The notes beneath the pieces are model-generated. The model did not search any database. It had not been told where the DNA came from and was given only the letters and a program-made list of their open reading frames with translations. A stretch of DNA of 64,000 nt from a virus, in the IMG/VR virus record IMGVR_UViG_3300032374_000001, positions 3,658 to 67,657 of that record. One strand, given 5' to 3'. Position 1 is the first letter of the stretch. Each line of letters begins with the position of its first letter. This document shows positions 1-64,000 of the stretch, in pieces. The position numbers and the translations under genes are program-made.

Positions 1-133
1 GCCGACGAGATGGCCGAGTTCAACGACCTGTGCAGCCGCGGCCTGATGCGCCGCGACTACGGCGGCACCGGCGGTTTCCTTGGCCTCGCCAAAGCCCGCG
101 CTGTCGCCGCCGCCGATTGCGCAGCGGGAGGTA

Positions 134-454
134 ATGATGACCGATCTCATTGAGTTCGACGAGGACGCTACCCGCCTGAAGTGGCAGCGGCGGGATCACC
201 GCGACGGTGAAACCGCACAGTTTGCCGTGTGCGGTCTCCACGTGTGGGTTCAGGATTTGGACGGAGACTACTGCATTTGGGAAATCAGCAAAGGCAGGCG
301 CGGTCCCATCATTGCCAAGGGCGACACGATCTATTTCCCTGAGGCTTTGCGCGATGCAGAGCATGCTCTGTATCGGATTATTTCCGAGCGGATCGCACAG
401 CTTCGCGCTGCCGCATCTTCCGCGCAACCTTTGCCGCTTCCGGGGAAGGCCTAA
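134..454 (+). CDS. Hypothetical early protein
   Basis: ORF with GGAGG RBS, packed in + strand operon. Confidence 0.7.
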   Translation: MMTDLIEFDEDATRLKWQRRDHRDGETAQFAVCGLHVWVQDLDGDYCIWEISKGRRGPIIAKGDTIYFPEALRDAEHALYRIISERIAQLRAAASSAQPLPLPGKA

Positions 455-457
455 GCG

Positions 458-688
458 ATGGCTTGGACAATTCCCGAGCGCGATACCGACGGGGAGCGAG
501 AAGAGGCGCGCGCACTGCTTCGCGCCTTGCCCGGATACCCCTTCATGCCCTGCAAGATCTGCACGCGCGAAGGCTTCAGCAGCTTGAGTTGCGAGCACTC
601 CGGCTGGGAGCGGGCCAAGGCGTGGCATCCGGGGCTGATCGGCGATGTTTCGTCTGATCGTTCTCCACCGACGCAAGAGAGGGCCTGA
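458..688 (+). CDS. Hypothetical protein (CxxC...C motif)
   Basis: ORF track; tight spacing; PCKICTREG...SCEH. Confidence 0.6.
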   Translation: MAWTIPERDTDGEREEARALLRALPGYPFMPCKICTREGFSSLSCEHSGWERAKAWHPGLIGDVSSDRSPPTQERA

Positions 689-809
689 CCATGCGCGCCC
701 TCACCCTCGACATGATCTGCCAAGCCGAAGCCGCCGGCATCCCCGTCCGACGCATCGAGCCGTCCAAACTTCCCGCCCGGTCCCTTTCTCTCAGCAGGGA
801 GGCCTGAAC

Positions 810-1352
810 ATGGGCATCCTATTCAGGCTTCTTCGGTTCTGTCTGCTTCGCGTCGCCGAGCGCCGCCCGCCGGATGTCGTCATCGGTGGCGAGGCCGATC
901 CCTATATGCGCCGCTGGTGGGTGATCCCGCGCAACAAGCGGTTCAACATCTACCTGCACCACTTCTGCCGCTCGGACGATGATCGGGCGCTCCACGATCA
1001 TCCGTGGTGGAACGCGTCGCTGCTGCTGAAGGGCAGCTACCGCGAGGTCGTGCCCGTCGATCCCGCGAGCCCGGCCGGCGAGACGAAGGCGCTGCTGCGT
1101 GGAGAGGGTGACTTCGTCTTCCGCCGCAGCGGGACCATGTCGCACCGGATCGAGCTGTATCCAGCGCAGCGCTGGTCACGCGCTTGGACGCCGGAGACCT
1201 TCGGCGAGCGTCCCGTCTGGACCCTCTTCATCACCGGCCCGAACGTCCGCACCTGGGGCTTCCACTGCCCCAAGGGCTGGGTGCCGTGGCGCGAGTTCAC
1301 CAACCCTGCCGATGACGGCCGCACGGTCGGCCGCGGATGCGGAGAGCCGTGA
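810..1352 (+). CDS. Cupin-like metal-binding phage protein
   Basis: GGGAGG RBS before ATG 810; YLHHF..SD..RALHDHPW...E and HRI...WTLFITGP motifs. Confidence 0.7.
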   Translation: MGILFRLLRFCLLRVAERRPPDVVIGGEADPYMRRWWVIPRNKRFNIYLHHFCRSDDDRALHDHPWWNASLLLKGSYREVVPVDPASPAGETKALLRGEGDFVFRRSGTMSHRIELYPAQRWSRAWTPETFGERPVWTLFITGPNVRTWGFHCPKGWVPWREFTNPADDGRTVGRGCGEP

Positions 1353-1576
1353 TGTCGATCAAGCTGCCCTGCCCTCAATGCGCCGGCACCGGATGGTCCA
1401 CCCATCAGGACCGCCACGCCGAGACGAACCGCGACGTGTGCCGACCCTGCGCCGGCACAGGCTGGATTGAGGCTCGAACCGGCGAGACCCGCGAAAGCAG
1501 CGCTGATCCTGCGACGGGACGTTGCCCTGGCGAAGACCCCTCCGCGCAGCCTGCGCCTCTCGCTAGGGAGGGGTAG
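1352..1576 (+). CDS. DnaJ-type zinc-finger small protein
   Basis: Two CxxCxGxG motifs (CPQCAGTG, CRPCAGTG). Confidence 0.7.
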   Translation: MSIKLPCPQCAGTGWSTHQDRHAETNRDVCRPCAGTGWIEARTGETRESSADPATGRCPGEDPSAQPAPLAREG

Positions 1577-1579
1577 GGG

Positions 1580-1942
1580 ATGGACCGATACCTCATTCGC
1601 ATCCAGGCGTGGCCCTACAGCATGGATGTCGGGCCGGACGCCGCCCAAGCGATGGCTGGACCGCGTGAGCAGTCATTCATGGTGCCGGCGCAGGACATTC
1701 GCGCCGCGCTCGCGATGGCCGAGCTGTTTCGCGACGGCATGCTGACCAATCCGTTCGTCTGGCAGGCGCGCATCGTGGAAGTTCGACAGGCTCAGCACGG
1801 CGAAGACGTTCGGTTTGAAAAGCCCTGCGTCACGTCGGTGCCGAAGCTTCGGCTGGCCAGTGAGCCCCGTCCCCTCCCCCAGGACCACCACGACCGATCA
1901 GGGACAAGATCTGAGATGATGGAGGAAAGACGAGATGGGTGA
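1580..1942 (+). CDS. Hypothetical protein
   Basis: ORF with strong RBS, overlaps next start. Confidence 0.65.
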   Translation: MDRYLIRIQAWPYSMDVGPDAAQAMAGPREQSFMVPAQDIRAALAMAELFRDGMLTNPFVWQARIVEVRQAQHGEDVRFEKPCVTSVPKLRLASEPRPLPQDHHDRSGTRSEMMEERRDG

Positions 1943-2249
1943 CGGTCTGAAAAGAGCGGCTGCCGCGGCTGCGCGCACACGAGCCGACGCGAGCCTGACA
2001 CCGGAGATGCGGGCGTTCCTCGATCTGCTGGCGCCACACAGCAAGCCGATGACTCGGAAAGCGCTCGGTTGCGTCACGTCGGAGGCAGAGGAACGGGCGC
2101 GGGGCGCGTGCCGTCGGCTCGGCTACGCCAAGTTCCACCGTCTGACCCCCTTTGATCCGGTGGGTTGGTCGATCACAGCCGCGGGGCGGAGGGCTCGTAA
2201 CGCCCCCACCCCCTCCGATCCGTCCCCCTCTCGCGTCGAGGAGGGGTAG
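1935..2249 (+). CDS. Hypothetical protein
   Basis: Coupled to neighbours (stop abuts ATG 2250). Confidence 0.6.
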   Translation: MGDGLKRAAAAAARTRADASLTPEMRAFLDLLAPHSKPMTRKALGCVTSEAEERARGACRRLGYAKFHRLTPFDPVGWSITAAGRRARNAPTPSDPSPSRVEEG

Positions 2250-3080
2250 ATGAACATCCAGGTCTTCTCCGACCTGCATTTCGACGCCCGCGCTCTGTCG
2301 TGGGAGCCGAAGCTGGCGCCGGGCGCCGATGTTGTCGTCTGTGCCGGGGACGTGTGCGAGGGGCTACCGGAGGCGTTCGCCTTCCTGCGGGCGTCGTTCC
2401 CGACCCCGACGCCTATCGTGACGGTGGCCGGCAACCACTCGTTTTACCGACGCGAGATGCAGGAGGAGTTGGCTCGCGGGCGGGCGGCCGCCGCCAAGCA
2501 CGGCATCACGTTTCTCGAAAACCAAGCCGCGATGATCGGTGGCGTGCGCTTCGTCGGGGCGACGCTCTGGACGGACTACTGCCTTGGCCGCGGGGAGCCG
2601 GGCAACGAGGTGCTGGCCCAGATGCTTGCCAGCCGGCACATGAACGACCATGCCTTGATAGTGGTCGGCCCTGGCTGTCGGAAGTTTACGACCACAGATG
2701 CGTTCACCCTGCACGACAAGACGCTGTCGGTGCTGGACGAACTGATCGCCGAGCCCTTCGACGGCCCGACGGTTGTCGTCACCCATCACGCGCCGCACCC
2801 CGGATCGATTGCCGAGCACTTCAAGGGCGACTCGCTCAACCCCGCGTTCGCCAGCGACCTGACGTGGCACATCAAAGCGTGGGCGCCCGACCTCTGGATC
2901 CACGGCCATACCCACGCCTCGGTGGACTACCGCGTCGGCCGGACCCGCGTTCTCTGCAACCCGCACGGCTACGGCCGGGAGAACGTCAGCGGCTTCGATC
3001 CTGAACTCGTGATCCGGCTCGATACCCCCTCCCCTGACCCCGGCGCGCCCCACCCCTCAAAACCTACGGCAGGAGATTGA
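2250..3080 (+). CDS. Calcineurin-like metallophosphoesterase
   Basis: SDLH, AGD, GNH, THH, HGHTH motifs in canonical order. Confidence 0.93.
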   Translation: MNIQVFSDLHFDARALSWEPKLAPGADVVVCAGDVCEGLPEAFAFLRASFPTPTPIVTVAGNHSFYRREMQEELARGRAAAAKHGITFLENQAAMIGGVRFVGATLWTDYCLGRGEPGNEVLAQMLASRHMNDHALIVVGPGCRKFTTTDAFTLHDKTLSVLDELIAEPFDGPTVVVTHHAPHPGSIAEHFKGDSLNPAFASDLTWHIKAWAPDLWIHGHTHASVDYRVGRTRVLCNPHGYGRENVSGFDPELVIRLDTPSPDPGAPHPSKPTAGD

Positions 3081-3083
3081 ACG

Positions 3084-3299
3084 ATGGACGACCACGAGTG
3101 GTTTCCGGCCAGCGAGGCGCCCGAGGGCGTGGTCGTTGAGACCAAGATCGACGATTCGGACGGCATTCGGAACGTCAGCACGCTCTACCGCCGCGGGCGC
3201 CTCTGGTGGGTGCCGGACGGCGAGATGTACGTCTACTATACGCCGACGCACTACCGGCCCATTCGCGGCGCCGCCCTTCCTCCTGCGGGAGGGCGCTGA
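3084..3299 (+). CDS. Hypothetical protein (DUF551-like small phage protein)
   Basis: WFPASEAPEG...PTHYRP pattern; AGGAG RBS. Confidence 0.65.
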   Translation: MDDHEWFPASEAPEGVVVETKIDDSDGIRNVSTLYRRGRLWWVPDGEMYVYYTPTHYRPIRGAALPPAGGR

Positions 3300-3302
3300 A
3301 CG

Positions 3303-3650
3303 ATGGGCAAGCCCGGCGCGTGGAAAGCTAAGGCGCGGAAGTTGGCTACCATAGGGCACATGACGGCATCGGTGGCCCGTCGCACCGGCCAGCGCTGGGA
3401 GCATGCGCATGAGGCGATTGAGCCAGAAATAGCCCGCAAGCGCGCCGAGCAGCGCAAAATGCGCGCCAGGGCTAGGTACGCAAGCGCCAAAGAGGCGGCA
3501 GGCGAGAGCTTGCGGCGATACTCGCCGAAGGGCCTGACCGAAGCCTTGGCAGGCGAACACGGCGTGTCGCGCCGAACCATTCGCGACTGGATGAGAACCG
3601 GCAAGCTGCCGCCCCCCTCCCCCGTCGCCAAGAACACAGGGGTGGGATAG
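3303..3650 (+). CDS. HTH-containing protein
   Basis: C-terminal LAGEHGVSRRTIRDW helix-turn-helix. Confidence 0.6.
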   Translation: MGKPGAWKAKARKLATIGHMTASVARRTGQRWEHAHEAIEPEIARKRAEQRKMRARARYASAKEAAGESLRRYSPKGLTEALAGEHGVSRRTIRDWMRTGKLPPPSPVAKNTGVG

Positions 3651-3673
3651 CGTCGGGGGATGGCCGAACGCGC

Positions 3674-3709
3674 TTGACGTGTCCTGTTTTATGCGCTGTA
3701 AATAGGACA
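3674..3709 (+). promoter_or_regulatory. Sigma70-type promoter with overlapping inverted-repeat operator
   Basis: TTGACG at 3674, GTAAAT/TAAATA at ~3698; inverted repeat TGTCCTGTTT (3680-3689) / AAATAGGACA (3700-3709). Confidence 0.6.
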
Positions 3710-3755
3710 TGGCGATGGGGATCAGCCCCGCGCCGCAAAGGGCAGGAGGCCCATC

Positions 3756-4070
3756 ATGCATCGCTACATCCTGATCGACCGGCACAGCGGCTACATCTTC
3801 GGCGACACGGCCGACTTCGCCGCTGGCCGCGAGTTCGACACGCCCGCCGAGGCTGCTGCAATCCTACACGAAACACTGCTCGACGGGGCGGTTGCCTTCG
3901 AGGCGTGCGGTGATCGAGACGAGCACGCGGTCTACGACGTGTATCAGGCCGACATCAACGGCAGCGACGCCGTGGGAGTCGTGCATGACGGCCAGGATCA
4001 GGAAACCATTGACGCCGTCGTGGCTGCCTGTGAGCACGTCAGCACGCTGCGCCGCGCCCAGGCCGCGTGA
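3756..4070 (+). CDS. Hypothetical acidic protein (moron gene 1)
   Basis: AGGAGG RBS, behind own promoter. Confidence 0.75.
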   Translation: MHRYILIDRHSGYIFGDTADFAAGREFDTPAEAAAILHETLLDGAVAFEACGDRDEHAVYDVYQADINGSDAVGVVHDGQDQETIDAVVAACEHVSTLRRAQAA

Positions 4071-4411
4071 TGCTTGCCAGCGAATTCCGCGACCTCGGCA
4101 TGCGCGCCTGGGGCCATGGCTACCAAGCGCGCGTCGCCCGCGGGCTGGCAGTGGCCGAACGAACCGTGCGGCGGTGGGCGTCGGGCGAGACGGTGATCTC
4201 GGACGGGGCTGCTGCCGAGATCGTGGCCCTGGCCGAGCGCGCCGGGACGGCCCGAACCTTCGCAGCCGAGTGCGTGTCTCGCTATGCCGAAGAGGCGGAT
4301 GCGGCCGGACTTGATCGTGCCGAGGCCATGGCGGCGCTCGTCGAGTATGCCGGCGTGCGGGCCGAGATCGCGGCATGCGCAGCGCGGCGGACTCGGCGAA
4401 GCACCCGGTGA
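4067..4411 (+). CDS. XRE-like HTH protein (moron gene 2)
   Basis: QARVARGLAVAERTVRRWASG; GTGA overlap with upstream gene. Confidence 0.75.
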   Translation: MMLASEFRDLGMRAWGHGYQARVARGLAVAERTVRRWASGETVISDGAAAEIVALAERAGTARTFAAECVSRYAEEADAAGLDRAEAMAALVEYAGVRAEIAACAARRTRRSTR

Positions 4412-4686
4412 CAATCCCCAACCCCACCGTCGCCGACTGGATCGCATCCGGGGAGACGACGATCGAGGTCTTTTGCGCTCCATCGGATGGCCCTGGATGC
4501 GGGCACCATGCCGTGGTGGATGTGACGACTCTGGACCCGAGGATGACCCGCTCCCGGCTGTGTCGGCAGGCAAGGTGCGCGAAGTGCGGGAAGCGGGGTG
4601 CTACGGTTCAGCGGGACATGGGCCGGCACTACGAGCGGCTCGCGGCGACCGGGTGGGGGTGTGATCCGTTCAAGGCGGGCGGTTAG
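4408..4686 (+). CDS. Zinc-ribbon small protein
   Basis: FC......CGH...RCAKCG; GTGA overlap. Confidence 0.65.
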   Translation: MTIPNPTVADWIASGETTIEVFCAPSDGPGCGHHAVVDVTTLDPRMTRSRLCRQARCAKCGKRGATVQRDMGRHYERLAATGWGCDPFKAGG

Positions 4687-4955
4687 GAGCCGGCATCTGC
4701 CTCTGGGTCGTTCAGCACCACCTCGCGCTGCGACCGGTCCGACATCTCCCATAGCCGGATGATCGTGCGCAGGTAGACCGGCACGCCGCCCTTCCCCTTG
4801 CCGCGAAGGCCCTCGGAAATCGCGTTCTCCCGCTTGCCGGCAAGGCGCGCGAGTTCGGCCTGCGTGAGGCCTGCGCGGCGTGCGCGCTTCTGCCAGGGCT
4901 CGTTGTCCACGTCCGGGAGCATTACCCAGCGGGGCTTTGGCGCACAATCACTCAT
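4683..4955 (-). CDS. XRE-family HTH regulator
   Basis: GLTQAELARLAGKRENAISEGL. Confidence 0.75.
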   Translation of the reverse strand: MSDCAPKPRWVMLPDVDNEPWQKRARRAGLTQAELARLAGKRENAISEGLRGKGKGGVPVYLRTIIRLWEMSDRSQREVVLNDPEADAGS

Positions 4956-5056
4956 CCTGAAAATCGGGACTCCGCTGTCGATTTGCGCCGATCCGGCATA
5001 GACAGAAATATCGAAAATCAGTAGGATTGTCCAGCAAATCAGGAGCGAGATACGCC

Positions 5057-5521
5057 ATGGACAATTTTGCCTTCAACGTGACGGCGGAGGGTCAAGGCGC
5101 TCTGAAGGCTGCCATCACTCTCGCGTTCGAGATCGCGCGGTGCCAGGGCACCAACCCGCACGGTGGCAAGCGCGGCGCCACACACTATGCGGTTCGATCT
5201 GCAAGCGAGGGCGAGAAGGCGGAGAACGGAGGCTGGGCGTATGGCAAGGCGCCCCGCCCCCTCCGCCTTGTGTTTTTCAACCACTACGAGCTGAAGCCGG
5301 TTGGCGGCGACAAGATCACGCTTCCCTTCAAGATGGATGCTGATGGTGCCGCCGATTTCGCGCGGCGGTGGCTTGAAGAGGCTGATTACGGCCGCGAGCC
5401 CGACCACGACGGCGACAACGGCAAGGGCTGGCGCCTCTACAATGAAGCATGGGGCCACATCGACGAAGATCGCTATGCAGTGATCGCTGTGGCCCCTGCC
5501 TGGGCAATGTACGGAAAGTAA
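5057..5521 (+). CDS. Hypothetical protein
   Basis: AGGAG RBS; natural amino-acid composition. Confidence 0.75.
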   Translation: MDNFAFNVTAEGQGALKAAITLAFEIARCQGTNPHGGKRGATHYAVRSASEGEKAENGGWAYGKAPRPLRLVFFNHYELKPVGGDKITLPFKMDADGAADFARRWLEEADYGREPDHDGDNGKGWRLYNEAWGHIDEDRYAVIAVAPAWAMYGK

Positions 5522-5589
5522 TGGCGCCAACCGCAGATTACAGCGGCCCTCTGGTAATGCGCCCCCACTCACCCAATCAGGAGATCGTC

Positions 5590-5772
5590 ATGACCCCGCA
5601 GGAAGGCGAAGCACTGCACAAGCTCTGCAAGGACTTCATCGAACGGCATCGCGTCTCGTGCGCCGAGGCAACCGTTGAGGATCGCGTCTACCAGCACGCG
5701 CCCGAACTGGTGGAGGGGATCGGCAAGATCGTCGGCTTCTACCGCTACCCCGATGAGGACGCCGACGCCTAA
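5590..5772 (+). CDS. Hypothetical protein
   Basis: CAGGAG RBS before ATG 5590. Confidence 0.65.
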   Translation: MTPQEGEALHKLCKDFIERHRVSCAEATVEDRVYQHAPELVEGIGKIVGFYRYPDEDADA

Positions 5773-5823
5773 CCCCCACCCTCACCCTCAAGGCTTGGGG
5801 CGAGCGACACAGAGGAGAGAACG

Positions 5824-6165
5824 ATGAGCGAGGCGCCAGCGCGGGTGTTCCCGATCCTTCTAGGCCACGGCGAGCGCGAGACGATCAAGGAAGCCCGCGC
5901 CGCTGGCGCCACGACGCTCATCATCGGCTTGCCCTGGGATATGATCGAGCCGCACGAGGATCAGGCTCGGCGAAATCACGGCGGACAGAGCCTCGAACGA
6001 CTCGCTGAGCGCGGTGGCCTGTCCGCAGCCGAAGCTGTCGCGGTTCTCGCTGGCCGCATGTTCCGGCCAATGTCGAAGGTCGAAGCGCAGTTCCGGTTAG
6101 CGCTCGCGCTCGCGAAGCACGCCGCCGCGCTCGCCCCCGAACACGAAAAACCCCGCGCCGGCTGA
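5824..6165 (+). CDS. Conserved-looking phage hypothetical protein
   Basis: HEDQARRNHGGQSLERLAERGGLS motif; GAGGAG RBS. Confidence 0.75.
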   Translation: MSEAPARVFPILLGHGERETIKEARAAGATTLIIGLPWDMIEPHEDQARRNHGGQSLERLAERGGLSAAEAVAVLAGRMFRPMSKVEAQFRLALALAKHAAALAPEHEKPRAG

Positions 6166-6176
6166 GCCGGGCGGGG
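6146..6176 (-). terminator. Intrinsic terminator (minus strand)
   Basis: GC hairpin CCCCGCGCCGGC/GCCGGGCGGGG followed by T5 on minus. Confidence 0.55.
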
Positions 6177-6191
6177 CGGAAGGAGGGTAGG

Positions 6192-6818
6192 ATGCCGGAC
6201 GAAAAGAACGGGCTCAGCGACGGCTACGAGATCTGCGCGCCGATCGCGCGCGATGGCGACGCCGCGACGCTCACGGCCACCTACACGGCCGGCAACGGGA
6301 TCAAGCTCCGCATTGACGAGAACGCCGACGCGGACGGCAACGACGAAGACGGCGCCCCCTTCGACCCCGGCATCGGGGAGTTCCTGCCGACGAACGAGCA
6401 GGCCATCTGGCTTGCGGGTAAGCTCTTGGCCTGGGCGATGCACGACCACGGCCACAAGCCGGCCAACCCGCGCATGACGGCCGGCCGGCTCGCCGCGCTG
6501 CTGCTTGAGCACCCCGACGCCGAGGTGATCCTGGAGGATGCGGGCGAAGCGGCGGTGTCCTCGGCGGAGTCGGGCGAGCAGATTTTCGACCACCACCAGC
6601 GCGCCGCTGGCCTAGAGGTCGGCTACGGCGCCCGCTGCGAGGCAGATCAGGGCTTCGACCTGTCGTTCACGATCGCACCGCACGTTCCCGCCTCCGATGG
6701 TGTGCCGACGGTGCGGATCATGGGCCATGCGAGCGACCCGACTTCGCCGACGCGGGTCAGGCGACGGGTCGGGCCGGGGGAGTACGAGACGCGAGACTGG
6801 GCGTCGGCCGACGCCTAG
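6192..6818 (+). CDS. Hypothetical protein
   Basis: AGGAGG RBS, 208 aa. Confidence 0.7.
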   Translation: MPDEKNGLSDGYEICAPIARDGDAATLTATYTAGNGIKLRIDENADADGNDEDGAPFDPGIGEFLPTNEQAIWLAGKLLAWAMHDHGHKPANPRMTAGRLAALLLEHPDAEVILEDAGEAAVSSAESGEQIFDHHQRAAGLEVGYGARCEADQGFDLSFTIAPHVPASDGVPTVRIMGHASDPTSPTRVRRRVGPGEYETRDWASADA

Positions 6819-6828
6819 CCCAGAAACG

Positions 6829-6862
6829 AAAAAGGCGCCACGGCATAGAAGCCGGGCGCCTT
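6829..6862 (-). terminator. Intrinsic terminator (minus strand)
   Basis: AAGGCGCC...GGCGCCTT stem with T5 tail on minus. Confidence 0.6.
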
Positions 6863-6900
6863 GTGGCGGGCGGAGGGGTGGGGCCCGAAGGCCCCTCCCC

Positions 6901-7029
6901 TTAGATCGCCCTCGCCTTGTAGCGGACGATGCCGCAGGAGTTGAGGAGATCGACCATCCGGTGGGCTTCGCGCTCGGAGAGCTTCTTGAAGGCCACTTTG
7001 TTGAGCTTGGTGTCGATGACTTGGAACAT
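6901..7029 (-). CDS. 42-aa basic peptide (MFQVIDTKLNK...)
   Basis: GGAG RBS, own promoter upstream, hairpins downstream. Confidence 0.6.
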   Translation of the reverse strand: MFQVIDTKLNKVAFKKLSEREAHRMVDLLNSCGIVRYKARAI

Positions 7030-7057
7030 TTGCTTGGCTCCGTCTGCGTCTATGCAT

Positions 7058-7099
7058 GTATAGATACAGGCGAATACTTGTGCTGTCAACAGTATTCGC
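7058..7099 (-). promoter_or_regulatory. Sigma70 promoter with 9-bp inverted-repeat operator
   Basis: TTGACA (7089-7084 minus), AT-rich -10 region; GCGAATACT-N12-AGTATTCGC perfect IR (7070-7099). Confidence 0.6.
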
Positions 7100-7135
7100 A
7101 CGGAGTGCGGCAAGTATTTTGGGGTGCGCGCAAAG

Positions 7136-7165
7136 AAAAACCGCCGAGGCGGGTGCCGGGCGGTT
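7136..7165 (-). terminator. Probable end-of-late-operon terminator
   Basis: AACCGCC...GGCGGTT stem then T-run on minus, downstream of last lysis-cassette gene. Confidence 0.65.
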
Positions 7166-7178
7166 GATGGAGGCGTAG

Positions 7179-7394
7179 ATGAGTGAGCTAGGTCAGGCAG
7201 CCGTTACTCCGAACGCGATAGAATTCGCCAACGCAATGGCGCGCATCATTGAGACAGCGTACAAGGATGGCTATCGAAACGGCGCCGAGAATTACATAGG
7301 CGAGGACAATAACTCCTCTCACATGGCGCGGGCTCAGCAAGTTTCATGGGACGCCTATAAGGGTGAGGTCGAGCGTCTCATTCGCACCGCGTAG
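7179..7394 (+). CDS. Hypothetical protein
   Basis: GGAGG RBS; lower-GC codon usage. Confidence 0.65.
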   Translation: MSELGQAAVTPNAIEFANAMARIIETAYKDGYRNGAENYIGEDNNSSHMARAQQVSWDAYKGEVERLIRTA

Positions 7395-7953
7395 GACCAC
7401 CCCCATCCGGGTCGCGGTAGTCGTGCCCACTGTCGAGGTAGGGCCGGAGCCATTCCGCCAGCGGCCGGAGATCGGGCTGCGCAAGTCCGAGGTAGATCGC
7501 GAAGGCCGCCACCGCGAGAAAAGCCACCCCGCTGATGACCTTGGATTTCGGCGGCACGTCGGGCCCGAATAGGTCCGGCACCCAGACCGCGATGGCGAGC
7601 GCCGCGATGCTCAGCACGATCCAGAAGTCGAACAGCGAATTGTTGATGATGTAGTAGGGCTGCCCCGAGAGGCGCCACAGGCCACCCGCCATGGTCATGT
7701 TGACCCAGATGCCCGCCGAGACGAGGAACATCATCAGGCCGTAGAGCAACTGGCCCGGCGTCCGCCCTCGGTACGTGACGGCCGACCATGCGGGCGGTGC
7801 GTACACGATCATCCCCCAGACCGACAGCACCCAAAGCATCGCTCTCAGCGAGGCTCCGCGCGTGGCGTAGGGCACGGACAGCATGAGGGCGCCGTAGACC
7901 ACCACGACGCAGACCAAGCCCCCGGCCGCCCGAAACTGAAACATGCGGCCCAT
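7378..7953 (-). CDS. Multi-pass membrane protein (about 5 TM) in lysis cassette
   Basis: Five hydrophobic segments; follows lysis genes. Confidence 0.7.
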   Translation of the reverse strand: MGRMFQFRAAGGLVCVVVVYGALMLSVPYATRGASLRAMLWVLSVWGMIVYAPPAWSAVTYRGRTPGQLLYGLMMFLVSAGIWVNMTMAGGLWRLSGQPYYIINNSLFDFWIVLSIAALAIAVWVPDLFGPDVPPKSKVISGVAFLAVAAFAIYLGLAQPDLRPLAEWLRPYLDSGHDYRDPDGGGPTRCE

Positions 7954-7954
7954 C

Positions 7955-8272
7955 CTAGTGGCGCTCCTTCCGTGCCCGGCTGGCCTCGGCCTCCATGCCG
8001 GCCAGCAACTCAAGGATACGGGACTCGATCACTCGCGGCGGGCGGGACTGTCTCCGCGCCTCTTGCGCTTGCACCCGTCGCTGCGCGCCTTGCTCGACGG
8101 CTTCCGCGCTCGTGGCGACGCGGCCCGCGGACGTGCTGAGATCACGGGCGGCCTGCTCCACGTCTTCCGTGGCGCGCATGGCTCCGGTGATCGCGGCATC
8201 AGCGCGACGGCTCGCCTCGGACGACGCCGTGCGCCAGGGCATCCACGCCATGATGTGCCCCCACAGGCTCAT
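7955..8272 (-). CDS. Coiled-coil protein in lysis cassette
   Basis: Ala/Glu/Arg-rich helical; ATGA overlap. Confidence 0.7.
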   Translation of the reverse strand: MSLWGHIMAWMPWRTASSEASRRADAAITGAMRATEDVEQAARDLSTSAGRVATSAEAVEQGAQRRVQAQEARRQSRPPRVIESRILELLAGMEAEASRARKERH

Positions 8273-8640
8273 GCGGCACGCCCCCGGATGTCGCGCATAA
8301 CCTGCTCTAGGCCCTTCGCGATGCCGTTGAGCGAGGATTGGGCGCCCGCGATACCGTGCCGGGTTTCCGTAGCCGCGCCTTCCGCCTCCCTAGCGAGCGT
8401 CCCGATGGCCTTATCGATGGCCGCGACCGCTTGCTCGTTGTCCTTCAGCGCCTCGGCGCTGGCGGCAATCGCGGCCTTGCAACTCTCCGCGATGCCGACG
8501 ATCCGCTCAAGGTCGGAAAGGTGTTTTGCCTTGGCGGCAGACACCTCCCGATAGAGGTAGACCACGGCCACGGCCAGGATCGCGATTGCACCGAACGCCC
8601 CGTGCTCCCTCAGGAGATTGGCGATATCGAGGCTGGTCAC
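8269..8640 (-). CDS. Single-TM coiled-coil protein (holin- or spanin-like candidate)
   Basis: GTG start, GAFGAIAILAVAVVYLY TM then heptad helix. Confidence 0.65.
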   Translation of the reverse strand: MTSLDIANLLREHGAFGAIAILAVAVVYLYREVSAAKAKHLSDLERIVGIAESCKAAIAASAEALKDNEQAVAAIDKAIGTLAREAEGAATETRHGIAGAQSSLNGIAKGLEQVMRDIRGRAA

Positions 8641-8812
8641 GTTGCGTCGCGTCCCCTCCCAGTGTGGCGGGCAGGCACTTGCGGCGCAGTCCATTGTCGG
8701 GCGACCAATCGCTCAGCCATTCGCGGTCTGTCCTATGCAGATCGAGGGTGGTTAGGGGCTGTCCGTCGCTCCGCCAAGAAAGGCGGACGGCCCCGCACGC
8801 TTGAGGAAGGGG

Positions 8813-9310
8813 TTAGCGCTTCGGCGGCACGGTAGCGCCGGCAACGCCCGTGGTGCGCTCGTACGTCCGCATCGCGCCGAGGCCGAGCATGCCGATGAGG
8901 ACTGGCATGAAGTCGCTGACGATAAGCGTGGGCGGCGCCGGGAACGCTACGTCGAGCGCGACACTCAGGATCGCCCCGGCCCACGTCAGCAGCGGCGCCA
9001 GGAGGAACTGGTACAGGAACGCTGCGACGCAGGACCAGCCGAGCGCCGGACGCCACCGCGAGCTGAACCGGTCATTGCCCTGCGCCTCGGCGAGGTTGAT
9101 CGCGCTCTGTGCCTCGGCCTGCTTGCTCATCGCCTCGGTGATGGCGACCTCGCGCTGAGAAATGGCAAGCTCGACTTCCTTCTGCGCCTGCTCGCGCGCC
9201 GCGGGATCGGGCACGAGCCGGTCCACGAGGATCTTCGCCGTCTCGGTGACGGTCGGGAGAACGCCCGGCAGAACCGAACCGATGATGCCGCCTATGATGC
9301 CGCCAGCCAT
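8813..9310 (-). CDS. 3TM holin (DUF3154/GTA-holin type)
   Basis: INLAEAQGNDRFSSRWRPALGWSC...MPVLIGMLGLGAMRTYE; adjacent to lysin. Confidence 0.85.
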   Translation of the reverse strand: MAGGIIGGIIGSVLPGVLPTVTETAKILVDRLVPDPAAREQAQKEVELAISQREVAITEAMSKQAEAQSAINLAEAQGNDRFSSRWRPALGWSCVAAFLYQFLLAPLLTWAGAILSVALDVAFPAPPTLIVSDFMPVLIGMLGLGAMRTYERTTGVAGATVPPKR

Positions 9311-9311
9311 G

Positions 9312-10022
9312 TCACGTCCTCGGATATTTGGTACGGAGTCGGTCGAGCATGGAGGCCCAAAAGCTCTGCTGTGGCGCGGGGGCTGGCGCCACGACGTCAG
9401 GCGGCGGCACCACAGGATTTCCCGGATTGCGCGGTGCAGGCTTGACGAGAGGGCCGGTGGGTGGGGGAAGGGGTGAGGTCTGAACGGGCGGGGTGGGGAC
9501 AGGCGCCAGGGTCGCCATGTTGGTCGCCTCGCGCAGCACGCCATCCACGCGCGCGGTCCAGCCCTTGCCGAAATCCTTCCACGTCGAGAGGCGCCGCAGG
9601 AACGTCATGCGATCCGCACAGATGCGCTCGATGATCTGATCTGCTGGCCTGCCCGCCACGTTGGCGAGTGTGACCGAACCGATCACGCCGTCGTCAGCAA
9701 CGCCGATCGCGCGCTGAAGCGCCATGGCGGCGCGTTTCGGCCCTGAGTTCACGGCGAAGTCGAAGACGCAGTAATCCACCCCCGGCGGGAGTTCGTCGGC
9801 GCGGACCCTCGCCCAGTAGTTCTTGCGGTAGATCGGCCCGACGCTCGTCTTCGTCAGGGCACGCACATCGTCCTTGCTGGCAGATCGGCCGAGCCAATCG
9901 GACAGCGTGCCGATGGTGACGCCGAGGTTCGTCGCGCCGCCGGGATCGCGCGGATGATCGACGTACCCGCCCTCATGCTTCAGGACGAGCGCGAGCGCCC
10001 GGTCGAAATTGCCGGCGGCCAT
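9312..10022 (-). CDS. Endolysin, glycoside hydrolase family 108 with PG-binding domain
   Basis: HEGGYVDHPRDPGGATNLGVT; FDFAVNSG; FGKGWTARV; Pro-rich tail. Confidence 0.95.
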   Translation of the reverse strand: MAAGNFDRALALVLKHEGGYVDHPRDPGGATNLGVTIGTLSDWLGRSASKDDVRALTKTSVGPIYRKNYWARVRADELPPGVDYCVFDFAVNSGPKRAAMALQRAIGVADDGVIGSVTLANVAGRPADQIIERICADRMTFLRRLSTWKDFGKGWTARVDGVLREATNMATLAPVPTPPVQTSPLPPPTGPLVKPAPRNPGNPVVPPPDVVAPAPAPQQSFWASMLDRLRTKYPRT

Positions 10023-10069
10023 AGGATGTCCTCAATTGTTCAGGGAAGGCGTGCGCGGAGAGGCGGCGC

Positions 10070-10306
10070 GTGATAGGCTCAGCGCTTGGTGCAATTGACC
10101 GGAGCGCTCAGGCGATGTTTTCGGTAGAGCCCGCAGCCCCAGCGCGAGACATCTTGTCGATTAGCTCTGCGGACTATGAGCGGTTGACGAACGAAAACTG
10201 CGAGCATCCGCTTGAAGTTAGAGCCGACACGGAAGTTTGGGTGACAGAGTTTCTGTCGCCGAGATTGGTGTGGGTCATCTACCGCCCGGTCAGGCGGTGG
10301 GACTAA
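10070..10306 (+). CDS. Hypothetical protein (moron)
   Basis: ORF on strand opposite the late operon. Confidence 0.45.
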   Translation: MIGSALGAIDRSAQAMFSVEPAAPARDILSISSADYERLTNENCEHPLEVRADTEVWVTEFLSPRLVWVIYRPVRRWD

Positions 10307-10533
10307 GTCGCAGGCGGCAGAGCGATCTCCACCCACCGCTCCCACCAAATTCGCCAACCCGCCTCCCAAACCGCCAGGCAGAGGTTGACGTAGGCGATGT
10401 CTTCAGGGCGCATGGCTATCTCGACGCGTTAAGGCGCGGGCGGCGGTTGGGCGAGTGGTCACCGCCAACAGCCTCAAGACATCCGCTCAAGCCTGTGGTA
10501 CGCACTTCATCCCTTGGTGAGCGGGATTGATTT

Positions 10534-10842
10534 ATGGCCGAGATTGCTCTCATCGCGCTGGATATCGAGCGGGTCGGCGCGCTGCGGCTGGACAAGGGCG
10601 AACTTACCGATCGAATCGCCGACGCGGTGCAGATGTGGCCCGAACGCCATCAGAGCAGCAACATTCCGCACTTCGGCGGCGGGCAGCTACTCTCTGTCGG
10701 TCCGGCAGATGCCCCGCAGATCGTCGTTGTCAGCGAGGCCGGCGGGGTCAGAGTAAGCGAGGCCCGCGAAGTTGATCCAGCCGCGCTTTCCGAGATGGCC
10801 GCGTGCTTGGAACGGCACGGCTATAAGGTCACGAGGGGCTAG
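10534..10842 (+). CDS. Hypothetical protein (moron)
   Basis: ORF on strand opposite the late operon; natural composition. Confidence 0.65.
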   Translation: MAEIALIALDIERVGALRLDKGELTDRIADAVQMWPERHQSSNIPHFGGGQLLSVGPADAPQIVVVSEAGGVRVSEAREVDPAALSEMAACLERHGYKVTRG

Positions 10843-10860
10843 GCTTGGCGCCTGACTTCT

Positions 10861-13800
10861 TCAGGCTGCCTTGCGGCTCTTGCGAGCAGCAGCGCGCTCA
10901 CCGGCCCAGATGAATAGCGTCAGCTCTTCGTAGCGGAAGCCGTAGCGCTCGCCCGCGGGATGGCCGGGAATGGCCGGGCGGACCATCTTCGTCCGCAGGA
11001 TCGGCTTTCCATCCTCGCCGATGATCGAGTTGCCGTCCGCGTCTGTGTCCTCGACTTCTTCGAAGACCGCCTCTTCCGGCTCAACCGCATCCCACCGGTC
11101 CAGGCAGATGAAGCCGTAGGCCATCGGGTTGTCGATGCCGTGCTCGGCTGCGAGCGCGATGGCCCGCTGCACGGTCATGCCGACATGCAGGCGAGCGTCC
11201 GCACCCTTCTCGGCGTAGCTGGCCTTCCACGTGTAGATGCCGATCTCGTCACCGAGCGCGCAGGCCCAGGCGATTTCGGCATTCGTCAGGGGCGAGACGC
11301 GTGCGTCGGCAAGGTCTCTCCCGGCGCGGTCGAGCTTTTCCCTCGCGTCCGACGTGTTGATCGTGCCGGAGGCCGCAAACACCTGCGTCGCGCGGAACGC
11401 CGCGGTCCCGAACGACCAGACGTTGTCGAGGCTGTGCGAGATGGTGCCGCCGCCTTGGAAACCGCCCGAGAGGTTCGCGAGCAAGCCGCCGCCGCGGTAC
11501 TCCAGATACCCCGTATCGGTCGCTTGGCCCGACGTGATGCTGATCGTACCGCTACCGCCCTGGGTGATGCGGGGAGCCGGGTTGATGGCATCGAGGTACA
11601 GGCCGTCCGATCCGCGCAATCTGCCCGCGCCGACCGTGAAGCCGGCATCGTTGAAGGTCCATGTCCGTGTGACGCCAGCGCCGTCGAGATAGGACAGCAC
11701 ACGGGGCCCTGTGAGCCTGAAGGCATCCCCATCGTAGAGCCGCGCTGCCCGGATGATCGGGGCGTAGATATGACCCTCGACGCGATTGCCAGGGTGGTTG
11801 ATTGGGGAGCCGCCGTAGGTCTGGTCTACCCCGTCGTTGAAGAGGTCCGTGACGCTGAGGGTCGGCCGCACGATGGTTGGCGACAGGTAGTCGAAGCCGA
11901 TGACATCGATCGCGCCGGCGGCCGCACACGTGATCGTTGGCGTGTAGAGCCCGCCGCGGGACACGATAACGGACGACCATAGATTGGGCTTGGTCTCACC
12001 GTAGCTCGCTTCGAAGGTCTTTCCGAGGATGTACAGAACACCGTAGTTGCCGTTCCTCTCGAAGATCAGATCAAATGTCTGATCGGTCGGCGGCGTGATG
12101 GTGATGCCGTTCGCGATGTCTATGGTGAGAACGTCGCTGCCGTCGCCGGAGGATTGCACGATGTTGTAGACGTTGGGCGTCGTGGTCGCGACGATCTCGA
12201 TCTTGTCGCCGCTGCCCGGCCCGGTGCTAAGGGCGATCGGCGTCGAACCGTTGGTGGCGAGTTTGGTCGGGTCGAGCACCCAGCGGACGGAATGGCCATA
12301 GGCCTGGCGAGTACCGGCCGCGCCGTTAGTGATCGTCGTCTTGGTAAGCACCCGCTCCATCAGGCCTTCGGTCGGATCGAAGCCGAAGACGGCACGATCG
12401 CACATCCGGTTGATGTCGAGGATACCGAGGCGGAGCCACTTGGCGTAGCTGCGGATGAGGCCGGCGGCCTGATCGCGCAGTTCCAGCGCCGCCATTGAGT
12501 TCGCGGTGCCGTCCACCGGATTGCCGGGCCCGACGTAGGGGCGCGGCACGAGGTTGGTCAGCAGGACGATGTCGGTCGTGTAGGCGTCGGCGCCCATGCC
12601 GAAGCGCCAAGAGCGGATCTCGGTGACCGCGGCGAGGATGGCCGAGATGTTGGTTCCAGGGTTCATCCCGAACGAGATGAAGACGCGCGTCGGCTGGAGA
12701 TCCTTAACGTAGGCGAGCCAGGCCCGCGCCGTCGTGCCGGCCCACTCGATGATGCGCGTGGGCGTGCTCTGGATGGTGCCGTTGATGCTGCCCCAGCCAG
12801 CGCCGCCGATGGCGCGGTCGAAGAACGCGACGGACCGGCCCGAGGCGCGCGCTTGCGCCCGCAGCTCGCGCTCCAGCACCGTCGCGAGCATGCAGCTACG
12901 GCCGAAGGTGTTGGCCTGATAGGTCGAGATCGAGTCACCGATCAGCACCTCGCGGGCAGCGAGCGTCCGGCACGAGGTCGGGCAGTGCTCTAGGGGAGAC
13001 AGGTCGCCTGCGATCTGCGGCGCCGCAGAAACCGCAAAGTCGGGAACGACCCGCTTGCGATACAGACCGTCGATCTTGCCGCGCCCAACGACGGTCAGGT
13101 CCATGTAGCTCCCCAGGTCGGTCGTCGCACCGACCGTGATGGGGGAGTCCAAGCGAACCACTTTTGTGAGCAGCGCAGCGGCTTGAACGGCGGCCAAATT
13201 CCCCGCGAGGATGGCCGGCGAACTGCCAGGGAGCGCACCCAATTGCTCCAGCGAAAGGCTGCCGGCGTTGACGATCTCCCACCAGCGCGCGGTCGATCCC
13301 GACGACCGGAACCGGCCCGGCCCGGCCGTGGTCGCGGCGCTCTCGACGTAGCTCGCCGCGCCAATGCCCGGCACTGTCGCGCCCGCAACCCGCACGACGC
13401 GCTGGCCAGCCGGAATGCCCGCCGCAGATGCATCCGCGATCGTCGGGAAGTCGTAGGGCAGCTGCCCGTTGCCGAGGCTGCTATCTGCCTTGCCGGCCAC
13501 AGCAGAGGACTGGACATACCTCCAGACCAAGCCGAGATCGCGGTCGATGCTCAGCTCGAACGCAACCTCGCTGTAGGGTAGGAGCGTGGTCGGAGGGCTC
13601 CCCGTGATGGGCAGGCCCATCGGGTCGAAGGAGACGTTGAGCAGCGGCGTGGCGCCGGTCGAGAAGGTGGCCGGACGCCCGACATCGGCTGTCTGCGGAA
13701 ATTGGAGGACGAGCCCGGAGAACCGCGCGTTGGCCGGCGTGGTGATGACGGCGCGGAGCTTGTCCTGGCTGAGGATGATGCGCGTGGGTCGGGTGACGCC

Positions 13801-16710
13801 GTCGCTGCCAACCTCCGTCTCGCCGTTGACCCGGAACAGCTCCGACGTGTTGGTCGCGAACGGGAGCGCCGGGTTCCACTCGTAGTAGGTGGCGTCCCTC
13901 TGCCAGCCGTTGCGCCGATTGACCGTGTCGATCATCGGGCTGCGGACATCGGCCCGGCGGAAGCTCCCGCCGCGCAGGTCCATGACCACAGGCCCGTCGA
14001 TGTCGATGTCGAAGACGGCGCGACCCGTCGTCTTGGTCGCCTCGGCGGCAGAGCCGGGCACCGCATCGACCTTGAGGTCGGGCACGCCGCGCACGCGGAT
14101 CTCCGGCCCCTTGCCGACGAGCTGCTTCGGGTTGGTGTAGAGGATGCGGGTCCACGGCGTTCCCGGAACGCTCTGGTCCTCGTAAGTAATCGTGATGTCG
14201 ATATCGACATCGTCGGTGCCGAGGATGTCGCGCGAGTTCACGTTGCCGAAGTTTTTGAGATACTTCAGCAGATAGACCTTGCGGTTGCCCATCGGGCCCT
14301 TGACGCGCACGAGACCCTTGAGTGTGATCTTGCTCGGCATCTCGATCGGCTTGAGCGTGTCGAAGGTTCGCGCCGGACCGAGCAGATCCAGGATGGCGAA
14401 CTCGCGGTCCTCGGGCGACCCGCGCGTGTCGATGTCGAGCACGAAATCGGTGAGCGAGAGGACGCCGCCGTACTGCATGTAATCGGTGCGGGCGCGAAAC
14501 AGCGCCTGGCCGGGATGGCAGATGCTGTAGTGGCCGCCGACGGCCTGAATATCCCGACCGGCAAAGTGCAGACAGAATGGATTGGCCGAGTTGCTGACGG
14601 AAACATCAATGCCGATCGCCTTGAGGCCGTACTGCGCGTGCCCGCCGATCGCGTCGGCGTAGTTACCGCCGAACAGTCGGATGTTCTTAGCCCGCTGGCC
14701 GTCGTAAGAGCGCCGCCCACCGCCACCGGTTGGACTGTAAATATCGATGTCGGCGGACAAGCCGACCTGAATGGCATAGTTGGTGTTGCCGACGCCCAGA
14801 TCCGTCATGGCGGGCGTGTGCAGCGTCGCGCCGGTGCAGCCGGTCAGGTTGAGGCCGACCAGCGTCTGCGCTGCGCTGGACCCCTTGACCTCAATCCCGC
14901 GCAGTTCGGTGTTGCAGCGGGTCAACTGGATGACCGAACCGCGCGGCGTCACCGCGGGACCGTACAGCACAACCCGCGGCGGGCTGATCGACAGGCGGTT
15001 GCGGATGGTCTGAGCCTTGAACGTGCCTTGCGTCCAGGCCACCAGCGGTGCCGTCAGGGTGTGGGTGCCGGAGCCCGCCGTGGTCGCGGCAATCGCGCCA
15101 CCACCGACCGAGAGCGCGACATTGAAGCCGGCCATGCCCGCGTTGACGACGAAGTAGAACCGATCGCGCTGGAACGGCGCAGGCAGTTCGCCCGTGGTCT
15201 CCAACGTGAACGGGTCGCCGTTGCGCAGCGGGTGGCCGTTGCGGGCGAAGTAGGCCGGAGCCGCCTGTGAGATCGAGACCGGGAAGACGCGGCCCGTCGT
15301 GGTGGTGTCCCACTTGGCGATGAGCGGGGGGCTGATGTGGCCGTCCTCGTCATCGACCACGAACACGTCGCCCATGCGGGTGCCGCCGGTCGAGATGTAG
15401 ATGGTGAGCGTGCCCGCCCCTGCGGAACTGAAGCTGATCGGCGCGCCGCCGGGCGAGGTCGCGATCTGCAAGCTGTCGAGGGTGACGTTGACCGCGTAGT
15501 AGTAGGTGCCGGCCGTGAGCGGCGCGGGCAGGGTCGGAGTGACGTTCGGATCGGCGCTGTCGGCCGAGACCGTGATCAGACGGTTCAGGGGCGCGCCGTG
15601 GGTGGCGCGCATGATGCCGTCGGATGCGATCGTCACCGACAGGGCGTTGGCGGACCCGTCCTGCGCCTCAAGGTTATAGGCTGCGGTGCCTGCGGTCGTG
15701 GGCGTGATCGGTGCCCCGCCCAGCGTCGCAGAGAGCTTGAGCGTCAGTTGCGTGCGCGCGACGACGTAGTAGGTCGGCCCCGGCGCATCGACCGTTCCAG
15801 AGGCGAAGGGTGCGGGCGGGTTGGCGCCGACACGGAACTTGATCGGCGTGCCGTTCGGATAGCCGTCGGCCGCACGCGCGATGGTGGCGGGATTGTTGCC
15901 CGTGGCGACCGCGGTGAAGGTCGAGCCGTTGCGCTCCAGAAGGGCTTGGTCGATCGTGTCGAGGGTGATGCACTGGCCCTTGCGCGACGGCGAGACGCCG
16001 CGCAGGCGGGATGCGCCCTGAACCGCACCAGCCCAGCGCTGGACCTCATCCAAGGGGACGATCTCGACATCATCGGGATCGGGCGCGATGGTGAGCGCGT
16101 AGCCCGGCGCCGTGTCGTAGGTGAGTGCTGCACCGACGGGCACACCGCCAGACACCGACCACACCGCCACGCCATCGAGGCCGACGTCGGTCGCCGGGCC
16201 TGCGACGCCGTTGAAATAGAGCACGACGCGATGGCCAGGGATCAGGTTGGCCAGCGTGACGGTCGCCCGATCCGAACTGACGATGGCGCCGCTTGCCGAA
16301 ATGGGCGCCGAGCGCGCACCTTCCGCAGGCGTGTAGATCGTGCCCTCGTAATCGCCCTCATCGTAGATGCCGACCTCGCCGAGGCAGAGGTAGCCGGCGC
16401 CATTCGGGCCGCGCGGTAGGCGGGGACGAATGCCGTTGTTGTGGCAGTAGAGCAGGTAGGCGTTGAGGGGTGCCGTCTGATCGGTCGCGCCGGACCGCAG
16501 CAAGCCATTGTCATCAAGGCGGGCATTCGCCACCACGCCGCGCGCGACGGGGAGAAGGGCGTCACCCAACACGTCGGAAACAGAGCGATCCTGCGTTGCG
16601 CCCTTGGCCGTGACGACCATCTCGGTCGCATCGCCCGCCAGACGGTCGCTGGGGCCGATTTCCTGATAGCCGCCGCCGGACGCAGAACGCAGGGCCTTGA
16701 CAGACGCCAT
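10861..16710 (-). CDS. Tail fibre/tailspike, 1949 aa: repeat modules, beta-helix-like region, SGNH hydrolase, C-terminal peptidase S74-type chaperone
   Basis: IGDSIS...RAIGG...SFGMN...NHP (SGNH); TSDAREK...ARLHVG...RYGFRYEEL (S74); position after baseplate. Confidence 0.9.
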   Translation of the reverse strand: MASVKALRSASGGGYQEIGPSDRLAGDATEMVVTAKGATQDRSVSDVLGDALLPVARGVVANARLDDNGLLRSGATDQTAPLNAYLLYCHNNGIRPRLPRGPNGAGYLCLGEVGIYDEGDYEGTIYTPAEGARSAPISASGAIVSSDRATVTLANLIPGHRVVLYFNGVAGPATDVGLDGVAVWSVSGGVPVGAALTYDTAPGYALTIAPDPDDVEIVPLDEVQRWAGAVQGASRLRGVSPSRKGQCITLDTIDQALLERNGSTFTAVATGNNPATIARAADGYPNGTPIKFRVGANPPAPFASGTVDAPGPTYYVVARTQLTLKLSATLGGAPITPTTAGTAAYNLEAQDGSANALSVTIASDGIMRATHGAPLNRLITVSADSADPNVTPTLPAPLTAGTYYYAVNVTLDSLQIATSPGGAPISFSSAGAGTLTIYISTGGTRMGDVFVVDDEDGHISPPLIAKWDTTTTGRVFPVSISQAAPAYFARNGHPLRNGDPFTLETTGELPAPFQRDRFYFVVNAGMAGFNVALSVGGGAIAATTAGSGTHTLTAPLVAWTQGTFKAQTIRNRLSISPPRVVLYGPAVTPRGSVIQLTRCNTELRGIEVKGSSAAQTLVGLNLTGCTGATLHTPAMTDLGVGNTNYAIQVGLSADIDIYSPTGGGGRRSYDGQRAKNIRLFGGNYADAIGGHAQYGLKAIGIDVSVSNSANPFCLHFAGRDIQAVGGHYSICHPGQALFRARTDYMQYGGVLSLTDFVLDIDTRGSPEDREFAILDLLGPARTFDTLKPIEMPSKITLKGLVRVKGPMGNRKVYLLKYLKNFGNVNSRDILGTDDVDIDITITYEDQSVPGTPWTRILYTNPKQLVGKGPEIRVRGVPDLKVDAVPGSAAEATKTTGRAVFDIDIDGPVVMDLRGGSFRRADVRSPMIDTVNRRNGWQRDATYYEWNPALPFATNTSELFRVNGETEVGSDGVTRPTRIILSQDKLRAVITTPANARFSGLVLQFPQTADVGRPATFSTGATPLLNVSFDPMGLPITGSPPTTLLPYSEVAFELSIDRDLGLVWRYVQSSAVAGKADSSLGNGQLPYDFPTIADASAAGIPAGQRVVRVAGATVPGIGAASYVESAATTAGPGRFRSSGSTARWWEIVNAGSLSLEQLGALPGSSPAILAGNLAAVQAAALLTKVVRLDSPITVGATTDLGSYMDLTVVGRGKIDGLYRKRVVPDFAVSAAPQIAGDLSPLEHCPTSCRTLAAREVLIGDSISTYQANTFGRSCMLATVLERELRAQARASGRSVAFFDRAIGGAGWGSINGTIQSTPTRIIEWAGTTARAWLAYVKDLQPTRVFISFGMNPGTNISAILAAVTEIRSWRFGMGADAYTTDIVLLTNLVPRPYVGPGNPVDGTANSMAALELRDQAAGLIRSYAKWLRLGILDINRMCDRAVFGFDPTEGLMERVLTKTTITNGAAGTRQAYGHSVRWVLDPTKLATNGSTPIALSTGPGSGDKIEIVATTTPNVYNIVQSSGDGSDVLTIDIANGITITPPTDQTFDLIFERNGNYGVLYILGKTFEASYGETKPNLWSSVIVSRGGLYTPTITCAAAGAIDVIGFDYLSPTIVRPTLSVTDLFNDGVDQTYGGSPINHPGNRVEGHIYAPIIRAARLYDGDAFRLTGPRVLSYLDGAGVTRTWTFNDAGFTVGAGRLRGSDGLYLDAINPAPRITQGGSGTISITSGQATDTGYLEYRGGGLLANLSGGFQGGGTISHSLDNVWSFGTAAFRATQVFAASGTINTSDAREKLDRAGRDLADARVSPLTNAEIAWACALGDEIGIYTWKASYAEKGADARLHVGMTVQRAIALAAEHGIDNPMAYGFICLDRWDAVEPEEAVFEEVEDTDADGNSIIGEDGKPILRTKMVRPAIPGHPAGERYGFRYEELTLFIWAGERAAARKSRKAA

Positions 16711-16763
16711 GGGCCGTCAACCTCTGAATTTCGAGAGAATGGGCTTGGTTGAGTCGTCGGGCG

Positions 16764-17447
16764 CTAGGCGCGGCCGACGAAGGGGCGCGGCTGGAAAGCC
16801 AGTGCGGTCGCCGAGAGGGCTTTGCCGACGTACTGTGCCGTCTGGCCGGAGGCGGTGGGCTCGGTCGCGGTGACGGTGCCAGAGGGGCCCATGTAGTAGT
16901 CCAGCCCCGGCGACAGACCGCTCAGCGCATCGTTGACGCCGTCACGGTAGACCGCCACCGGATCGCCCTGATCCGTCGCGACCAAAGCATAGCCGTCGGT
17001 CTTCTTCGCGCCGGACGCCGACAGGCTGTCGGCCTTGCGCGCGCGCGTCACGCCCCCCACCGGAAACAGGTTGACGAGCGCGCCCTTGGGCAGGGCTTCC
17101 GCCGCGGTCACCACGAGAAAGGTCGCCGTCGTCTCGCCGGGCGCGCCTTTGACGTTGCCGTCCGGCTCCCACGTGAACGGGTCGAGCGCTGCGACCTTCC
17201 ACTCGTCTCCAGTCACGGTGTTGCGCCAGCGATCCCCGAGGGCCGGGTTCAGCGCCACGATCTCGGACGGCTGGATGGGCGGGCCGCTGGGTCCGGTGAA
17301 CGTGCGCGTGCCGCGGATCAACGAGCGCGAGACGCGCCCCAACCCATCGCCGCGCCACACCGCGATCAGGTCATCCGTGTCGTCGCCGACCAGCGCAGGA
17401 AGCTGCGGCACGGTGACTGTGATGGTCTCGGCCATGGTGATGCCCAT
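16764..17447 (-). CDS. Virion structural adaptor protein
   Basis: C-terminal GLSPGLDYYM...G...GQ...VGKALSAT domain paralogous to 34427-34912 and 34922-35548. Confidence 0.7.
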   Translation of the reverse strand: MGITMAETITVTVPQLPALVGDDTDDLIAVWRGDGLGRVSRSLIRGTRTFTGPSGPPIQPSEIVALNPALGDRWRNTVTGDEWKVAALDPFTWEPDGNVKGAPGETTATFLVVTAAEALPKGALVNLFPVGGVTRARKADSLSASGAKKTDGYALVATDQGDPVAVYRDGVNDALSGLSPGLDYYMGPSGTVTATEPTASGQTAQYVGKALSATALAFQPRPFVGRA

Positions 17448-17519
17448 GTGCTCGCGCGCCGCCGAAGGATCGGCAGCGTCGGGGAGGTCGGCGAAGGTGC
17501 GTTTGGGAGGGGCGGCGGG

Positions 17520-17783
17520 TCAGCCGCGCGCGGCGCGCCGCGATCTCGGCTTGGCCGGCTCTGGGGCAGGCTCGCTCACGAGGCCATAGGACGACAGAAC
17601 GGCCTCAAGCGCCGCCTGCGTCTGCTCTCCGTTCTCGTCGCGGGGCCAAGTCGAGGGGATGCCGCCTCGCTCCAACCACTGCGCGGTTGATGCCTCGTCC
17701 TCCGTGACGGGGCCCATGGTGATTGAGGACCACAGGCGTCCGTCGGCGGCGCGCCACACATTGCGGACGGGATCGTATTCCAT
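17520..17783 (-). CDS. Probable tail fibre assembly protein
   Basis: Small ORF coupled behind fibre gene; RLWSS...QWL..GG.P...LEAVL pattern. Confidence 0.55.
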   Translation of the reverse strand: MEYDPVRNVWRAADGRLWSSITMGPVTEDEASTAQWLERGGIPSTWPRDENGEQTQAALEAVLSSYGLVSEPAPEPAKPRSRRAARG

Positions 17784-17791
17784 GACCGCCC

Positions 17792-19123
17792 TCACGAGTA
17801 ATACCGCCCAGCGGCGTCGTTGATCGTGCCGGCAACGTCACCGGGGAAGAAGTTCATTCCCGCACCGGAGACACGGATGATGGCCGGCGTGTCGATGGAG
17901 AACCGCTTTCCGCTGGCCGTCCCGGAGATCATCGATCCCGGCCGGGCGTTCATGGTACCGAAGTCCAAAGGCACCGCAGCGGCAATGGACCACGTAGGGG
18001 TGTTCTGGACCTCCAACGAAGCGTTTGTCGAGACGCTGATATCGCCCTTGCGGCAGGACATCATGCCCGCGGCTGAAGACGCCCAGATCGTGCCCGTGTT
18101 GATCGCCCCTTCGGCGCCGCCCGTGACGTAGAAGTGAAAGGCGTTGATCGGCGCGACCGACGTGAGGGTGACGTAGGTGGTCGAGACACGCCCGCCCCCC
18201 GAGGCGGCCACCGTGAACTTGTCGGTCCCGGTGTTGCGCACCGTCAAGCCGAACAGCGAAAGGCTGAAGCCATCGGCCTCAACGACGCCGCCGCGCGCGC
18301 TGCCCGCGCCCGAGCCCGTCAGGATGTAGTTCTGCTGCGCGTTCTGATCCCCCCGGATCTGGATCGAACCCGACAGGGAGGGGTACTCCACCGGGAACGG
18401 GTACGTTCCGGGCTTGGCAAGCTGGATGACGAGCCGGTCGCCGAGCAGGTAGTAGCCCTTGGCCTTGTCGAACGCCGCTGCGATCGTGCGCAGAGCGGTT
18501 GCGGGCGAGCGACCATCGGCCGTGTCGCTGCCGTCGAAGGCGACGTAGATGGTGGCGGTGCCGAGGATGCGCGGATACTCGGCCTGGCCCGGCGTAAGCA
18601 GGCGCCAGTTGTTGCCCGCGTTGCAGCCCAAGAGCAGGAATGATCCGCCGGGTCCATCGCCGGTTCGGATGGGCGAGCCATCGTTGCGCAGGATCGGAAT
18701 GCGCTCGCCGTTGCCGAGGGAAATGTTCGCATTCGTACCGACCGAAAGACCGGGCGGGAGCCAGACGAGGACGATGGCGCCGTCGCGGTAGGGTATGCGA
18801 ATGGCCGGGGTGGTCGTGGCGACGGTCAGTTGCGAGGACGTGCCGCTCGCGGTGCCGAAGTGCAGGTTGGGCGCACCCAACGCCACTGCGGCGAGGATCG
18901 CTTTCCAGACCTGGGACAGGTCACCTTCGCTCGGCGTCTGGCCCGACAGGGTGATGACGTTGCTGAGTTCCCGGTAGGCCTGAAACCACCGGTAATTCAT
19001 CTCATTGTCGCGCTCGCGATCAAGCGGACCGCAGGGGAAACCGCCCGCGATCTCAACCGGATCGGGCTCGCGCCGACTCGACGGCACGCCCCCGGCCCAG
19101 AGGCCAGAAAAATCCTGCTTCAT
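17792..19123 (-). CDS. Proximal tail fibre protein
   Basis: N-terminal ELSNVITLSGQTP..GDLSQVWKAI anchor; IYVAFDGSD.ADG.SPATALRTI beta-helix entry. Confidence 0.8.
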   Translation of the reverse strand: MKQDFSGLWAGGVPSSRREPDPVEIAGGFPCGPLDRERDNEMNYRWFQAYRELSNVITLSGQTPSEGDLSQVWKAILAAVALGAPNLHFGTASGTSSQLTVATTTPAIRIPYRDGAIVLVWLPPGLSVGTNANISLGNGERIPILRNDGSPIRTGDGPGGSFLLLGCNAGNNWRLLTPGQAEYPRILGTATIYVAFDGSDTADGRSPATALRTIAAAFDKAKGYYLLGDRLVIQLAKPGTYPFPVEYPSLSGSIQIRGDQNAQQNYILTGSGAGSARGGVVEADGFSLSLFGLTVRNTGTDKFTVAASGGGRVSTTYVTLTSVAPINAFHFYVTGGAEGAINTGTIWASSAAGMMSCRKGDISVSTNASLEVQNTPTWSIAAAVPLDFGTMNARPGSMISGTASGKRFSIDTPAIIRVSGAGMNFFPGDVAGTINDAAGRYYS

Positions 19124-19142
19124 GGAAAGTCCTTCAGGCCCG

Positions 19143-19868
19143 TCAGGGGCAGGCGTAAGGGTCGATCACGACGGGGCAGAGCAGATGCCCAATGATGGAC
19201 GGATCGCTCTCGTCGCAGTAGCCGGCCCAGCCGGTGCCGTAGCCGGCGATGGGGGCGGCGCCGAAGTGCATCGCGATCCGCATGCCCGGCGCCACGGGGA
19301 GGATGCGCAGCGTGACGGCGAGGCGCGTCCGCTCCGCGCTGCTGAGATCGCGCCCCGGCGACAGGACCACCTGCCCGCGCTTGGCCTGCGGCACCCATGC
19401 GGCGCGGCCCCAGACATGCCGGATGGACGCGGACAGGCTCTCCAGATCGAACAGGCCGAGCATCTGGTAGCGCCGCGCCTTCAGATGGGCGCGGAACACC
19501 TCGTCATCCGATAGGCACAGCGTCGAGACGCCGTCACACCCGAGATACGTTCCATCCTCGCAGTAGCCGGAGAGGGGAAACGGGTACTGCTCACCCTCGC
19601 AGGCGTATCCGTGGATTGGCTTGGTATTGCAGACGCAGTGGCAGCGGGGCACGCCCATGCGCTTGCCGATCCACGTGAGCTGTTCGCCGACCGCCGTGTT
19701 GAGATCGAAATGGTTGGGGATGTCGCAGGTGACCCGCGCCACATCCTCCAACTGACCCAGCACGGCGCCCATGTAGCCGCGCAGCCGCTTGGCCTCGCGG
19801 TACTGCGTGGCGATGCGGCTCAACTCGCGGTCAACGAGCACACCCTTTTCAGGGCAGAGGTCGGACAT
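19143..19868 (-). CDS. Baseplate wedge protein (DUF2612-like), Cys-rich
   Basis: FDLNTAVGEQLTWIGKRMG motif; follows baseplate J. Confidence 0.8.
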   Translation of the reverse strand: MSDLCPEKGVLVDRELSRIATQYREAKRLRGYMGAVLGQLEDVARVTCDIPNHFDLNTAVGEQLTWIGKRMGVPRCHCVCNTKPIHGYACEGEQYPFPLSGYCEDGTYLGCDGVSTLCLSDDEVFRAHLKARRYQMLGLFDLESLSASIRHVWGRAAWVPQAKRGQVVLSPGRDLSSAERTRLAVTLRILPVAPGMRIAMHFGAAPIAGYGTGWAGYCDESDPSIIGHLLCPVVIDPYACP

Positions 19869-20767
19869 CAGACGAGTTCGACCGTGATCGCCGAGGGCAC
19901 GATTTCGGCGATGAACAGGAACGGCACGATGGCGGGAAGCGGGGTCACGTCACCATCGGGCAGAAGGGTGTAGGTCGCGCTGACGATCTCGACGTTCGGG
20001 AAGGCGGTGGACACCGCCGTGCGGATGAGGTGGAGATCGATGTCCTGCCCGTTCACGGGGCGGGTCGGACCCGTCAGGGCATTGGCGGCGGCAAGCCCGA
20101 TGGCGGCGCTGGACGGCGGCGGACAGCCATTGCGGTCCGGCTTGACCCTCGCCACAAGCTGCAAGCCCATGCGGATCGCCGCCGGCCGGACGAAGCTGAT
20201 CGTGCGGCAGTAGCCGTCTACATCGATCTCGACGCGGGTGTTGCCGCAGCTGTCGATGCCGGGAACGACGTAGGGCCGGATGGCGCGGGCCACGGCGCCA
20301 TCGCTGCCGCCGAGCGCTGCGACCGCAATGGAATGGCCTCCGACCCCATCCGCGTCGGCGGCGTCATCCGGGTTGACGAACACCTGCACGTAGGTGACGC
20401 CGTCCACCTGCGCCACGGCGCGGGACAGGTCGGCGAGGTCGATCCGCGCGCGGTCCTGATTGGTGATGGCTTGACGATACGAGGCGTCGGCCTCTCCATC
20501 CATCCGGCCCAGCAGACGGATGCGCCCGAGCTGTTCGAGCCGGATGCCCTCGGCCTGATCCGGGTCGTAGCTCTGATAAACGTCCTCAGCGTGCTCCCAC
20601 TCCGTCGCGATGAGCGAGGCGCAGAACCCGTTAAGTTGCCCGAGTGGGCTTTCCTCTGACTGGATGACGCCAAGGCCGAAAACGCCACGCGCCGCTTCCT
20701 CGATCTCGTCGAGGATCACCGTCAGCGGCTTGCGAAAGAAGCCGGTCGGGGTCGTGCCGTAGGACAA
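19868..20767 (-). CDS. Baseplate J-like protein
   Basis: SYGTTPTGF.RKPL..IL; YDPDQAEG..L..LG; position. Confidence 0.85.
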   Translation of the reverse strand: MSYGTTPTGFFRKPLTVILDEIEEAARGVFGLGVIQSEESPLGQLNGFCASLIATEWEHAEDVYQSYDPDQAEGIRLEQLGRIRLLGRMDGEADASYRQAITNQDRARIDLADLSRAVAQVDGVTYVQVFVNPDDAADADGVGGHSIAVAALGGSDGAVARAIRPYVVPGIDSCGNTRVEIDVDGYCRTISFVRPAAIRMGLQLVARVKPDRNGCPPPSSAAIGLAAANALTGPTRPVNGQDIDLHLIRTAVSTAFPNVEIVSATYTLLPDGDVTPLPAIVPFLFIAEIVPSAITVELV

Positions 20768-21211
20768 TCAGACCTCCACGGTCTCGTCGAACTCGGTCTC
20801 AACAAGGACATCGGACACGCGCATGCCGCGAACGGCCCGATCGAAGGTGGTGTTGATCCCCGACAGGCCCGTCACGCCCGGCGTCTGGAGAATGACGCGC
20901 TTCACGATGGCCTCGGAGACTTGCGGGCGCGTGCCGGAGAAGCCGAGCACCTGTTCGAACCACGGCACGCCGATGCGCGGGTCCAAGAACCATTCGCCCT
21001 TGAAGAACTGGAGTCGCTGGCGTGCGTGCTCGCCCACGGCCTGCGCATCGTAGACCATGCGCAGATTGCCGGTCTCGTCGAGCGTGAGGTCGTTGTTCGA
21101 CGAGAACGCCAGCAGCGGGCGTCCGCGCTCGTCCGTGAGCGTCGCGCCGTTTTCCGTCGCGAGGATTTCCCGCCGCTCCGGGGTGATGCCGAGGCCGATG
21201 TAGGTTGGCAT
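20768..21211 (-). CDS. Baseplate gp25/W-like sheath initiator
   Basis: RQRLQFFKGEWFLDPRIGVPW. Confidence 0.8.
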   Translation of the reverse strand: MPTYIGLGITPERREILATENGATLTDERGRPLLAFSSNNDLTLDETGNLRMVYDAQAVGEHARQRLQFFKGEWFLDPRIGVPWFEQVLGFSGTRPQVSEAIVKRVILQTPGVTGLSGINTTFDRAVRGMRVSDVLVETEFDETVEV

Positions 21212-21215
21212 GGAA

Positions 21216-22316
21216 CTACCCCGGTCCGCCGAAGCGCATGGATTTGGTGATGCCCTGCACCAGCCGCTTCTGCGGCTCCAGAAAGCCGATGCCGGGCCCC
21301 GCGAGGTTCAGCAGGCTCGCGATCTGCCCGCGCAGCGCGAGGATCTGGCCGATGGCGGGATGCGCCGCCGCCATCGCGGTCGCCTGCGCTTGCAGGCCCG
21401 ACAACCGCCCTGCCACATCACCGGGCACTTCGCCCGCAGCCAGAGCGCCGATCTCGGCTTGAATGTCGTCGAAGGCATTGATGATCGGATTGGCCGCGAT
21501 CAGGCTGCCGATCTGCGCCTCAGCCGCGCCTAGCAACCCCTCGACGTTGCCTGACAGGAGCGAAGCGAGCCCGGCCAGGTTCGGGTTGAGGAACTTCGCC
21601 AGCGCCTGCTGCACCGCCATCTGAAGGTAGGCCTGCGCCTTGCCCTCAATCGCGCCGGCCATGGCTTCCAGGCCCGACGGGTTTTGGTTGAGGATGCCGG
21701 CGACGGCGGCGACCTCGGGAATGCGACCCTGCACGATCTCGCGGAATTTCGAGGTCACATCGAACAGGCCATGAAGGTTGTTCTCGGCCTGCGCCACCCG
21801 CGCCGCGAGGCCCTTCATCTGCTCGTTCAGATCATGGCTCGGCGTATCGGGCTTAGCGTCGGTGGCGACGGTGACTTTCTTGCCATTCGGGTCGGTGGTG
21901 ATCCCGGTCTTGCCGTCCTCGGTGCCCTTGTAGTCGCCCTTGGGAAGCTGCTTCAGCTCCTTCGGCTTGGAGTAGGGCGAGGGCATCGCCACGGCGTCGG
22001 ACAGATTGTGCATCCGCCCGCGGTTGCCGCTGGCGTCGGACCCGTCGTCGGCGCTCTGGTCCAAGGACCGCTGCGCCACCACCAGCATCACCTCATCGCC
22101 CTTGTTCGGCGGGGAGTGGCTGACCGTGCCGCCCGCGCGATGATAGGCGTAGGGCACTTCCATGAGCTGCGGCGATTGCACCAGTTCGCCAGCGATGTGC
22201 ATGGCCAGCCGCGGCTGAACCGTCGCCTTCTGGCGCGTCGCATCGTAGGAGACGATGGCGCCGGGGATCATCGTGTTGACATCGGCGCGCTCGGTCTCGA
22301 TCAGCGCGGCCAGCAT
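21216..22316 (-). CDS. Baseplate central spike (Gp138-type N-terminal OB domain) with helical C-terminal extension
   Basis: IPGAIVSYDA..QKATVQP...KGDEVMLVVAQR...RMHNLSDAVA. Confidence 0.8.
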   Translation of the reverse strand: MLAALIETERADVNTMIPGAIVSYDATRQKATVQPRLAMHIAGELVQSPQLMEVPYAYHRAGGTVSHSPPNKGDEVMLVVAQRSLDQSADDGSDASGNRGRMHNLSDAVAMPSPYSKPKELKQLPKGDYKGTEDGKTGITTDPNGKKVTVATDAKPDTPSHDLNEQMKGLAARVAQAENNLHGLFDVTSKFREIVQGRIPEVAAVAGILNQNPSGLEAMAGAIEGKAQAYLQMAVQQALAKFLNPNLAGLASLLSGNVEGLLGAAEAQIGSLIAANPIINAFDDIQAEIGALAAGEVPGDVAGRLSGLQAQATAMAAAHPAIGQILALRGQIASLLNLAGPGIGFLEPQKRLVQGITKSMRFGGPG

Positions 22317-22370
22317 CTCGTCAACGCTGCGCCGGGTCGATGTGCCTTGGTGGCCTGCGATGGCAGCCTC

Positions 22371-23261
22371 CTATTTCTTGACCTTGCCGCCCTGGATGCG
22401 GTTGGCCTCGATCTCGGCCGTGCAATCGTCGTCGCGCGAGGCGATGGTGTAGGCCACGGACGCGATGCGGAAGAGACCGCCGCCGGCGTCGGTCGGGCGC
22501 TTGTCCTTCTTCGCGGCGAGGCCGGTGTCGGTGAACTCGGAGCGCACATCGATCACCCGGCCGGGGATCAGGCCGGGGATGATGAGGGTCGTGACCTTGA
22601 CTCCCTTGTCCGTCGGGGTTGGCACGCCGATCATGCCGGTCTCGGCGGAGATCAGGATGTTGCCGCCCAGATGCTCGTCCGCCTTGACGGTCTGCATCTT
22701 GCCGTTCTGCATCGACCAGTAGAGGCCGTGCTGGCGGCCGATGTTGTCCATCTCGCGGTAGGCGTAGCCGTACAGGGTCGTCGGCCGCTTGGTGGACGGC
22801 AGGTCGTCCAGCCCCTTGATCTCACCCTTGGCGAGGCCCGGCATCTGCTTGCGCAGGTACTCAACGATGTCCTTCGGCTTCGTGCCGGCCGGGAACGTCT
22901 TCGACGCCTTGCCCTGCCCAATCGCCTTGTCACCATCGCCGACCTCCACCGCCGTTTCGATGTCCGGCGAGGTTTTGGCGTGCGACACGTCGCGGATGTC
23001 GCCGGAGAACAGCACCCACGGCGCCATCCCCTTCCATCCGAACTCGACCGTCAGCTTGTCGTACTCGTTGCCGAGCATGTTCCGACGCGCCTTGGACAGG
23101 TTCGTGATCGTGACGTTGCCCGCGTTCGGCTTCGATCCGATGGTCTGCGTGCAACTGCCGGAAATGCGAAGCCCGGCCTCGGGGCTCTGGTCGCCGAAGA
23201 ACGTCGCCTTGCCCGCACTGCCCTCAACGGTCACGCGGATGATCCGCCCAAACAAGCGCAT
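22371..23261 (-). CDS. Baseplate hub protein
   Basis: ITNLS..R...VEFGW...LFSGDI; ISAETGMIG.P; position before spike. Confidence 0.8.
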   Translation of the reverse strand: MRLFGRIIRVTVEGSAGKATFFGDQSPEAGLRISGSCTQTIGSKPNAGNVTITNLSKARRNMLGNEYDKLTVEFGWKGMAPWVLFSGDIRDVSHAKTSPDIETAVEVGDGDKAIGQGKASKTFPAGTKPKDIVEYLRKQMPGLAKGEIKGLDDLPSTKRPTTLYGYAYREMDNIGRQHGLYWSMQNGKMQTVKADEHLGGNILISAETGMIGVPTPTDKGVKVTTLIIPGLIPGRVIDVRSEFTDTGLAAKKDKRPTDAGGGLFRIASVAYTIASRDDDCTAEIEANRIQGGKVKK

Positions 23262-23581
23262 CAGGCGGCCTCAGGAAGCCCATCGTCGTGACAGATGATA
23301 AACTGCCCGCTCGGCAGGCTGTCGCGCCCTGGCGCCCCTCCCAGCCCCTCGTAATCCACCACGTAGAACGATCCGATGCCGAACTCGTAGGGCGCCAGCA
23401 AATTAACGCCCGTCACGAGCCGCTTGCCCGACAGCACCAGCGTCCCCGCGATCTCCAGGGACATCGACCACCGTGCGCTGGTCTCGTTCCACCACAGTTC
23501 GATCGACACCGCCGTGTCGGACAGGTAGGTCTCTAGGCGTTGCCACGGCACGTCGGTGACGGTGATCTCGTAGATGGCCAT
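23261..23581 (-). CDS. Small baseplate protein
   Basis: Q...T.L....V.I.L.WN....RWSMSL pattern; position. Confidence 0.7.
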   Translation of the reverse strand: MAIYEITVTDVPWQRLETYLSDTAVSIELWWNETSARWSMSLEIAGTLVLSGKRLVTGVNLLAPYEFGIGSFYVVDYEGLGGAPGRDSLPSGQFIICHDDGLPEAA

Positions 23582-24096
23582 TAGGCGACTGCCGTGCCAC
23601 TGGATGCCCGAAGCTCAGCCTTGACCTTGGCGCCCCTGCCCGAGGCGGTATCCACCTTGCGGGCCTGCACCTGCCCGCGCGCCGTCTTGCCCTGCCCGCG
23701 CGGGTCGCCGCCCGTGCCGGCGTTGCCTGCGCTCTCGGCGGTCTCCACGATGATGACCTCCTTCAGGCTCACCGTGAAGAACAGGACGTTGGCCCAGATC
23801 ACATCGCGCTGCGGCTCGATGCTCTCGATCATCATGTTGGGGAACAGGTCGAACCCGTTGAGGATGTCGAAGGGCTCGGCCAGCGCCATGATGTCGTTGA
23901 GCGCTCGCCACGGACCCGTCACGTCCTGCGTGATGTTGGTCATCTTGAGCGTGGTGGGCAGGCGCCACGCATGGTCGCTGATCTTGGCGCCGCGCTCGAC
24001 CGGGTGCGAGGGGATTTCCATCGCGGCCGTGGCGGACTCCTCCACTACCACGTCGATGAAGACGGGCCCGATGGAGCGCGGGAAGAAGATCGGCAT
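23581..24096 (-). CDS. Dit-like tail tube initiator
   Basis: EIPSHPVERGAKISDH...P motif after TMP. Confidence 0.8.
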   Translation of the reverse strand: MPIFFPRSIGPVFIDVVVEESATAAMEIPSHPVERGAKISDHAWRLPTTLKMTNITQDVTGPWRALNDIMALAEPFDILNGFDLFPNMMIESIEPQRDVIWANVLFFTVSLKEVIIVETAESAGNAGTGGDPRGQGKTARGQVQARKVDTASGRGAKVKAELRASSGTAVA

Positions 24097-24099
24097 GCG

Positions 24100-25902
24100 T
24101 CACGGACCCGTGAGCGTGAGACCGGTGGTCGGCGTGGTGTTGCCCTTGGCGATGGAGGGCCCGAGCGAGGACAGCGCCGACTTGACGTGGGAGGTCACGA
24201 GGTTGGCGATCTCTTGCAGGCCCGTCGCGCTGACCGTGACGCTGGCGGTTTGCGTCCTCTGGTCGTTGCCGGTGTTGGTGTTGTTGGTGATGTTCTGAAC
24301 CGTTTTCTCCACCGCCTGCCCCATCTGCCCGGATTGCGGACCCGATAGGCCGAAGGCCCCACCAAGGGTCGGGGCGTGGAAGCCCGGCGAGGTCGGGGTA
24401 TCGAGCGACAGCGTCTGCTTCTTACCGCGACCGGCCAGCCGCGCTGCCGCCGCATCGCGCGTGAAGGTCGGCGGGATCGGGAGTGTTTCGGGCTCGGGGG
24501 TGTAGCCGGGCGGAAGGCCGAACTTCGCATTGAGCCCGCCGACGAACCGGGCGGTCTCCTCGGCAGATTGCTGCTTGCCCGCGAAGCCTTCGAGCCCCTT
24601 TGCCGCCACGTCCGCGGCGCGCTTGGCCGCGTCCGAACCGAACTCGCCGATCTTACCCAGCAGCATGTCGAAGGCGGCGGCAAGCTGCTCGCCCTTCTGC
24701 GTTAGCGTGGCCATGACCTCGCCGAAATCGCGCTCCGACATACCGGGCGCGGTCTGCGTGACTTGATCCGCAAGCTTCTGGATTTCATCTTTGTATTTCA
24801 GAAACACGGTGATGAAATCTCCGGCCTGGATGTCTCCGAAAACTTTCTTGGACTTAAATGGATTGCCCTTAGTGAATTTGACCATTTCCTCAAGCGTTAC
24901 CTGCGCCGCATTTTTTCCCTGCTTTTCTCCTTCTTGGATCTTTTTCTCAAGATCAATTCCCGCTTCTTTTTTAAAGGCCTTAGTGGTCACTTCGGCAAAA
25001 ATCTTATCTAGAAAGTTTTTGATGTTGTTCGCGGCTTCGCCCGCAGTGCCGGTCGACTTGCGCGCAAACTGGAGGAAAGAGGTCACATCAGTGAGCCCCC
25101 CCAATCCCTTGTAGCCCGCCTTCTCGGCTGAGGCCAAAAGCTCGGGCAGCACGCCGGGGAGGTTTTTAAAGTCAACCTGACCGGCCTTGCCGCTTGCAGC
25201 CATGATGTCAAAGGCTTGCGGTAGATCGCCGACCGAGATCTTCAGATTGTTCATACTGGCGATGCCAGCCTGTGCCACATCGGACAGTTCAGCGAAGCCA
25301 CCCTTGGCCGCCTTAATCGTCGGAATGACTGCGCCCACCGACTGCTCATAGGTAAGACCAGCCGCCGCGAAGGCGTTGGCAACTTCCAGCATCTTCTTCG
25401 GCGTTGTGCCGAGTTCGCGGGCTTGGTTCGCGAAGGCACCCCTATCCTTCGCCACCTGCTCTGCCGAGACGCCAGCCGTGAGCTGCAACTGCTTGGCTGC
25501 GGTCTCTTCGTTGGCGAATGTAGTCAACGGCTTGCCTGCGATGCGCACTGCGCCGCGCGCCGTATCTGCGATGAGATTGCCTGCCGCAACGCTGCCGGCG
25601 CCGGGGCCTCGGCCCCCACCGCCCCCGCCGGGACCGGGCCGCGGGCCGGGGCCAGGGCCTCCGCCGAGCCTGATCCGCTCCAACTCCCGTCGCATCCTGC
25701 GCGCGTCATCGAGAGCGCGGCGCATGTCGCGCGTGAGCCGATCCAAGCCGGGGGACCGGAAGTCCAGCCGCATCTCCTTCGACGCGCCCTGGAACTTTTT
25801 GAGCGCAGCGCGCGCCTTCTCAATATCCGTGAGGAACTTGCGGAGGTCGCCCTGCCCCGAGAGGCGGAACCCGAGCTTGGCGATTAGCTCTTCTACCGTC
25901 AT
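24100..25902 (-). CDS. Tape measure protein (600 aa)
   Basis: IAKLGF N-terminus; helical core AFDIMAASGKAGQV.FK; position. Confidence 0.9.
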   Translation of the reverse strand: MTVEELIAKLGFRLSGQGDLRKFLTDIEKARAALKKFQGASKEMRLDFRSPGLDRLTRDMRRALDDARRMRRELERIRLGGGPGPGPRPGPGGGGGGRGPGAGSVAAGNLIADTARGAVRIAGKPLTTFANEETAAKQLQLTAGVSAEQVAKDRGAFANQARELGTTPKKMLEVANAFAAAGLTYEQSVGAVIPTIKAAKGGFAELSDVAQAGIASMNNLKISVGDLPQAFDIMAASGKAGQVDFKNLPGVLPELLASAEKAGYKGLGGLTDVTSFLQFARKSTGTAGEAANNIKNFLDKIFAEVTTKAFKKEAGIDLEKKIQEGEKQGKNAAQVTLEEMVKFTKGNPFKSKKVFGDIQAGDFITVFLKYKDEIQKLADQVTQTAPGMSERDFGEVMATLTQKGEQLAAAFDMLLGKIGEFGSDAAKRAADVAAKGLEGFAGKQQSAEETARFVGGLNAKFGLPPGYTPEPETLPIPPTFTRDAAAARLAGRGKKQTLSLDTPTSPGFHAPTLGGAFGLSGPQSGQMGQAVEKTVQNITNNTNTGNDQRTQTASVTVSATGLQEIANLVTSHVKSALSSLGPSIAKGNTTPTTGLTLTGP

Positions 25903-26201
25903 CGGCGGCGCGGTCCATTGCGTGCGTTACGGGCCCGCTCGCGCTCGGCTTCCTCCTCCGCCCGCAGCATGGCCGCGTCTTGGAGGTTCATCGCCTCATG
26001 CATGTCGGCGAGGTCGTCGATGGTCAGGACGGTCCGGAGTTCGGCGATCGTGCAGAGTGGTGGCGTGCGAAAAGCCGCCGTGGGTCGGTAGAGATAGAAC
26101 CTGTCGCCGAGATTGGGGGCAATGGCGTCCACCTCGCGCTGCCTTAGGCCGCCGGAGCTTTTTCGCTCGGGGGCGGGGGCGACAGGGCGACGGCCAAAAA
26201 A
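25899..26201 (-). CDS. Tail assembly chaperone -1 frameshift extension
   Basis: -1 frame ORF entered at T TTT TTG; LRTVLTIDDLADMHEAM. Confidence 0.7.
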   Translation of the reverse strand, partial: FFGRRPVAPAPERKSSGGLRQREVDAIAPNLGDRFYLYRPTAAFRTPPLCTIAELRTVLTIDDLADMHEAMNLQDAAMLRAEEEAERERARNARNGPRRR

Positions 26202-26536
26202 CTTTTGAACTGCACCTCCAAGCACCAGAAGGCGACTTCCACGGTGTCTTCCATGCTCTCTGGCTTCACGCCGATGACGCAGGGATCGGGTCCGGCCGTG
26301 CACATCCCGACGAGATCGGCGATCAGGCCCGCGAGATCGGCCGGGTCGCCGCCCTGGCCGAGCGCGAGGACAAGGTACTCCTCCATCGCCTTCGTGCGGT
26401 CGGACCCATCGCGGATGATGGCAAGGCTATCGACGCCCAGCACCTTGGACGCGCGGCCAAACAGGGCGAGGCCCTGATCCGCGGGCACCTTATCGCAGCG
26501 GTAGACAACCCCACCTATTTTGCGTTCAGATGCCAT
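26144..26536 (-). CDS. Tail assembly chaperone
   Basis: 130 aa between tube and TMP; contains slippery site. Confidence 0.8.
   Translation of the reverse strand: MASERKIGGVVYRCDKVPADQGLALFGRASKVLGVDSLAIIRDGSDRTKAMEEYLVLALGQGGDPADLAGLIADLVGMCTAGPDPCVIGVKPESMEDTVEVAFWCLEVQFKSFLAVALSPPPPSEKAPAA
26195..26201 (-). other. Programmed -1 frameshift slippery heptamer T TTT TTG
   Basis: X XXY YYZ in TAC frame; -1 frame stays open to TMP start. Confidence 0.75.
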
Positions 26537-26591
26537 CTCGTCCTGCGCCGTTCATTGGAAGGTTGTCGGGAGGGGCCAAGCCGAGGACCGC

Positions 26592-26951
26592 ATGCCCAAG
26601 ACGCCCGCGCCACACAGGCCTGCGCATACGCTTTCTGTGCCTGAGCAAATGCTGATTGAGCAGCAGGTTGCGAACCGCACGCAGTCGGTGCTCGTTGCTT
26701 ACTTGTTTTGGGTTTTTCTCGGCCTTCTCAGCGGGCACCGCTTCTATTTGGGCAGGCCGATGACCGCTTGCACGCAGGTGTTGCTCAACCTGCTGCTGAT
26801 TGGACTGCTGTGGACCCTGTTCGACTTGGTCCTGATCCCCGGCATGATCCGCAAGAACCAAGATCGACTCCGGGTCGAGCTTGCGGCCGAGATGCACTAT
26901 CAGAACGAATTGAGGCAGTACCATGCGACGCACGGGACCAGCGCCACCTAG
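26592..26951 (+). CDS. TM2-domain membrane protein (moron)
   Basis: AYLFWVFLGLLSGHRFYLG...W.LFDLVLIPGM. Confidence 0.9.
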   Translation: MPKTPAPHRPAHTLSVPEQMLIEQQVANRTQSVLVAYLFWVFLGLLSGHRFYLGRPMTACTQVLLNLLLIGLLWTLFDLVLIPGMIRKNQDRLRVELAAEMHYQNELRQYHATHGTSAT

Positions 26952-26984
26952 ATCATTTCGCGTCGCCGGACTTGCCTGCGCCGT

Positions 26985-27261
26985 GATGGCGCTCGGGCTG
27001 CTCGCCGTAGAGCCGGCGGATGCCCGCGGTCGAGGCGGTGGCGGTGGGCGCGGAGGCTTCTGCAATTACTGCGGCTGCAAGGATGGGCCGGGCTATCGCG
27101 CGCCAGACGGTAAGTGCGTTGGCAAGCGCAACATCACGAAGCTCTGCGGCTCCCCGCCTTCGACCCGCTGCAAGTTCGAGGGCAAGAGCGGCGAGATCAA
27201 GCAAACCCCGAACCCGTCGTACCACCCAAAGGTGCTCAACCCGTTCGCGGTGGAGGGTTAG
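26985..27261 (+). CDS. Small secreted Cys/Gly-rich protein (moron)
   Basis: Signal-like N-terminus (start may be upstream), ADA cleavage site, CGC..GPGYR.PDGKCV...CG.PP..RC. Confidence 0.7.
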
Positions 27262-27710
27262 GCCGCGTTCACCTGCACGGTGCCCTTCTGCCAGCACGGG
27301 CAGAACAGAGCCCACTCGCGATTGTTGGAGTTGACGCCGTAGTTCAACCCCGGCTCCTTCATCACGATCGCCTGCGTGCAGCCGCCTGTTTCCGTGCTCG
27401 ACAAATCGGTGAAGCCGATGGCGAACGTGGTGCCGGTGAGCGCGCCGCTGCGCATCCGCTTCACCTTGTTCTCAAGGAAGCGGTTCATCGGCGAGTTCTG
27501 CAGGAGCCGGATCGTCACGGTGGCCGTCTGGTCCGCGGTGATCGACAGGATGGAGCCGCCATCCGCGCCGACCTTCGCCGTGCCGAGATCGCTCGTCGGC
27601 TCGATCATGATGCAGTCGTCGCCCTCGTCGAAGTTGGTGACGAGGGCTCCGTCAATGGTGAAGGCCACGTTCCGGAAGGAATACGTGCCGAAGACGCCGC
27701 AATCGGCCAT
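27258..27710 (-). CDS. Tail tube protein (DUF3277-like)
   Basis: TYSF..V...IDG; VGADG; TVTIRLLQNSP.N; follows sheath. Confidence 0.85.
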   Translation of the reverse strand: MADCGVFGTYSFRNVAFTIDGALVTNFDEGDDCIMIEPTSDLGTAKVGADGGSILSITADQTATVTIRLLQNSPMNRFLENKVKRMRSGALTGTTFAIGFTDLSSTETGGCTQAIVMKEPGLNYGVNSNNREWALFCPCWQKGTVQVNAA

Positions 27711-27726
27711 GATGTGGCGCTCCTGT

Positions 27727-29154
27727 TTAGAACTTGAGGGTCATAGACACCGACGCAAAATGGATCGCGCCGGAAGTCAGGAACTCGACTTGGATGTCGG
27801 GGGCGATACGGTTCGCGCGCTGCGAGACGGGTACGTTGGCCACGTCGTCCACGGCCGTCTTGAACTCGGGCTCGAACTCGCCATCGTCGCCGAAGCGGGG
27901 GGCGATGACGCCGGCCGCGAAGGCGCGCCGCATCGGCGGATGCACGCCAGCCTCGATCAGGAAGGCGGTGCCCTGATTGGTGTAGGGAACCACGGCCGCA
28001 TTGGAGAGCACGCCGAACACGCTCTCCTGCACGCGCGCCCTGATCCAAGCGCTCGAATGGATCGTATCAATGAAGGCGCCAGAACCGACCGTGCCCTCCA
28101 GCAGCATGTTGCGGCCACCCATGTTGACGTAGGTGTTGGCGGTGTGGCCAGCGGCCCGATTGATGCCGATGCCGGGAATGAAGCCGGTCACCGCCTGGAT
28201 CGTCGCCGAGGGCTTGTTGACTGGCTCCACGCCGGGGAGCGTCTTGAATTTGAGGGTGTAGGCCTGCCCGCTGTCGATCACGCCGGCCGCTGCGCGCACG
28301 TAGTTCGCGCGGTCGAGATCGCGCCCGCAGGCGTAGGCGAAGGCGGCAGCGGCAAGATAAGAGCCGGGATCGGTGTGGTAGAACACGGCGGTGTGGTCGT
28401 AACGCTTGTTCTCAACGTACTCAGCAACGGAGCCGCCGAACTGCGGAGCCGTCACGGTGTGGGTGCCGGTGCCTGCCGTTGTCGTCGCGATACCCGTGCC
28501 GCCCTGCGTCGCCGACACGCTGAACGTGTTGGCCGAGGCATTGACGACGAAATAGGTGTTGGTCGGCGAGAGCGGTGCAGGCAGCGTGCCCGAGGTGGTA
28601 AACCGTACCTGCTGATCGTTGGCGAGGCCGTGCGCGGTCTTCGTGATGACGCCAGGAGCCGCTTGCGAGATCGTCGCCGCGAACGTCACGTCATCGGTTG
28701 AGCCGGGGATCTCGGTGTCCGTGTCGTTGCTGTCTGCGCCGAAGATCACCTCACGCGGTTCGGCCCAGTCGGTGATAGCACGCTGCTTTGTGGTGTCGTT
28801 CAGGACGTTGGTGTGCAGCAGCCAAAAGAAATCGGGATCGGCCTGATAGATGGCACTCATTTCGTCCAGCATGTCCTTGCTGGCGTCGTACCAGCCGAAC
28901 TTGAGCTGCGGCGGGCGCACCTTGGCGGAGAAGAAGCGCAGCGCAGCCTTGTATTCTTCGCTGGCCGACGGCCACTGCAACTCCACCTCATAGATGTTGG
29001 AGTAGAGCAGCGTCCGGTGGGTGGCATCCAGCACGCCATTGATGGCGGTCGGCACCAGCATGAGCGCGGTGTTGAACCCCAAGGTCGTGGGAAACTGGTC
29101 CTCGCGGGTGAGCGTGACCGAAACGGAGCGGTCGATAGGCAGCCGGATCGGCAT
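27727..29154 (-). CDS. Tail sheath protein (DUF3383-like) with inserted beta module
   Basis: EYKAA..FF...RP..L..G; AYTLKFK.LPGV; FID......W....Q...F..L.....VPYT..G. Confidence 0.9.
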   Translation of the reverse strand: MPIRLPIDRSVSVTLTREDQFPTTLGFNTALMLVPTAINGVLDATHRTLLYSNIYEVELQWPSASEEYKAALRFFSAKVRPPQLKFGWYDASKDMLDEMSAIYQADPDFFWLLHTNVLNDTTKQRAITDWAEPREVIFGADSNDTDTEIPGSTDDVTFAATISQAAPGVITKTAHGLANDQQVRFTTSGTLPAPLSPTNTYFVVNASANTFSVSATQGGTGIATTTAGTGTHTVTAPQFGGSVAEYVENKRYDHTAVFYHTDPGSYLAAAAFAYACGRDLDRANYVRAAAGVIDSGQAYTLKFKTLPGVEPVNKPSATIQAVTGFIPGIGINRAAGHTANTYVNMGGRNMLLEGTVGSGAFIDTIHSSAWIRARVQESVFGVLSNAAVVPYTNQGTAFLIEAGVHPPMRRAFAAGVIAPRFGDDGEFEPEFKTAVDDVANVPVSQRANRIAPDIQVEFLTSGAIHFASVSMTLKF

Positions 29155-29157
29155 GGG

Positions 29158-29727
29158 CTAGTCCTTCGCGTAGTCGAGGGAGGTGCGGATGGTGGTGGGA
29201 CCGCCCGATCCGATGAAGTCGATGTGCCCGCGCTCCATCACGTCGATGAGCGTGCGCTGCTGCCGGGCGACGGTGAGGGTCACGGTGAAGTTCGCGCGGC
29301 CTTCCCAATTCTCCTGCGAGCGCTCGGCGGACTGCTTGATCTCGCCGACCTCGGACACGACGGCCGGCAGCAGTTCGAGCTGTGCTCGGGCGGAGCGGAG
29401 GGCGGCGGAGAACGCGTCGGCGTAGTCGCGCGGGCGGGAGGCGTAGATGTCGATGCGCCAGCCACAGGAGAGGCCGATGGTGCGGACCTCGACGATGCGT
29501 TCCACGCCGTCGAGGATGACCTTCTCGTAGCAGAGGGTCCAACCGTCGCCGCTCTCAGTCGAGCCAAGGGGGACGAGGCCGGCGTAGGCGCCCTTCGGCG
29601 TCGGGGCGCGCTGGTGGTGGAAGATGATGTCGGTCAGGCGCTCTTTGGTCTGGCCGAAAAGGACGCTCTCCGCATCGACGGCGACGAGAAGGGCGCGCAG
29701 CCGGTCAAACTGTCCGTCCTCGGTCAT
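29158..29727 (-). CDS. Tail terminator/neck protein
   Basis: Position before sheath; Q..P.P...YA; WEGRA.F.V.L. Confidence 0.7.
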   Translation of the reverse strand: MTEDGQFDRLRALLVAVDAESVLFGQTKERLTDIIFHHQRAPTPKGAYAGLVPLGSTESGDGWTLCYEKVILDGVERIVEVRTIGLSCGWRIDIYASRPRDYADAFSAALRSARAQLELLPAVVSEVGEIKQSAERSQENWEGRANFTVTLTVARQQRTLIDVMERGHIDFIGSGGPTTIRTSLDYAKD

Positions 29728-30076
29728 TTTCGAGCCGTCCGATCGCGCGGGTGAAGTCGGCTTCGGAACGGCGCCCGGCCTTGACGATGCGGTAGGTCAC
29801 ACCCTCAGGGGTCACGATGCGCTGGGCGTCGGCTTCCCGATCCTCGTTCACCGTCTCAAGCGGGTGGTGAGTGTAGATGCGGACGTAGCCGTCGAGCCTG
29901 TCTGCATTGGCGAGTTGCAACAGATCGGTTTGGGTCGCGGCCTGGATCACGGCCTGGATCGGCAGGGCGGCCGGGGCCTCCTGCCATCGCCCATTTACAT
30001 ACCCGCCGGGGCTGACGTGCAGCATGGCCGGCTTCTGAAACAGGCTGATGCCGACGGCGCCGATGGACAGGTCCAT
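29705..30076 (-). CDS. Head closure protein
   Basis: GGYVNGRW...IQA.IQ...DL..L....R.DG...IYT. Confidence 0.7.
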   Translation of the reverse strand: MDLSIGAVGISLFQKPAMLHVSPGGYVNGRWQEAPAALPIQAVIQAATQTDLLQLANADRLDGYVRIYTHHPLETVNEDREADAQRIVTPEGVTYRIVKAGRRSEADFTRAIGRLENDRGRTV

Positions 30077-30567
30077 TATTCCAGCGCCCAGGTGGCCGAG
30101 GCACGGAGGCGCCCGGAGTCGGTGAGCGTCCGGTTCGAACCTTTGAGGGCGATTGTCACGGGCGAGTTGGCCGGCGCCATGTTCGACCCGATCTGATCTT
30201 GGATTTTCTGCTGGCCCCAGATGCCGAGCCGCGGCAGGGCTTGCGCGAGCCCGATGCGGCCCGTCAGGATGCCCTTGGCCTCGGCGCGCAGGAACGTCTT
30301 GAGTTCGCCGCGCGCCTTGAACATCGCTTGCTGGATGAACGGGCGCGGCGGGATCGGCCCGCCCCAACCACCGCCGGAGGCACCACCGCGGGTGCCCTCA
30401 TGGTTCCAGAACGCAATCGTGACGATGTCGCCCGGCACCTTGCCCGCAGGAAAGCCCACCTTGACGTTGGCCTCGCCCCTAGCCCCCGCGAGGTTGCTGA
30501 GGATCTTGCGGAGCAGCGCGACGCCATCGCCCTTGCGGGTGATCGTCACGTCGGCGCGGATGTTCAT
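30076..30567 (-). CDS. Neck protein (HK97 gp10-like)
   Basis: A.WNHEGT...IPPRPF; LAPANSP.TI..KGS...L.DSG.LR pattern. Confidence 0.8.
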   Translation of the reverse strand: MNIRADVTITRKGDGVALLRKILSNLAGARGEANVKVGFPAGKVPGDIVTIAFWNHEGTRGGASGGGWGGPIPPRPFIQQAMFKARGELKTFLRAEAKGILTGRIGLAQALPRLGIWGQQKIQDQIGSNMAPANSPVTIALKGSNRTLTDSGRLRASATWALE

Positions 30568-30977
30568 ACGATCAGGACCGCAGGGAACGAGCGGCGACGC
30601 AGCTTGTCGTACTGCTGCCAGTAGAGCGCGGCAGCGGGCGAGATGGCCGAACCGCCGCCCGAACCGGAGCCGCCCCCGCCCTGAGGTTCGGCGAACTTCG
30701 CCTTCACATCGCCGATCCAGGCCTCAACCAAGGGGCCGGAGATACCAACGTTGAGCCCGCCGCCAACGGCAACGCTCGCTGCGGCACTGGCCTCGGAGGT
30801 GATGAGATAGGCCGCGTAGGCGAGCAGGGCTGGAACTCGGTCCCGCTCGATCCACGTGTCGTTCACCTCGCCGCGCGCCTCATTAAGGACAGCGGTGACG
30901 TAGATGTCATCCTTGTCCTTGAAGGCCGGGTAGCGGGTTTTGAACTCCGCTGCCGTGATGTCGGCGAGGTTGGGCAT
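30564..30977 (-). CDS. Head-tail adaptor (DUF4054-like)
   Basis: AEFKTRYPAF...L.AY.A...; YWQQY..LRR. Confidence 0.8.
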   Translation of the reverse strand: MPNLADITAAEFKTRYPAFKDKDDIYVTAVLNEARGEVNDTWIERDRVPALLAYAAYLITSEASAAASVAVGGGLNVGISGPLVEAWIGDVKAKFAEPQGGGGSGSGGGSAISPAAALYWQQYDKLRRRSFPAVLIV

Positions 30978-30979
30978 GC

Positions 30980-31330
30980 TCAGCCTTGCGCGGGCACGCC
31001 GCGCGCTTCGTCCAGCAGACGGTCGCGCTTCCACCGGCCATCGAACTTGCCGCCGCGCTCCGTGATGTAGACGCGAAGCTCCTCGTCGGTGAGCTTTTCG
31101 AGTTCGGCCGGCGCTTTGCCCAGCGGGGCCTCCGGGCGCTTGGTCTCTGCTTCCGCTGCCGCCTTGCCGAACTCGATCTCGCCGGCCTCTTCCCACGCCT
31201 TGAGCACAACGTCGTTGCGCGTGACGAGGTTGAGGTCGCGGCTCTCGCCGGGGTAGAGAACGGTCGGCTGCGTCTTGTCCGTCTCGTGGAAGAGCCGCGG
31301 GCCCTTGGCCCGATTGGTGACCATGACCAT
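30980..31330 (-). CDS. Hypothetical head-region protein
   Basis: AGGAGG RBS; C-terminal small helical domain. Confidence 0.7.
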   Translation of the reverse strand: MVMVTNRAKGPRLFHETDKTQPTVLYPGESRDLNLVTRNDVVLKAWEEAGEIEFGKAAAEAETKRPEAPLGKAPAELEKLTDEELRVYITERGGKFDGRWKRDRLLDEARGVPAQG

Positions 31331-31341
31331 GATGGCGCCTC

Positions 31342-32301
31342 CTAGATCGCGTCGAGGTAGCGGAAGGCGCCGGGGCGGCGGACATCGACGCCGCCGATGC
31401 GGAAGGCGCCCGGCACGTCGAAGCGCCACGGGCCTGTCTGCCACGCCGGGAAGAACCGGAACGGCATCGGCATCCACAGCTTCACGACGGACGGGTCTTT
31501 GCGGTAGGCGACCATGCGGGCCGTACCGCCGGCACCGGCCGTCTCAAGGCCGCGCACGCCGATGATCTCCAGCGGCTGGCCGGTCTCGATGGTGTAGATG
31601 TTGTTGCGCCGGATCCATTCGAGGACCGTGGTCGAGTTGACCTGATCGATGCGGCGGTAGGAGAGCGCGAGCATCTGGTCGTAGGGGAGGAGCAGGGTGT
31701 CTGCCATCTCCACCTGCGAGGTGCCGTTGTAGATGCCGATGAGCTGGGTGTTCACGTCCAGCAGCACCTGATCGGCGGTCTTGTTCACCCAGAGGGTCGA
31801 GTTGGTCTGACCGTTCAGGTTGCCCGTCGCCGCCGCGGAGCCGGTGGTGACGTTGGGGTTGTTGAGCAGGCCGGTGTAGCCCTTCGGCGTGTCGCCGAAG
31901 AGCGCGACCTGATCGATGAACTCCTCCGACGCCCGACGCGCCGCATCGGCCTTCTCGGGAGGCAGGTTGATGTTGAGGAGCTGCGCCTTGCCGATCTCCT
32001 CCAGATCGTAGCCGTAGCCGATGCCAGCCATCGAGACGGTGGTCTCGAACTGCCGCTTGAGCACGTCGGCCTTCGGCACGTCGTTGGCCGCGCCGCTCAC
32101 CCACTTGGCCTGGCCGACCTGATCCATGGAGAAGTAGGTGACGGACGGAACCCACTCGGGCGCATTGCGCTCGATCGGCACGAGCCGAGGGTAGCGGATC
32201 GCGGCGTACTGGGTGCGGTAGACGCCGGGTTCGATGTAAGCCTGCTGGCTGACCAGAAAGGCCAGCGCACGCGGCGCGTCGATCGTGTACTGGCCCTGCA
32301 T
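31342..32301 (-). CDS. Major capsid protein (DUF2184/encapsulin-like HK97 fold)
   Basis: GIGYGY...EI..A; A.FGD...G.TGLLNNP; PGAFR.GGV.VRRP. Confidence 0.93.
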   Translation of the reverse strand: MQGQYTIDAPRALAFLVSQQAYIEPGVYRTQYAAIRYPRLVPIERNAPEWVPSVTYFSMDQVGQAKWVSGAANDVPKADVLKRQFETTVSMAGIGYGYDLEEIGKAQLLNINLPPEKADAARRASEEFIDQVALFGDTPKGYTGLLNNPNVTTGSAAATGNLNGQTNSTLWVNKTADQVLLDVNTQLIGIYNGTSQVEMADTLLLPYDQMLALSYRRIDQVNSTTVLEWIRRNNIYTIETGQPLEIIGVRGLETAGAGGTARMVAYRKDPSVVKLWMPMPFRFFPAWQTGPWRFDVPGAFRIGGVDVRRPGAFRYLDAI

Positions 32302-32321
32302 GTCAGGCGCTCCTAAAAGGT

Positions 32322-32771
32322 TCAGATGAAGGCGACGCGCAGCCGCGCGAGGCCGTTGTTGGCCGCGCTGCTGTCGAAGATCGCGTTGGGGACGGCGGTA
32401 TTGCCGGACGAGGTAGCGGACCACGCGCCGGCCGACGTGAGGTAGGCAGGCGCGCCCGCGGTGACGGCGCCGGACACGACCACCCAGATCACGCCGCGCG
32501 TCATGATGGTGACCGTGTCGCCCTGCGCGTAGGCGTCGGTCTGCGCCGCGGTCGGGCGGACGTTGTGATCCACCTCGGTCACGCCGCGGAGGATGGAGCC
32601 CGTCGCGGCCACGGACTGGTCGGTCGCGCCCTGATAGGCGGGCTTGCCGAAGCCGATGCCGGTGTTGGTCTCGATGGTGCGGGAGATCGTGTTACGGACC
32701 TCCATGTTGGCCGGCATGCCCTCGAAACCGGGGGCGATGTTGCCGCCATAGACGGACTGAACTGCGGGCAT
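32322..32771 (-). CDS. Capsid decoration/cement protein
   Basis: GFEGMPAN; GIGFG.P; V.IMTRG.IWV; between scaffold and MCP. Confidence 0.85.
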   Translation of the reverse strand: MPAVQSVYGGNIAPGFEGMPANMEVRNTISRTIETNTGIGFGKPAYQGATDQSVAATGSILRGVTEVDHNVRPTAAQTDAYAQGDTVTIMTRGVIWVVVSGAVTAGAPAYLTSAGAWSATSSGNTAVPNAIFDSSAANNGLARLRVAFI

Positions 32772-34000
32772 CAGGCATTCCCCTGCGGCTGGTGGGTCGG
32801 ACGCTTCCACGCGCCGTCGTAGGAGCGGCACATCTCGTCGTAGGCGGCGGTCGAGGCGTCGCCGATCACCTGACCGGGCGCGGGCACGGACGCGCTGATG
32901 GAGCGGCCGAGATGGTCGAGCGTCGGGGCCTTGGAGGCGTAGGAGAGGAAAGCGCCGTTGACAGCCTCATCGGACAGCGCCTTGGCCGCATCGCCGAGAT
33001 GCGCCGTCACGGCCTCGCGGCGGATGTCCGCCTCGGTCTTGCCGTCAAAGGTGATCTTCCCCTTGCCGACGACCTTCTCAGCGTCCGCCATCACGGCGAC
33101 GCGCGCCTTGACGGCGTCGTCGAGCTTCTGCGGGGTGAGCTTGGCGTCGTCGAGCTGCTTCTTCAGGGCAGCGATCTCGCCGTCCTTGGTCTCGCCGGCC
33201 TTCTTGGCATCGGCGATCTCGGCGTCCTTGGCCTGCATAGCAGTCGCATGCGCCGCGGTGCTGGTGTTCAGGTCGGCGGTGAGCTTGAGGTTGTCGGCCG
33301 TGAGGCGACCCATTTCCGTCTGAAGGCCCTTGACCGCGACAATCGCGGCGTCGGACATCTCGACGGCGTTGTCGCCGATCATGTGCGTCTTCATGGGGGT
33401 ATCCCTGTTCGGGGGCGGGGTGCGCTGCGTGTCGTCAGCGGGGGTGCGCGCGTCCCCGATGAAGGCGGACCAGCTGTCGCCGATCCGGCATTGCGGGCCG
33501 GCACGTCCGGCGCTGACGATCGCGATGTGATCCGCGACGATGCCGACCTGTCGGGCCTGGAATTTTGTGCCGTCGGGGGCGACGCCATCGCCCCATTCGA
33601 GTTCGCAGCGGTAGCCCGCGGAAAGCTGGCACTTGCCGGCCTGCACAGCTGCGACGGCGTCCTCGTCCTTCACGCGCAGGCCGAGCCGCAGATACTCGCC
33701 ATCGCGCAAAACCTCGGCGCCGGTCGTGCCGCGGGCGACCTGTCGCCAGTTCTTGGCGTTCACGCCGCCAGGCGGATGATCGACCGTCACCGGGATGAGA
33801 CGGAAGCTCTCCAGCGAGTCCTTGGAGAACACCTCGCGCTCATCGCGGTAGACCGTAACGATCGGCATTTCCGGCTTACCGACCTCGGAGCCGAGGTAGG
33901 TTTGACAGCCTGTTCTCACCGTCTTGGCGAAGGCCTCTAGGTAGCCGCCATCGCCCACCCGGACATCGCCGAGCGCGACGGCATCGGTCGCGTAGAACAT
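32771..34000 (-). CDS. Prohead protease/scaffold (DUF2213-like)
   Basis: RTG.Q.Y..SE; PVT.DHP; LSAGY; HIAIV..GRAG..CRIGD; coiled-coil C-terminus. Confidence 0.92.
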   Translation of the reverse strand: MFYATDAVALGDVRVGDGGYLEAFAKTVRTGCQTYLGSEVGKPEMPIVTVYRDEREVFSKDSLESFRLIPVTVDHPPGGVNAKNWRQVARGTTGAEVLRDGEYLRLGLRVKDEDAVAAVQAGKCQLSAGYRCELEWGDGVAPDGTKFQARQVGIVADHIAIVSAGRAGPQCRIGDSWSAFIGDARTPADDTQRTPPPNRDTPMKTHMIGDNAVEMSDAAIVAVKGLQTEMGRLTADNLKLTADLNTSTAAHATAMQAKDAEIADAKKAGETKDGEIAALKKQLDDAKLTPQKLDDAVKARVAVMADAEKVVGKGKITFDGKTEADIRREAVTAHLGDAAKALSDEAVNGAFLSYASKAPTLDHLGRSISASVPAPGQVIGDASTAAYDEMCRSYDGAWKRPTHQPQGNA

Positions 34001-34022
34001 CGGATATGCCTGTGAGATGCGG

Positions 34023-34415
34023 CTAGTTGCCGATGGCGTGGAGCTTCACGTCGAAGCTGCCCGCGCCGAGGTTCAGGACGCCAAGCACGGTCGTCAGCGA
34101 CCGTCCGTTGATGACGACCTGCGTCTTGGTCGGGTCGCTCGCGAGCCAAGCGTTGATGGTCGTGGTCGCGGCGAGCCCGCCCACCACCGGCACCGGATCG
34201 ACGTGGAGGCAGGCGTTCGGAAACGGGATCGGGAAGGTCCACGTCACCGCGCCGTTGACGAGCGTCAGCTTGACGAACTGCTCAATGGCCCCGTCGGGGA
34301 AGGTGTAGGCCGTGCCGTTGGCGTTGGTCGTGACCGTGGCGGGGAGCGTGTCTGCGCCCTGAAGCTGTTGCGGTAGCCCGTCAGCCCCGAGGACCAGGGG
34401 TTTGCGGGTGGCCAC
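34023..34415 (-). CDS. Fibre-like protein with gp53-type C-terminal domain
   Basis: AYTFPDG.IEQF...TWTFPIPFPNAC; N-terminal MATRKPLVLG motif. Confidence 0.7.
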   Translation of the reverse strand: MATRKPLVLGADGLPQQLQGADTLPATVTTNANGTAYTFPDGAIEQFVKLTLVNGAVTWTFPIPFPNACLHVDPVPVVGGLAATTTINAWLASDPTKTQVVINGRSLTTVLGVLNLGAGSFDVKLHAIGN

Positions 34416-34426
34416 GCATCATCCCC

Positions 34427-34912
34427 TCAGAGCAGGATCGGGAGTTCGATGTCGACCTCAAGCTCGGTCGCCGAGAGGGCCGAGCCGATGCACACGTTGA
34501 CCTGTCCCGCCGTGCTCGGCGGAGTTGCGGTGATCTTGCCGGGCGAAGCGGGGTCGAGGAAATAGTAGGTGCCGAAGGCGAGGCCGCCCGTGGTACCCGC
34601 GACCGCGTCCCACTGTGCCGTCGTGCCGGTGAGAATGCCGGTCTGGGCGATGGAGCCTGAGGCGCCCGCAGCGATCGAGCTATCGTAGACGAGGCCGACC
34701 ACCTTTGCCGTCGTCTTGGCGTTCGCCTGTCCGCGCCGCACCTGCGTGCCGGACGAGGCGTAGACCGGCGTGCCGAAGGGAATGCTGACGCTCTCGGCGT
34801 TGATGGCCGCACGCAGAGACGGCGCGTTGACGGGAACGGAGATCGTGTCGCCGGACTGAAGCGCCTGAGGCAGGCCGTCGTCGCCGAGAACGAGGGGTTT
34901 GCGCAGCGCCAT
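34427..34912 (-). CDS. Structural adaptor protein
   Basis: N-terminal MALRKPLVLG motif plus C-terminal GL..G.YYFL...G...GQ...IGSALSATEL domain. Confidence 0.75.
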   Translation of the reverse strand: MALRKPLVLGDDGLPQALQSGDTISVPVNAPSLRAAINAESVSIPFGTPVYASSGTQVRRGQANAKTTAKVVGLVYDSSIAAGASGSIAQTGILTGTTAQWDAVAGTTGGLAFGTYYFLDPASPGKITATPPSTAGQVNVCIGSALSATELEVDIELPILL

Positions 34913-34921
34913 GGCAGGCTC

Positions 34922-35548
34922 CTACAGAAGGATCGGGTCGGCGATCGTCGGCGCGAAGGTTTGCGGCCCGGTCCCCATGCCGAGCCGAACGTTGCTGTAG
35001 CCGGCCCCGGATCGCATCTCGGGGATCAGGGTCAGACCGCCTTCGGGCCCGAGGAAGTACGGCAGCCCTGCCGATAGCGAGGGCGTGCCAGCAATTGCGG
35101 TCCAGTCGGAGAGCGTCAGCGTCTCGCGCGTGAGCGACGCGACGAACCCAGTGTCCGCATCTTTAGCCGCGAGACCGACAACGAAGGCCAGCGGGTAGGT
35201 GTCGGCACGCGCCGGGATTAGCTGGCCGTTCAGCCGCGAAATCGTCATGGGCTGTCCAGCTAAGGCGCCGGCTGCGGCTACGGCTTCGGCGGGGGCGATC
35301 TCTAGCGGCGGGCGGCGATCGAACTCGCCTCGCAGGTACGCAATTGCGTCCGCCCGAACGGTGAACGTCATCCCGTCCAAGGCCATCACCTCCTGCCACG
35401 TCACCTTCAGTTCGACGCGCTGCGCGAGCGACCACACCTCAAGGTAATCGCCTTCAGCCTCAACGAGCGTCAGCGTGCCGGGCGGGAAGACATTCGACCC
35501 GACGATGACGAGGGCTCCGGCCTCGCCGTGGTAGCCGATGCGCTTCAT
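34922..35548 (-). CDS. Structural adaptor protein
   Basis: C-terminal L.AG.PYFLG..G...DPILL domain paralogous to 34427-34912. Confidence 0.7.
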   Translation of the reverse strand: MKRIGYHGEAGALVIVGSNVFPPGTLTLVEAEGDYLEVWSLAQRVELKVTWQEVMALDGMTFTVRADAIAYLRGEFDRRPPLEIAPAEAVAAAGALAGQPMTISRLNGQLIPARADTYPLAFVVGLAAKDADTGFVASLTRETLTLSDWTAIAGTPSLSAGLPYFLGPEGGLTLIPEMRSGAGYSNVRLGMGTGPQTFAPTIADPILL

Positions 35549-35550
35549 GG

Positions 35551-36378
35551 CTACAGCGAGAACGCCGTCTGCATGGCGGTTCCGGTCGAGCCGAGCTTGC
35601 CGTCCCGCACCGCGAACTGTGCCTCGTCCCAGTAACCGTGCCAGAGCACGTCGGGAGCGGAGACCCAGTCGGCCATCGCCTTCACGCAGGGCTCGAAACC
35701 AGGCCGGCACACGCCCCATTCGGTGAAGGCGCGCGGCTTTCCTCGCGAGGCGGCAAAGCCCTTGTGCCAGCGCAGGCCGAACGGGCGCTCCAGCATGTGG
35801 GCGAAATTCTCGGCCGCGCCTGCGGGCAAGCCGTCGTCCGGATTGAAGTAGCAATCGAGGCCGATCACATCGACCACCTCATCACCTGGGTAGGTGAGAT
35901 CGGGCGGCGAGTTCTGGAGGCCGACGTTCGGGCACCACTCGAAGCGGAAGCGCGCCGAGACCGAGCGGAACGCCTTCACGAAGCAGACGAACGCAGCGAT
36001 GTACGTCGCCTCTCGGCCCTTTGACGCCCACGGCTGCCAGTTGCCGTTCATCTCCCACCCAGGGCGGATGTAGACAACGCTGTCGCGCGGGCGGGCGACT
36101 GCGATGTCCTTGGCGACCTTCACGTAATGGGCATCGTGCTTGCCGCTCGCCGCCTCTTCCAGCGTGGCACCCCACGACGGGATCAACGGCACGGACCAGT
36201 GCTGACGCCGCGGCAGGGGCGCCATGACGCCCACGAGCCAGCCGGGGCACCCGTCGAAGTCGGCCCAACCGTTGCGGCCCGTGTGCAGCATAGCGAGATC
36301 GACCGGGCGCCCAATGAACGCCTCGAACGCGGTCACGCGGGCCGGGTCATTTGGGCAGTAGACGCCGAGCATGCTCAT
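35551..36378 (-). CDS. Glycoside hydrolase family 26-like enzyme
   Basis: IRPGWEMNGNW.PW (acid/base Glu), YPGD..VDVIGLD.Y, FTEWG (nucleophile Glu). Confidence 0.9.
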   Translation of the reverse strand: MSMLGVYCPNDPARVTAFEAFIGRPVDLAMLHTGRNGWADFDGCPGWLVGVMAPLPRRQHWSVPLIPSWGATLEEAASGKHDAHYVKVAKDIAVARPRDSVVYIRPGWEMNGNWQPWASKGREATYIAAFVCFVKAFRSVSARFRFEWCPNVGLQNSPPDLTYPGDEVVDVIGLDCYFNPDDGLPAGAAENFAHMLERPFGLRWHKGFAASRGKPRAFTEWGVCRPGFEPCVKAMADWVSAPDVLWHGYWDEAQFAVRDGKLGSTGTAMQTAFSL

Positions 36379-37946
36379 TGCAACAGCCCTTGCAGCACCG
36401 GGGCGGCCTTCTGCCCGCGGAGGAACTGGCCTGCCGTGTTGACGTGCGTGTAGTTGCCGTCGGTATCGACGACGTAGAAGGTGTTGCTGCTGCTCGGGTT
36501 CTGAAGCTGCGGGATCGCGTCGTAGTCGATCAGGCCGTCGTACCCGATGTCCGCCTGCCCAGCCTTCAGAGCGTTGTTGAAGGCGACGCGCTCGGTTTCC
36601 TTGGCCGGCGTGCCCGTAACATCCGTGCGCTGCGCGAGCGTCGCGACGACGATCTTCCCGAACCCCGCAGCGCGCCGCGCCTGCGCGATCGTCTTGATGA
36701 CCGCGTAGGTCGCCGCTCCACTCACTCCGTTGGCGATGTCGTTGCCGCCCACGTCGATCAGGGCGATGTTGTTCGCGCCCGCGAGGACAAGCGGGTCAGC
36801 CTCGGCCGCCGCCTGATCGCGAACGGTGGTCGCCGTGCGGCCGGAGATCGCAATGTTGTAGGCGTCGGGCTCCTTCGACAACAGCCCCATGGCGATGCGG
36901 ATGCCAGACTGGGTCGAGTAGAAACCTGCCGAGAGGTTGTTAGCGCCGCGGCTCTCGGGAAGGCTGGAGCCCATCAGGACGATACGGTTGTTGCGCTTGG
37001 TCGAGCCGACGAGGCCCGACAGCGTGGTCCGAACGGTATCAACTTCGCTATCCGTGGCCGAGCCCGTGAAGACGACGAAGGCGAACCGGTCCCCCGTGAA
37101 AAAGGCGGACGAGTTCGTGTTCGATCCGCCGCCGAGCGCGCCGCCCGTGATTGTCGCCGAGTCTTGCGCTGGGAAGGTGGCGCTCAGATCCTCGCTGAGG
37201 ATGCGCTGCTTCGTCGAGGTCGAGTGGACACCGTAAACCCCGAAGTTGATCCGCGGGGCCGTGGCTGCGCCTGCGGCGCGCGTCGTCGGACCCGAGCCCG
37301 CGGCGGTATACTCAAAAGTCCCGATACCCGCCTGCCCGGTCTGCACCACAAGGTTGACCCGGCCGGCCCCTGCATTGGAGCCGAGGTTGCTGATCGCGTT
37401 CAGACGCAGGCTGGTGTTCGGCGCGACGGCGTCCAAGAACCCGACGTTGGCCTTATTGACCGACAGGGCGGACGGGATTGCGAGGCCCGCCACCTGATTG
37501 GCTGTGTAGGGATAGATCAGGCCCCGGTGCAGAATGACGGGCAGAGATGCGAAGGCAGGCCCGTAGGCTGCCCGCATCGTCGTCAGGATCGGCAGAATGG
37601 ACGGCGCCGTAGCCGACCCAGTCGCGTGCTTGCCGCCGCCGGTCTGGTCATACCACGTGACGACCCGCAGTTCGGAGCCGGTAGCGAAAGTCAAGGCCGC
37701 GGCCATATCGACAAGGCCTGTCGCAGCAGTAAACCCGATGTCCTGTTGCGCGCTGTCACTCGCCCGCTGAACCCGGATGCACGGCCCGGCATAACCCGCG
37801 ATCAAGCGGGACAGGCCGTAGGCGACGAGATAACCACCCGTGACCGCAGGCAGGGTCGGCAGGGGACGGACGGCCGATGCGCCGAGCGTCCAGTTCAGCC
37901 GCAAACGACTTGTAAGCCGCTGCACATTTGAAAGCCTGAGCGCCAT
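36375..37946 (-). CDS. Lectin/LamG-like N-terminal domain plus SGNH/GDSL hydrolase
   Basis: AYGL.RL...YAGP.IRV.R.SD...QDIGF; MGSS, ISG, GGND, TH motifs. Confidence 0.82.
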   Translation of the reverse strand: MALRLSNVQRLTSRLRLNWTLGASAVRPLPTLPAVTGGYLVAYGLSRLIAGYAGPCIRVQRASDSAQQDIGFTAATGLVDMAAALTFATGSELRVVTWYDQTGGGKHATGSATAPSILPILTTMRAAYGPAFASLPVILHRGLIYPYTANQVAGLAIPSALSVNKANVGFLDAVAPNTSLRLNAISNLGSNAGAGRVNLVVQTGQAGIGTFEYTAAGSGPTTRAAGAATAPRINFGVYGVHSTSTKQRILSEDLSATFPAQDSATITGGALGGGSNTNSSAFFTGDRFAFVVFTGSATDSEVDTVRTTLSGLVGSTKRNNRIVLMGSSLPESRGANNLSAGFYSTQSGIRIAMGLLSKEPDAYNIAISGRTATTVRDQAAAEADPLVLAGANNIALIDVGGNDIANGVSGAATYAVIKTIAQARRAAGFGKIVVATLAQRTDVTGTPAKETERVAFNNALKAGQADIGYDGLIDYDAIPQLQNPSSSNTFYVVDTDGNYTHVNTAGQFLRGQKAAPVLQGLLQ

Positions 37947-37955
37947 CGGCTTGGA

Positions 37956-38264
37956 CTAGGTCGCCACGACCCAGGAGAGCTTGTGCCCAGGACGGCAGAA
38001 CACCTCACGGGTGGTTCCAGCACGCACCTTGAGCCGCGCATTTTGCCCTTCGCCGGACGTATTTCCGGCATTCGGCGAGGTCCCAACCGCGACGAAAACG
38101 TCCACGTCCGCATCAATGACGAAGACGCTGCTCTGCTCGCCCTGTGCAGCGAGGGTGGTCGTCGTGGGATTGTCCATGGACTGCGACCAGACGGGCGGCA
38201 TCTGGGGCAGCGTTGCGCCCTGGAAGGTCACGAGATTGCAGTTGGCGACGTGAATGCCGGCCAT
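37956..38264 (-). CDS. Small beta-rich structural protein
   Basis: ORF in operon; AD.DVFVAVG..P.A pattern. Confidence 0.65.
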   Translation of the reverse strand: MAGIHVANCNLVTFQGATLPQMPPVWSQSMDNPTTTTLAAQGEQSSVFVIDADVDVFVAVGTSPNAGNTSGEGQNARLKVRAGTTREVFCRPGHKLSWVVAT

Positions 38265-38294
38265 GAGCCTACCCGCTGATTGAGAGAAATGGCC

Positions 38295-38927
38295 TCAGGC
38301 CGTGGCCGAGACGTAGCCTTGCGGCGTGATCTCGGGACTGAATTCAAGCAGCGTCGCGCCGGAGGACGACCAGATGTGAACCTCGGCGCCCCACATGACG
38401 AAGCGGGAGCGAGCATTCTGGATGAAGGTCGCGCTGGACCGCTCTTCTTGGCCGGCATCCGATGACACGACGATCGGGCCGGGACCGAAATCGAACTCGC
38501 TCTGTCCGCCGGGCCAGAGACCGAAGCGGATCGCCGAGCCACGCTGTTCCGGCACGACGACGAAGGAGAACTTCAGCGCGATCAGGTCGCCGACGGCACG
38601 GGCTCGGAGCGCACCGTCGCGCCAGAAGCGGAACCCATTCCACGGCCCCGCAGGCGGGTTGGCGTTGGAGGACGACGGCACGAGGTTGCGCATCATCCGC
38701 ACCCACGTACCGGCGGGGATCACCAGCGGTGTGCCGGCGTCGGCGTCCGAGTAATCGACCGTGCCGAAGCCATTGTTGAGCGGGCCGGGCGGCCCCTGAA
38801 CGCCTTGGAAGCCCTGCGGCCCCTGAACGCCCGGCACGGTGATGGCAGTGACCACCGGCCGACCCGCTTGCGAGACGCTGACCTTGGCCCGCCCCCTCGG
38901 GGTGGTGACGATCTCGGGCGTCCTCAT
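38295..38927 (-). CDS. Structural protein with short collagen-like repeat
   Basis: GVQGPQGFQGVQGPPGP. Confidence 0.75.
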   Translation of the reverse strand: MRTPEIVTTPRGRAKVSVSQAGRPVVTAITVPGVQGPQGFQGVQGPPGPLNNGFGTVDYSDADAGTPLVIPAGTWVRMMRNLVPSSSNANPPAGPWNGFRFWRDGALRARAVGDLIALKFSFVVVPEQRGSAIRFGLWPGGQSEFDFGPGPIVVSSDAGQEERSSATFIQNARSRFVMWGAEVHIWSSSGATLLEFSPEITPQGYVSATA

Positions 38928-39322
38928 GCCGCCTCGGCGGTGGTGCCGGGTAGAACGATGAGCCCGATCCGCTGAAGTGCGCGATAGGGCAAGCCTGCGC
39001 CCGCCCGTCGCATCACATCGCCCACGATGGTCTGCGGGAAGCTCAGGCTGGCGATACCGGCCGGGCAGCGCCACTCCCGCGCTGACGCGAGACTGGTGAC
39101 GGTGATGACGCCGCCGAAGCCATCTTTGATCGTGAGGCCGATGCCGGGCGCCGTCGCATGCTCACTGACGACCGCGCTGTCCGCGAGCGCCTTGAACGTC
39201 AACCGCAGAGACGATCCCGTGAGGTTCAGCGGCCCGCCATCCTCGCCCGTCAGCGCGACATCAAAAGCCCAATCTTCCGTGTCGAGCCAAGCGCCGTTGA
39301 TGTTGAAGATATCGGGCAGCAT
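38924..39322 (-). CDS. BppU-like Ig-fold anchor protein
   Basis: W.FDV.L..EDG.PLNLTG...RLT; G.ITVT. Confidence 0.65.
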   Translation of the reverse strand: MLPDIFNINGAWLDTEDWAFDVALTGEDGGPLNLTGSSLRLTFKALADSAVVSEHATAPGIGLTIKDGFGGVITVTSLASAREWRCPAGIASLSFPQTIVGDVMRRAGAGLPYRALQRIGLIVLPGTTAEAA

Positions 39323-39337
39323 GGGCGCTGTCCTGTC

Positions 39338-39715
39338 CTACGGGGCGGACACGCAACAAACAGCGGTCCAAGCAACGCCCTTTCGATGCCCTCGCCGAAT
39401 GATGTCGTCGCGGCCGAGCGCGTCGTATGCTTCGCGGCCAAACCGCCGCACGAACTCGCGCACGCGCATCGTCCGGCCTACAAAGTGATCGAGCTTCTTA
39501 TGAGGATGCCAGCCGCGAGGGTAGCAGCTCTCGTGCACACCACCAGGGTTCAGGCGCTCAAGCCGCGCAACAACCTCTGGCGCAGAACGCCGAAATCGTG
39601 GGATTTCTCTAATCTTGAAGTACTTTGGTGTTGCGCGAGGGCGCTGAGCGCGAGGTTCCGTTTCTAGCGGCAGGCCAGCGCCCTCTAGCAGCTTGACAAT
39701 TTCGGTTATGAGCAT
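39338..39715 (-). CDS. Hypothetical basic protein
   Basis: GGAG RBS; lower GC than neighbours. Confidence 0.55.
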   Translation of the reverse strand: MLITEIVKLLEGAGLPLETEPRAQRPRATPKYFKIREIPRFRRSAPEVVARLERLNPGGVHESCYPRGWHPHKKLDHFVGRTMRVREFVRRFGREAYDALGRDDIIRRGHRKGVAWTAVCCVSAP

Positions 39716-39761
39716 CGGCGTTCTCCTGGAATGCCAGGCCCAAGCTATCGCGCGCCAAGGA

Positions 39762-40658
39762 CTACGGGGCGAAGCTCATCAGGGCGTTCTCGACGGCGCG
39801 ACGGCCTTCGACGCGGGCGCGCCTGCGCTCGGACTTGCGAACCGCGGGCTCGTCGAGATCGAGGATAGCCCGCGCTATACATCGACAACGGATCGGTTGA
39901 CCCGGATGTCCGTCGCTCGGAGGGCTATCCCAGCGGTAGACCTGACCTTCCCTGGCGCGGTGCAACGGGCGGACGCGGCGATCCCTCACCGTTGACCAAG
40001 AGTAGCGGTTCACCCCCGCCTGCGTCTGCCTGATCTCATTCAGATTGGCGTTGAACGAGTGGGCCTGATCGACCGCAATCAACTGGGCCCGTTTTTTGCC
40101 GAACCCGCCGATCTCCGTCAGTTTTGCCGCGATCTCTCTTGTTGAGGCGCCGCGTGAAACGAGGTCTGTGATTTCGACCTCAATCTTCTTTGCGACCTCG
40201 TCCGTAACACCCTTGATAAGTGCTACACTTTTGCGCGTCGCCAAGGTGATGGGTGTAGCCACCTGCTCCGAGTTCACCACCGCCTTGAGATCGACGCCGA
40301 TGACCGAATTGACCTGTTCAATCCACTTGGCGTCGTGCCGAGCAGCCTCGCCCTGAAACAGATTGCGCAGCGGGTTCTCTGCGAGCGCGATAGCCTGAGC
40401 GAATGATCCGCGCAGCGCCGAAACGATATCCGATAGGCCGAAGGCGTCTTGCGTCAGCAGCGTGCGATCCGCGCGGGCGCCTTCCATGAGGGCGGGCTTG
40501 GCAGAGTTGGCGACGCTCAGCACGCCCATGAGGATGCGGTAGAGCGCGACTTCGAAAGCGAGACGTGCACCGATGGGCTTAAGTTCGATCCGCCCTCGCT
40601 TGCCAGCGTCACGAGCGGCGGCGGCGAGATCGAAGGCGATGCGAAGCTTGAGGTTCAC
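39762..40658 (-). CDS. Head morphogenesis protein (SPP1 gp7/Mu F family)
   Basis: RAQLIA.DQ...N; Y.WST..D.RVR..H...EG; HPGQ.I.CRC. Confidence 0.92.
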   Translation of the reverse strand: MNLKLRIAFDLAAAARDAGKRGRIELKPIGARLAFEVALYRILMGVLSVANSAKPALMEGARADRTLLTQDAFGLSDIVSALRGSFAQAIALAENPLRNLFQGEAARHDAKWIEQVNSVIGVDLKAVVNSEQVATPITLATRKSVALIKGVTDEVAKKIEVEITDLVSRGASTREIAAKLTEIGGFGKKRAQLIAVDQAHSFNANLNEIRQTQAGVNRYSWSTVRDRRVRPLHRAREGQVYRWDSPPSDGHPGQPIRCRCIARAILDLDEPAVRKSERRRARVEGRRAVENALMSFAP

Positions 40659-42490
40659 TCGGCTGCCGCAGGTAGGGGTTCGTCAATGGGGTCGAACCGC
40701 TCTTCCCCGAGCGCAATCTTGCCCTGGTAGGGCTCGACCGCGCTCAAATCGAAGTCGCCCTCCGCCTTGCCGACCGTGATGTGAGGCGTGAACTCGTCGT
40801 AGTCCCAAGAGCACCCGGCCTCGCGCAGGCTCTCGTGACGCCAGCGGATCGACCAATCCGAGAAGCAGAGCACAATGGCCCCGCCGTCGAACCGCTCCAC
40901 CATGCGAGGCCCACCGCGTGGCACCAGCACCTTCTCCGCATCCGTGCCAACCGCGAACCAATCGACGGGCGTGCGGCTGTAGCAAATTGTGACGTGGAGA
41001 TCGCTGGCAGCGGGGACGTTCGGAATGCCCTGCCCTCTCGCCCATGCGATGATCTCGGCCGCGTTGGTGACGGGGCGCGACACGTAGAGCGAGCGCGGCG
41101 CCGCATCCTGTGCGATGGCCCGGCGGAGCGGGACGACGTTGGTCTCGGTGTCGTCCTCGCCTTCGTCGGGATCGGTCTCGGCGATCTTGCGCAGCTCGCT
41201 GCCAGCCGCGTCGAACTCCTCCATCGCATCGTCGAGTGCGGGGAAGTGCCCATCCTCGACCAGCCGGGAAACGACACCCTTCGACAGGGGCTCTTCGGGC
41301 ACGACACCCGCGTCCGAGATCAGCTTCACGCCCTGCGCGAGGGTATAGAACGTCTTGGCCTTCTGCTCCGGCGTCTCCTGCCAGAGGGAGTTGAACGAGA
41401 AGAACGCCCCGTCCGGGATCGTGATTCCGCCATCCGCGCACAGGATGGCGTCGAGCCGTTCCAGAGCGGGGCGAAAGTCGCTTTCCTGCTTGGCCGAGAT
41501 GGCATCGTAGTAGTTGCGCAGATCGCTTTCGCCGGTCGATTGCAGCCCGGCCGGGGCTTGCCCGAGCAACCGGGTGACCGGGATGTCCGCCGCGCCCGAA
41601 ATCTCCTGCATGGCCCGGATGTGGATATCCGACAGGCCTGCGAAATTGTAGGTGCGCTGCTGGTAGTCCTCTTCGGGCCCGAGCAGTAGCGTGTTGTTGA
41701 TCGACTTCAGCAGGCTTGCAAGGCCGAAGCGGCGAAGAATGCGGGCCTCGCCCTCTTCGGTGCCGATGCCCGCGAGATCGGCCTTGATGACATCGACCTT
41801 AGCCTCGTGCAGCAACGAGGCGATGACGGCAGAGACCGTGCCGGACGTGTTCAGCGTATCCTCGATCGCCGTGAAAATGCTGTCACCCCAGGACTGCGTC
41901 GTCTGCGCGAAGATGGGCGGCAGCGGAACGCCGTCGAACGGGATCACCCGCGAGGCATGGATCTTGACCTCTTGCCCGAGGGCAGACGCCCCGCCGCGGA
42001 CGACAGGGCGATAGACGTAGGTTCGCGGCTGGCCGAACAGCGGCGAGGCGATATCCGCCTCCCACGTGTCGATGTAGAGCCGGGCCCCCACCTCGACGTG
42101 CAGGTAGCTCAGATCGCCCCGACGCATTCTCGTCACGTCGAGCGGTTCGGAGGGCTCGCCCAGGCGCGTGTTCACGCCGACGATGATCGCTGCCGAGCCG
42201 TAGAGCCGTCCCCACCGCTTGCCCGCCGCAACGCGCGAGGCGAGGTTGAAGCGTTTCTCCTGCGCCTCGAACGCCTCGACGAATTTCTCGTCGCCCGTGT
42301 AGGTGCGCCAGCGGCGCGTCATGTCATCGACGGGAATGTCGATGATCTTCCGACCCAGCCAACCCGAGCGATACATCCGCTCGAACTCCTCCGGCGTGTG
42401 AGGCCGGACGTACCATGTGGTGGCGGAGGCCTTGTCCTTCTGCGTCCCAAGGTTGGAGACGAGATTGGCGAGGCCGTCGTTCGTCAGCAT
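40655..42490 (-). CDS. Portal protein (DUF1073 type) fused to C-terminal 2H phosphoesterase (Acb1/T4 gp57B-like)
   Basis: Portal: YR..W...KIIDIP.DDM.R.W, GAADIP..RLLG; C-terminal LHVTICYS and PHITV 2H motifs. Confidence 0.9.
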   Translation of the reverse strand: MLTNDGLANLVSNLGTQKDKASATTWYVRPHTPEEFERMYRSGWLGRKIIDIPVDDMTRRWRTYTGDEKFVEAFEAQEKRFNLASRVAAGKRWGRLYGSAAIIVGVNTRLGEPSEPLDVTRMRRGDLSYLHVEVGARLYIDTWEADIASPLFGQPRTYVYRPVVRGGASALGQEVKIHASRVIPFDGVPLPPIFAQTTQSWGDSIFTAIEDTLNTSGTVSAVIASLLHEAKVDVIKADLAGIGTEEGEARILRRFGLASLLKSINNTLLLGPEEDYQQRTYNFAGLSDIHIRAMQEISGAADIPVTRLLGQAPAGLQSTGESDLRNYYDAISAKQESDFRPALERLDAILCADGGITIPDGAFFSFNSLWQETPEQKAKTFYTLAQGVKLISDAGVVPEEPLSKGVVSRLVEDGHFPALDDAMEEFDAAGSELRKIAETDPDEGEDDTETNVVPLRRAIAQDAAPRSLYVSRPVTNAAEIIAWARGQGIPNVPAASDLHVTICYSRTPVDWFAVGTDAEKVLVPRGGPRMVERFDGGAIVLCFSDWSIRWRHESLREAGCSWDYDEFTPHITVGKAEGDFDLSAVEPYQGKIALGEERFDPIDEPLPAAAE

Positions 42491-42500
42491 CGGCTAGCCT

Positions 42501-42540
42501 GTTCGCCGCTGTTCGCAGCCGTTCGCTGCTGTTCGCCACC
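42501..42540. repeat. Four tandem 10-bp repeats GTTCGCNGCY
   Basis: GTTCGC at 42501, 42511, 42521, 42531. Confidence 0.85.
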
Positions 42541-42624
42541 GTCCCAATAGACTGAGATCATTGCTAAAATCCGCTTTTCGGCGTAGCCTATCGATCCCTT
42601 GAGCGGGCAGCGGAGCGGGCGTCA

Positions 42625-43158
42625 GTGAAGTTCTTAGAGTGCATGATCGCCTACACCCCGCCGGGGTTTGACCATCGCACGGGGACGGGCGGCAAAGTGG
42701 AGGTCGGCCCGTGGCCCGACGAAACTGGGTGGTCGGAGGTCTACTCGAACACGATCGGTGGTTGCTTCTCAGACGTTCACGAATTGCCGTCGCACCAGAT
42801 CGCGGCCCGCGTATTCATCGACTTTGCCACGATCACCGTCCGCGACGGCATTGATCCGCAGGCGGCTCACCAAGCGTTCTTGGCGATTGATGAGTACCGC
42901 AATTCGATCCCGCGCGACATGCCAGGATGCGAAATCCCAAGGCCGTCCGCGCCCTATCCCAACGACACGCCGACCGCTGCGCTCCCTCTATCTGTTCGCG
43001 CCCGGAATGGTCTTCTCAACCCTCGCGAGAACGGCCGGTACGACACGGTCGGTAAAATTAGAAGCGCCTCTCAGTCCGCCCTGCTGCGCTTGCCGAATTT
43101 CGGAAGGAAATCCTTGAAAGAGGTGCGCGATTTGATTGACCCGCCCACCGCCTCGTGA
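42625..43158 (+). CDS. Unknown N-terminal domain plus RNA polymerase alpha-CTD-like domain
   Basis: LSVRARNGL...LLRLPNFGRKSLKEV matches the RpoA CTD signature. Confidence 0.82.
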   Translation: MKFLECMIAYTPPGFDHRTGTGGKVEVGPWPDETGWSEVYSNTIGGCFSDVHELPSHQIAARVFIDFATITVRDGIDPQAAHQAFLAIDEYRNSIPRDMPGCEIPRPSAPYPNDTPTAALPLSVRARNGLLNPRENGRYDTVGKIRSASQSALLRLPNFGRKSLKEVRDLIDPPTAS

Positions 43159-43512
43159 GGATCGCCGCATGTACGTCACACAACGTAAGGCAGCACCTAG
43201 CCCGTTTGAAGCGCGCCTCATTGCCTATTGGACCGACCGGATCGGGCCGGAGGAAGGGCCGAAGCAAGCCCAATGGGAGTTTCACCAGACGATCAAGCGG
43301 GCCGTAAGGTCAGGGATGACGCAGAGAGATGCCGCAAAACGGTTCGGATATTCTCGCGGCCGAATACAGCAGATCGTTGAAAACAAAGCCCGCAGTGCCG
43401 GGCCGCCTCCTGCGTCGAGCTACCTTCGCCCGGCACACATGATCGTGGCGAGCATCGCCGATGAGCCTGGCATCCAGTTCTTCAACGGCTTCATCGCCTC
43501 GTGAGGATCGCC
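43149..43512. repeat. 18-bp perfect direct repeat CGCCTCGTGAGGATCGCC flanking one gene
   Basis: Copies at 43149-43166 and 43495-43512. Confidence 0.9.
43169..43504 (+). CDS. HTH DNA-binding protein
   Basis: GMTQRDAAKRFGYSRGRIQQIV. Confidence 0.7.
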   Translation: MYVTQRKAAPSPFEARLIAYWTDRIGPEEGPKQAQWEFHQTIKRAVRSGMTQRDAAKRFGYSRGRIQQIVENKARSAGPPPASSYLRPAHMIVASIADEPGIQFFNGFIAS

Positions 43513-43657
43513 CGGACCCGCGTGGCTTCCAGCTTCTCGGCAACCGCGGAAATCGCCTTGGCGGCCTCGCCAGCGGCCGAGCAGCTATCGCCCATGACCA
43601 GCGCCTTGAAGGACGACGACACCGCCTGACGGGCTTTCTGGCAGGATGCGCAGGCCA

Positions 43658-44953
43658 TCAGAGGAGGTCCATCATGGAGGGGCCGGACTCCAACATCAGT
43701 TCGCTCAGAGCCCAGACCACGGCATCGACCCGGTCCGGTGAGCCCTCGCCGAGAAACCCGTCGGCCGTCATCGCGACCATCTGATCTTCCAAATGCTCAA
43801 GCCCGTCACCAATGTGGCTGACGCGACCCTGTTCGTAGAGAGCGGCCACCGGCTCGGAACGGACGATCTTGCCGCGCGAGGCAGTGACCATCTTGACGGC
43901 CACGTCTGGCCCGGCCGTTCGGATCACGCTTTCCACCATGGCGCCGCCGAAGTTCTTCTCAGCGACGATGCGGTCGGCTCGGTGATCGCGGTAGGCATCG
44001 ACCGCCCTGCGACCCCATCCAGCGGGCGAAAGCTTGCAGGTCCAATCCTTCAGAACGTAGGCCCGCCCATCGACACCGCGACCGGCGGCAACGATGCCGA
44101 TGCTATCGCCGTTGTCGTCACCGCCTGTGCCCGATGGGTCCACCCCGATCACCACCCGCTGCATCTGCGGGGGGACCTTCACCTCACGGGCCTTGTCGAT
44201 CATCGCCCGCGTCCAGAGGGCGCCAGGCACGTCGTCGAGGATTTCGGCCTCTAGCTCCTGTCGCCCGAGGCGGGTGCCTTCGTAGCGGGTCTTGAGCTTG
44301 GCGAGGAACTGCGCCGGCAGGTTCTCGGCGTTATCGAAGGTCGAACCGCGTGTGACTGCCGTTGTCGGATCGGCCAGGATTTCCCGGATGACCGGGATCG
44401 GACGCGGTGTCGTGGTCACGAACACACGCGGGTCAGCGCCGCGCCGCATCGTGAACTGGAGCATGTCCCAGGTCTCGCGAGCGTAGCGGTACTTGGCTAG
44501 CTCATCGACCCATGCCGTGTCGAACTCGGGGCCTCGGAGCTGATCTGGCTCGGTTCCGTTGTAGCCCAGCGCCACCGCGCCGTTGGGCCAGACCAACCGG
44601 ACGGGCTTGTAGCGGACACTCGGGGCTTCGCTCGGCGGGTGGATCGCGATGAGCCGCGCCACCATCACCTCTTCCAAGTCCTTCTGCGTTTCAGCCAAAA
44701 GCGCGATGCTGCGGGCACCGTCGCGGACTCGTTCACGCACCCACTGAGCGCCAGCTTCCGTCTTCCCGAACCCGCGGCCCGCAAGGGCCAACCACGTCTG
44801 CCAGCTATGGTCTGGCGCGATCTGATTGGGCCGCGCCCAGAACCGCCAGTCCCACAGCAGTTCTTCTGCCTGCGCCTCACTCAGGCTTGCGAGAAGTGCC
44901 TGTCGGTCCTGCGGTTGCAGCGAGGCGACCGAGCTTGCCAGAGAGGAGTTCAC
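43658..44953 (-). CDS. terL: Terminase large subunit
   Basis: Walker A AGRGFGKT, Walker B WVDE, GVDP nuclease motif, SPDRVDA. Confidence 0.96.
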   Translation of the reverse strand: MNSSLASSVASLQPQDRQALLASLSEAQAEELLWDWRFWARPNQIAPDHSWQTWLALAGRGFGKTEAGAQWVRERVRDGARSIALLAETQKDLEEVMVARLIAIHPPSEAPSVRYKPVRLVWPNGAVALGYNGTEPDQLRGPEFDTAWVDELAKYRYARETWDMLQFTMRRGADPRVFVTTTPRPIPVIREILADPTTAVTRGSTFDNAENLPAQFLAKLKTRYEGTRLGRQELEAEILDDVPGALWTRAMIDKAREVKVPPQMQRVVIGVDPSGTGGDDNGDSIGIVAAGRGVDGRAYVLKDWTCKLSPAGWGRRAVDAYRDHRADRIVAEKNFGGAMVESVIRTAGPDVAVKMVTASRGKIVRSEPVAALYEQGRVSHIGDGLEHLEDQMVAMTADGFLGEGSPDRVDAVVWALSELMLESGPSMMDLL

Positions 44954-45344
44954 GAGCGCTCGTCACTTCCGCCTGGATCGGCGCGCCGTCTGGGCCCGAA
45001 AGCTCATGCGAGACCTTATCGCGGAAATCGTCGGGGGCCATGTTGCGAAGCTGAAACACAACGATCTGTGCCGTGCCCGGCCCACCGCCCTTTTCGCCCA
45101 CGCGAGCTGCGCGCTGCTCCCACTTGAAAGCGGCCGCTGCCTTTCCCGCGTTACAAGCTACCGAAAACTCGGGGTGCTGATTGGCCCATTCCTGCAAAGT
45201 GGACCGCGCGACGCCGATTGATCCGGCAAAAGCGGTGAGTGAGTACCCGTCCCGGCAGAACTCCACGACCTGATCGCAATAGGCCGGATCGTACTTGGTC
45301 GGCCGTCCGCCTGCCCCCTTCTTCGGCTCTGTCTCTGAGCCCAT
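44877..45344 (-). CDS. terS: Terminase small subunit
   Basis: GRPTKY N-terminus, HTH (IGVARSTLQEW...HPEF), overlaps terL. Confidence 0.85.
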   Translation of the reverse strand: MGSETEPKKGAGGRPTKYDPAYCDQVVEFCRDGYSLTAFAGSIGVARSTLQEWANQHPEFSVACNAGKAAAAFKWEQRAARVGEKGGGPGTAQIVVFQLRNMAPDDFRDKVSHELSGPDGAPIQAEVTSARELLSGKLGRLAATAGPTGTSRKPE

Positions 45345-45353
45345 GGTGATGGC

Positions 45354-46723
45354 CTATGTGCTAGGTGTGCCAGAGATGACCGGCTCGGGCGGCTTGATCT
45401 CACAGGTCATGAGGCTGCCGACCATGCTGATCGTGATACCACCGTGCTGGAACTCACCAACGCGGGTCAGTGCCTCGCGAGCATGGTCTGCGGCAACCCT
45501 GATCGCCTCCAGGCTGGCGAGGGCTTCATCCATCGCCGCCTTGTCGTACTTGAAGCCGAGACGCACGATCATCTCGGAAAGGGCGTCCGACGACGCCTTA
45601 TCGTTCTGTGCGGCGCTCATAACGTCTCACCCTTCAGGTATCTCGCGATCCGCTCCGCCCGGCACATCACATCCTCAACGGGAGCGTCGGGGAGTTCTTG
45701 GCGGGCTTTAACGAGGGCTCGGGCGAAATTGTCAGGGTCAGGCAGGCGTCCAACGCGCTCATGCGCAGCCGCACTGGAGTCGAAGCTTGTGCCCTGACGC
45801 TCGTGAGACACGCCCTACCCCTCCTTGGGCTGGTGAGCGATGCAGCCGAAGTCGGAGCGGGTGCGAAGCTCACCCCACTGCTCTTGACCCGAAGGTGAGA
45901 AACCCACCGCGAAGACGGCGGTGTCTATGTTTTTCGGACGCCCGAAGTCATCAGTGTGGGCCAGTGAACAAACTTGCCACTCCGCCCCAAGGATGCGAGC
46001 ACCGTCCTCCCCCCAATGCCGGCACGTCTCGCACTTCGGCATCTCGGTCGGCATCGTCAGCCCTCACCCGCCTCATCCAGATCCGCCGCCGTGATGGCAC
46101 GCCCGCCGACACGTGCAGCGATCTCGCCCAATTGCTCGGGCGTGAAATCAGCCTCGGCTCTCTCTGCGACAGCTCTCGTGGCATACATGCCGGGAAGCCA
46201 GGATTGCTCTCCGAGGATCATGTAGCTGTCTTCGACGGATTGGACGCTCATGAGAGGTGTCCGGCTCTGGCATCCTTCAGCCGATAGCCCGCATTGATCA
46301 CCAGCGCCGCATGCCGGTTGATGAGGCGATCCGGGACTGCGGCTGCCCTGACCTCAGCCTCACGACGCTCAGCCATCGAGCGGCAGACAGCAACGGCGCC
46401 GCGAGCGTGCGGGCTATCGTCCATCGCGAGGCTGTGAGAGGCGAGGCCGGCGGGGAGGGTCATGCCCAGCCATTGTCCTTAGCGATCTCGGCCACGCGCT
46501 CGCGACCAATGCGCGACGCTTCAGGCGAACCCGTGTAGACCATGACACCGAACTGATTGAACGGGCGCTCGGTAACGATGCCAGCGTTCACCAGCTCATT
46601 CATGGCAGGCCGAACCTTATCGAGCGTTGCGTGAGGTGGATGCGACTTCACCTCGCTTCCCTGCCCCATGGAGAACCAGCGGGCGCAGACATCGCGAGCA
46701 GCTTGGCTGACCTCTGCCATCAC
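45354..46723 (-). CDS. Run of six small hypothetical genes (45354-45620, 45617-45811, 45815-46054, 46057-46251, 46248-46463, 46460-46723)
   Basis: Back-to-back ORFs with 4-bp overlaps and RBS between late leader and terS. Confidence 0.65.
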
Positions 46724-46861
46724 GCCTCACCCTCCACACTCATCCGATCCGACACCGGCTTGCGCCTCTCGTCCCTGACGGCCTTGGCGAGATCGCGAGG
46801 AGAGAGGCCGTGATCTCGGGCGATGCGGAGGAGGGAGGCGGCGGCGGCGGAGGAGGGCCGG

Positions 46862-46990
46862 TCAGTTGTTTGTGAAGCCAACTGCCAGACCGAAGACAAT
46901 CAGCGCAGAAATGAGGACTGAAAGGGCGCCATATAGAAACTGGCGCATGTCATTCAGCGTCTCGCGCTCGGCAGACTTGAGCAGGTGCAT
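46862..46990 (-). CDS. 42-aa single-TM peptide
   Basis: MHLLKSAERETLNDMRQFLYGALSVLISALIVFGLAVGFTNN; GGACGAG RBS-like element. Confidence 0.5.
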   Translation of the reverse strand: MHLLKSAERETLNDMRQFLYGALSVLISALIVFGLAVGFTNN

Positions 46991-47009
46991 GGCTCTCGTC
47001 CTGCGGTAA

Positions 47010-47700
47010 GGGCTCGATGCGGGCCGGCAACCTACCTCCGGCTCCCTCCCCGCCTAGGTTCGGGGATATCACCTACCCGTGCGAAGACGGGCCGCATCGA
47101 TCTCGTCCACCACCCAAGCCGATCAGCGTCCGTGTGCAAGGAGGCGCTAAGGCTTGGTGCGCTGTCTGTGCGTGGGTGGGGATGGGAATTGGCGCGGCGG
47201 GCGCCTCGCTGTCGCAAAACGCCCGCCTGTGTAATGCCGAATGCCGGGCCTTCGCCGGCTCTAGCGCTGCCTCTGTAGACCGATCGCGTTGCCCGGGGGC
47301 TAGAGGCGCCGGCCATGTTGTGTGTCGATGCGTGCCGGCAGATATATCGGCCAAGAGGGGTGACGCCTGCCTCGCCGTTCAGCACGGGCCCCGAAGGGTG
47401 CGGAGGAGTGATCCTCGCGTGCTGAGGGCGACCCGATATGGTCCTCTCCGCATCGATCTCGTCCCAGCCTCTCGGCTGGATTGTCCTGCCCTGGCGCGAT
47501 GGGCGCGGGGCGAAAACAGTCAACTCTCCCGTCGCAAGGAAAGCGCTGGCCACCTGTGGCCCTAGCAATCTCCTCACGACCGGCTGCCGTCCCTATGGGG
47601 TTCTGCGCAGATGAGCGATGCTCGGGCGCTCGGGTCTTGGCCAACGGCCTAAGCTCAGCGAGCGCCTTAGTCGTGCACCGAACATGAATCGCTCAGCCGC
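47010..47700 (-). ncRNA. Candidate long structured late leader/ncRNA
   Basis: No credible ORF; dense nested hairpins; duplicated 16-nt and 17-nt motifs that pair with each other. Confidence 0.5.
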
Positions 47701-47708
47701 CAAGTCAA
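47680..47708 (-). promoter_or_regulatory. Putative late promoter
   Basis: TTGACT overlapping the NusG-paralogue stop codon, position analogous to lambda pR'; -10 weak. Confidence 0.4.
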
Positions 47709-48460
47709 CGGTTAGGGCGAATACCACCGCCTTTTTCCACAGGCGGACGCGTCGCGTTGCGAAGCCACTCGATCGGCGTCAGAACCGGCGTTGCCCGTCC
47801 GAATATGAGCGCCTCGATCTTGACGAGCGGACCGTCACCGTCCTCCGACGCCACGCCCTTGAACGATGCAAACGGCCCGCCGAGGATGTCCACGCTGTCG
47901 CCCTCGGCGAACGCCGGCAGCGGCACGATCTCGGCCTCGCCTGCCACGAGAGCGTCGCGCCTGTCGTCGTCGTACCAGCCCGTCGCCTCCTCGCGGGCCA
48001 TCTTGGCGATCGAGCCGCAGCGCATCGGCGCGGGCTTGCCGTTGTTGGTGACGATGCCGGCCACTTCCATGCGATTCCGGCCCAGCAGGTCGGTCTCGTA
48101 GAGCGGGTTCAGCGATTGCCCGTCCGTGATGCCGACGAACACGTAGCTACCCAGCAGCGGCGTCTGGATCTGCCGCCGAATGCGCAGGTCGCCTCGGCTC
48201 GACTCCCGCCAGTGCGTCCGCATCGGTGCATAGGCCTGAAGCCCGGCCGCCCTGATCTTGCGCACGGCGTGCGCCACACGGCCGGGCCTGGCCGACACGG
48301 CGTGCCACCACAGCCGCTTCTCGCCGGTCTCGATCCGGCACGGCTCGATCCGCTCGCAGAGCGGCAACGCGATCTCGCGCCGCTTCGCCAGCGGCACGCG
48401 GGAGAAATGGACGGGCGTCGCCTTGGCGGCGCCGTAACGGCCCAGGTGGGGGGTACTCAT
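47705..48460 (-). CDS. NusG/RfaH-family paralogue (NGN + KOW), probable late antiterminator
   Basis: WWHAV...PG...AYAPM...PLLGSYVFV (NGN); GD.V.ILGGPFASFKG...IFGRATPV (KOW). Confidence 0.9.
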   Translation of the reverse strand: MSTPHLGRYGAAKATPVHFSRVPLAKRREIALPLCERIEPCRIETGEKRLWWHAVSARPGRVAHAVRKIRAAGLQAYAPMRTHWRESSRGDLRIRRQIQTPLLGSYVFVGITDGQSLNPLYETDLLGRNRMEVAGIVTNNGKPAPMRCGSIAKMAREEATGWYDDDRRDALVAGEAEIVPLPAFAEGDSVDILGGPFASFKGVASEDGDGPLVKIEALIFGRATPVLTPIEWLRNATRPPVEKGGGIRPNR

Positions 48461-48533
48461 ACGCGGCGGCCTCTCTGGCACGAGGTCTGAAGGGCTCGCT
48501 CTCGACTTTCTGGTTCTCGCTCTCGCTTGGCCG

Positions 48534-49031
48534 TCAGGCCCCATGTTCCGGCCGCTGCGGCATCGTCACCGCGGCCGGGAAGTGGCGCTTCGCTTCCAGA
48601 ATGAAGCGAAAACCGTCGAGGCTGTGCAGGATGCCCGCGACTTCGTCGGGGGACAGCCACACCGCATCAGGGTAGAGCGCCGCCACGCGGTCCGCTGCTG
48701 CCACCTGATGCCCTATGGCGATCCGCAGTCCGGACGCCTCGTCGGAACCCAGCATGTAGGCATCGTCCTCGGCGCCCGCCGTCGTCATGACCTCGATCGC
48801 GCGCCGGTAGCCCCGCACCAGGGCCTCGCCTTGCGTCACGATCTCGTCGTCATCGTCGCCTCGGCAAGCCGTCGCCCATAGAGCAATCTGGCGTTGCATT
48901 CGACTGTGAATATCGGGTTCGACACGAGCTAGGGCGGCCAGCGTCCAGCGCGCTTCATAGGCCGTCGCGGCAGCCGTGATCTGCGTCGCTAGAGCGGTCA
49001 TCCGGCGCTCGAACCGCGTCTCCGCGCTCAT
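48534..49031 (-). CDS. Hypothetical protein
   Basis: 165 aa, typical position after primase. Confidence 0.75.
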   Translation of the reverse strand: MSAETRFERRMTALATQITAAATAYEARWTLAALARVEPDIHSRMQRQIALWATACRGDDDDEIVTQGEALVRGYRRAIEVMTTAGAEDDAYMLGSDEASGLRIAIGHQVAAADRVAALYPDAVWLSPDEVAGILHSLDGFRFILEAKRHFPAAVTMPQRPEHGA

Positions 49032-49044
49032 CGACGGGGCTCCG

Positions 49045-49303
49045 CGCAACAACACTTCTCGCTCCCACCCTTACTCTGGCTCAGAACCCTCTTTTTGCCC
49101 CTCTTTCTCATTTTCTCTCTCCCTACTTCCTCATGAGGAAAAAGAAGTGTTGCAGTGTTGCGGAAGAAGGAAAATCCCAGCCGAGCCAGTAGCTTAAGGG
49201 CGCCACACTTCCGCAACAGATCGGCAATCCGCAACACATCGTTCTGTGGCGCCCATCCGAGCGCAACAGAAGAAGTGTTGCGCTTTTCGAGATGTGTTGC
49301 GGA
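49045..49303. repeat. Iteron cluster (TGTTGCG/CGCAACA), putative replication origin
   Basis: About eight copies in both orientations plus a pyrimidine/purine-skewed AT-richer tract, directly after the primase gene. Confidence 0.7.
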
Positions 49304-49316
49304 GATGTGTGGCACC

Positions 49317-51992
49317 TCAGAACTCCGTCCGGCGAGCCGCGGCAGGGGCCGGAACGCCATCGAACCGGCGGTTTACGTCATGCTCGCGTGACGAGTATCC
49401 TTTGGTCCCGTTGGACAGCGGATCGAGCTTGTGATCCTCCCAAAACCGGAGCCCGGCGCCGTTCATGCGGATGCCGGTGATGAACCGCTCGCCGTCGTGC
49501 GCCTGTTCGCCTTCCATATTGGCGTAAGGCGCGAGTTGTCGGACCTGTGGGAAGAACTGGCGCCCACCCCAGGCGCGCGCGTCGGCACCCATTTCCTCGC
49601 GCTGCCAGCCGTTGAACGAGCAGCGCAAGTCGTTGCGGGAGACCTTGCAGGTCGGGTCTTTCTCGATCGCGACCGACATCCAGGCAGCCACCGGGTTGTT
49701 GTCGTCCCGGAACCGGCGGTTGGCCTCCTTGACGCTGGCCGGCGGGTCGTAGCGACCGCGAGCCCGCAGGCGGTCGAGACCATCAAGCGCCCAGTTCAGG
49801 ATGCCTGGCCCCTCGCGACGCGCGATCTCCTCCCCGACAAGACTGTCTGGAGACAGTCCCAGCGCCTCGCGTGCAGCCCGAGCTTCGTGCTCCTCGACGA
49901 CGTTCGTCATCTCGATCACGATGCAGCGGTTATAGATCGCCTCCGACGAGTCGCGCGCCCGCGGCATCGCGTTGGTCGTCAAGAGGACGGGTATCTCGAA
50001 GTTCGTATCGATCGGCGTCCGGTTCTTCCGGTTCACCGTGACGCCCTCCCCCGTCACCAGCACCTTGAAGCGGATGGGATCGACGTGGTCGCGCTCGGAC
50101 ACGGCGTCGTCGCGAATCCAGGCCCGCGATCCGAGCAGGATCTGCATCCCGAAATCACCCGTCACGTCGGCGACCGACGGCGACGCGATCGGATCGCCGA
50201 TCATGCGCCGCGCCACGGTCGAGAGCTGCGTCTTGCCGGTGCGTGACGGCCCGAGCACGAACAGCGCCTTTCGCTCCTCGCGGACCAGCATCTTGACCGA
50301 CAGCATGGCGCCGAAGGCTTCCTGCATTGTCGCGATGACGCCGGCCCGCTCCTCAGTGCCGAGGTTCGTGAAGCAGGAGTCGAGGAAGCGCAGGAAGATC
50401 GGGCATTCAGCACCTGGCTCGTAGGGCTGGCCGATCTTGGACCGACACCACGCGTCCGGCCGATACTGACCCAACGCGCGCGTGCGAAGGTCCAGCAGCC
50501 CGTTGGCCGTGGCGACGAGGCCGCCACCATCCCAGGTCACGCGACGCTGGTGCAGGCCAGGATGTTCATTCAACCGTTTCCAGGCTGCGTTCGCCGTCTT
50601 CGTGTCGCCTGCACACCCGAGATCATCGCAGCCGGTCTGAATGAGCGTGCGGAGCCACTGCTCGTCGGCTGGCGCGCAGGCTCGCCACACACCTTCCTCG
50701 TACAACCAGACCTCGCCCTCGGTCAGAGCGATGTCCATGCCGGCGCGTCGGATCACCTCCACGACGCCGTCCGCGACGGCCACCGGGACCGCGGCCTTGC
50801 CTGTCGGCGCCTTCGGTTCGCGCTCCTTCTTACGCTTCTGGCGCTCCTCGCCGAGATTGTGGACGACAGCGCCGGTCGAGGCCTCACGGACCTCGACTTC
50901 GCCCTTAAAGGAATCGCCCCTATCTACCTCGCGCGCTTGCGCTCTCGGCCGCTCTGGCGCCTTAAGGGAATCGGTCTTGTTCATGACTTCGGGGTGCTTC
51001 TTCACCCAATCCGAGCACATGCCGCGGATCACTTTCTCCTCGCGATCCCAGCGCCAGCGGGCGCCGTCCTCGCCGGCTGCGGCCTTGGTCGCTTCCAGAA
51101 GCAGATCGATCACGTCCTCTGCATCCTCGCCGCGCGCCAAGAGTGACGCCGAGACGGCGAGCTGAGTGTTGTGAATCGAGGCTTCGCCGACGCCTTGATA
51201 TGACATCGCGGCAAGGCGCTGCTCGACATCGACCGGCGGCTTGAAGCCGAGTTTGGCGGCAGCGGCGAGAAAGGGGTTGTCGAAGGCCTGGACCGCGGCT
51301 GTACCGTCCTTGCGCACGACGGCTTTGCGCCGGATCGCCGGCCCGGCCCGGTCCAGCCATTCCTCAAGGTCGCCAAGTTCGTATCGCGCGGTCAGGTGCA
51401 TATGCACGACCTCGCACGGCAGCGACGCACCCTCCTTAGTGTTCCGACTGCCCGGCAAGCGCATTAGGCGGGTGACGTCCTGCACCGGGTCGCCACCTAC
51501 GAGGTCCGAGATGCGGGCGTTCATCGCCTCGATCTGAACGATAGAGTCCTCGTCAGCCTCGATCGGCTCGTTCAGGAGCCAGTAGCTGTGCGCGCCGCGG
51601 CCGGACCAAACGATGATCGAGGGCGGCATCTCCAGCGCCAGCAGGGCGGCGATGACGGCCTCGCGGTTAATCTCGATCGACTTCAGATCGGTGTCGCCGT
51701 GCAGGCATACGATCTCGGCGACGTTGGCCTTGCAGCGGACGGACTTGCCCGGCTCCGGCGGCTTCGCGTCCGGCCGCAGCGTGGAGACGCAGAAGAAGGT
51801 GCCGCGGCCCGCCCGGTCGTACTTGCGGGCGTGACCGTCAATGGAGAGCCGGTCGCGGCCGAGATAGGCGCGCTCGGGCCCGTCGCCACGCTCGTTGGCG
51901 AGCGACGTGACGAAAACGGGCGCGACCGATCCGGCGCCGAAAAAGGCAGCCAGGAATTCGGACGGCGTCGAAGGGAGCTTGCCTGGCATCAC
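49317..51992 (-). CDS. Primase-helicase (RepB-type primase N-terminal, D5/P4-type SF3 helicase C-terminal)
   Basis: HGDTD, SG.G.HSYW, RLMRLPGS.N.K; Walker A GPSRTGKT; FK.L.TGE.V...RK; LLTTN..P. Confidence 0.93.
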   Translation of the reverse strand: MMPGKLPSTPSEFLAAFFGAGSVAPVFVTSLANERGDGPERAYLGRDRLSIDGHARKYDRAGRGTFFCVSTLRPDAKPPEPGKSVRCKANVAEIVCLHGDTDLKSIEINREAVIAALLALEMPPSIIVWSGRGAHSYWLLNEPIEADEDSIVQIEAMNARISDLVGGDPVQDVTRLMRLPGSRNTKEGASLPCEVVHMHLTARYELGDLEEWLDRAGPAIRRKAVVRKDGTAAVQAFDNPFLAAAAKLGFKPPVDVEQRLAAMSYQGVGEASIHNTQLAVSASLLARGEDAEDVIDLLLEATKAAAGEDGARWRWDREEKVIRGMCSDWVKKHPEVMNKTDSLKAPERPRAQAREVDRGDSFKGEVEVREASTGAVVHNLGEERQKRKKEREPKAPTGKAAVPVAVADGVVEVIRRAGMDIALTEGEVWLYEEGVWRACAPADEQWLRTLIQTGCDDLGCAGDTKTANAAWKRLNEHPGLHQRRVTWDGGGLVATANGLLDLRTRALGQYRPDAWCRSKIGQPYEPGAECPIFLRFLDSCFTNLGTEERAGVIATMQEAFGAMLSVKMLVREERKALFVLGPSRTGKTQLSTVARRMIGDPIASPSVADVTGDFGMQILLGSRAWIRDDAVSERDHVDPIRFKVLVTGEGVTVNRKNRTPIDTNFEIPVLLTTNAMPRARDSSEAIYNRCIVIEMTNVVEEHEARAAREALGLSPDSLVGEEIARREGPGILNWALDGLDRLRARGRYDPPASVKEANRRFRDDNNPVAAWMSVAIEKDPTCKVSRNDLRCSFNGWQREEMGADARAWGGRQFFPQVRQLAPYANMEGEQAHDGERFITGIRMNGAGLRFWEDHKLDPLSNGTKGYSSREHDVNRRFDGVPAPAAARRTEF

Positions 51993-52058
51993 GCACCCGA
52001 GTCATTCACGCAGGGGCCGGAGGGGCGCTGGCACGCTCCTCCGGTTACGGTGTTCAGG

Positions 52059-52811
52059 CTAGAACTGGGCGCTGGGGGCGGTCGTCTTGGTGCGACCGCC
52101 CTTGCCCTTCACGGGCTCGGACGGCGCCTCGTCAAAAGGGGCGTCTTCCCCACCCTCCTTGCGCTCGGCCTGCGCGGCGTTCTCGGCGGCCAGCGCGTCC
52201 TCAATCGACGCCTTGTCGGTCCAGCCGACCACGTCGAGCTTGGGCGTAAAGATCTTGCCGTACGACTTGTTGGGGTGCTTGTAGCTGTCCACGTTCAGCG
52301 CCACGACGGGGTAGTCGTTCGGGCGCTGGCGCATCTGCTTGCCGTAGGCCTTGCACAGAGCCGCCACAGCGCCGAGACCGCCCTTGGACGAGGTGGCGAA
52401 CGTGTAGAGCTTGTCGCCGTCCGGCTCCTTCAGGATGAGGTAGTTGGTCTTCTGCCAGGGGTCTCGCGGCTGGCCGGTTTGCTCGTCGCGCTCCCACTCG
52501 TCCTCGTCCGTGTCGCCGAGATCGGCACGGCGCGGAGGATCGAAGCCCTCGGCGACGCGGCCCATCTGCATGTCGGTGGGCTTGCCGCCTTCCCAGCGGA
52601 CCCAGCCGACCATCAGCTCGCCCATGTTGGCGACGAGTTCGGTGCCCTCGGCGACCTCATCACCGTTCTGGCCTGCGAGGTATTCGCCCTTGCTGAACTT
52701 CAGCAGGTCGCCGACGATGCGGTTCTGATCTGCGGCCTCGGCGTAGGCCTCGAAGAAATTGCGCTCCGGAACGGCGAGCGCCCCGCTTTTGTATTCGGTC
52801 ATCGCGTTCAT
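52059..52811 (-). CDS. ssDNA-binding/annealing protein (probable)
   Basis: LLKF.KG.Y, GWVRW, DPWQ, YKHPNKSYG...P.L.VVGW; acidic tail ending in F. Confidence 0.65.
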   Translation of the reverse strand: MNAMTEYKSGALAVPERNFFEAYAEAADQNRIVGDLLKFSKGEYLAGQNGDEVAEGTELVANMGELMVGWVRWEGGKPTDMQMGRVAEGFDPPRRADLGDTDEDEWERDEQTGQPRDPWQKTNYLILKEPDGDKLYTFATSSKGGLGAVAALCKAYGKQMRQRPNDYPVVALNVDSYKHPNKSYGKIFTPKLDVVGWTDKASIEDALAAENAAQAERKEGGEDAPFDEAPSEPVKGKGGRTKTTAPSAQF

Positions 52812-52852
52812 GGTGATGGCTCTCGTCTACGAATGCGGCCTGCGCCGCGGGG

Positions 52853-53932
52853 TTACCCGGCAGTCGCCGGGATCTCGGAAAAAGTGATGGCAAGGCGATC
52901 GGAGGGGTCGCCGACGCGGCTGAAGCGTTCGACATCGACGCCGGCCGCAATGGCCGCCTCGCGGATGCCCTTGTTGTCCCAGGACGGCCTGCCCTTCAGA
53001 GGCGACCAGCGCACCGCAACACCGTCATGGTCGATCCGACGCGTGCCAGCCGCCGACAGCATGGCTCGAAGCTCCTCTTCGGCCTCGCGCGCCGCATCCA
53101 TCTTGGCGTCGGCTGCCTCGCGATGTTCGCGGGCGATCCGGGCGAGAGACGCGATAGTGTCGGCCAGCGCCGGGTCTACGGCATCCGCGCCGGACGGCAC
53201 CCGATCCGCGCGGGCCCGCCCGCAGGCGCGCGTGAAGGCGCAATGCTCGCATTCCTGCCCGCCGGCGATGACGCCTTCGGGCTTCAGGTCGGAGGCCGCC
53301 GTCGCGAGCATGATGTCCCGTGCGCGCTTGCGGCCTTCCTCGAACACCGCCTCGTCGTAGGCGACCGGAAATTCCTTGCCCTCGTCCCAGAACGAGGCGT
53401 CGGTGTAGGACAGCAGAGCGTAAGCAGGCCGGTAATTCGTCAGCGCCCGCACCAGCCCCATGTTGCAGCAGACTTGAAACACGTGTTCGGGCTTCGGCGC
53501 GTCGAGGCGCGTGCGTGGATCGACCGTCTTGGCGTCGAGGAGCACGCTGTCGCCGCCGATGTCGGCGACGCCGAGCCTCGCGAGTGCGCCCACCGGCTGC
53601 TCTATCAGCAGCCCGTCGGGTGTGCCGGACAGAAAGCCGTCAACGAAGGTCCGCTGGCTGTCGCCGACGAACAAAGCCTGCTCACCGAACCGGGCCCGCA
53701 CGGCCGGGGCCCAAAATGCATCCTCGAACACCGAGCCGCGCTTGCGAGCGCCCCAGCCATCAATGTGATCTGCATCGCGCTTGAGCCCGAGGACGCTGTC
53801 GGCCTCGTTCTTCGAGAACCAGACTTTGCGAGCGCACTGCCCGACCTCGGAAGCACCGACGGTCTGCGTGCGGTCTTGGGCCCAGACCCGATCCGAGGTC
53901 GCTGCGTAGGCGTTGAGAGCTTCGCGGATCAT
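52853..53932 (-). CDS. Cas4/PD-(D/E)XK-like exonuclease with probable 4Fe-4S cluster
   Basis: GASEVGQC, GTPDG, DAKT, Q...M, CEHC.....C. Confidence 0.82.
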   Translation of the reverse strand: MIREALNAYAATSDRVWAQDRTQTVGASEVGQCARKVWFSKNEADSVLGLKRDADHIDGWGARKRGSVFEDAFWAPAVRARFGEQALFVGDSQRTFVDGFLSGTPDGLLIEQPVGALARLGVADIGGDSVLLDAKTVDPRTRLDAPKPEHVFQVCCNMGLVRALTNYRPAYALLSYTDASFWDEGKEFPVAYDEAVFEEGRKRARDIMLATAASDLKPEGVIAGGQECEHCAFTRACGRARADRVPSGADAVDPALADTIASLARIAREHREAADAKMDAAREAEEELRAMLSAAGTRRIDHDGVAVRWSPLKGRPSWDNKGIREAAIAAGVDVERFSRVGDPSDRLAITFSEIPATAG

Positions 53933-54390
53933 CGGCCGTCGAGCCCCATCAGCGTCTTGATTTGGCTGTAAGCCTTCGGCGGTTCCATCCACGGAATCTC
54001 GTCGTCGAAGGGCGGCAGCCCGTTCTTTTCGCGACAGCGGACGATGCCCGTCGAGATGATGGCGAGCAGCGTGTGCCGGTCATCGATCGACATCTTCGCC
54101 ATCCACGTCGATCGCTCTACTGCCTTGATGAGGGCCGGCGCCGACGACAGGGTCATCTTGTCGAGGAATGTGACGATGCCGCGGACCTCGCGGCCGTGCT
54201 CGCCAACGAGAAGAGCGTCGCGCTTCTGTTTCTTCCAGCGCTGATAGAGTTTGGACAGAACCTGCTCGTCCTTCAGCTCTCGCTCGGCCTGCGCTCGCGC
54301 CTTGGCTCGCTTTTCGGCGGCATCGAGCTTCCGCTTGACCGGAGCGGGCGTCTGCGCATCGGCGATCGCGTCGAAGAAGGTCGCACTCAT
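53929..54390 (-). CDS. Hypothetical protein
   Basis: Coupled ORF; GLPPFDD..P motif. Confidence 0.75.
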   Translation of the reverse strand: MSATFFDAIADAQTPAPVKRKLDAAEKRAKARAQAERELKDEQVLSKLYQRWKKQKRDALLVGEHGREVRGIVTFLDKMTLSSAPALIKAVERSTWMAKMSIDDRHTLLAIISTGIVRCREKNGLPPFDDEIPWMEPPKAYSQIKTLMGLDGR

Positions 54391-54563
54391 GACGTGAGGC
54401 CTTCTCGAATGGCCGAGCGGATCAGCGTCTCGATCCGTTCGATGCAGATCTGCTCAATGACGACGTGAACATCGCCTTCCCAATCGACCTCGACCACGTC
54501 CTCGACATGGTCCTCAATGACCTTGGCAATATCGCGAGCGAGATCATAGGCAGACGTGCTCAT
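54387..54563 (-). CDS. Small acidic hypothetical protein
   Basis: GGAG RBS; ATGA overlaps. Confidence 0.55.
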   Translation of the reverse strand: MSTSAYDLARDIAKVIEDHVEDVVEVDWEGDVHVVIEQICIERIETLIRSAIREGLTS

Positions 54564-54883
54564 CTGACCTTCTCCGGCTTCGAGAGCGGCGTAGGATGTT
54601 CGGAAGCCTCGAAATACTTGCAGGCTAGAGCGTTGTGCGGGATCGGCCGGCCCCAGGCGCGCATGAGTTGCTTGTATTTCGCGCAAGGGCTCGGCTTCGG
54701 CGGCCCGCCGTCGGCCTTCCAGAGCTTGCAGTGCTGCCAGTACGCACACTCCCGGCACGTGGCGCCCGTCGGTCCGCTGCCCGCAAGGTGCGCCTGCCCG
54801 ACATGCGTGACTGATGCGGCCGAAACGAACGCGTTTTCGGGCCCTTCGCGGTTCAGGCCATAGGTGAGCGGAAACAACGACAT
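54560..54883 (-). CDS. Cys-motif hypothetical protein
   Basis: TCREC..W, PC.KY, AC.YF. Confidence 0.7.
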   Translation of the reverse strand: MSLFPLTYGLNREGPENAFVSAASVTHVGQAHLAGSGPTGATCRECAYWQHCKLWKADGGPPKPSPCAKYKQLMRAWGRPIPHNALACKYFEASEHPTPLSKPEKVR

Positions 54884-54886
54884 GGC

Positions 54887-55309
54887 TCAGAACCCCGTGC
54901 TGACGGCGGCGGCGGATCGAACGGGTGCGCGTTTGGGCCCGAGCCCGAAGGCTTCGGCCTCGACGATGGCGTCCTCGACGCTATCGAGCAGGGCGACAGT
55001 GAAGCCGCGCTCGCGCAAATCGGCGATGACCAGCTTTTGCGCAGGATCGGCAGAATGGATCCGCTCGGTCGGCGAGACGGCGCGCTCGCGCGCCTGGACG
55101 CGATCCTTCAGCTCCATATAGAGGGTCCGCCCCTCGCGCCCGACGACGATTAGGTCGGGTACGCCGGCCGTGGTGCCGGCATCCTTGAAGGCGAGGGCTT
55201 CGAGGCGCGTCCGCGCCCCACCATTTGGGACGTGGAACACGAAGCAGTCGAACCGTTTGCGCAGCGCCACCACAATCTTGGTCTGAAGCTTCTGCTCGCC
55301 GTGGGTCAT
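54887..55309 (-). CDS. VRR-NUC domain nuclease
   Basis: E..LQ..I, FHVPNGG, G..AGVPDL, YMELK. Confidence 0.9.
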   Translation of the reverse strand: MTHGEQKLQTKIVVALRKRFDCFVFHVPNGGARTRLEALAFKDAGTTAGVPDLIVVGREGRTLYMELKDRVQARERAVSPTERIHSADPAQKLVIADLRERGFTVALLDSVEDAIVEAEAFGLGPKRAPVRSAAAVSTGF

Positions 55310-55454
55310 GACCGCACCGCCAGCACTTCTGCGAGCCGGGCAATCAGCCACGTGGCTTGCGACGACGTCAGGGCGAGGACGGCCACGCCGTCGGCGCGCA
55401 CGATCACGGTGTCGTCGTGGCGTTCGGCCGTCGCGATCTTAGGGGCCAGGACGC

Positions 55455-55802
55455 TCATGCCCGCGCCTCGTCCCCATAAAGCCCAAGCTTGCGCTTGGCC
55501 TGGACGACGCGTGTCTTCAGCGAATTGCGGTTCGCAAGTCCGAAACGTGCGGCGATGGCGTCACGATCGGCCGAGCACAAGGCAGCGTCGTTCGCACGCA
55601 CCAGTCGCAGCATCGTCGCGCGCCGGGTCCGCGCAGTTGCCTCCTTGTTGCGGGCGAAAATGTCGCCGGCATACTTCGCAGCGGTCGAGCCGCAGCACAG
55701 GGCGATCTCAGCCGCCTCGCCGACGCCGTAGCCCTCGGCGGCAAGCTCGCGCAGGAGCGCGATGCGGTCGGCATCTAGGCGATCGAATTGCCCGGCACTC
55801 AT
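55455..55802 (-). CDS. HTH-like protein
   Basis: LRELAAEG..V.EAA; paralogous to next gene (IA.RFGL..R.SL). Confidence 0.55.
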   Translation of the reverse strand: MSAGQFDRLDADRIALLRELAAEGYGVGEAAEIALCCGSTAAKYAGDIFARNKEATARTRRATMLRLVRANDAALCSADRDAIAARFGLANRNSLKTRVVQAKRKLGLYGDEARA

Positions 55803-56122
55803 GCCCGCGCCTCCGCGGCCAACACCTTGCGCGCGTACCAGGCCGACCCGGCGAGGCTGTGCCGGTCCTTCAGGCCGAAGCGGCGGGCGATCTCGTTGCG
55901 TTGCCCGCGCTCTGCTACGCGATTGGCTTCGACCAGCCGACGCATCCGGGCCCGATCCATCGGCTTCGGTCCAGGCTTGGCCTTTAGTCGCCCCTTGGCG
56001 ACGCGCCAGATCGTCAGCTCGTGACAGCCGATTTCGTCGGCGATGACGACTGCCGAATGGCCGGCGTCGGCCAGGGCCAGAATCTGCTCGCGGGCGGCGT
56101 CGGTGACGCGGAAACGGCTCAT
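55799..56122 (-). CDS. HTH-like protein
   Basis: ILALADAG.S...IADEIGC...TIWR. Confidence 0.65.
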   Translation of the reverse strand: MSRFRVTDAAREQILALADAGHSAVVIADEIGCHELTIWRVAKGRLKAKPGPKPMDRARMRRLVEANRVAERGQRNEIARRFGLKDRHSLAGSAWYARKVLAAEARA

Positions 56123-56301
56123 CGCGCACGCTCCCGGCCCCGCATCTCCAGCAGCGTGACCTCGACATCGAGATCGTCAGCCTGCTTCTGGAGGGCTCGC
56201 GCCTGCTCTTTCATGCCGAAGGCGCGACGCAGCAGATGTTCAGCATGTTCGCGAAGCTTGAACGCCCGACGGCGTTTCCACATGGCGCGTAGAAAGATCA
56301 C
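56119..56301 (-). CDS. Small basic hypothetical protein
   Basis: ORF with overlaps at both ends. Confidence 0.5.
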   Translation of the reverse strand: MIFLRAMWKRRRAFKLREHAEHLLRRAFGMKEQARALQKQADDLDVEVTLLEMRGRERAR

Positions 56302-56687
56302 GGCTCACACTCCGCGTACTCAAGATCGCTGAATTCGGCATCAAGGGCTTGCTGCATGAGCGCCAAGCGCTCGCGCTGCTCTCGGCGGCTGGCCTCCCGC
56401 AGCCACGACGGGGCGTTGCGCATGCCGGCTGCGACGAAGGTCGCGCCGTAGGCGCAGAAGATCGGGCCGACCCAGCGCAGGGCCGGTGAGCCGCCGTTGA
56501 ACCATTTCTCGACGGTGCGGGACGGCGCACCGATGGCGTCGGCCACAGTAGCAACCGGCTTCGAGGGATGCAGGCGGCGCCATTCGCTCACCCAAAGTTG
56601 GGTATCGAAGGCCCCATGGTTTCGAGCTTTTCGCCCAGACTTTCGCACTGTGTTCTCCGATGCTGTGTGCATCGAAGCAGCGGCCAT
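56298..56687 (-). CDS. CII-like HTH regulator
   Basis: VA..IGAP.RTVEKW..G.S.P; downstream of cro. Confidence 0.65.
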   Translation of the reverse strand: MAAASMHTASENTVRKSGRKARNHGAFDTQLWVSEWRRLHPSKPVATVADAIGAPSRTVEKWFNGGSPALRWVGPIFCAYGATFVAAGMRNAPSWLREASRREQRERLALMQQALDAEFSDLEYAECEP

Positions 56688-56820
56688 GGAGAGCCCGGCG
56701 GTGAAGGAGGCGGCGGACATTTCAGGAAATCCCGTTGAGACGCAGCGGGGACGCACGGCACGGCACGACGAAGCTCGAACGGCTGGCACCGGATCGAGCG
56801 CGAAACAGACTCCCGAGAAG

Positions 56821-56885
56821 GCGGGCCGCCCCTGGCAGGGCAGCCCGCAAGTCAGGGAGGAGAAACCCACAGGGTTTCAGAGTCT
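56821..56885 (-). ncRNA. Candidate small RNA with anti-Shine-Dalgarno loop
   Basis: GAAACCC/GGGUUUC stem, UUUCUCCUCCCUGACUU, then 28-nt GC hairpin. Confidence 0.4.
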
Positions 56886-57020
56886 CGGTCGGACGCAAAA
56901 CCCAACCGACCGAGCAGGTGACGCCGAGAGCCCTGGCAGGCAGTCGGCGAAGAACAGGCACCCGCGCATGCGCGCGCTGATACGGCGCTACCGTTGGCTG
57001 GTGCAGGAGGGGTGAGGCGG

Positions 57021-57251
57021 TCATCGGCGACCGGCCTCAAAGGCTGTGCCGCCAGCGGCACCGGCGATGGCCAGTGCGAGCGTCAGGACGATGAGCATCG
57101 CCTGCCCATCAGTTACGCCCTGTGATTGCACTAACCAGTCGTGCAACCCGCCCATCAGAAAACCGAGGCCGATGCCGGTGAATCCCAACGCGACCACAGC
57201 CAGTGCCCAGAGCGCGATGGATCTAACGAACCTCACCGCTCGCCTCCCCAC
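57021..57251 (-). CDS. Small 2-TM membrane protein
   Basis: Two hydrophobic segments. Confidence 0.55.
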   Translation of the reverse strand: MGRRAVRFVRSIALWALAVVALGFTGIGLGFLMGGLHDWLVQSQGVTDGQAMLIVLTLALAIAGAAGGTAFEAGRR

Positions 57252-57385
57252 TGCATGACGTGGAGATCGCCGCGAGATGCAGCAGCACGGAGAGCCACGA
57301 TGCCCTCAACGGCGGCTGTGAAGACGATCAGCGCCGAGATGACAGAGCCTAGCAGGGCGAGGCGGGTGCAGGTCTGGCGGGTCAT
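57233..57385 (-). CDS. 50-aa single-TM peptide
   Basis: MTRQTCTRLALLGSVISALIVFTAAV; overlaps cro stop. Confidence 0.45.
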   Translation of the reverse strand: MTRQTCTRLALLGSVISALIVFTAAVEGIVALRAAASRGDLHVMQWGGER

Positions 57386-57627
57386 GCCGATGCCCTCGCG
57401 GGCTCGGCGTTAATCGCAGACGGCGGAACCGACCTCCAAAGCCGATGCGCAGCCGCGAGCCTCTTGTCAGCGAGCGCGCCGCTGATCGCGTCAAAGCTCG
57501 GCGCGGTGAAGAACCCGCGCTCGCGCCAGTTGGACACGGCCTGCATCGAACGCCCCGTCAGACGGGCGACAGCAGCCGTTCCGCCGAGGGCGTCAATGAC
57601 GGCAGAGGTGGTGTCCAACGGCTCCAT
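57382..57627 (-). CDS. Cro-like repressor
   Basis: VIDALGGTAAVARLTG.S.QAVSNWR.RG; GAGAGG RBS; divergent from cI. Confidence 0.85.
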   Translation of the reverse strand: MEPLDTTSAVIDALGGTAAVARLTGRSMQAVSNWRERGFFTAPSFDAISGALADKRLAAAHRLWRSVPPSAINAEPARASA

Positions 57628-57634
57628 ATCCCTC

Positions 57635-57659
57635 TCATATACACAGTTTGGGTATATGA
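57635..57659. promoter_or_regulatory. Operator OR: TCATATAC-N9-GTATATGA
   Basis: Perfect 8-bp inverted repeat between cro and cI; near copy at 58348-58372. Confidence 0.75.
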
Positions 57660-57714
57660 CAAGAGACACAGCATGTTGATGGATAGCTTTTCTGCGGTCT
57701 GCGAAAATGCGTGC

Positions 57715-58044
57715 ATGCCGCAGGTCTCGTGGTCCAAGACCCATCTCGATGAAATCGCAGCCCGCGTTCGCGTCATCCGCGTCGCCTATGGGCCGACTGC
57801 GGTCGCCATAGCGGCGCGGGTCGGCATCTCGGCGCAGGGGTGGAACCACTACGAGAAGGGTCGCAGTCCGCCGAGCAATCCGGTTCTAGCGAAGCTCAAG
57901 AACCTTCACGGGATCACCCGCGACTGGGTCATGGATGGCTCGTGGGTTGGCGTGCCGCCGGAGACGCGCGAAACGCTTGAGCGCTGCCAAGACCCCGGCA
58001 CGCGCACGAACAAGAAGCGCGTCATTTCGAAAATTTCGGCCTGA
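57715..58044 (+). CDS. CI-like XRE repressor lacking S24 peptidase domain
   Basis: IAARVR.IR...IAARVGISAQGWNHYEKG..P; only about 109 aa. Confidence 0.82.
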   Translation: MPQVSWSKTHLDEIAARVRVIRVAYGPTAVAIAARVGISAQGWNHYEKGRSPPSNPVLAKLKNLHGITRDWVMDGSWVGVPPETRETLERCQDPGTRTNKKRVISKISA

Positions 58045-58231
58045 GCACCTTCGTGTCCGCCGCCGGCTTCTCAACCGGGGCGGCTAGGAAATAATCGTAA
58101 CCAACCTGCATCAACCGCATTACGTACTCGGCGTCACGCGGGTTGCGGGGGAGCTGTAGCGCCAGCTCCATCGCCAGGGCGCGCATATCCCGCTCGCTAA
58201 GTGAGATTTCCGGCTCTGCGTCCTCAGCCAT
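58022..58231 (-). CDS. 69-aa protein convergent on cI (antirepressor candidate)
   Basis: Natural-looking ORF (RALAMELALQLP.NPRDA..V); near-SOS boxes upstream. Confidence 0.6.
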   Translation of the reverse strand: MAEDAEPEISLSERDMRALAMELALQLPRNPRDAEYVMRLMQVGYDYFLAAPVEKPAADTKVLRPKFSK

Positions 58232-58347
58232 GCGTAGCCCCGCCTGAAGCCATATAAGAACATCATGGCAACATCGGTTCAAGGGCCGCTCGGTCCTATT
58301 CCGTACGGTCGGCGCACAAAAATACACAGATTGTGAACTTCGGACTT

Positions 58348-58372
58348 GCGTATCCCCAATCTGTGTATATGA
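58348..58372. promoter_or_regulatory. Operator OL upstream of early operon
   Basis: 21/25 identity to OR (reverse orientation); partial third site ATACACAGATTG at 58322. Confidence 0.7.
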
Positions 58373-58405
58373 TCCCTTCATCGCCACTCGCGATGAGGCC
58401 CGCCG

Positions 58406-59517
58406 ATGTCCGCCCCCGATTACATTGACCGCAAGATCGTCCACCTGAAGCGCGTCGGCCTCGTGGCCGGCGGCAAGACAGGTTACGGCAAGAACGGGGG
58501 CGCCTGCCCCGACTGGCTCGTTGCCGAGCAGAAGGCCGAAGAGAAGCGCCTTGAAGAGGTCGCGTTACGCGCCTTTGAGCGCCGCGTGCGGGCGGACTGA
58601 GCCATGGCTGCCCCCTCCCCCGCCTACTCCGTCCACCAGAACCTGCTCACCGACAGCTTCTGCATCTATGACGAGCGTGGCCCGGTAGAGGGCTACGAGG
58701 ACATCGGCAGTCGCGGCGACGCGCTCGATCACATCCGCGATCTCGAAGTCGCTGACCGCCTCCGTGCCGAGCAGGACGCCGCCGCTCTCGACGATCATCA
58801 CGCCGAAGCCGACGCCATGGCTTACGGCTCTGCGGCTCCGATTGGGCGGGCTGCGTAATGAACGCTCCTGCCCGCACCCCCATCTGCGTCGGCTGGCTCG
58901 CTGATCTGAGCGCTCCCGCGCGCAACCGTGTCTTCGTCGCCATGCGCGAGCTGACCGACCGCTCGCTGTCCGAATGGGAGAAGGCCCGCGAGCTTCAGGC
59001 CCGACCCGGCGAACGACCGGCCGGTTCGAGTTTCTTCGATCACGTGCTTCGCGCCGAGCTGATCGATAGCTTCTTGACGGTGCTGCGCGTCGGCGGAGCA
59101 CCGGGCGAGGCTGCCACCGCGGCGCTCTCCACCTCGCGCATGGTCGCTGCTGAACACAACGCCCGCTGCCCCGACGATCCCGTCATCCGCTCGGGTTGGG
59201 TGCGCGACCTCGACAGCGGCCAGCCTTACGCCACCCATCTGCGCGCCAAGATCGAGCGCTGCGTCGGGCAGATCGACTTGACCGCCGAAGCCGCTCAAGT
59301 CGTGTGGTCCGCGCTCTGGCGTCAGATGGATGTGCTGCGTGACGAGCGCGACGCTGCCCCTTCCGAGCGCAGGCCGCTGGACAAGATCGAGGCCGACATC
59401 GCCAGCCTTGTCGGCGTCGTTCAAAGCGTGCGCGCCGCGGGTGACATCGTCTCCGAGGCGACGATGAACGAGATGCTGGGCGAGTACGGCGCGGCGGTCA
59501 AGTCCCCCAATGCCTGA
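58406..59517 (+). CDS. First early genes (58406-58600, 58604-58858, 58858-59517), hypothetical
   Basis: Coupled ORFs immediately after OL. Confidence 0.7.
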
Positions 59518-59800
59518 CCTCGGCCCCTTCTACGCCTGCTTCTTCGGCGCCTGCCCGCTGCTGATTTTCGGCCTCGCTGAACTTGTCTTCCTCGCGACCC
59601 GTGAGCGCTTCGCTGCGGAGGCTGAGCAATTTTCCTGCCCCGAACTGTCCGAGGCTTCCCATGCTGTCGCCTGACGACCTGACCCTATCTACCGACGCCA
59701 TCCTCGCCTTGGTCAGCTTCGGTCTGCCTGTCGCGGTGCTCGTCATCGTCTGCGGCATTGCTTGGGCCGTGAGCCCGAGTCTCGCGAGCGGGAGGGCGTG

Positions 59801-60690
59801 ATGGCAACTGCCAACATCCTGCGGTCCGCCCGCGCTCGGATAGCTGACCGCAAGAATTGGACGACTGGTTATATGGCAAGGACCGCCGACGGCACGGCCT
59901 GTTTTGCAGAAAGTCCTGAGGCGGTGTCTTGGTGCGCTCTGGGAGCCCTAGCTGCTGAAAGCGGCACAGGCGGCCTCAATGTTGATGGGTGGGAGCTTTT
60001 GATCGAAGCTTCCCGGAAGCTTTATTGCACTGACAGTGTCTCTAGTGTCAACAACTGCGAGGGGCACTTAGCTGTCCTTGGGCTCTACGACGCCGCCATT
60101 GCCGCTGCCGAAGCGGAGGCCCGCTGAGCCATGCCCTCTCAAGATCAACACCGCGCCACCTACACGGTGCGCCCGCAAGGCAAGGCCTTCGTCGTCGTCC
60201 GCGAGCTGTCCGGCCACGACATCCTGCCCGACGAGGATTGGTTCATCTCCGATCCTCTCCCGAGCGCCATGCAGGCCAACGACTTCGCCTACCGCGCCGC
60301 CGAGAGCTTCCGCGATCAGCATCCGGCTTTCCTGATCGAAGCTCGCCCGGCCCGCGTCCCCGCCAACACCGGCTACGCCGAAGTCGGGAGCTTCGTGGCA
60401 TGAACGCCCCGTTCCGCGCCCCTGCCGCCGAGTCGTCTACACCGTTCGAGACCGGTATGTCGGCCGGCTACGCTCGCGCTGGCTACTGCGCGGCCGAGCA
60501 CGCGCTGACGGCGCTCGACTCCGCGATCAATAGCATGGAGACGGCGGCCGAACTCGGGCGCCCTATCGACAGCGCCGACCTGCTCGCCGACCGCGCTCGC
60601 GCTCTGCTGGCCCGCCTGGACGCGCTGGCCGCCACCCCTCCCTGCCGCGCCCTCAAGCGCAGCGCGGATGCATTGGAGGGGGGACGATGA
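59801..60690 (+). CDS. Three hypothetical early genes (59801-60127, 60131-60403, 60400-60690)
   Basis: RBS and overlaps; first has NW..G..AR...G...WCALGAL motif. Confidence 0.65.
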
Positions 60691-60737
60691 GCGCGGCCCT
60701 CATTTACTCATCTTTTCGGATATAATGGAGATATGCG

Positions 60738-61325
60738 ATGGAACTTGATCGGGCGTCTATTGAAGCTGCAATCGTCAAACAAGTCGCGACAGAGATCATG
60801 AGCGATGACGGAATTTGGTCGAAAGTTCGGCAGGCCGTTGATGCGCGCATCTCGAAACTGTTCTCAGAGGTTGTAGACACTCGTGTTACTGAGGCTATTG
60901 ACGCGATGGTGCGAGATGGCTTCGACCGTGAGTATCAGGCGGTCACTTCCTTTGGACAGCCGGTCGGCGAAAAGACGACTATCCGTAAAGAGCTTGAGAA
61001 GCAGATCGGCGGCTACTGGAATACCTTTGTTGATCGTCATGGCAAGCCAACCACAAACACTTATAGCGATAGAACGACTCGCGCTGAATGGATGATGTCG
61101 CAACTTGTGGCGGCCGATTTCCAAGGCGAGATGAAGCAGCACGTCGTCAACGTCGCCGGATCCCTCAAGGACAAGCTGCGGCTCGAACTACACGAGACGG
61201 TCAATAAGTTACTTTCCGAGATCTTCTCAGTTCGCAGCGCCGACGATCTTGCTGCCAGCCGCAACGACAAGAGTGTCATTCACCCAAGGCAAACACCTCC
61301 GCGCACGCCAGGGGGTGTGCTGTGA
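60738..61325 (+). CDS. Hypothetical helical protein, lower GC
   Basis: GGAG RBS; 195 aa. Confidence 0.75.
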   Translation: MELDRASIEAAIVKQVATEIMSDDGIWSKVRQAVDARISKLFSEVVDTRVTEAIDAMVRDGFDREYQAVTSFGQPVGEKTTIRKELEKQIGGYWNTFVDRHGKPTTNTYSDRTTRAEWMMSQLVAADFQGEMKQHVVNVAGSLKDKLRLELHETVNKLLSEIFSVRSADDLAASRNDKSVIHPRQTPPRTPGGVL

Positions 61326-61374
61326 GCCTCACCCCATCCCCCACCCATCGACCCGGCGCGGAGGGCTCCACGCC

Positions 61375-61854
61375 ATGACCCCCGATCAGGAAGGGACGGG
61401 CGCGGTGCGTCCCGTGCGGCTTCAACTCAGCCGGCGAGCCGGGTTCTCGCTCCAGGCACACAGCCGAGCGGTGAACGGGCTGCCCGCGGTGAAGGTCGAT
61501 CGCACGACTGACTGGGGCAACCCCTACCGTCCCGGCATGATCCTCGCCCACGGGCCGCATGCCGGTGCGGTGGTTCGCGACGTTCGGCACGCCGTCGATC
61601 TATTCGATGAGTGGGCGCGCGCCGCCATAGCCGGCGAGGCGCTGCCCCAGAACGATGGCGGACCAGCTCCGCCGCGGGAGCAAATTGCTCGGAGCCTCGT
61701 CGAGCTGCGGGGCAAGAACCTCGCGTGCTGGTGCGGCTCCGGCCCCTGCCACGCCGACGTGCTCCTGCGCCTCGCGAATGGGCCCGTCTGCGACACCCCC
61801 ACCCCCTCCACCAATGCCCCGAGCGGGGATCAACCTCATGGGGGTGGGCTGTGA
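61375..61854 (+). CDS. DUF4326-like protein
   Basis: VDR.T.WGNPY; LRGKNLACWC...CHADVLL.LAN. Confidence 0.85.
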   Translation: MTPDQEGTGAVRPVRLQLSRRAGFSLQAHSRAVNGLPAVKVDRTTDWGNPYRPGMILAHGPHAGAVVRDVRHAVDLFDEWARAAIAGEALPQNDGGPAPPREQIARSLVELRGKNLACWCGSGPCHADVLLRLANGPVCDTPTPSTNAPSGDQPHGGGL

Positions 61855-62729
61855 GCAACCCGTACCTCATCCAGGGCCCGGCCCTCATCAGCTTCAGCGG
61901 CGGGCGCACGTCCGCCTATATGCTGAAGCACATCCTCGACGCGCATGGCGGCACACTGCCGGCGGATGTGCATGTCGCCTTCGCCAACACTGGCCGGGAG
62001 ATGCCGGAGACGCTCGAATTCGTGCGCGAGTGTTCGGTGCGGTGGGGCGTCCGCATCATCTGGGTTGAGTTCGACCCGAGCGCCCCGAACAAGACGCGCT
62101 TTCCGAGCTACGAGCAGGCCAGCCGCAACGGCGAGCCGTTCGTCGCCGTCATCCGCAGCAGCAAGTCGGGCATGCTGCCGAGCCCGGTCATCCGGTTCTG
62201 TACGACCGAGATGAAGATCCGGCGCTTCAAGGCGCTGATGCACAAAGTGCTGGGCTACGATCGCTGGCACAGCGTCATCGGACTGCGCGCGGACGAGCCT
62301 CGCCGCGTCGCCCGTCAGCACGCGGCAAACGAGAAGGGCAAAGAGCGTTGGGCGACCGGCATGCCGCTGGCTGAGGCCGGCGTAGCGAAGGCGGATGTCG
62401 GCACGTGGTGGGCTGCACAGCCCTTCGACCTACGCCTTCCGACCGTGAACGGCACGACGCCGCTCGGCAACTGCGATCTGTGCTTCCTGAAGAGTCGGGC
62501 GACCATCGAAGGCATCATGCGGGCGCGCCCCGAACTGGCCGAGTGGTGGATCGAGCGCGAGCGCGAAGCCGACGATAGGACCGTGTCCGTCGAAACCCGT
62601 CAGATGAGCGTGCGGCACTTCCGCAAAGATCGCCCCGGCTACGCCGAGCTGCTGGCCGCCGTGCAGAGCCAGACGACGATGCCCTTCGAAGCCGGGGAGG
62701 AGTCCGTTGACTGCGCTTGCACCGACTGA
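61851..62729 (+). CDS. PAPS-reductase-family (PP-loop) protein with Cys motifs
   Basis: ISFSGGRTS, FANTGRE..ETLEF, RFCT.EMK, GLRADE..R, GNCDLCFLK, DCACTD. Confidence 0.88.
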   Translation: MSNPYLIQGPALISFSGGRTSAYMLKHILDAHGGTLPADVHVAFANTGREMPETLEFVRECSVRWGVRIIWVEFDPSAPNKTRFPSYEQASRNGEPFVAVIRSSKSGMLPSPVIRFCTTEMKIRRFKALMHKVLGYDRWHSVIGLRADEPRRVARQHAANEKGKERWATGMPLAEAGVAKADVGTWWAAQPFDLRLPTVNGTTPLGNCDLCFLKSRATIEGIMRARPELAEWWIEREREADDRTVSVETRQMSVRHFRKDRPGYAELLAAVQSQTTMPFEAGEESVDCACTD

Positions 62730-62927
62730 CCGCTTCCAGCCGAAGGGCGACCGCTCCGAAGCCGCCAAGACCCGCGTGCTCGTCGCTGCCGTCGAGTGGT
62801 GTGACGACCAAGCCTGCGCCGAGCGTCTCGCCGAGCTGGAGGACGCTGTTGCGGCGCTCATCGGCCAGGACGCCTTGGCCTCTTCCTCCCCCGATCAATC
62901 CTTGACCCTGACGCAGGAGCCCCGCGC

Positions 62928-63458
62928 ATGACGAACTCTAGCATGGAGGCCGTTGCGGTCTCCGAACGTCTGAAGGTGAAGCTGATGCTCGCCTTCGACC
63001 CCTCCGAGCTGTTCGACCGCGTTAGAGAGGTCGGTGACGGCGGCAACGCCCTCGGCACGCGGCTCGTACAGACCATGCTGTCGAGCGGCCACAGCGGGTT
63101 CGTCACCGCCGTGGGCATGGCCTCATACGGCGTAACCTTGGAGCCTACGCCTGCGCAGGCTGCCGAGCCCGAACACGACCTCTGGTGTATCAACGTCCAA
63201 GGGCCGGACGATGTCTATCCAGCACCGGACTTCTGGACGGCACTCGCATGGGCAGCCGAGATCAACGCGGCTATCGCCAAGCGCGCTATCGACAAAAAAT
63301 GGGCCGCCGACCCCGAGTATCCGCGCGCTCAGGCCATCGCTACCCGATGGCCGTGGTCACCCGAGCGGCACGAGGCGGGCCTAGCGCTGGAGATGGCCAA
63401 GCGGGCTGCCCACGAAGAGCACAGTCGGGCCGTCCAGACCGGGGAGGCCGCCCGATGA
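62928..63458 (+). CDS. Hypothetical protein
   Basis: AGGAG RBS; LWC.NV.GPDDV..AP motif. Confidence 0.7.
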   Translation: MTNSSMEAVAVSERLKVKLMLAFDPSELFDRVREVGDGGNALGTRLVQTMLSSGHSGFVTAVGMASYGVTLEPTPAQAAEPEHDLWCINVQGPDDVYPAPDFWTALAWAAEINAAIAKRAIDKKWAADPEYPRAQAIATRWPWSPERHEAGLALEMAKRAAHEEHSRAVQTGEAAR

Positions 63459-64000
63459 CCGCCCCCACCCCCACGCGGTCTCCGGCCTCCGCATCCGATG
63501 CGGCGACGACGCCGGGACAGCCTCCTTTCCGGGACGTTGTGGCGACGCTGACGCTCATCCGAGACTTCGCTGCCTCGAAGGCGCTCGTGCGTAACGATGC
63601 TCTGGATCACATTCAGTCAGTAGCGTCCGCGGCTCTAAAGCATGCCGCCCTCGCCCCGGTCGGAGTGCCGGAGAGCGTGCGAACCGCAACCGCCGACGCC
63701 ATCCGCGAAGCGCTCGACGCGATGCGCGCCCGTCGCGGCTCGGATTTTGACAGCGCGGCCGCTCTCGGTTTCCTCGTCGCCGAGCACGAGACCGAAATCC
63801 TCGCCGCCCTTGCAGCACCGGCCGTGCCCTCGGTTGTCGTGCCGGAGAGCGTGCGGCGGCTTTGCGAAGCCACGCGCGAGGTCGTGCGCGCGGCATGGAC
63901 GCTGACCGACAACACGGCCGATGGCGGTACGCCGCTACAGACCATCGACCCCGACGACTGGACGGCCCTCGCCCACAACCTAACCTATCTGACTTCGCTG
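63455..64000 (+). CDS. Hypothetical protein, open at window end
   Basis: GGGAGG RBS, no stop through base 64000; internal VPESVR duplication. Confidence 0.65.
   Translation, partial: MTAPTPTRSPASASDAATTPGQPPFRDVVATLTLIRDFAASKALVRNDALDHIQSVASAALKHAALAPVGVPESVRTATADAIREALDAMRARRGSDFDSAAALGFLVAEHETEILAALAAPAVPSVVVPESVRRLCEATREVVRAAWTLTDNTADGGTPLQTIDPDDWTALAHNLTYLTSL

Follow-up and report, generated by a model that had tools for sequence, protein, structure and literature searches.

A phage portal protein with a C-terminal Acb1-family 2H phosphodiesterase domain and its possible roles in evading cyclic-oligonucleotide immunity

The Acb1 enzymes of phage T4 (gene 57B) and Erwinia phage FBB1 (PDB 7T26/7T27) belong to Pfam family PF23474, and 3'3'-cGAMP and cAAA were substrates of 10 out of 10 Acb1 proteins assayed, the T4 enzyme and nine homologues cloned alongside it (Hobbs et al., 2022, PMC9117128). 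The same study assigned residue roles in FBB1 Acb1, including the nucleobase contacts of Y12, F107, and E141, the last to adenine N6. Other viral 2H phosphodiesterases also combine a 2H fold with a mobile lid; they differ sharply in their substrates though their active sites are conserved, and the lid modulates activity while the core sets specificity (Doherty et al., 2025). Portals are not mentioned by Doherty et al. (2025). Fusions of 2H domains to portal proteins and to MuF proteins were described in two purely computational papers, which predicted for them a role in countering nucleotide signaling (Iyer et al., 2017, PMC5512222; Iyer et al., 2022, PMC9503650), and we found no experimental test in the literature of the activity or location of any portal-fused Acb1. 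In T4 Alt, IpI, and MuF-fused toxins, an enzyme is likewise put into the head by way of a head-interior component (PMC5512222). With respect to the defense itself, CBASS acts late and is switched on by prohead proteases (PMC12991175), and mutations by which phages escape CBASS have been mapped to capsid and prohead-protease genes (bioRxiv 2023.05.21.541620), in agreement with the statement of the initial annotation that some CBASS systems respond to late or virion proteins. According to a recent preprint, the prohead protease activates CD-NTases at assembling procapsids (Hobbs and Kranzusch, 2026).

Here we describe a portal-Acb1 fusion in a 64,000-nucleotide window (the whole stretch of DNA analyzed) from an IMG/VR virus record that is linear, 69.6 kb long, and estimated to be 72% complete. 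Positions 40655..42490 (minus strand) form a single uninterrupted ORF of 611 residues, on which Pfam places Phage_portal_3 (PF06381; residues 36-388, E 6e-91) and Acb1 (PF23474; residues 467-604, model positions 2-139 of 144, E 2.5e-35, 121.8 bits, above the cut-off of 27), both far beyond chance. The portal had been noted to run on for ~150 aa past an acidic linker with two H-x-T motifs, and both motifs were located in the ORF: the acidic stretch ETDPDEGEDDTETN occupies about residues 438-451 and is followed by LHVTICYS (residues 498-505) and PHITVG (residues 569-574). Residues 461-611 correspond to coordinates 40658-41110, and the Acb1-family 2H phosphodiesterase domain, recognized by PF23474, phmmer, Foldseek, and VIA, takes up residues 462-611 (40658..41107, minus strand), with H499/T501 and H570/T572 as catalytic residues and a lid tail at residues 602-611. 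The ORF product is confirmed as a portal protein that continues into an Acb1-family 2H phosphodiesterase whose catalytic tetrad is intact, the proposed Acb1-like identity being borne out by Pfam, phmmer, the T4 alignment, Foldseek, and VIA. It is not a frameshift artifact, because many homologues of ~600 residues share the two-domain architecture.

The portal core (clip, stem, and wing; residues 1-388; 41327..42490, minus strand) is recognized by PF06381, by NCBIfam TIGR01555 (HI1409; E 7e-73, 245.9 bits, above the cut-off of 196.25), and by the PHROGs portal family phrog_146 (E 2e-128), and the protein is a member of the PF06381/TIGR01555 family by profile, by fold, and by its position between terminase and head-morphogenesis genes. 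The portal model matches the portal of cyanophage Pam3 (8hds_A) with Z 27.2 over 410 residues at 32% identity, with model residues 8-430 superposing on residues 12-431 of the 8hds chain, and it matches the portals of E217, Pa193, and T1 with Z 23-25. The inward-facing end of the portal (residues 389-437; 41180..41326, minus strand) was delimited from the AlphaFold2 model and the 8hds alignment and contains the crown/barrel helices 399-413 and 419-437 (pLDDT 85-92), after which the portal C-terminus comes; in solved portals these helices look into the capsid interior. A flexible linker follows (about residues 438-461; 41108..41179, minus strand), acidic in the present copy and defined by low pLDDT and low identity. 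Its residues 440-459 are modeled at pLDDT < 50 by AlphaFold2, its sequence is ETDPDEGEDDTETNVVPLRRAIAQ, and among 96 homologues compared at 40-76% identity its length varies and its mean pairwise identity is 0.15, with no consensus cleavage motif.

The gene order TerS-TerL-portal-MuF is that of a late structural module. The terminase large subunit gene lies upstream in the same module (43658..44953, minus strand; phrog_979, E 1e-42), and the gene for a MuF-like minor head protein (39762..40658, minus strand; PF04233 Phage_Mu_F, E 3.8e-21; phrog_324 head morphogenesis, E 6.5e-57) has a GTG start that overlaps the portal stop (GTGA). The window also encodes a major head protein (31342..32424, minus strand; phrog_264, E 1.7e-86) and a DUF2213 head scaffold or putative maturation protease (32771..34000, minus strand; phrog_530 'head maturation protease', E 2.4e-87; Pfam DUF2213, E 2.8e-50). 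At the equivalent module position in Pam3, gp5 is annotated as head scaffold, a likeness of position and not of alignment. The locus has the architecture set out by Iyer et al. (2017), a conflict-related enzyme on the portal of a terminase-portal phage, among virion genes, and neither in architecture nor in predicted role does it differ essentially from the 2H-portal fusions of that group. The setting is unlike that of T4 and FBB1 Acb1, whose genes adjoin early or middle genes and whose products are not the C-terminal 150 residues of a portal.

The fused domain is modeled at pLDDT 91 and its best Foldseek matches are 7t27/7t26. Against the FBB1 Acb1 crystal structure the model gives Z 16.2 and an rmsd of 1.9 Å over 131 of 137 residues (VIA), phmmer against 7t26 aligns both HxT motifs (E 6e-7), and a direct tblastn match to T4 gene 57B was obtained at about 30% identity (E 5e-7); identity to T4/FBB1 Acb1 is about 25-30% overall, within a full-length match to the same PF23474 family. 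The third-best match is the phosphodiesterase of Burkholderia phage BCSR5 (PDB 9Q2Y/9Q2G; Foldseek E 5.9e-6, TM about 0.66), which shares the 2H fold and mobile lid, as do the enzymes of Doherty et al. (2025), but is free-standing and only 14% identical to the present domain. In the T4 Acb1 alignment Y469 corresponds to Y12, H499/T501 to H44/T46, F567 to F107, H570/T572 to H113/T115, and E597 to E141, so that the HxT/HxT tetrad, the nucleobase-contacting positions, and a C-terminal tail in the lid position are shared with FBB1 Acb1. H499, T501, H570, and E597 are invariant in all 96 homologues, the whole tetrad is invariant or more than 90% conserved, Y469 is found in 95 of the 96, and position 567 is Y in 92 and F in four. 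Pairwise identity averages 0.61 within the domain and 0.49 within the portal core, and the enzyme domain is the best conserved part of the fusion protein.

The stacking tryptophans of the Acb1 family (W74 in the core, W147 in the lid) are absent from the present copy. The W74 position is glutamate here and throughout the fused clade, while the lid tryptophan (FBB1 W147) is found in 68 of the 96 relatives and in T4 Acb1, and the tail of the present copy reads ...FDPIDEPLPAAAE in the lid position. A frameshift as the source of this odd tail was rejected: its AAE ending is identical in the 76%-identical homologue, and the change is therefore an in-frame divergence with a two-residue alignment gap. 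Given the missing lid tryptophan and the glutamate at the W74 position, substrate range or rate may differ from those of T4 Acb1, and activity is here predicted from sequence. These losses lower our confidence in an identical substrate range and appear to leave the case for catalysis intact.

The initial annotation suspected that such fusions might already be in domain databases, and they are: NCBI lists homologues of ~600 residues as 'anti-CBASS protein Acb1 family protein'. Among named proteins the closest comes from Methylorubrum extorquens and shares 76% identity across its full length. Relatives are encoded on 436 stretches in GTDB species genomes, and they occur in Rhizobium, Methylobacterium, Pseudomonas, Xanthomonas, and Stenotrophomonas. 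The fusion is common and database-labeled, and published predictions of it date from 2017 and 2022; the present gene adds nothing beyond what hundreds of database entries show. Our own additions are an Acb1-like domain recognized in the Pam3 portal sequence and missing from the deposited 8hds model, the differing C-terminal cargo, or lack of any, on near-identical portal cores, and the missing lid tryptophan in the present copy. Pam3 portal gp3 (PDB 8HDS; Yang et al., 2023, PMC9942802) is of the same portal family and lies in the same TerS-TerL-portal-minor capsid order. Its residues 462-611 are an Acb1-like domain (phmmer E 2e-29), and it is the only solved portal with one. Of the 621 residues of the chain, 442 are modeled in the deposited structure, none of them in that domain, and the aligned part ends near residue 431; the Pam3 paper mentions neither an Acb1-like domain nor portal processing.

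Our preferred reading, to which we give about an even chance, is that the portal carries a linker-tethered and predicted catalytically competent Acb1 enzyme that mainly quenches the alarm late in the producing cell. By analogy with T4 and FBB1 Acb1, the domain would cut 3'-5' linked cyclic di- and trinucleotide defense signals, those of CBASS as well as the cA3 of other systems, and would do so by acid-base catalysis without a metal ion. The fused enzyme would be synthesized in step with head assembly and so would accumulate, late in infection, to hundreds or thousands of copies. Some would be free portal subunits, and 12 would sit within each still-empty procapsid, which small nucleotides could enter via the open portal channel. 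CBASS is reported to fire at this same procapsid stage, via prohead-protease cleavage of CD-NTases, and it is this coincidence of late abundance and late firing that would make quenching in the producing cell the main job. The 12 copies carried in the finished head would be a consequence, perhaps exploited and perhaps not. The model makes plausible the suggestion of twelve enzymes located where heads assemble or carried along in the virion, because the portal C-terminus follows crown helices that face the capsid interior.

That same direction of the C-terminus is equally a starting point for the view, which Iyer et al. (2017, 2022) put forward for portals and MuF proteins with a fused 2H domain, that the domain is head-packed cargo, cleaved at the linker during maturation, ejected with the DNA, and able to destroy defense nucleotides at once in the next host. 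We regard this as possible but doubtful. The absence of the domain from the mature Pam3 portal model is compatible with cleavage, but flexibility explains its absence from a 12-fold averaged map equally well. Since the portal stays in the capsid, delivery would need proteolytic release; the module does encode a DUF2213 protein that PHROGs labels a maturation protease, but it is only a putative protease, and no conserved motif was seen in the linker, which is low in identity and variable in length. Twelve molecules per infection would also be a small dose against a late-made CBASS signal. In favor of cargo, T4 acb1 adjoins ipI, the gene for an internal head protein, and the portal C-terminus acts as a swappable slot: near-identical portal cores occur without cargo, with an ADP-ribosyltransferase (PF03496, E 5e-22), or as an uncharacterized 843-residue form, and a more distant core has a weak PBECR3 nuclease match at its C-terminus. 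Effector domains of the ADP-ribosyltransferase and PBECR3 types have been proposed elsewhere as injected. Iyer et al. also report 2H-MuF fusions; if all 2H carriers were procapsid-interior proteins, and not just any late proteins, selection for packaging would fit better than timing alone.

A spatial variant of late quenching holds that the portal tether puts Acb1 at the source of the alarm, the twelve domains at each procapsid portal vertex degrading the signal where the prohead protease activates CD-NTases. We consider this unlikely, though under it the 2H domains on MuF proteins (Iyer et al.) would reflect co-localization with the CBASS trigger. With the enzyme made late and kept sequestered, the phage might also avoid triggering decoy-nucleotide systems (Panoptes, for instance) that sense phosphodiesterase activity.

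Alternatively, the domain could act on RNA, either healing ends left by host anticodon nucleases, as a 2',3'-cyclic phosphodiesterase, or working on host RNA as a Usb1-like RNase. These are classical activities of the 2H superfamily, an RNase was considered for portal and MuF 2H domains by Iyer et al. (2017), and in PHROGs the family of free-standing members is labeled 'RNA ligase' (phrog_755). The fold search does return structures of LigT and a plant CPDase, but Acb1 proper is well ahead of LigT (Foldseek E 1.7e-8 versus 6e-5), and the Pfam models LigT_PEase and 2_5_RNA_ligase2 score under their cut-offs where Acb1 clears its own. The adenine-contacting glutamate equivalent to E141 and the stacking residue equivalent to Y12 are invariant or nearly so, a partial survey of the ORFs in the window gave no RNA ligase, Tpt1, or polynucleotide kinase match, and portal and MuF 2H versions are not associated with RNA ligases (Iyer et al., 2017). 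An RNA substrate is on these grounds improbable. Least credible by far is a structural appendage without catalytic role, such as a head-internal spacer or a DNA-contacting plug descended from a 2H enzyme, for although the lid tryptophan is missing here and in 28 of the 96 relatives and close portal relatives work without any appendage, substitutions are absent or rare among the 96 sequences at all four catalytic positions and at several pocket positions, and conservation is higher in the domain than in the portal core, a pattern unexpected for a spacer.

If active, a portal-borne Acb1 would be a route for temperate phages of soil- and plant-associated Proteobacteria to evade cyclic-oligonucleotide immunity without a separate anti-defense gene. 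The fusion also offers a tractable test of the 2017 claim that enzymes on head-interior proteins are packaged counter-defense cargo, and the recent report of prohead proteases as a CBASS trigger makes the timing and place of the enzyme more interesting than they were in 2022. With regard to hosts, a sample of 401 genomes from the order of Methylorubrum included 40 with PF18144 (SMODS). Among 19 genomes matching Acb1 (14 in which the locus search located a portal-Acb1 prophage, and five Acb1-positive genomes from the order sample) only one had PF18144. This shows no enrichment, in an underpowered comparison where a lysogen's genome says little about other hosts of the phage and PF18144 misses some CD-NTases.

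Other arrangements of the domain were also encountered. tblastn matches suggested prohead protease-Acb1 fusions in Edwardsiella phage ZHS and Roseobacter phage DSS3P8, and these were rejected because the genes are mis-annotated and encode small free-standing Acb1-like proteins, 199 and 150 residues long, respectively. Free-standing close relatives of the fused domain came to only seven short proteins in a word-based search limited by length. At least one of the seven lies on a contig of just 751 bases and probably represents a piece of a portal gene.

The portal gene of this virus encodes a genuine fusion, intact and maintained by selection. Its single 611-residue ORF (window 40655..42490, minus strand) matches PF06381 (Phage_portal_3) over residues 36-388 (Pfam, E 6e-91) and PF23474 (Acb1) over residues 467-604 (Pfam, model positions 2-139 of 144, E 2.5e-35), the latter at 121.8 bits versus a cut-off of 27, which bears out the initial annotation's reading of a portal fused to an Acb1-like 2H phosphodiesterase. 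Residues 461-611 are encoded by window 40655-41110, and the two intact H-x-T motifs expected after an acidic linker are both there (LHVTICYS, residues 498-505; PHITVG, residues 569-574), preceded by the acidic run ETDPDEGEDDTETN. The portal call for the N-terminal part is shared by NCBIfam TIGR01555 and by phrog_146, a portal profile that itself spans the C-terminal domain and so gave an initial hint that such fusions are common.

Both sequence and structure indicate that the C-terminal domain is Acb1 proper, and its assignment as an Acb1-family enzyme is well supported. The C-terminal 172 residues match T4 gene 57B (Acb1) directly (~30% identity, E 5e-7). They also match the sequence of the Erwinia phage FBB1 Acb1 crystal structure (7t26, E 6e-7), the two HxT motifs lining up. 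When the domain was modelled with AlphaFold2 from 90 homologues, mean pLDDT reached 91, and a Foldseek search of the PDB with this model ranked 7t27 and 7t26 first (E 1.7e-8), above E. coli LigT and the phosphodiesterase of a Burkholderia phage. Superposing residues 466-603 of the full-length model on 7t26 gives Z 16.2 and an rmsd of 1.9 Å (131/137 residues).

In FBB1 Acb1, the catalytic tetrad is H44/T46/H113/T115, the stacking residues are Y12, W74, F107 and W147, E141 contacts adenine, and residues 145-152 form a C-terminal lid (Hobbs et al., PMC9117128). We assigned the equivalents in portal-Acb1 through alignment with T4 Acb1 and followed them in 96 full-length homologues with 40-76% identity to the query. 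H499/T501 (FBB1 H44/T46), H570 (H113) and E597 (E141) are invariant, together with fourteen further domain positions; T572 (T115) is conserved in above 90% and Y469 (Y12) in 95 of the 96, while F567 (F107) is Y in 92 and F in 4. The counterpart of W74 is E, in portal-Acb1 as throughout the fused clade. The lid residue W147, present as W in 68/96 homologues, is absent from portal-Acb1, where the tail reads FDPIDEPLPAAAE. At this position the nearest homologue reads ...DDDWQSGVAAE, and since both tails finish AAE, the divergence is in frame and a frameshift is ruled out as its origin. Doherty et al. (2025) show for related 2H enzymes that specificity is set by the core and activity tuned by the lid; we accordingly take the missing W to limit confidence in rate and substrate range, not in catalysis. 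Judged by mean pairwise identity among the 96 sequences (enzyme domain 0.61, portal core 0.49, crown 0.36, linker 0.15), the enzyme domain is the most constrained part of portal-Acb1, strong evidence that it is no vestigial appendage.

The full-length model (pLDDT 85.7) runs from the portal core through helices 399-413 and 419-437 and a linker at 440-459 (pLDDT below 50) to the domain; over residues 8-430 it aligns with positions 12-431 of the cyanophage Pam3 portal (PDB 8hds; Z 27.2). The crown/barrel helices of solved portals face the capsid interior, and the C-terminal domain must therefore hang from the inward-facing end of the portal, inside the capsid. The Pam3 portal (621 residues) has the same domain in its sequence (residues 462-611, E 2e-29); the deposited chain has coordinates for 442 residues only, and the Pam3 paper makes no mention of the domain. 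Pam3 offers the only solved portal with this domain, which has there either been removed or, being on a flexible tether, disappeared on averaging; the existing Pam3 data set might already contain the answer on its location.

In a portal-core tree (maximum likelihood, quick search, first 440 residues, 70 sequences), portals without Acb1 nest inside Acb1-bearing ones, requiring at least two state changes. Among the relatives behind the comparison of C-termini (P0027, P0028, P0031, P0023 and P0020), three whose cores barely differ (end branches 0.008-0.035) end differently: the first has no addition, the second has an ADP-ribosyltransferase (PF03496, E 5e-22), and the third is an 843-residue form whose extension of ~400 residues past the portal has no Pfam match. 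Such differences on near-identical cores mark the portal C-terminus as a site of quick effector-domain exchange, like that described for MuF by Iyer et al. In a more distant pair, one portal matches PBECR3 nuclease weakly, below the Pfam cut-off, and its partner has an extension of ~130 residues.

Late action in the producing cell is the deployment that we prefer, with the balance of probability about even. The portal, a late protein of large copy number, would supply many enzyme domains late in infection, on free portal subunits as well as inside empty procapsids, where small nucleotides could reach them via the portal channel. CBASS has been reported to fire late, through prohead-protease cleavage of CD-NTases (PMC12991175), in support of the initial annotation's premise that some systems respond to late or virion proteins. 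It is less probable that the domain is packaged, released by cleavage and then ejected; a dose of twelve delivered molecules looks small for countering a late signal. In favour of such cargo are the exchangeable portal C-terminus and the reported 2H domain on MuF, another head-interior carrier (Iyer et al.), and the missing Pam3 density is compatible with it. Fusions of 2H domains to portals were described by Iyer et al. in 2017 (PMC5512222), with a predicted role against nucleotide signalling; their 2022 paper (PMC9503650) considered 2H-portal and 2H-MuF fusions to be probably packaged and injected against SMODS (CBASS), cyclic-mononucleotide and CRISPR signalling. The domain might instead act on RNA ends or as an RNase, which we regard as improbable; a purely structural role is scarcely credible.

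Portal-Acb1 adds one more case to a class already catalogued, named and discussed in print, and our literature search turned up no experiment testing a portal-fused Acb1. A homologous-protein search returned 716 relatives at E below 1e-10, the top ones mostly of ~600 residues with PF06381 plus PF23474. Many are named "anti-CBASS protein Acb1 family protein" in NCBI and UniRef, as had been guessed of domain databases; one, from Methylorubrum extorquens, is 76% identical to the query. Relatives are encoded by 436 stretches in GTDB species genomes, with Alpha- and Gammaproteobacteria predominating among the 80 listed. Cultured carriers include Pseudomonas phiPSA1, psageB2 and MR15, Rhizobium RHEph04-06, Sinorhizobium HMSP1-Susan, Aminobacter Erebus, Synechococcus Yong-M2-251 and Pam3. 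SMODS occurs in 40/401 sampled genomes of the order of Methylorubrum versus 1/19 genomes with an Acb1 match, so that this underpowered comparison shows no enrichment.

In a word-based, length-limited search, close free-standing copies of the fused-domain clade are rare. Matches labelled "prohead protease" in GenBank, in Edwardsiella phage vB_EpM_ZHS (locus L004, 2116-2715) and Roseobacter phage DSS3P8 (L005, 3989-4441), are not fusions but mis-annotated, free-standing Acb1-like genes; that of ZHS lies immediately upstream of portal genes, an unfused version of the same neighbourhood. The closest genomic relative (Methylorubrum suomiense NZ_BPRE01000013.1; L006, L076) is in two pieces ~19 kb apart, matching query residues 1-333 at 81% identity and 324-604 at 61%, the second lying in a 301-residue open frame with its Acb1 match still intact. 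Either an insertion has split a portal gene here, or two prophage remnants lie side by side.

The source record is a linear IMG/VR virus contig of 69.6 kb, estimated 72% complete. Portal-Acb1 lies in a minus-strand late structural module, between TerS (44877..45344) and TerL (43658..44953) on one side and MuF (39762..40658) on the other, the same TerS-TerL-portal-minor capsid order as in Pam3; the GTG start of MuF and the stop of the portal gene overlap in the sequence GTGA. After MuF come a DUF2213 scaffold or putative maturation protease (32771..34000) and the major head protein (31342..32424), with a DUF3383 protein, an E217-type baseplate hub and a tape-measure-type protein farther downstream. 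Four copies of GCGAACRG at exact 10-bp spacing (window 42499-42537), 5-40 nt upstream of the portal ATG, occupy the gap separating the portal from a divergent ORF and could be a regulator-binding array or a 5'-UTR element; elsewhere in the window the motif is not enriched (12 matches versus 11.9 expected). Between TerL and the portal, on the opposite strand (42625-43158, plus), a 177-residue ORF with no PHROG match matches the RNA polymerase alpha-subunit CTD (PF03118, E 8.9e-9) at its C-terminal end and may be a transcription-hijacking moron. The head module is an unusual site for depolymerase-type genes, and two carbohydrate-active-looking genes (35551-37946, minus) sit there between MuF and the scaffold/protease, encoding a 523-residue protein with an N-terminal Pfam arabinofuranosidase B catalytic-family match and a C-terminal GDSL/SGNH hydrolase, and a 275-residue protein with a GH26-like match. 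Beyond the baseplate genes, a 1949-residue ORF (10861-16710, minus) without any Pfam match at E 0.001 presumably encodes a tail fibre or other large virion protein. A 372-residue ORF (61611-62729, plus) carries a PAPS-reductase-type domain (PF01507, E 2.5e-6).

Follow-up and report, generated by a model that had tools for sequence, protein, structure and literature searches.

Two conserved structured modules between a NusG-paralogue gene and the late operon of a virus probably help to switch on its late genes

The 714-nt gap between the gene of a NusG paralogue and the first late ORF of this virus (46991-47704, minus strand) is non-coding, and comparison with related loci reveals in it two structured modules that are conserved. 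One is an RNA of several helices (P2-P5) formed by the first ~165 nt, as shown by covariation, and the other, closed by the helix UCGAUGCGG/CCGCAUCGA, is present in two copies, named d1 and d2. Judging from these sequences, the two kinds of RNA structure probably help to switch on the late genes. In the explanation that we consider best (probability about 0.5), the gap serves the late (packaging/head/tail) operon as its untranslated leader, is built from modules and acts in cis, and the NusG paralogue, or RNA polymerase alone, would read through termination there. The window analysed here is a stretch of 64,000 nucleotides, part of a 69.6-kb IMG/VR viral record, and the genes of this locus lie on its minus strand.

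Along the minus strand, the gene order is primase-helicase, an unknown ORF, the NusG-like gene, the gap, small ORFs, terS, terL and portal (Table 1). Pfam and PHROG matches agree with the initial annotation on the flanking genes, with the NusG-like gene upstream and the small ORFs, terS, terL and portal downstream. The NusG paralogue (P0001) matches the Pfam NusG NGN domain (E=4e-7; 30.9 bits vs a cut-off of 22.2) and PHROG 6386 "transcription antiterminator" (E=2e-12), and the KOW region of TIGR00922 matches its residues 175-226 weakly. An N-terminal extension of ~50 aa ahead of NGN is conserved in the family alignment. P0001 stays under the NCBIfam cut-offs for UpxY, NusG and RfaH; for example, it reaches 33.4 bits against 100 for the UpxY subfamily model NF033644 and 19.2 bits against 144.5 for the RfaH equivalog TIGR01955. 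The family is small: a search of 1.8 billion representative proteins at E<1e-10 gives about 21 clusters. No close relatives of the NusG paralogue or the portal are found in species-representative genomes, and a search of deposited phages gives no DNA match and one sole protein match, to a Microcystis phage at 33% identity. The 42-aa first late ORF is not kept in relatives, which carry different small ORFs at that place, and the match to contigs of the public runs X2, X3, X4, X5, X6 and X10 stops at 46987/46988, at the ATG of this ORF.

Table 1. Features of the gap and of its neighbouring genes, in window coordinates
Feature	Position	Strand	Description or evidence
D5-type primase-helicase	49317-51992	minus	
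NusG paralogue P0001, 251 aa	47705-48460	minus	Pfam NGN, PHROG 6386
Promoter-like site	47681-47708	minus	-35 TTGACT 47708-47703, 16-nt spacer, -10 CATGTT 47686-47681
Conserved leader RNA, ~165 nt incl. end hairpin (47677-47511)	P2-P5 47531-47677	minus	Covariation
P2	47665-47626	minus	Internal loop CUGAGC/GACCC, bulged A
P3	47623-47613	minus	Covarying pairs clear on inspection
P4	47610-47584	minus	Encloses conserved loop GAGAAC-NCC-NUAGGGAC; covarying pairs by inspection
P5	47578-47533	minus	Long hairpin
Hairpin T + U-rich tract	47513-47544	minus	CUUUCC/GGGAGAG then UUGACUGUUUU; terminator scan
Spacer	47457-47512	minus	Hairpin CCAGCC-GAGA-GGCUGG 47479-47464, first GGACGAGA 47464-47457
Closed domain d2, 132 nt	47325-47456	minus	P1 arms 47456-47449 and 47332-47325
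Inter-domain stretch	47109-47324	minus	Ends in second GGACGAGA 47108-47101
U-block, last ~90 nt of inter-domain stretch	about 47200-47109	minus	Alignment
Closed domain d1, 87 nt	47014-47100	minus	P1 arms 47100-47092, 47022-47014; Pc CCGG-loop-CCGG abuts 3' arm
Ribosome-binding region of first late ORF	46988-47013	minus	Third GGACGAGA 47001-46994, ATG 46990-46988; sequence reading
First late ORF, 42 aa	46862-46990	minus	One hydrophobic helix
terS	44877-45344	minus	
terL	43658-44953	minus	

The gap is non-coding because GC3 is flat and the long ORFs on both strands have no family match, and the claim that it contains no credible gene was confirmed. GC3 is 0.60-0.72 in all frames (47010-47700), against 0.85-0.97 in the adjoining NusG-like gene, and the 181/182-aa ORFs of both strands match no Pfam or PHROG family. 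Short uORFs begin from an ATG inside each 5' arm of the closed domains (24, 21, 9 and 20 codons), and a coding role was rejected for them. Gap ORFs and uORFs show no family match and no GC3 signal, and their length and sequence are not kept.

A promoter-like site stands before the leader, and its -35 TTGACT overlaps the TGA stop of the NusG paralogue. All of the aligned loci (7/7) keep TTGA at a distance of 33-34 nt ahead of the CACGA conserved at the leader's 5' end, and most (5/7) keep the full TTGAC; the site in locus L046 reads TTGAAC-16-TATAAC, and in contigs of runs X4 and X8 the -10 reads YATGTT (TATGTT or CATGTT). Because a strict sigma-70 scan leaves this site, with its weak -10, unscored, we infer its promoter function from these sequences. 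The transcript would start at about 47675, and it is exactly at 47675, where the 5' end is predicted, that the identity of runs X4, X8 and X9 falls. In 6/7 aligned loci, no gene separates the leader from the NusG-like gene. In L006, two genes stand between the NusG-like gene and the leader and the leader's own TTGAC box is kept, therefore the leader travels with its putative promoter.

The promoter-proximal leader of ~165 nt is the best-supported element of the gap, and it was absent from the description in the initial annotation. Covariation in related loci had been suggested there as a check, and the leader does covary: using a plain MAFFT alignment of 7 loci, RNAalifold found 12 compensatory pairs, changed on both sides, and its consensus contains the long hairpin P2, a short hairpin inside the GAGAAC-NCC-NUAGGGAC loop and the long hairpin P5. 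A model-fitted alignment, which leans toward the model and whose eighth row is spurious, has 93% of its cells paired and 19 double-changed pairs, whereas shuffles give 8.4±1.8 and slid controls no more than 5. The MFE fold of the window leader reproduces the consensus fold (z=-2.6). Standard pairs are more frequent on the sense strand (252/271) than on the antisense strand (233/271), and the leader contains 24 G·U vs 5 A·C when read as sense RNA. This excess and the G·U bias point to an RNA in the direction of the genes, not a DNA palindrome, and the pairing of the modules fits the sense strand. A closing helix P1 of the leader (5' CACGAC with AGUUGU or GUCGUG) was rejected and omitted from the model; it is found in the four close relatives only, not in L046, L006 or L047.

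In L002, L003 and L004, where the identity of the NusG-like protein is 79-82%, the ~170 nt that follow the NusG stop are much better conserved than the sequence downstream, and a stretch of ~50 nt within them is nearly invariant. The leader is also present at the distant loci L006 (38% NusG identity), L047 (35%) and L046 (33-34%), and in reduced form at L066 and L072, whose NusG-like proteins are 31-33% identical. The covariance model R1 gives 118-176 bits on its 7 source sequences, and 27 and 35 bits on the independent loci L066 and L072, respectively. Each of the 9 leader copies has a homologous NusG-like gene (31-91% identity) just upstream, and this gene neighbourhood suggests a link between the leader and the paralogue. 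The comparative set is small, about 9 lineages of which 4 are close, and the locus count is biased because most loci were reached through the NusG-like protein, while the L072 leader was found by a nucleotide pattern with the protein not used. Model R1 detects no leader in the NusG-like loci L048, L064 and L065, and L068 gives no match either.

Contigs from five further public runs cover the leader with 91-96% identity, and all the listed substitutions are in loops or preserve pairing. For example, 47561 and 47548 change jointly from G-C to A-U, the change at 47547 mends the sole mismatch of the window leader, and 47536, 47558 and 47660 alternate between wobble and Watson-Crick pairs. No public run that contains this DNA is recorded as RNA.

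Where the leader ends, the 3' strand of P5 has an alternative partner in the few bases that follow it, and the resulting short hairpin T of 5-6 bp excludes P5 because it uses the same strand. The terminator scan marks hairpin T in the window and at the homologous place of L003. By eye, an equivalent hairpin with a U-rich tail and covarying stems is seen in L046, L047 and L006; L006 additionally has a canonical GC hairpin followed by UUUU ahead of the first gene, and the U-tract is poor in L002. From its form, hairpin T may terminate or pause the polymerase. Several statements on hairpin T, P4 and the hairpin Pc (see below) are readings of the sequences with no scored model. The layout predicted here, a promoter, a structured RNA and a weak terminator or pause, is shared by the LoaP-controlled dfn leader (PMC12691694), and the pause-hairpin sites of UpxY resemble the leader end seen here (PMC11685472).

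As for the second module, the duplicated motif reported by the initial annotation was upheld for the closing helix and one or two flanking hairpins, which are conserved, but not for the details of the interior. Both repeat pairs are found where they had been placed, 47014-47029 vs 47325-47340 (15/16) and 47092-47108 vs 47448-47464 (17/17), and the observed repeat counts are reached by no shuffle of the window. The domain ends are indeed complementary, with 9 bp plus 3 more in d1 and 8 bp in d2. GGACGAGA stands ahead of both domains and of the first late ORF on the minus strand, as had been noticed; there are 5 copies in the 64-kb window, and the 4 within 46767-47464 are all on the minus strand, with N3-ATG coming after 3 of them.

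The closed domain exists in 6 loci as 8 copies, one or two per relative. It is a real module, and the pairing evidence indicates that it is probably an RNA. The consensus of its closing helix P1 is UUCGAUG(A)CGG/CCG(U)CAUCGAA, which encloses 71-132 nt; domain length is 122 nt in L002, 126 nt in L003, 132 nt in L047 and 99 nt in L068, and L064 contains two copies (L064a and L064b). In L003, an A-U pair is inserted in P1 and the helix is kept, while L064a has one G·U and L064b has two compensatory pairs plus a G·U. Pc is a 5-bp hairpin that abuts the 3' arm, usually CCGG-8 to 10 nt-CCGG. Pa is a hairpin just past the 5' arm with a GAAGGA or GAGGGA loop, found in L003, L047, L068 and L064b, and two of its pairs are compensatory between L047 and L003. 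Independent MFE folds recover P1 in 8/8 copies, Pc in 6/8 and Pa in 4/8. The sequence between Pa and Pc is different in every copy, and the closing helix and flanking hairpins alone appear to be under selection.

Domain interiors are exchanged outright between near-identical phages. In eight other runs, the contig flanks and arms are 95-100% identical to the window and the interiors are replaced, with homology breakpoints recurring at 47027/28, 47091, 47450 and 46987/88. The d1 interior is kept in runs X3, X5 and X10, diverged in X2, and replaced in X6 (110 nt for 63) and X4. The d2 interior is specific to this phage, and the homology in runs X2, X4 and X9 stops at 47450, just within the d2 5' arm. 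In L002 and L003, the sequence that immediately precedes the single domain is homologous to the ~90-nt U-block upstream of d1, and on this ground d1 corresponds to that domain. About 335 nt, d2 and its surroundings, have no counterpart in L002/L003 (measured between leader and U-block, vs L002), and in run X5, 126 nt replace 47148-47465 (318 nt in the window). Pieces of both domains are present in runs X4 and X10, so this phage is not alone in having the two-domain layout. The spacer before d2 is 93-98% identical in contigs of runs X5, X6, X4, X9 and X10, and its layout matches the block upstream of d1, in which the hairpin is CCAAGCC...GGCUUGG. A variant at 47098 in run X5 would make an A·C mismatch in P1 of d1 unless it is compensated at an unlisted place.

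Other parts of the early description did not survive. Nested stems had been seen throughout the gap, but the domains do not fold above chance (z = -0.7 for both window copies); two domains in relatives are at z -1.0 to +0.2, L003 alone being exceptional (-4.2), and the whole gap is at z = -2.4 from 20 shuffles only. The C(UUCG)G loop and the pseudoknot GAGAGG/CCUCUU x AUAUCGG/CCGAUAU are conserved in no relative. The pseudoknot finds no comparative support because the d2 interior is not conserved in any relative, and both were rejected as conserved features, being restricted to the d2 interior of this phage. Because the interiors are unconserved and shuffled sequence folds just as well, some of the gap may be without function. 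Nor is the gap one RNA of ~700 nt, since it is modular. What stood of the proposed undescribed late-operon RNA tied to the NusG paralogue is that the region is non-coding, covaries, has no Rfam 15 match and recurs beside homologous NusG-like genes.

Known RNAs and motifs were searched in the window and related loci. Rfam 15 gives no match at gathering score in the window and ARAGORN finds neither tRNA nor tmRNA, in line with the earlier statement that neither a tRNA nor a known riboswitch could be recognized. The best sub-threshold Rfam match is c-di-GMP-I-GGC (22 bits vs a gathering score of 59), and none is found at E<=1 in eight related loci. A tRNA-like reading was rejected, with Pc loops mostly without the T-loop U...A pattern, and the ideas of a T-loop, an RNase P substrate and a CsrA-type GGA-loop sponge are unsupported by conserved loop rules or counts. 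No conserved copy of the ops 12-mer GGCGGTAGNNTG was found; the sole near match, with one mismatch, is at 47039-47028 in the unconserved d1 interior, and ops-like matches are not enriched in the window (87 vs 77 expected).

Further copies were sought in larger collections. The 17-mer GGACGAGATCGATGCGG was rejected as a widespread element, because all its 38 matches in IMG/VR are in-frame chance matches that encode Asp-Glu-Ile-Asp-Ala, and none has a partner arm; the 24-mer across the 3' arm and the ribosome-binding site is absent from IMG/VR. In GTDB genomes, the P2/P4 pattern gives 14 matches, all rejected as chance on inspection, and the P5 pattern occurs at at least 120 loci, with no convincing leader by model among the matches listed, the best locus among these being L136 (14 bits, E=0.09). 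In IMG/VR, the P5 pattern has one true match, L072. A literature search turned up no report of a NusG paralogue encoded by a phage and accompanied by a leader of this kind.

Among the functions that had been proposed for the gap, a loading or antitermination leader fits best. The locus has an element-encoded NusG-family protein and a 714-nt untranslated leader with a conserved ~165-nt 5' element at 9 loci, a candidate recruitment element, as expected of a NusG-paralogue system. In the proposed process, transcription would start at the putative promoter that overlaps, by its -35, the NusG-paralogue stop codon, and P5 would compete with hairpin T and its U-rich tract, a terminator- or pause-like site. 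The NusG paralogue, made from the preceding early operon, would be loaded onto RNA polymerase in the leader, with recognition via nascent RNA (LoaP-like) or via non-template DNA at a pause (RfaH/UpxY-like). The loaded polymerase may then pass the leader terminator and later ones along the ~40-kb late operon, and the outcome would be a lambda-Q-like late switch from an unrelated protein. The closed domains could serve as accessory elements, namely a second binding site, a processing site or an mRNA-stabilising 5' structure. A bolder version, which we regard as possible but rather doubtful, is that the two-part RNA is a new class of late antitermination switch of alphaproteobacterial-type phages, in which the divergent NusG paralogue reads the RNA directly via its N-terminal extension and the exchangeable interiors are specificity or decoy cassettes.

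Other explanations would assign the leader or the domains a different role. An antiterminator RNA that works independently of protein, like HK022 put or Bacillus EAR, with the paralogue acting elsewhere or assisting, would account for a compact multi-helix RNA with conserved loop sequences at the extreme 5' end of the transcript, right after the promoter as in put, and for the terminator-like sites downstream of it; it is unlikely, given that 9/9 copies adjoin a NusG-like gene of one family and that the leader has no likeness to any Rfam family. P5 and T are mutually exclusive in all loci examined, and the nucleotides of internal loops and hairpin loops are conserved in an aptamer-like manner, which would also suit a riboswitch-like or factor-dependent attenuator where P2-P4 sense a metabolite, a nucleotide signal or a host protein and choose P5 vs T. 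The weak sub-threshold c-di-GMP-I-GGC match nearby seems to speak for this attenuator, but it lies over the d2 5' flank, not the leader, and no relative has it. None of the known aptamer families matches, and the NusG-paralogue link would be left unexplained. We give the attenuator a low probability. Similarly low is the chance that the closed domains are processing or stability elements cut by RNase III, RNase P or RNase E, or yield processed sRNAs, taken together with the variant that the leader is cut from the late mRNA or that a small regulatory RNA like P4 CI or P1 C4 is released. Here the 9-12-bp closing helix abutting the 5-bp Pc forms a coaxial acceptor/T-arm-like stack, d1 is ~20 nt from the first ribosome-binding site, and the repeated complementary 9-mers resemble seqA/B/C of P4, a likeness counted in favour of processing. 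However, there is no tRNA or tmRNA by ARAGORN, most copies have Pc loops that break the T-loop U...A rule, a canonical RNase III site would need longer helices, and the L047 domain is not beside a start codon.

The domains might also act as DNA, with the inverted 9-mers bound by the small terminase (cos/pac), a recombinase/invertase or a late regulator, or forming the ends of a mobile element. It is true that both arms are kept in sequence, beyond pairing, even at 34-35% NusG identity, that the interiors are swapped with sharp borders like cassettes, and that the region is upstream of the terminase genes. We nevertheless consider DNA-level sites very improbable. These arms are found together with small terminases of different families (HTH_7-like here, Terminase_2 in L003, another in L064) and at a variable distance from terS, 0.4-1.7 kb, and this use by relatives with different terminases also disfavours a packaging site and the packaging RNA listed among the early proposals. 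The G·U pairs in P1, Pa and Pc fit sense RNA alone and favour RNA over the inverton, MITE and integron-attC-like candidates, which were rejected because no recombinase gene adjoins the region, target sites are not duplicated, and neither the window nor IMG/VR contains further copies. Finally, both domains could be mosaic filler, a recombined spacer, so that the promoter-proximal leader and the ribosome-binding site alone matter. The interiors are unrelated and no more stable than shuffles, the window is ~335 nt longer than L002 between leader and U-block, and X5 has 126 nt where the window has 318, but arms, Pc and the GAAGGA-loop Pa (4 copies) are kept with compensatory changes across NusG-like genes that are 30-35% identical, and the layout of two domains recurs in runs X4 and X10, which makes filler an improbable account.

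Compared with known systems, the conserved hairpins P2-P5 come before a hairpin and U-tract, the order in which a LoaP-type leader would have a regulatory hairpin and an intrinsic terminator. The LoaP leader contains an essential RNA hairpin plus a NusA-dependent terminator (PMC12691694), and the dfn/mln leaders of Bacillus velezensis share with this locus a specialised NusG paralogue and a long untranslated leader; their antitermination hairpin, weak terminator and pause (PMC12691694) may have counterparts here. The present case differs in that the protein is phage-encoded with an N-terminal extension, the target is a phage late operon, and, as known from sequence, the RNA has four helices and is joined by the second, closed module where LoaP has one small hairpin. 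In the leaders of CPS operons, UpxY recognises polymerase that has paused, and nascent-RNA pause hairpins assist its recruitment (PMC11685472). The likeness that we propose to RfaH-ops and Bacteroides UpxY-opsX is that a NusG paralogue would be recruited in a promoter-proximal leader at paused polymerase, and the UpxY-type paralogue gene can likewise adjoin its target operon; unlike in these systems, there is no conserved ops-like 12-mer here, and the protein is under both model cut-offs.

Lambda Q with PR'-qut-tR' (the 6S RNA leader) has the same genome position and logic, in which the regulator comes last in the early/replication operon and a late promoter is followed by a ~150-200-nt leader with a terminator and one long late operon. 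However, Q has no relationship to NusG, its loading takes place at a DNA site inside the promoter, and the lambda leader is not a conserved multi-helix RNA. HK022 putL/putR are also structured RNAs right after the promoter, with possible cis action on polymerase and sometimes two related copies per phage, but put consists of two stem-loops of ~70 nt, serves two separate operons and needs no phage protein, whereas the copies here are tandem in one leader and share the closing helix alone. No sequence or structure match was found between put and this leader.

LoaP and UpxY were reportedly characterised in 2024-2025, and how NusG paralogues other than RfaH find their targets is only now being worked out. 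To our knowledge, little has been learned about how phages control their late genes other than by the lambda-Q, sigma-factor and activator models. At this locus, a compact cassette consists of protein gene, putative promoter, covariation-supported ~165-nt RNA and terminator-like site. If the link to the paralogue is true, it would represent an RNA-guided, phage-borne branch of the NusG-paralogue family and provide two new RNA families for Rfam. The second module shows an unusual evolutionary pattern, in which a closing helix conserved in sequence surrounds hypervariable interiors.

The closed domain, the module shut by helix P1, is present in two related loci, L064 and L068, but the leader upstream of it differs from that of the window. 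The two upstream leaders have GCAAAGTGCGAAGC in common, and neither contains a match to R1, the model of the conserved ~165-nt leader RNA. They may belong to another, second type of leader that goes with this NusG-like protein family. L048 has a near-consensus promoter (TTGACA-17-TATAAT) and, next to it on the downstream side, a leader that includes a P5-like hairpin but scores just 10 bits with R1. The order in this locus is P0009 (the NusG-like gene), an HNH gene, then this promoter and leader. In L047, Acb2/Tad1-like and Ros/MucR genes are found upstream of the NusG-like gene, and the leader-terminase gap holds a 73-aa ORF of lower GC on the opposite strand.

Across the NusG-paralogue family (alignment A3), an extension of ~50 aa precedes the NGN domain and is conserved, with the motifs ATPxHF and E-PL...R..PP-I, and two members (P0008 and P0012) additionally carry long C-terminal tails. 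The extension is a candidate nucleic-acid-binding arm.

GGAGGTAGGTTG, within the Pc loop of window domain d1, has one mismatch to the E. coli ops consensus. Ops-like matches are not enriched across the window, and the d1 interior holding this one is not conserved in some relatives.

Four of the five window copies of GGACGAGA are grouped, three of these four being followed by N3-ATG. Homology to other runs stops 2-4 nt past each ATG that trails GGACGAGA, and these breaks may reflect either swapped short ORFs or the edges of a selected helix.

Coordinates of the features in the window and related loci
Feature	Sequence	Position (strand)
Closed domain and its different leader	L064	3165-3330
Closed domain and its different leader	L068	1600-1940
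Promoter and leader	L048	1770-1912
L047 features	L047	1315-1997 and 3697-3918
NusG-paralogue gene	window	47705-48460 (-)
ops-like GGAGGTAGGTTG	window	47039-47028 (-)
Grouped GGACGAGA copies	window	46767-47464 (-)
Small conserved protein	window	46720-46860 (-)
Small conserved protein	L003	4418-4594
Portal protein	window	40655-42490 (-)

A small conserved protein with the motif RIA..HGLS...LAKAV....RKP, encoded in the window and in the related locus L003, is common to otherwise unlike early-late small-ORF sets, and the 3' end of its gene is also kept in the public sequencing runs X5 and X6. The portal protein carries an Acb1 anti-CBASS phosphodiesterase domain at its C-terminal end (residues 467-604; Pfam PF23474, E=2.5e-35).
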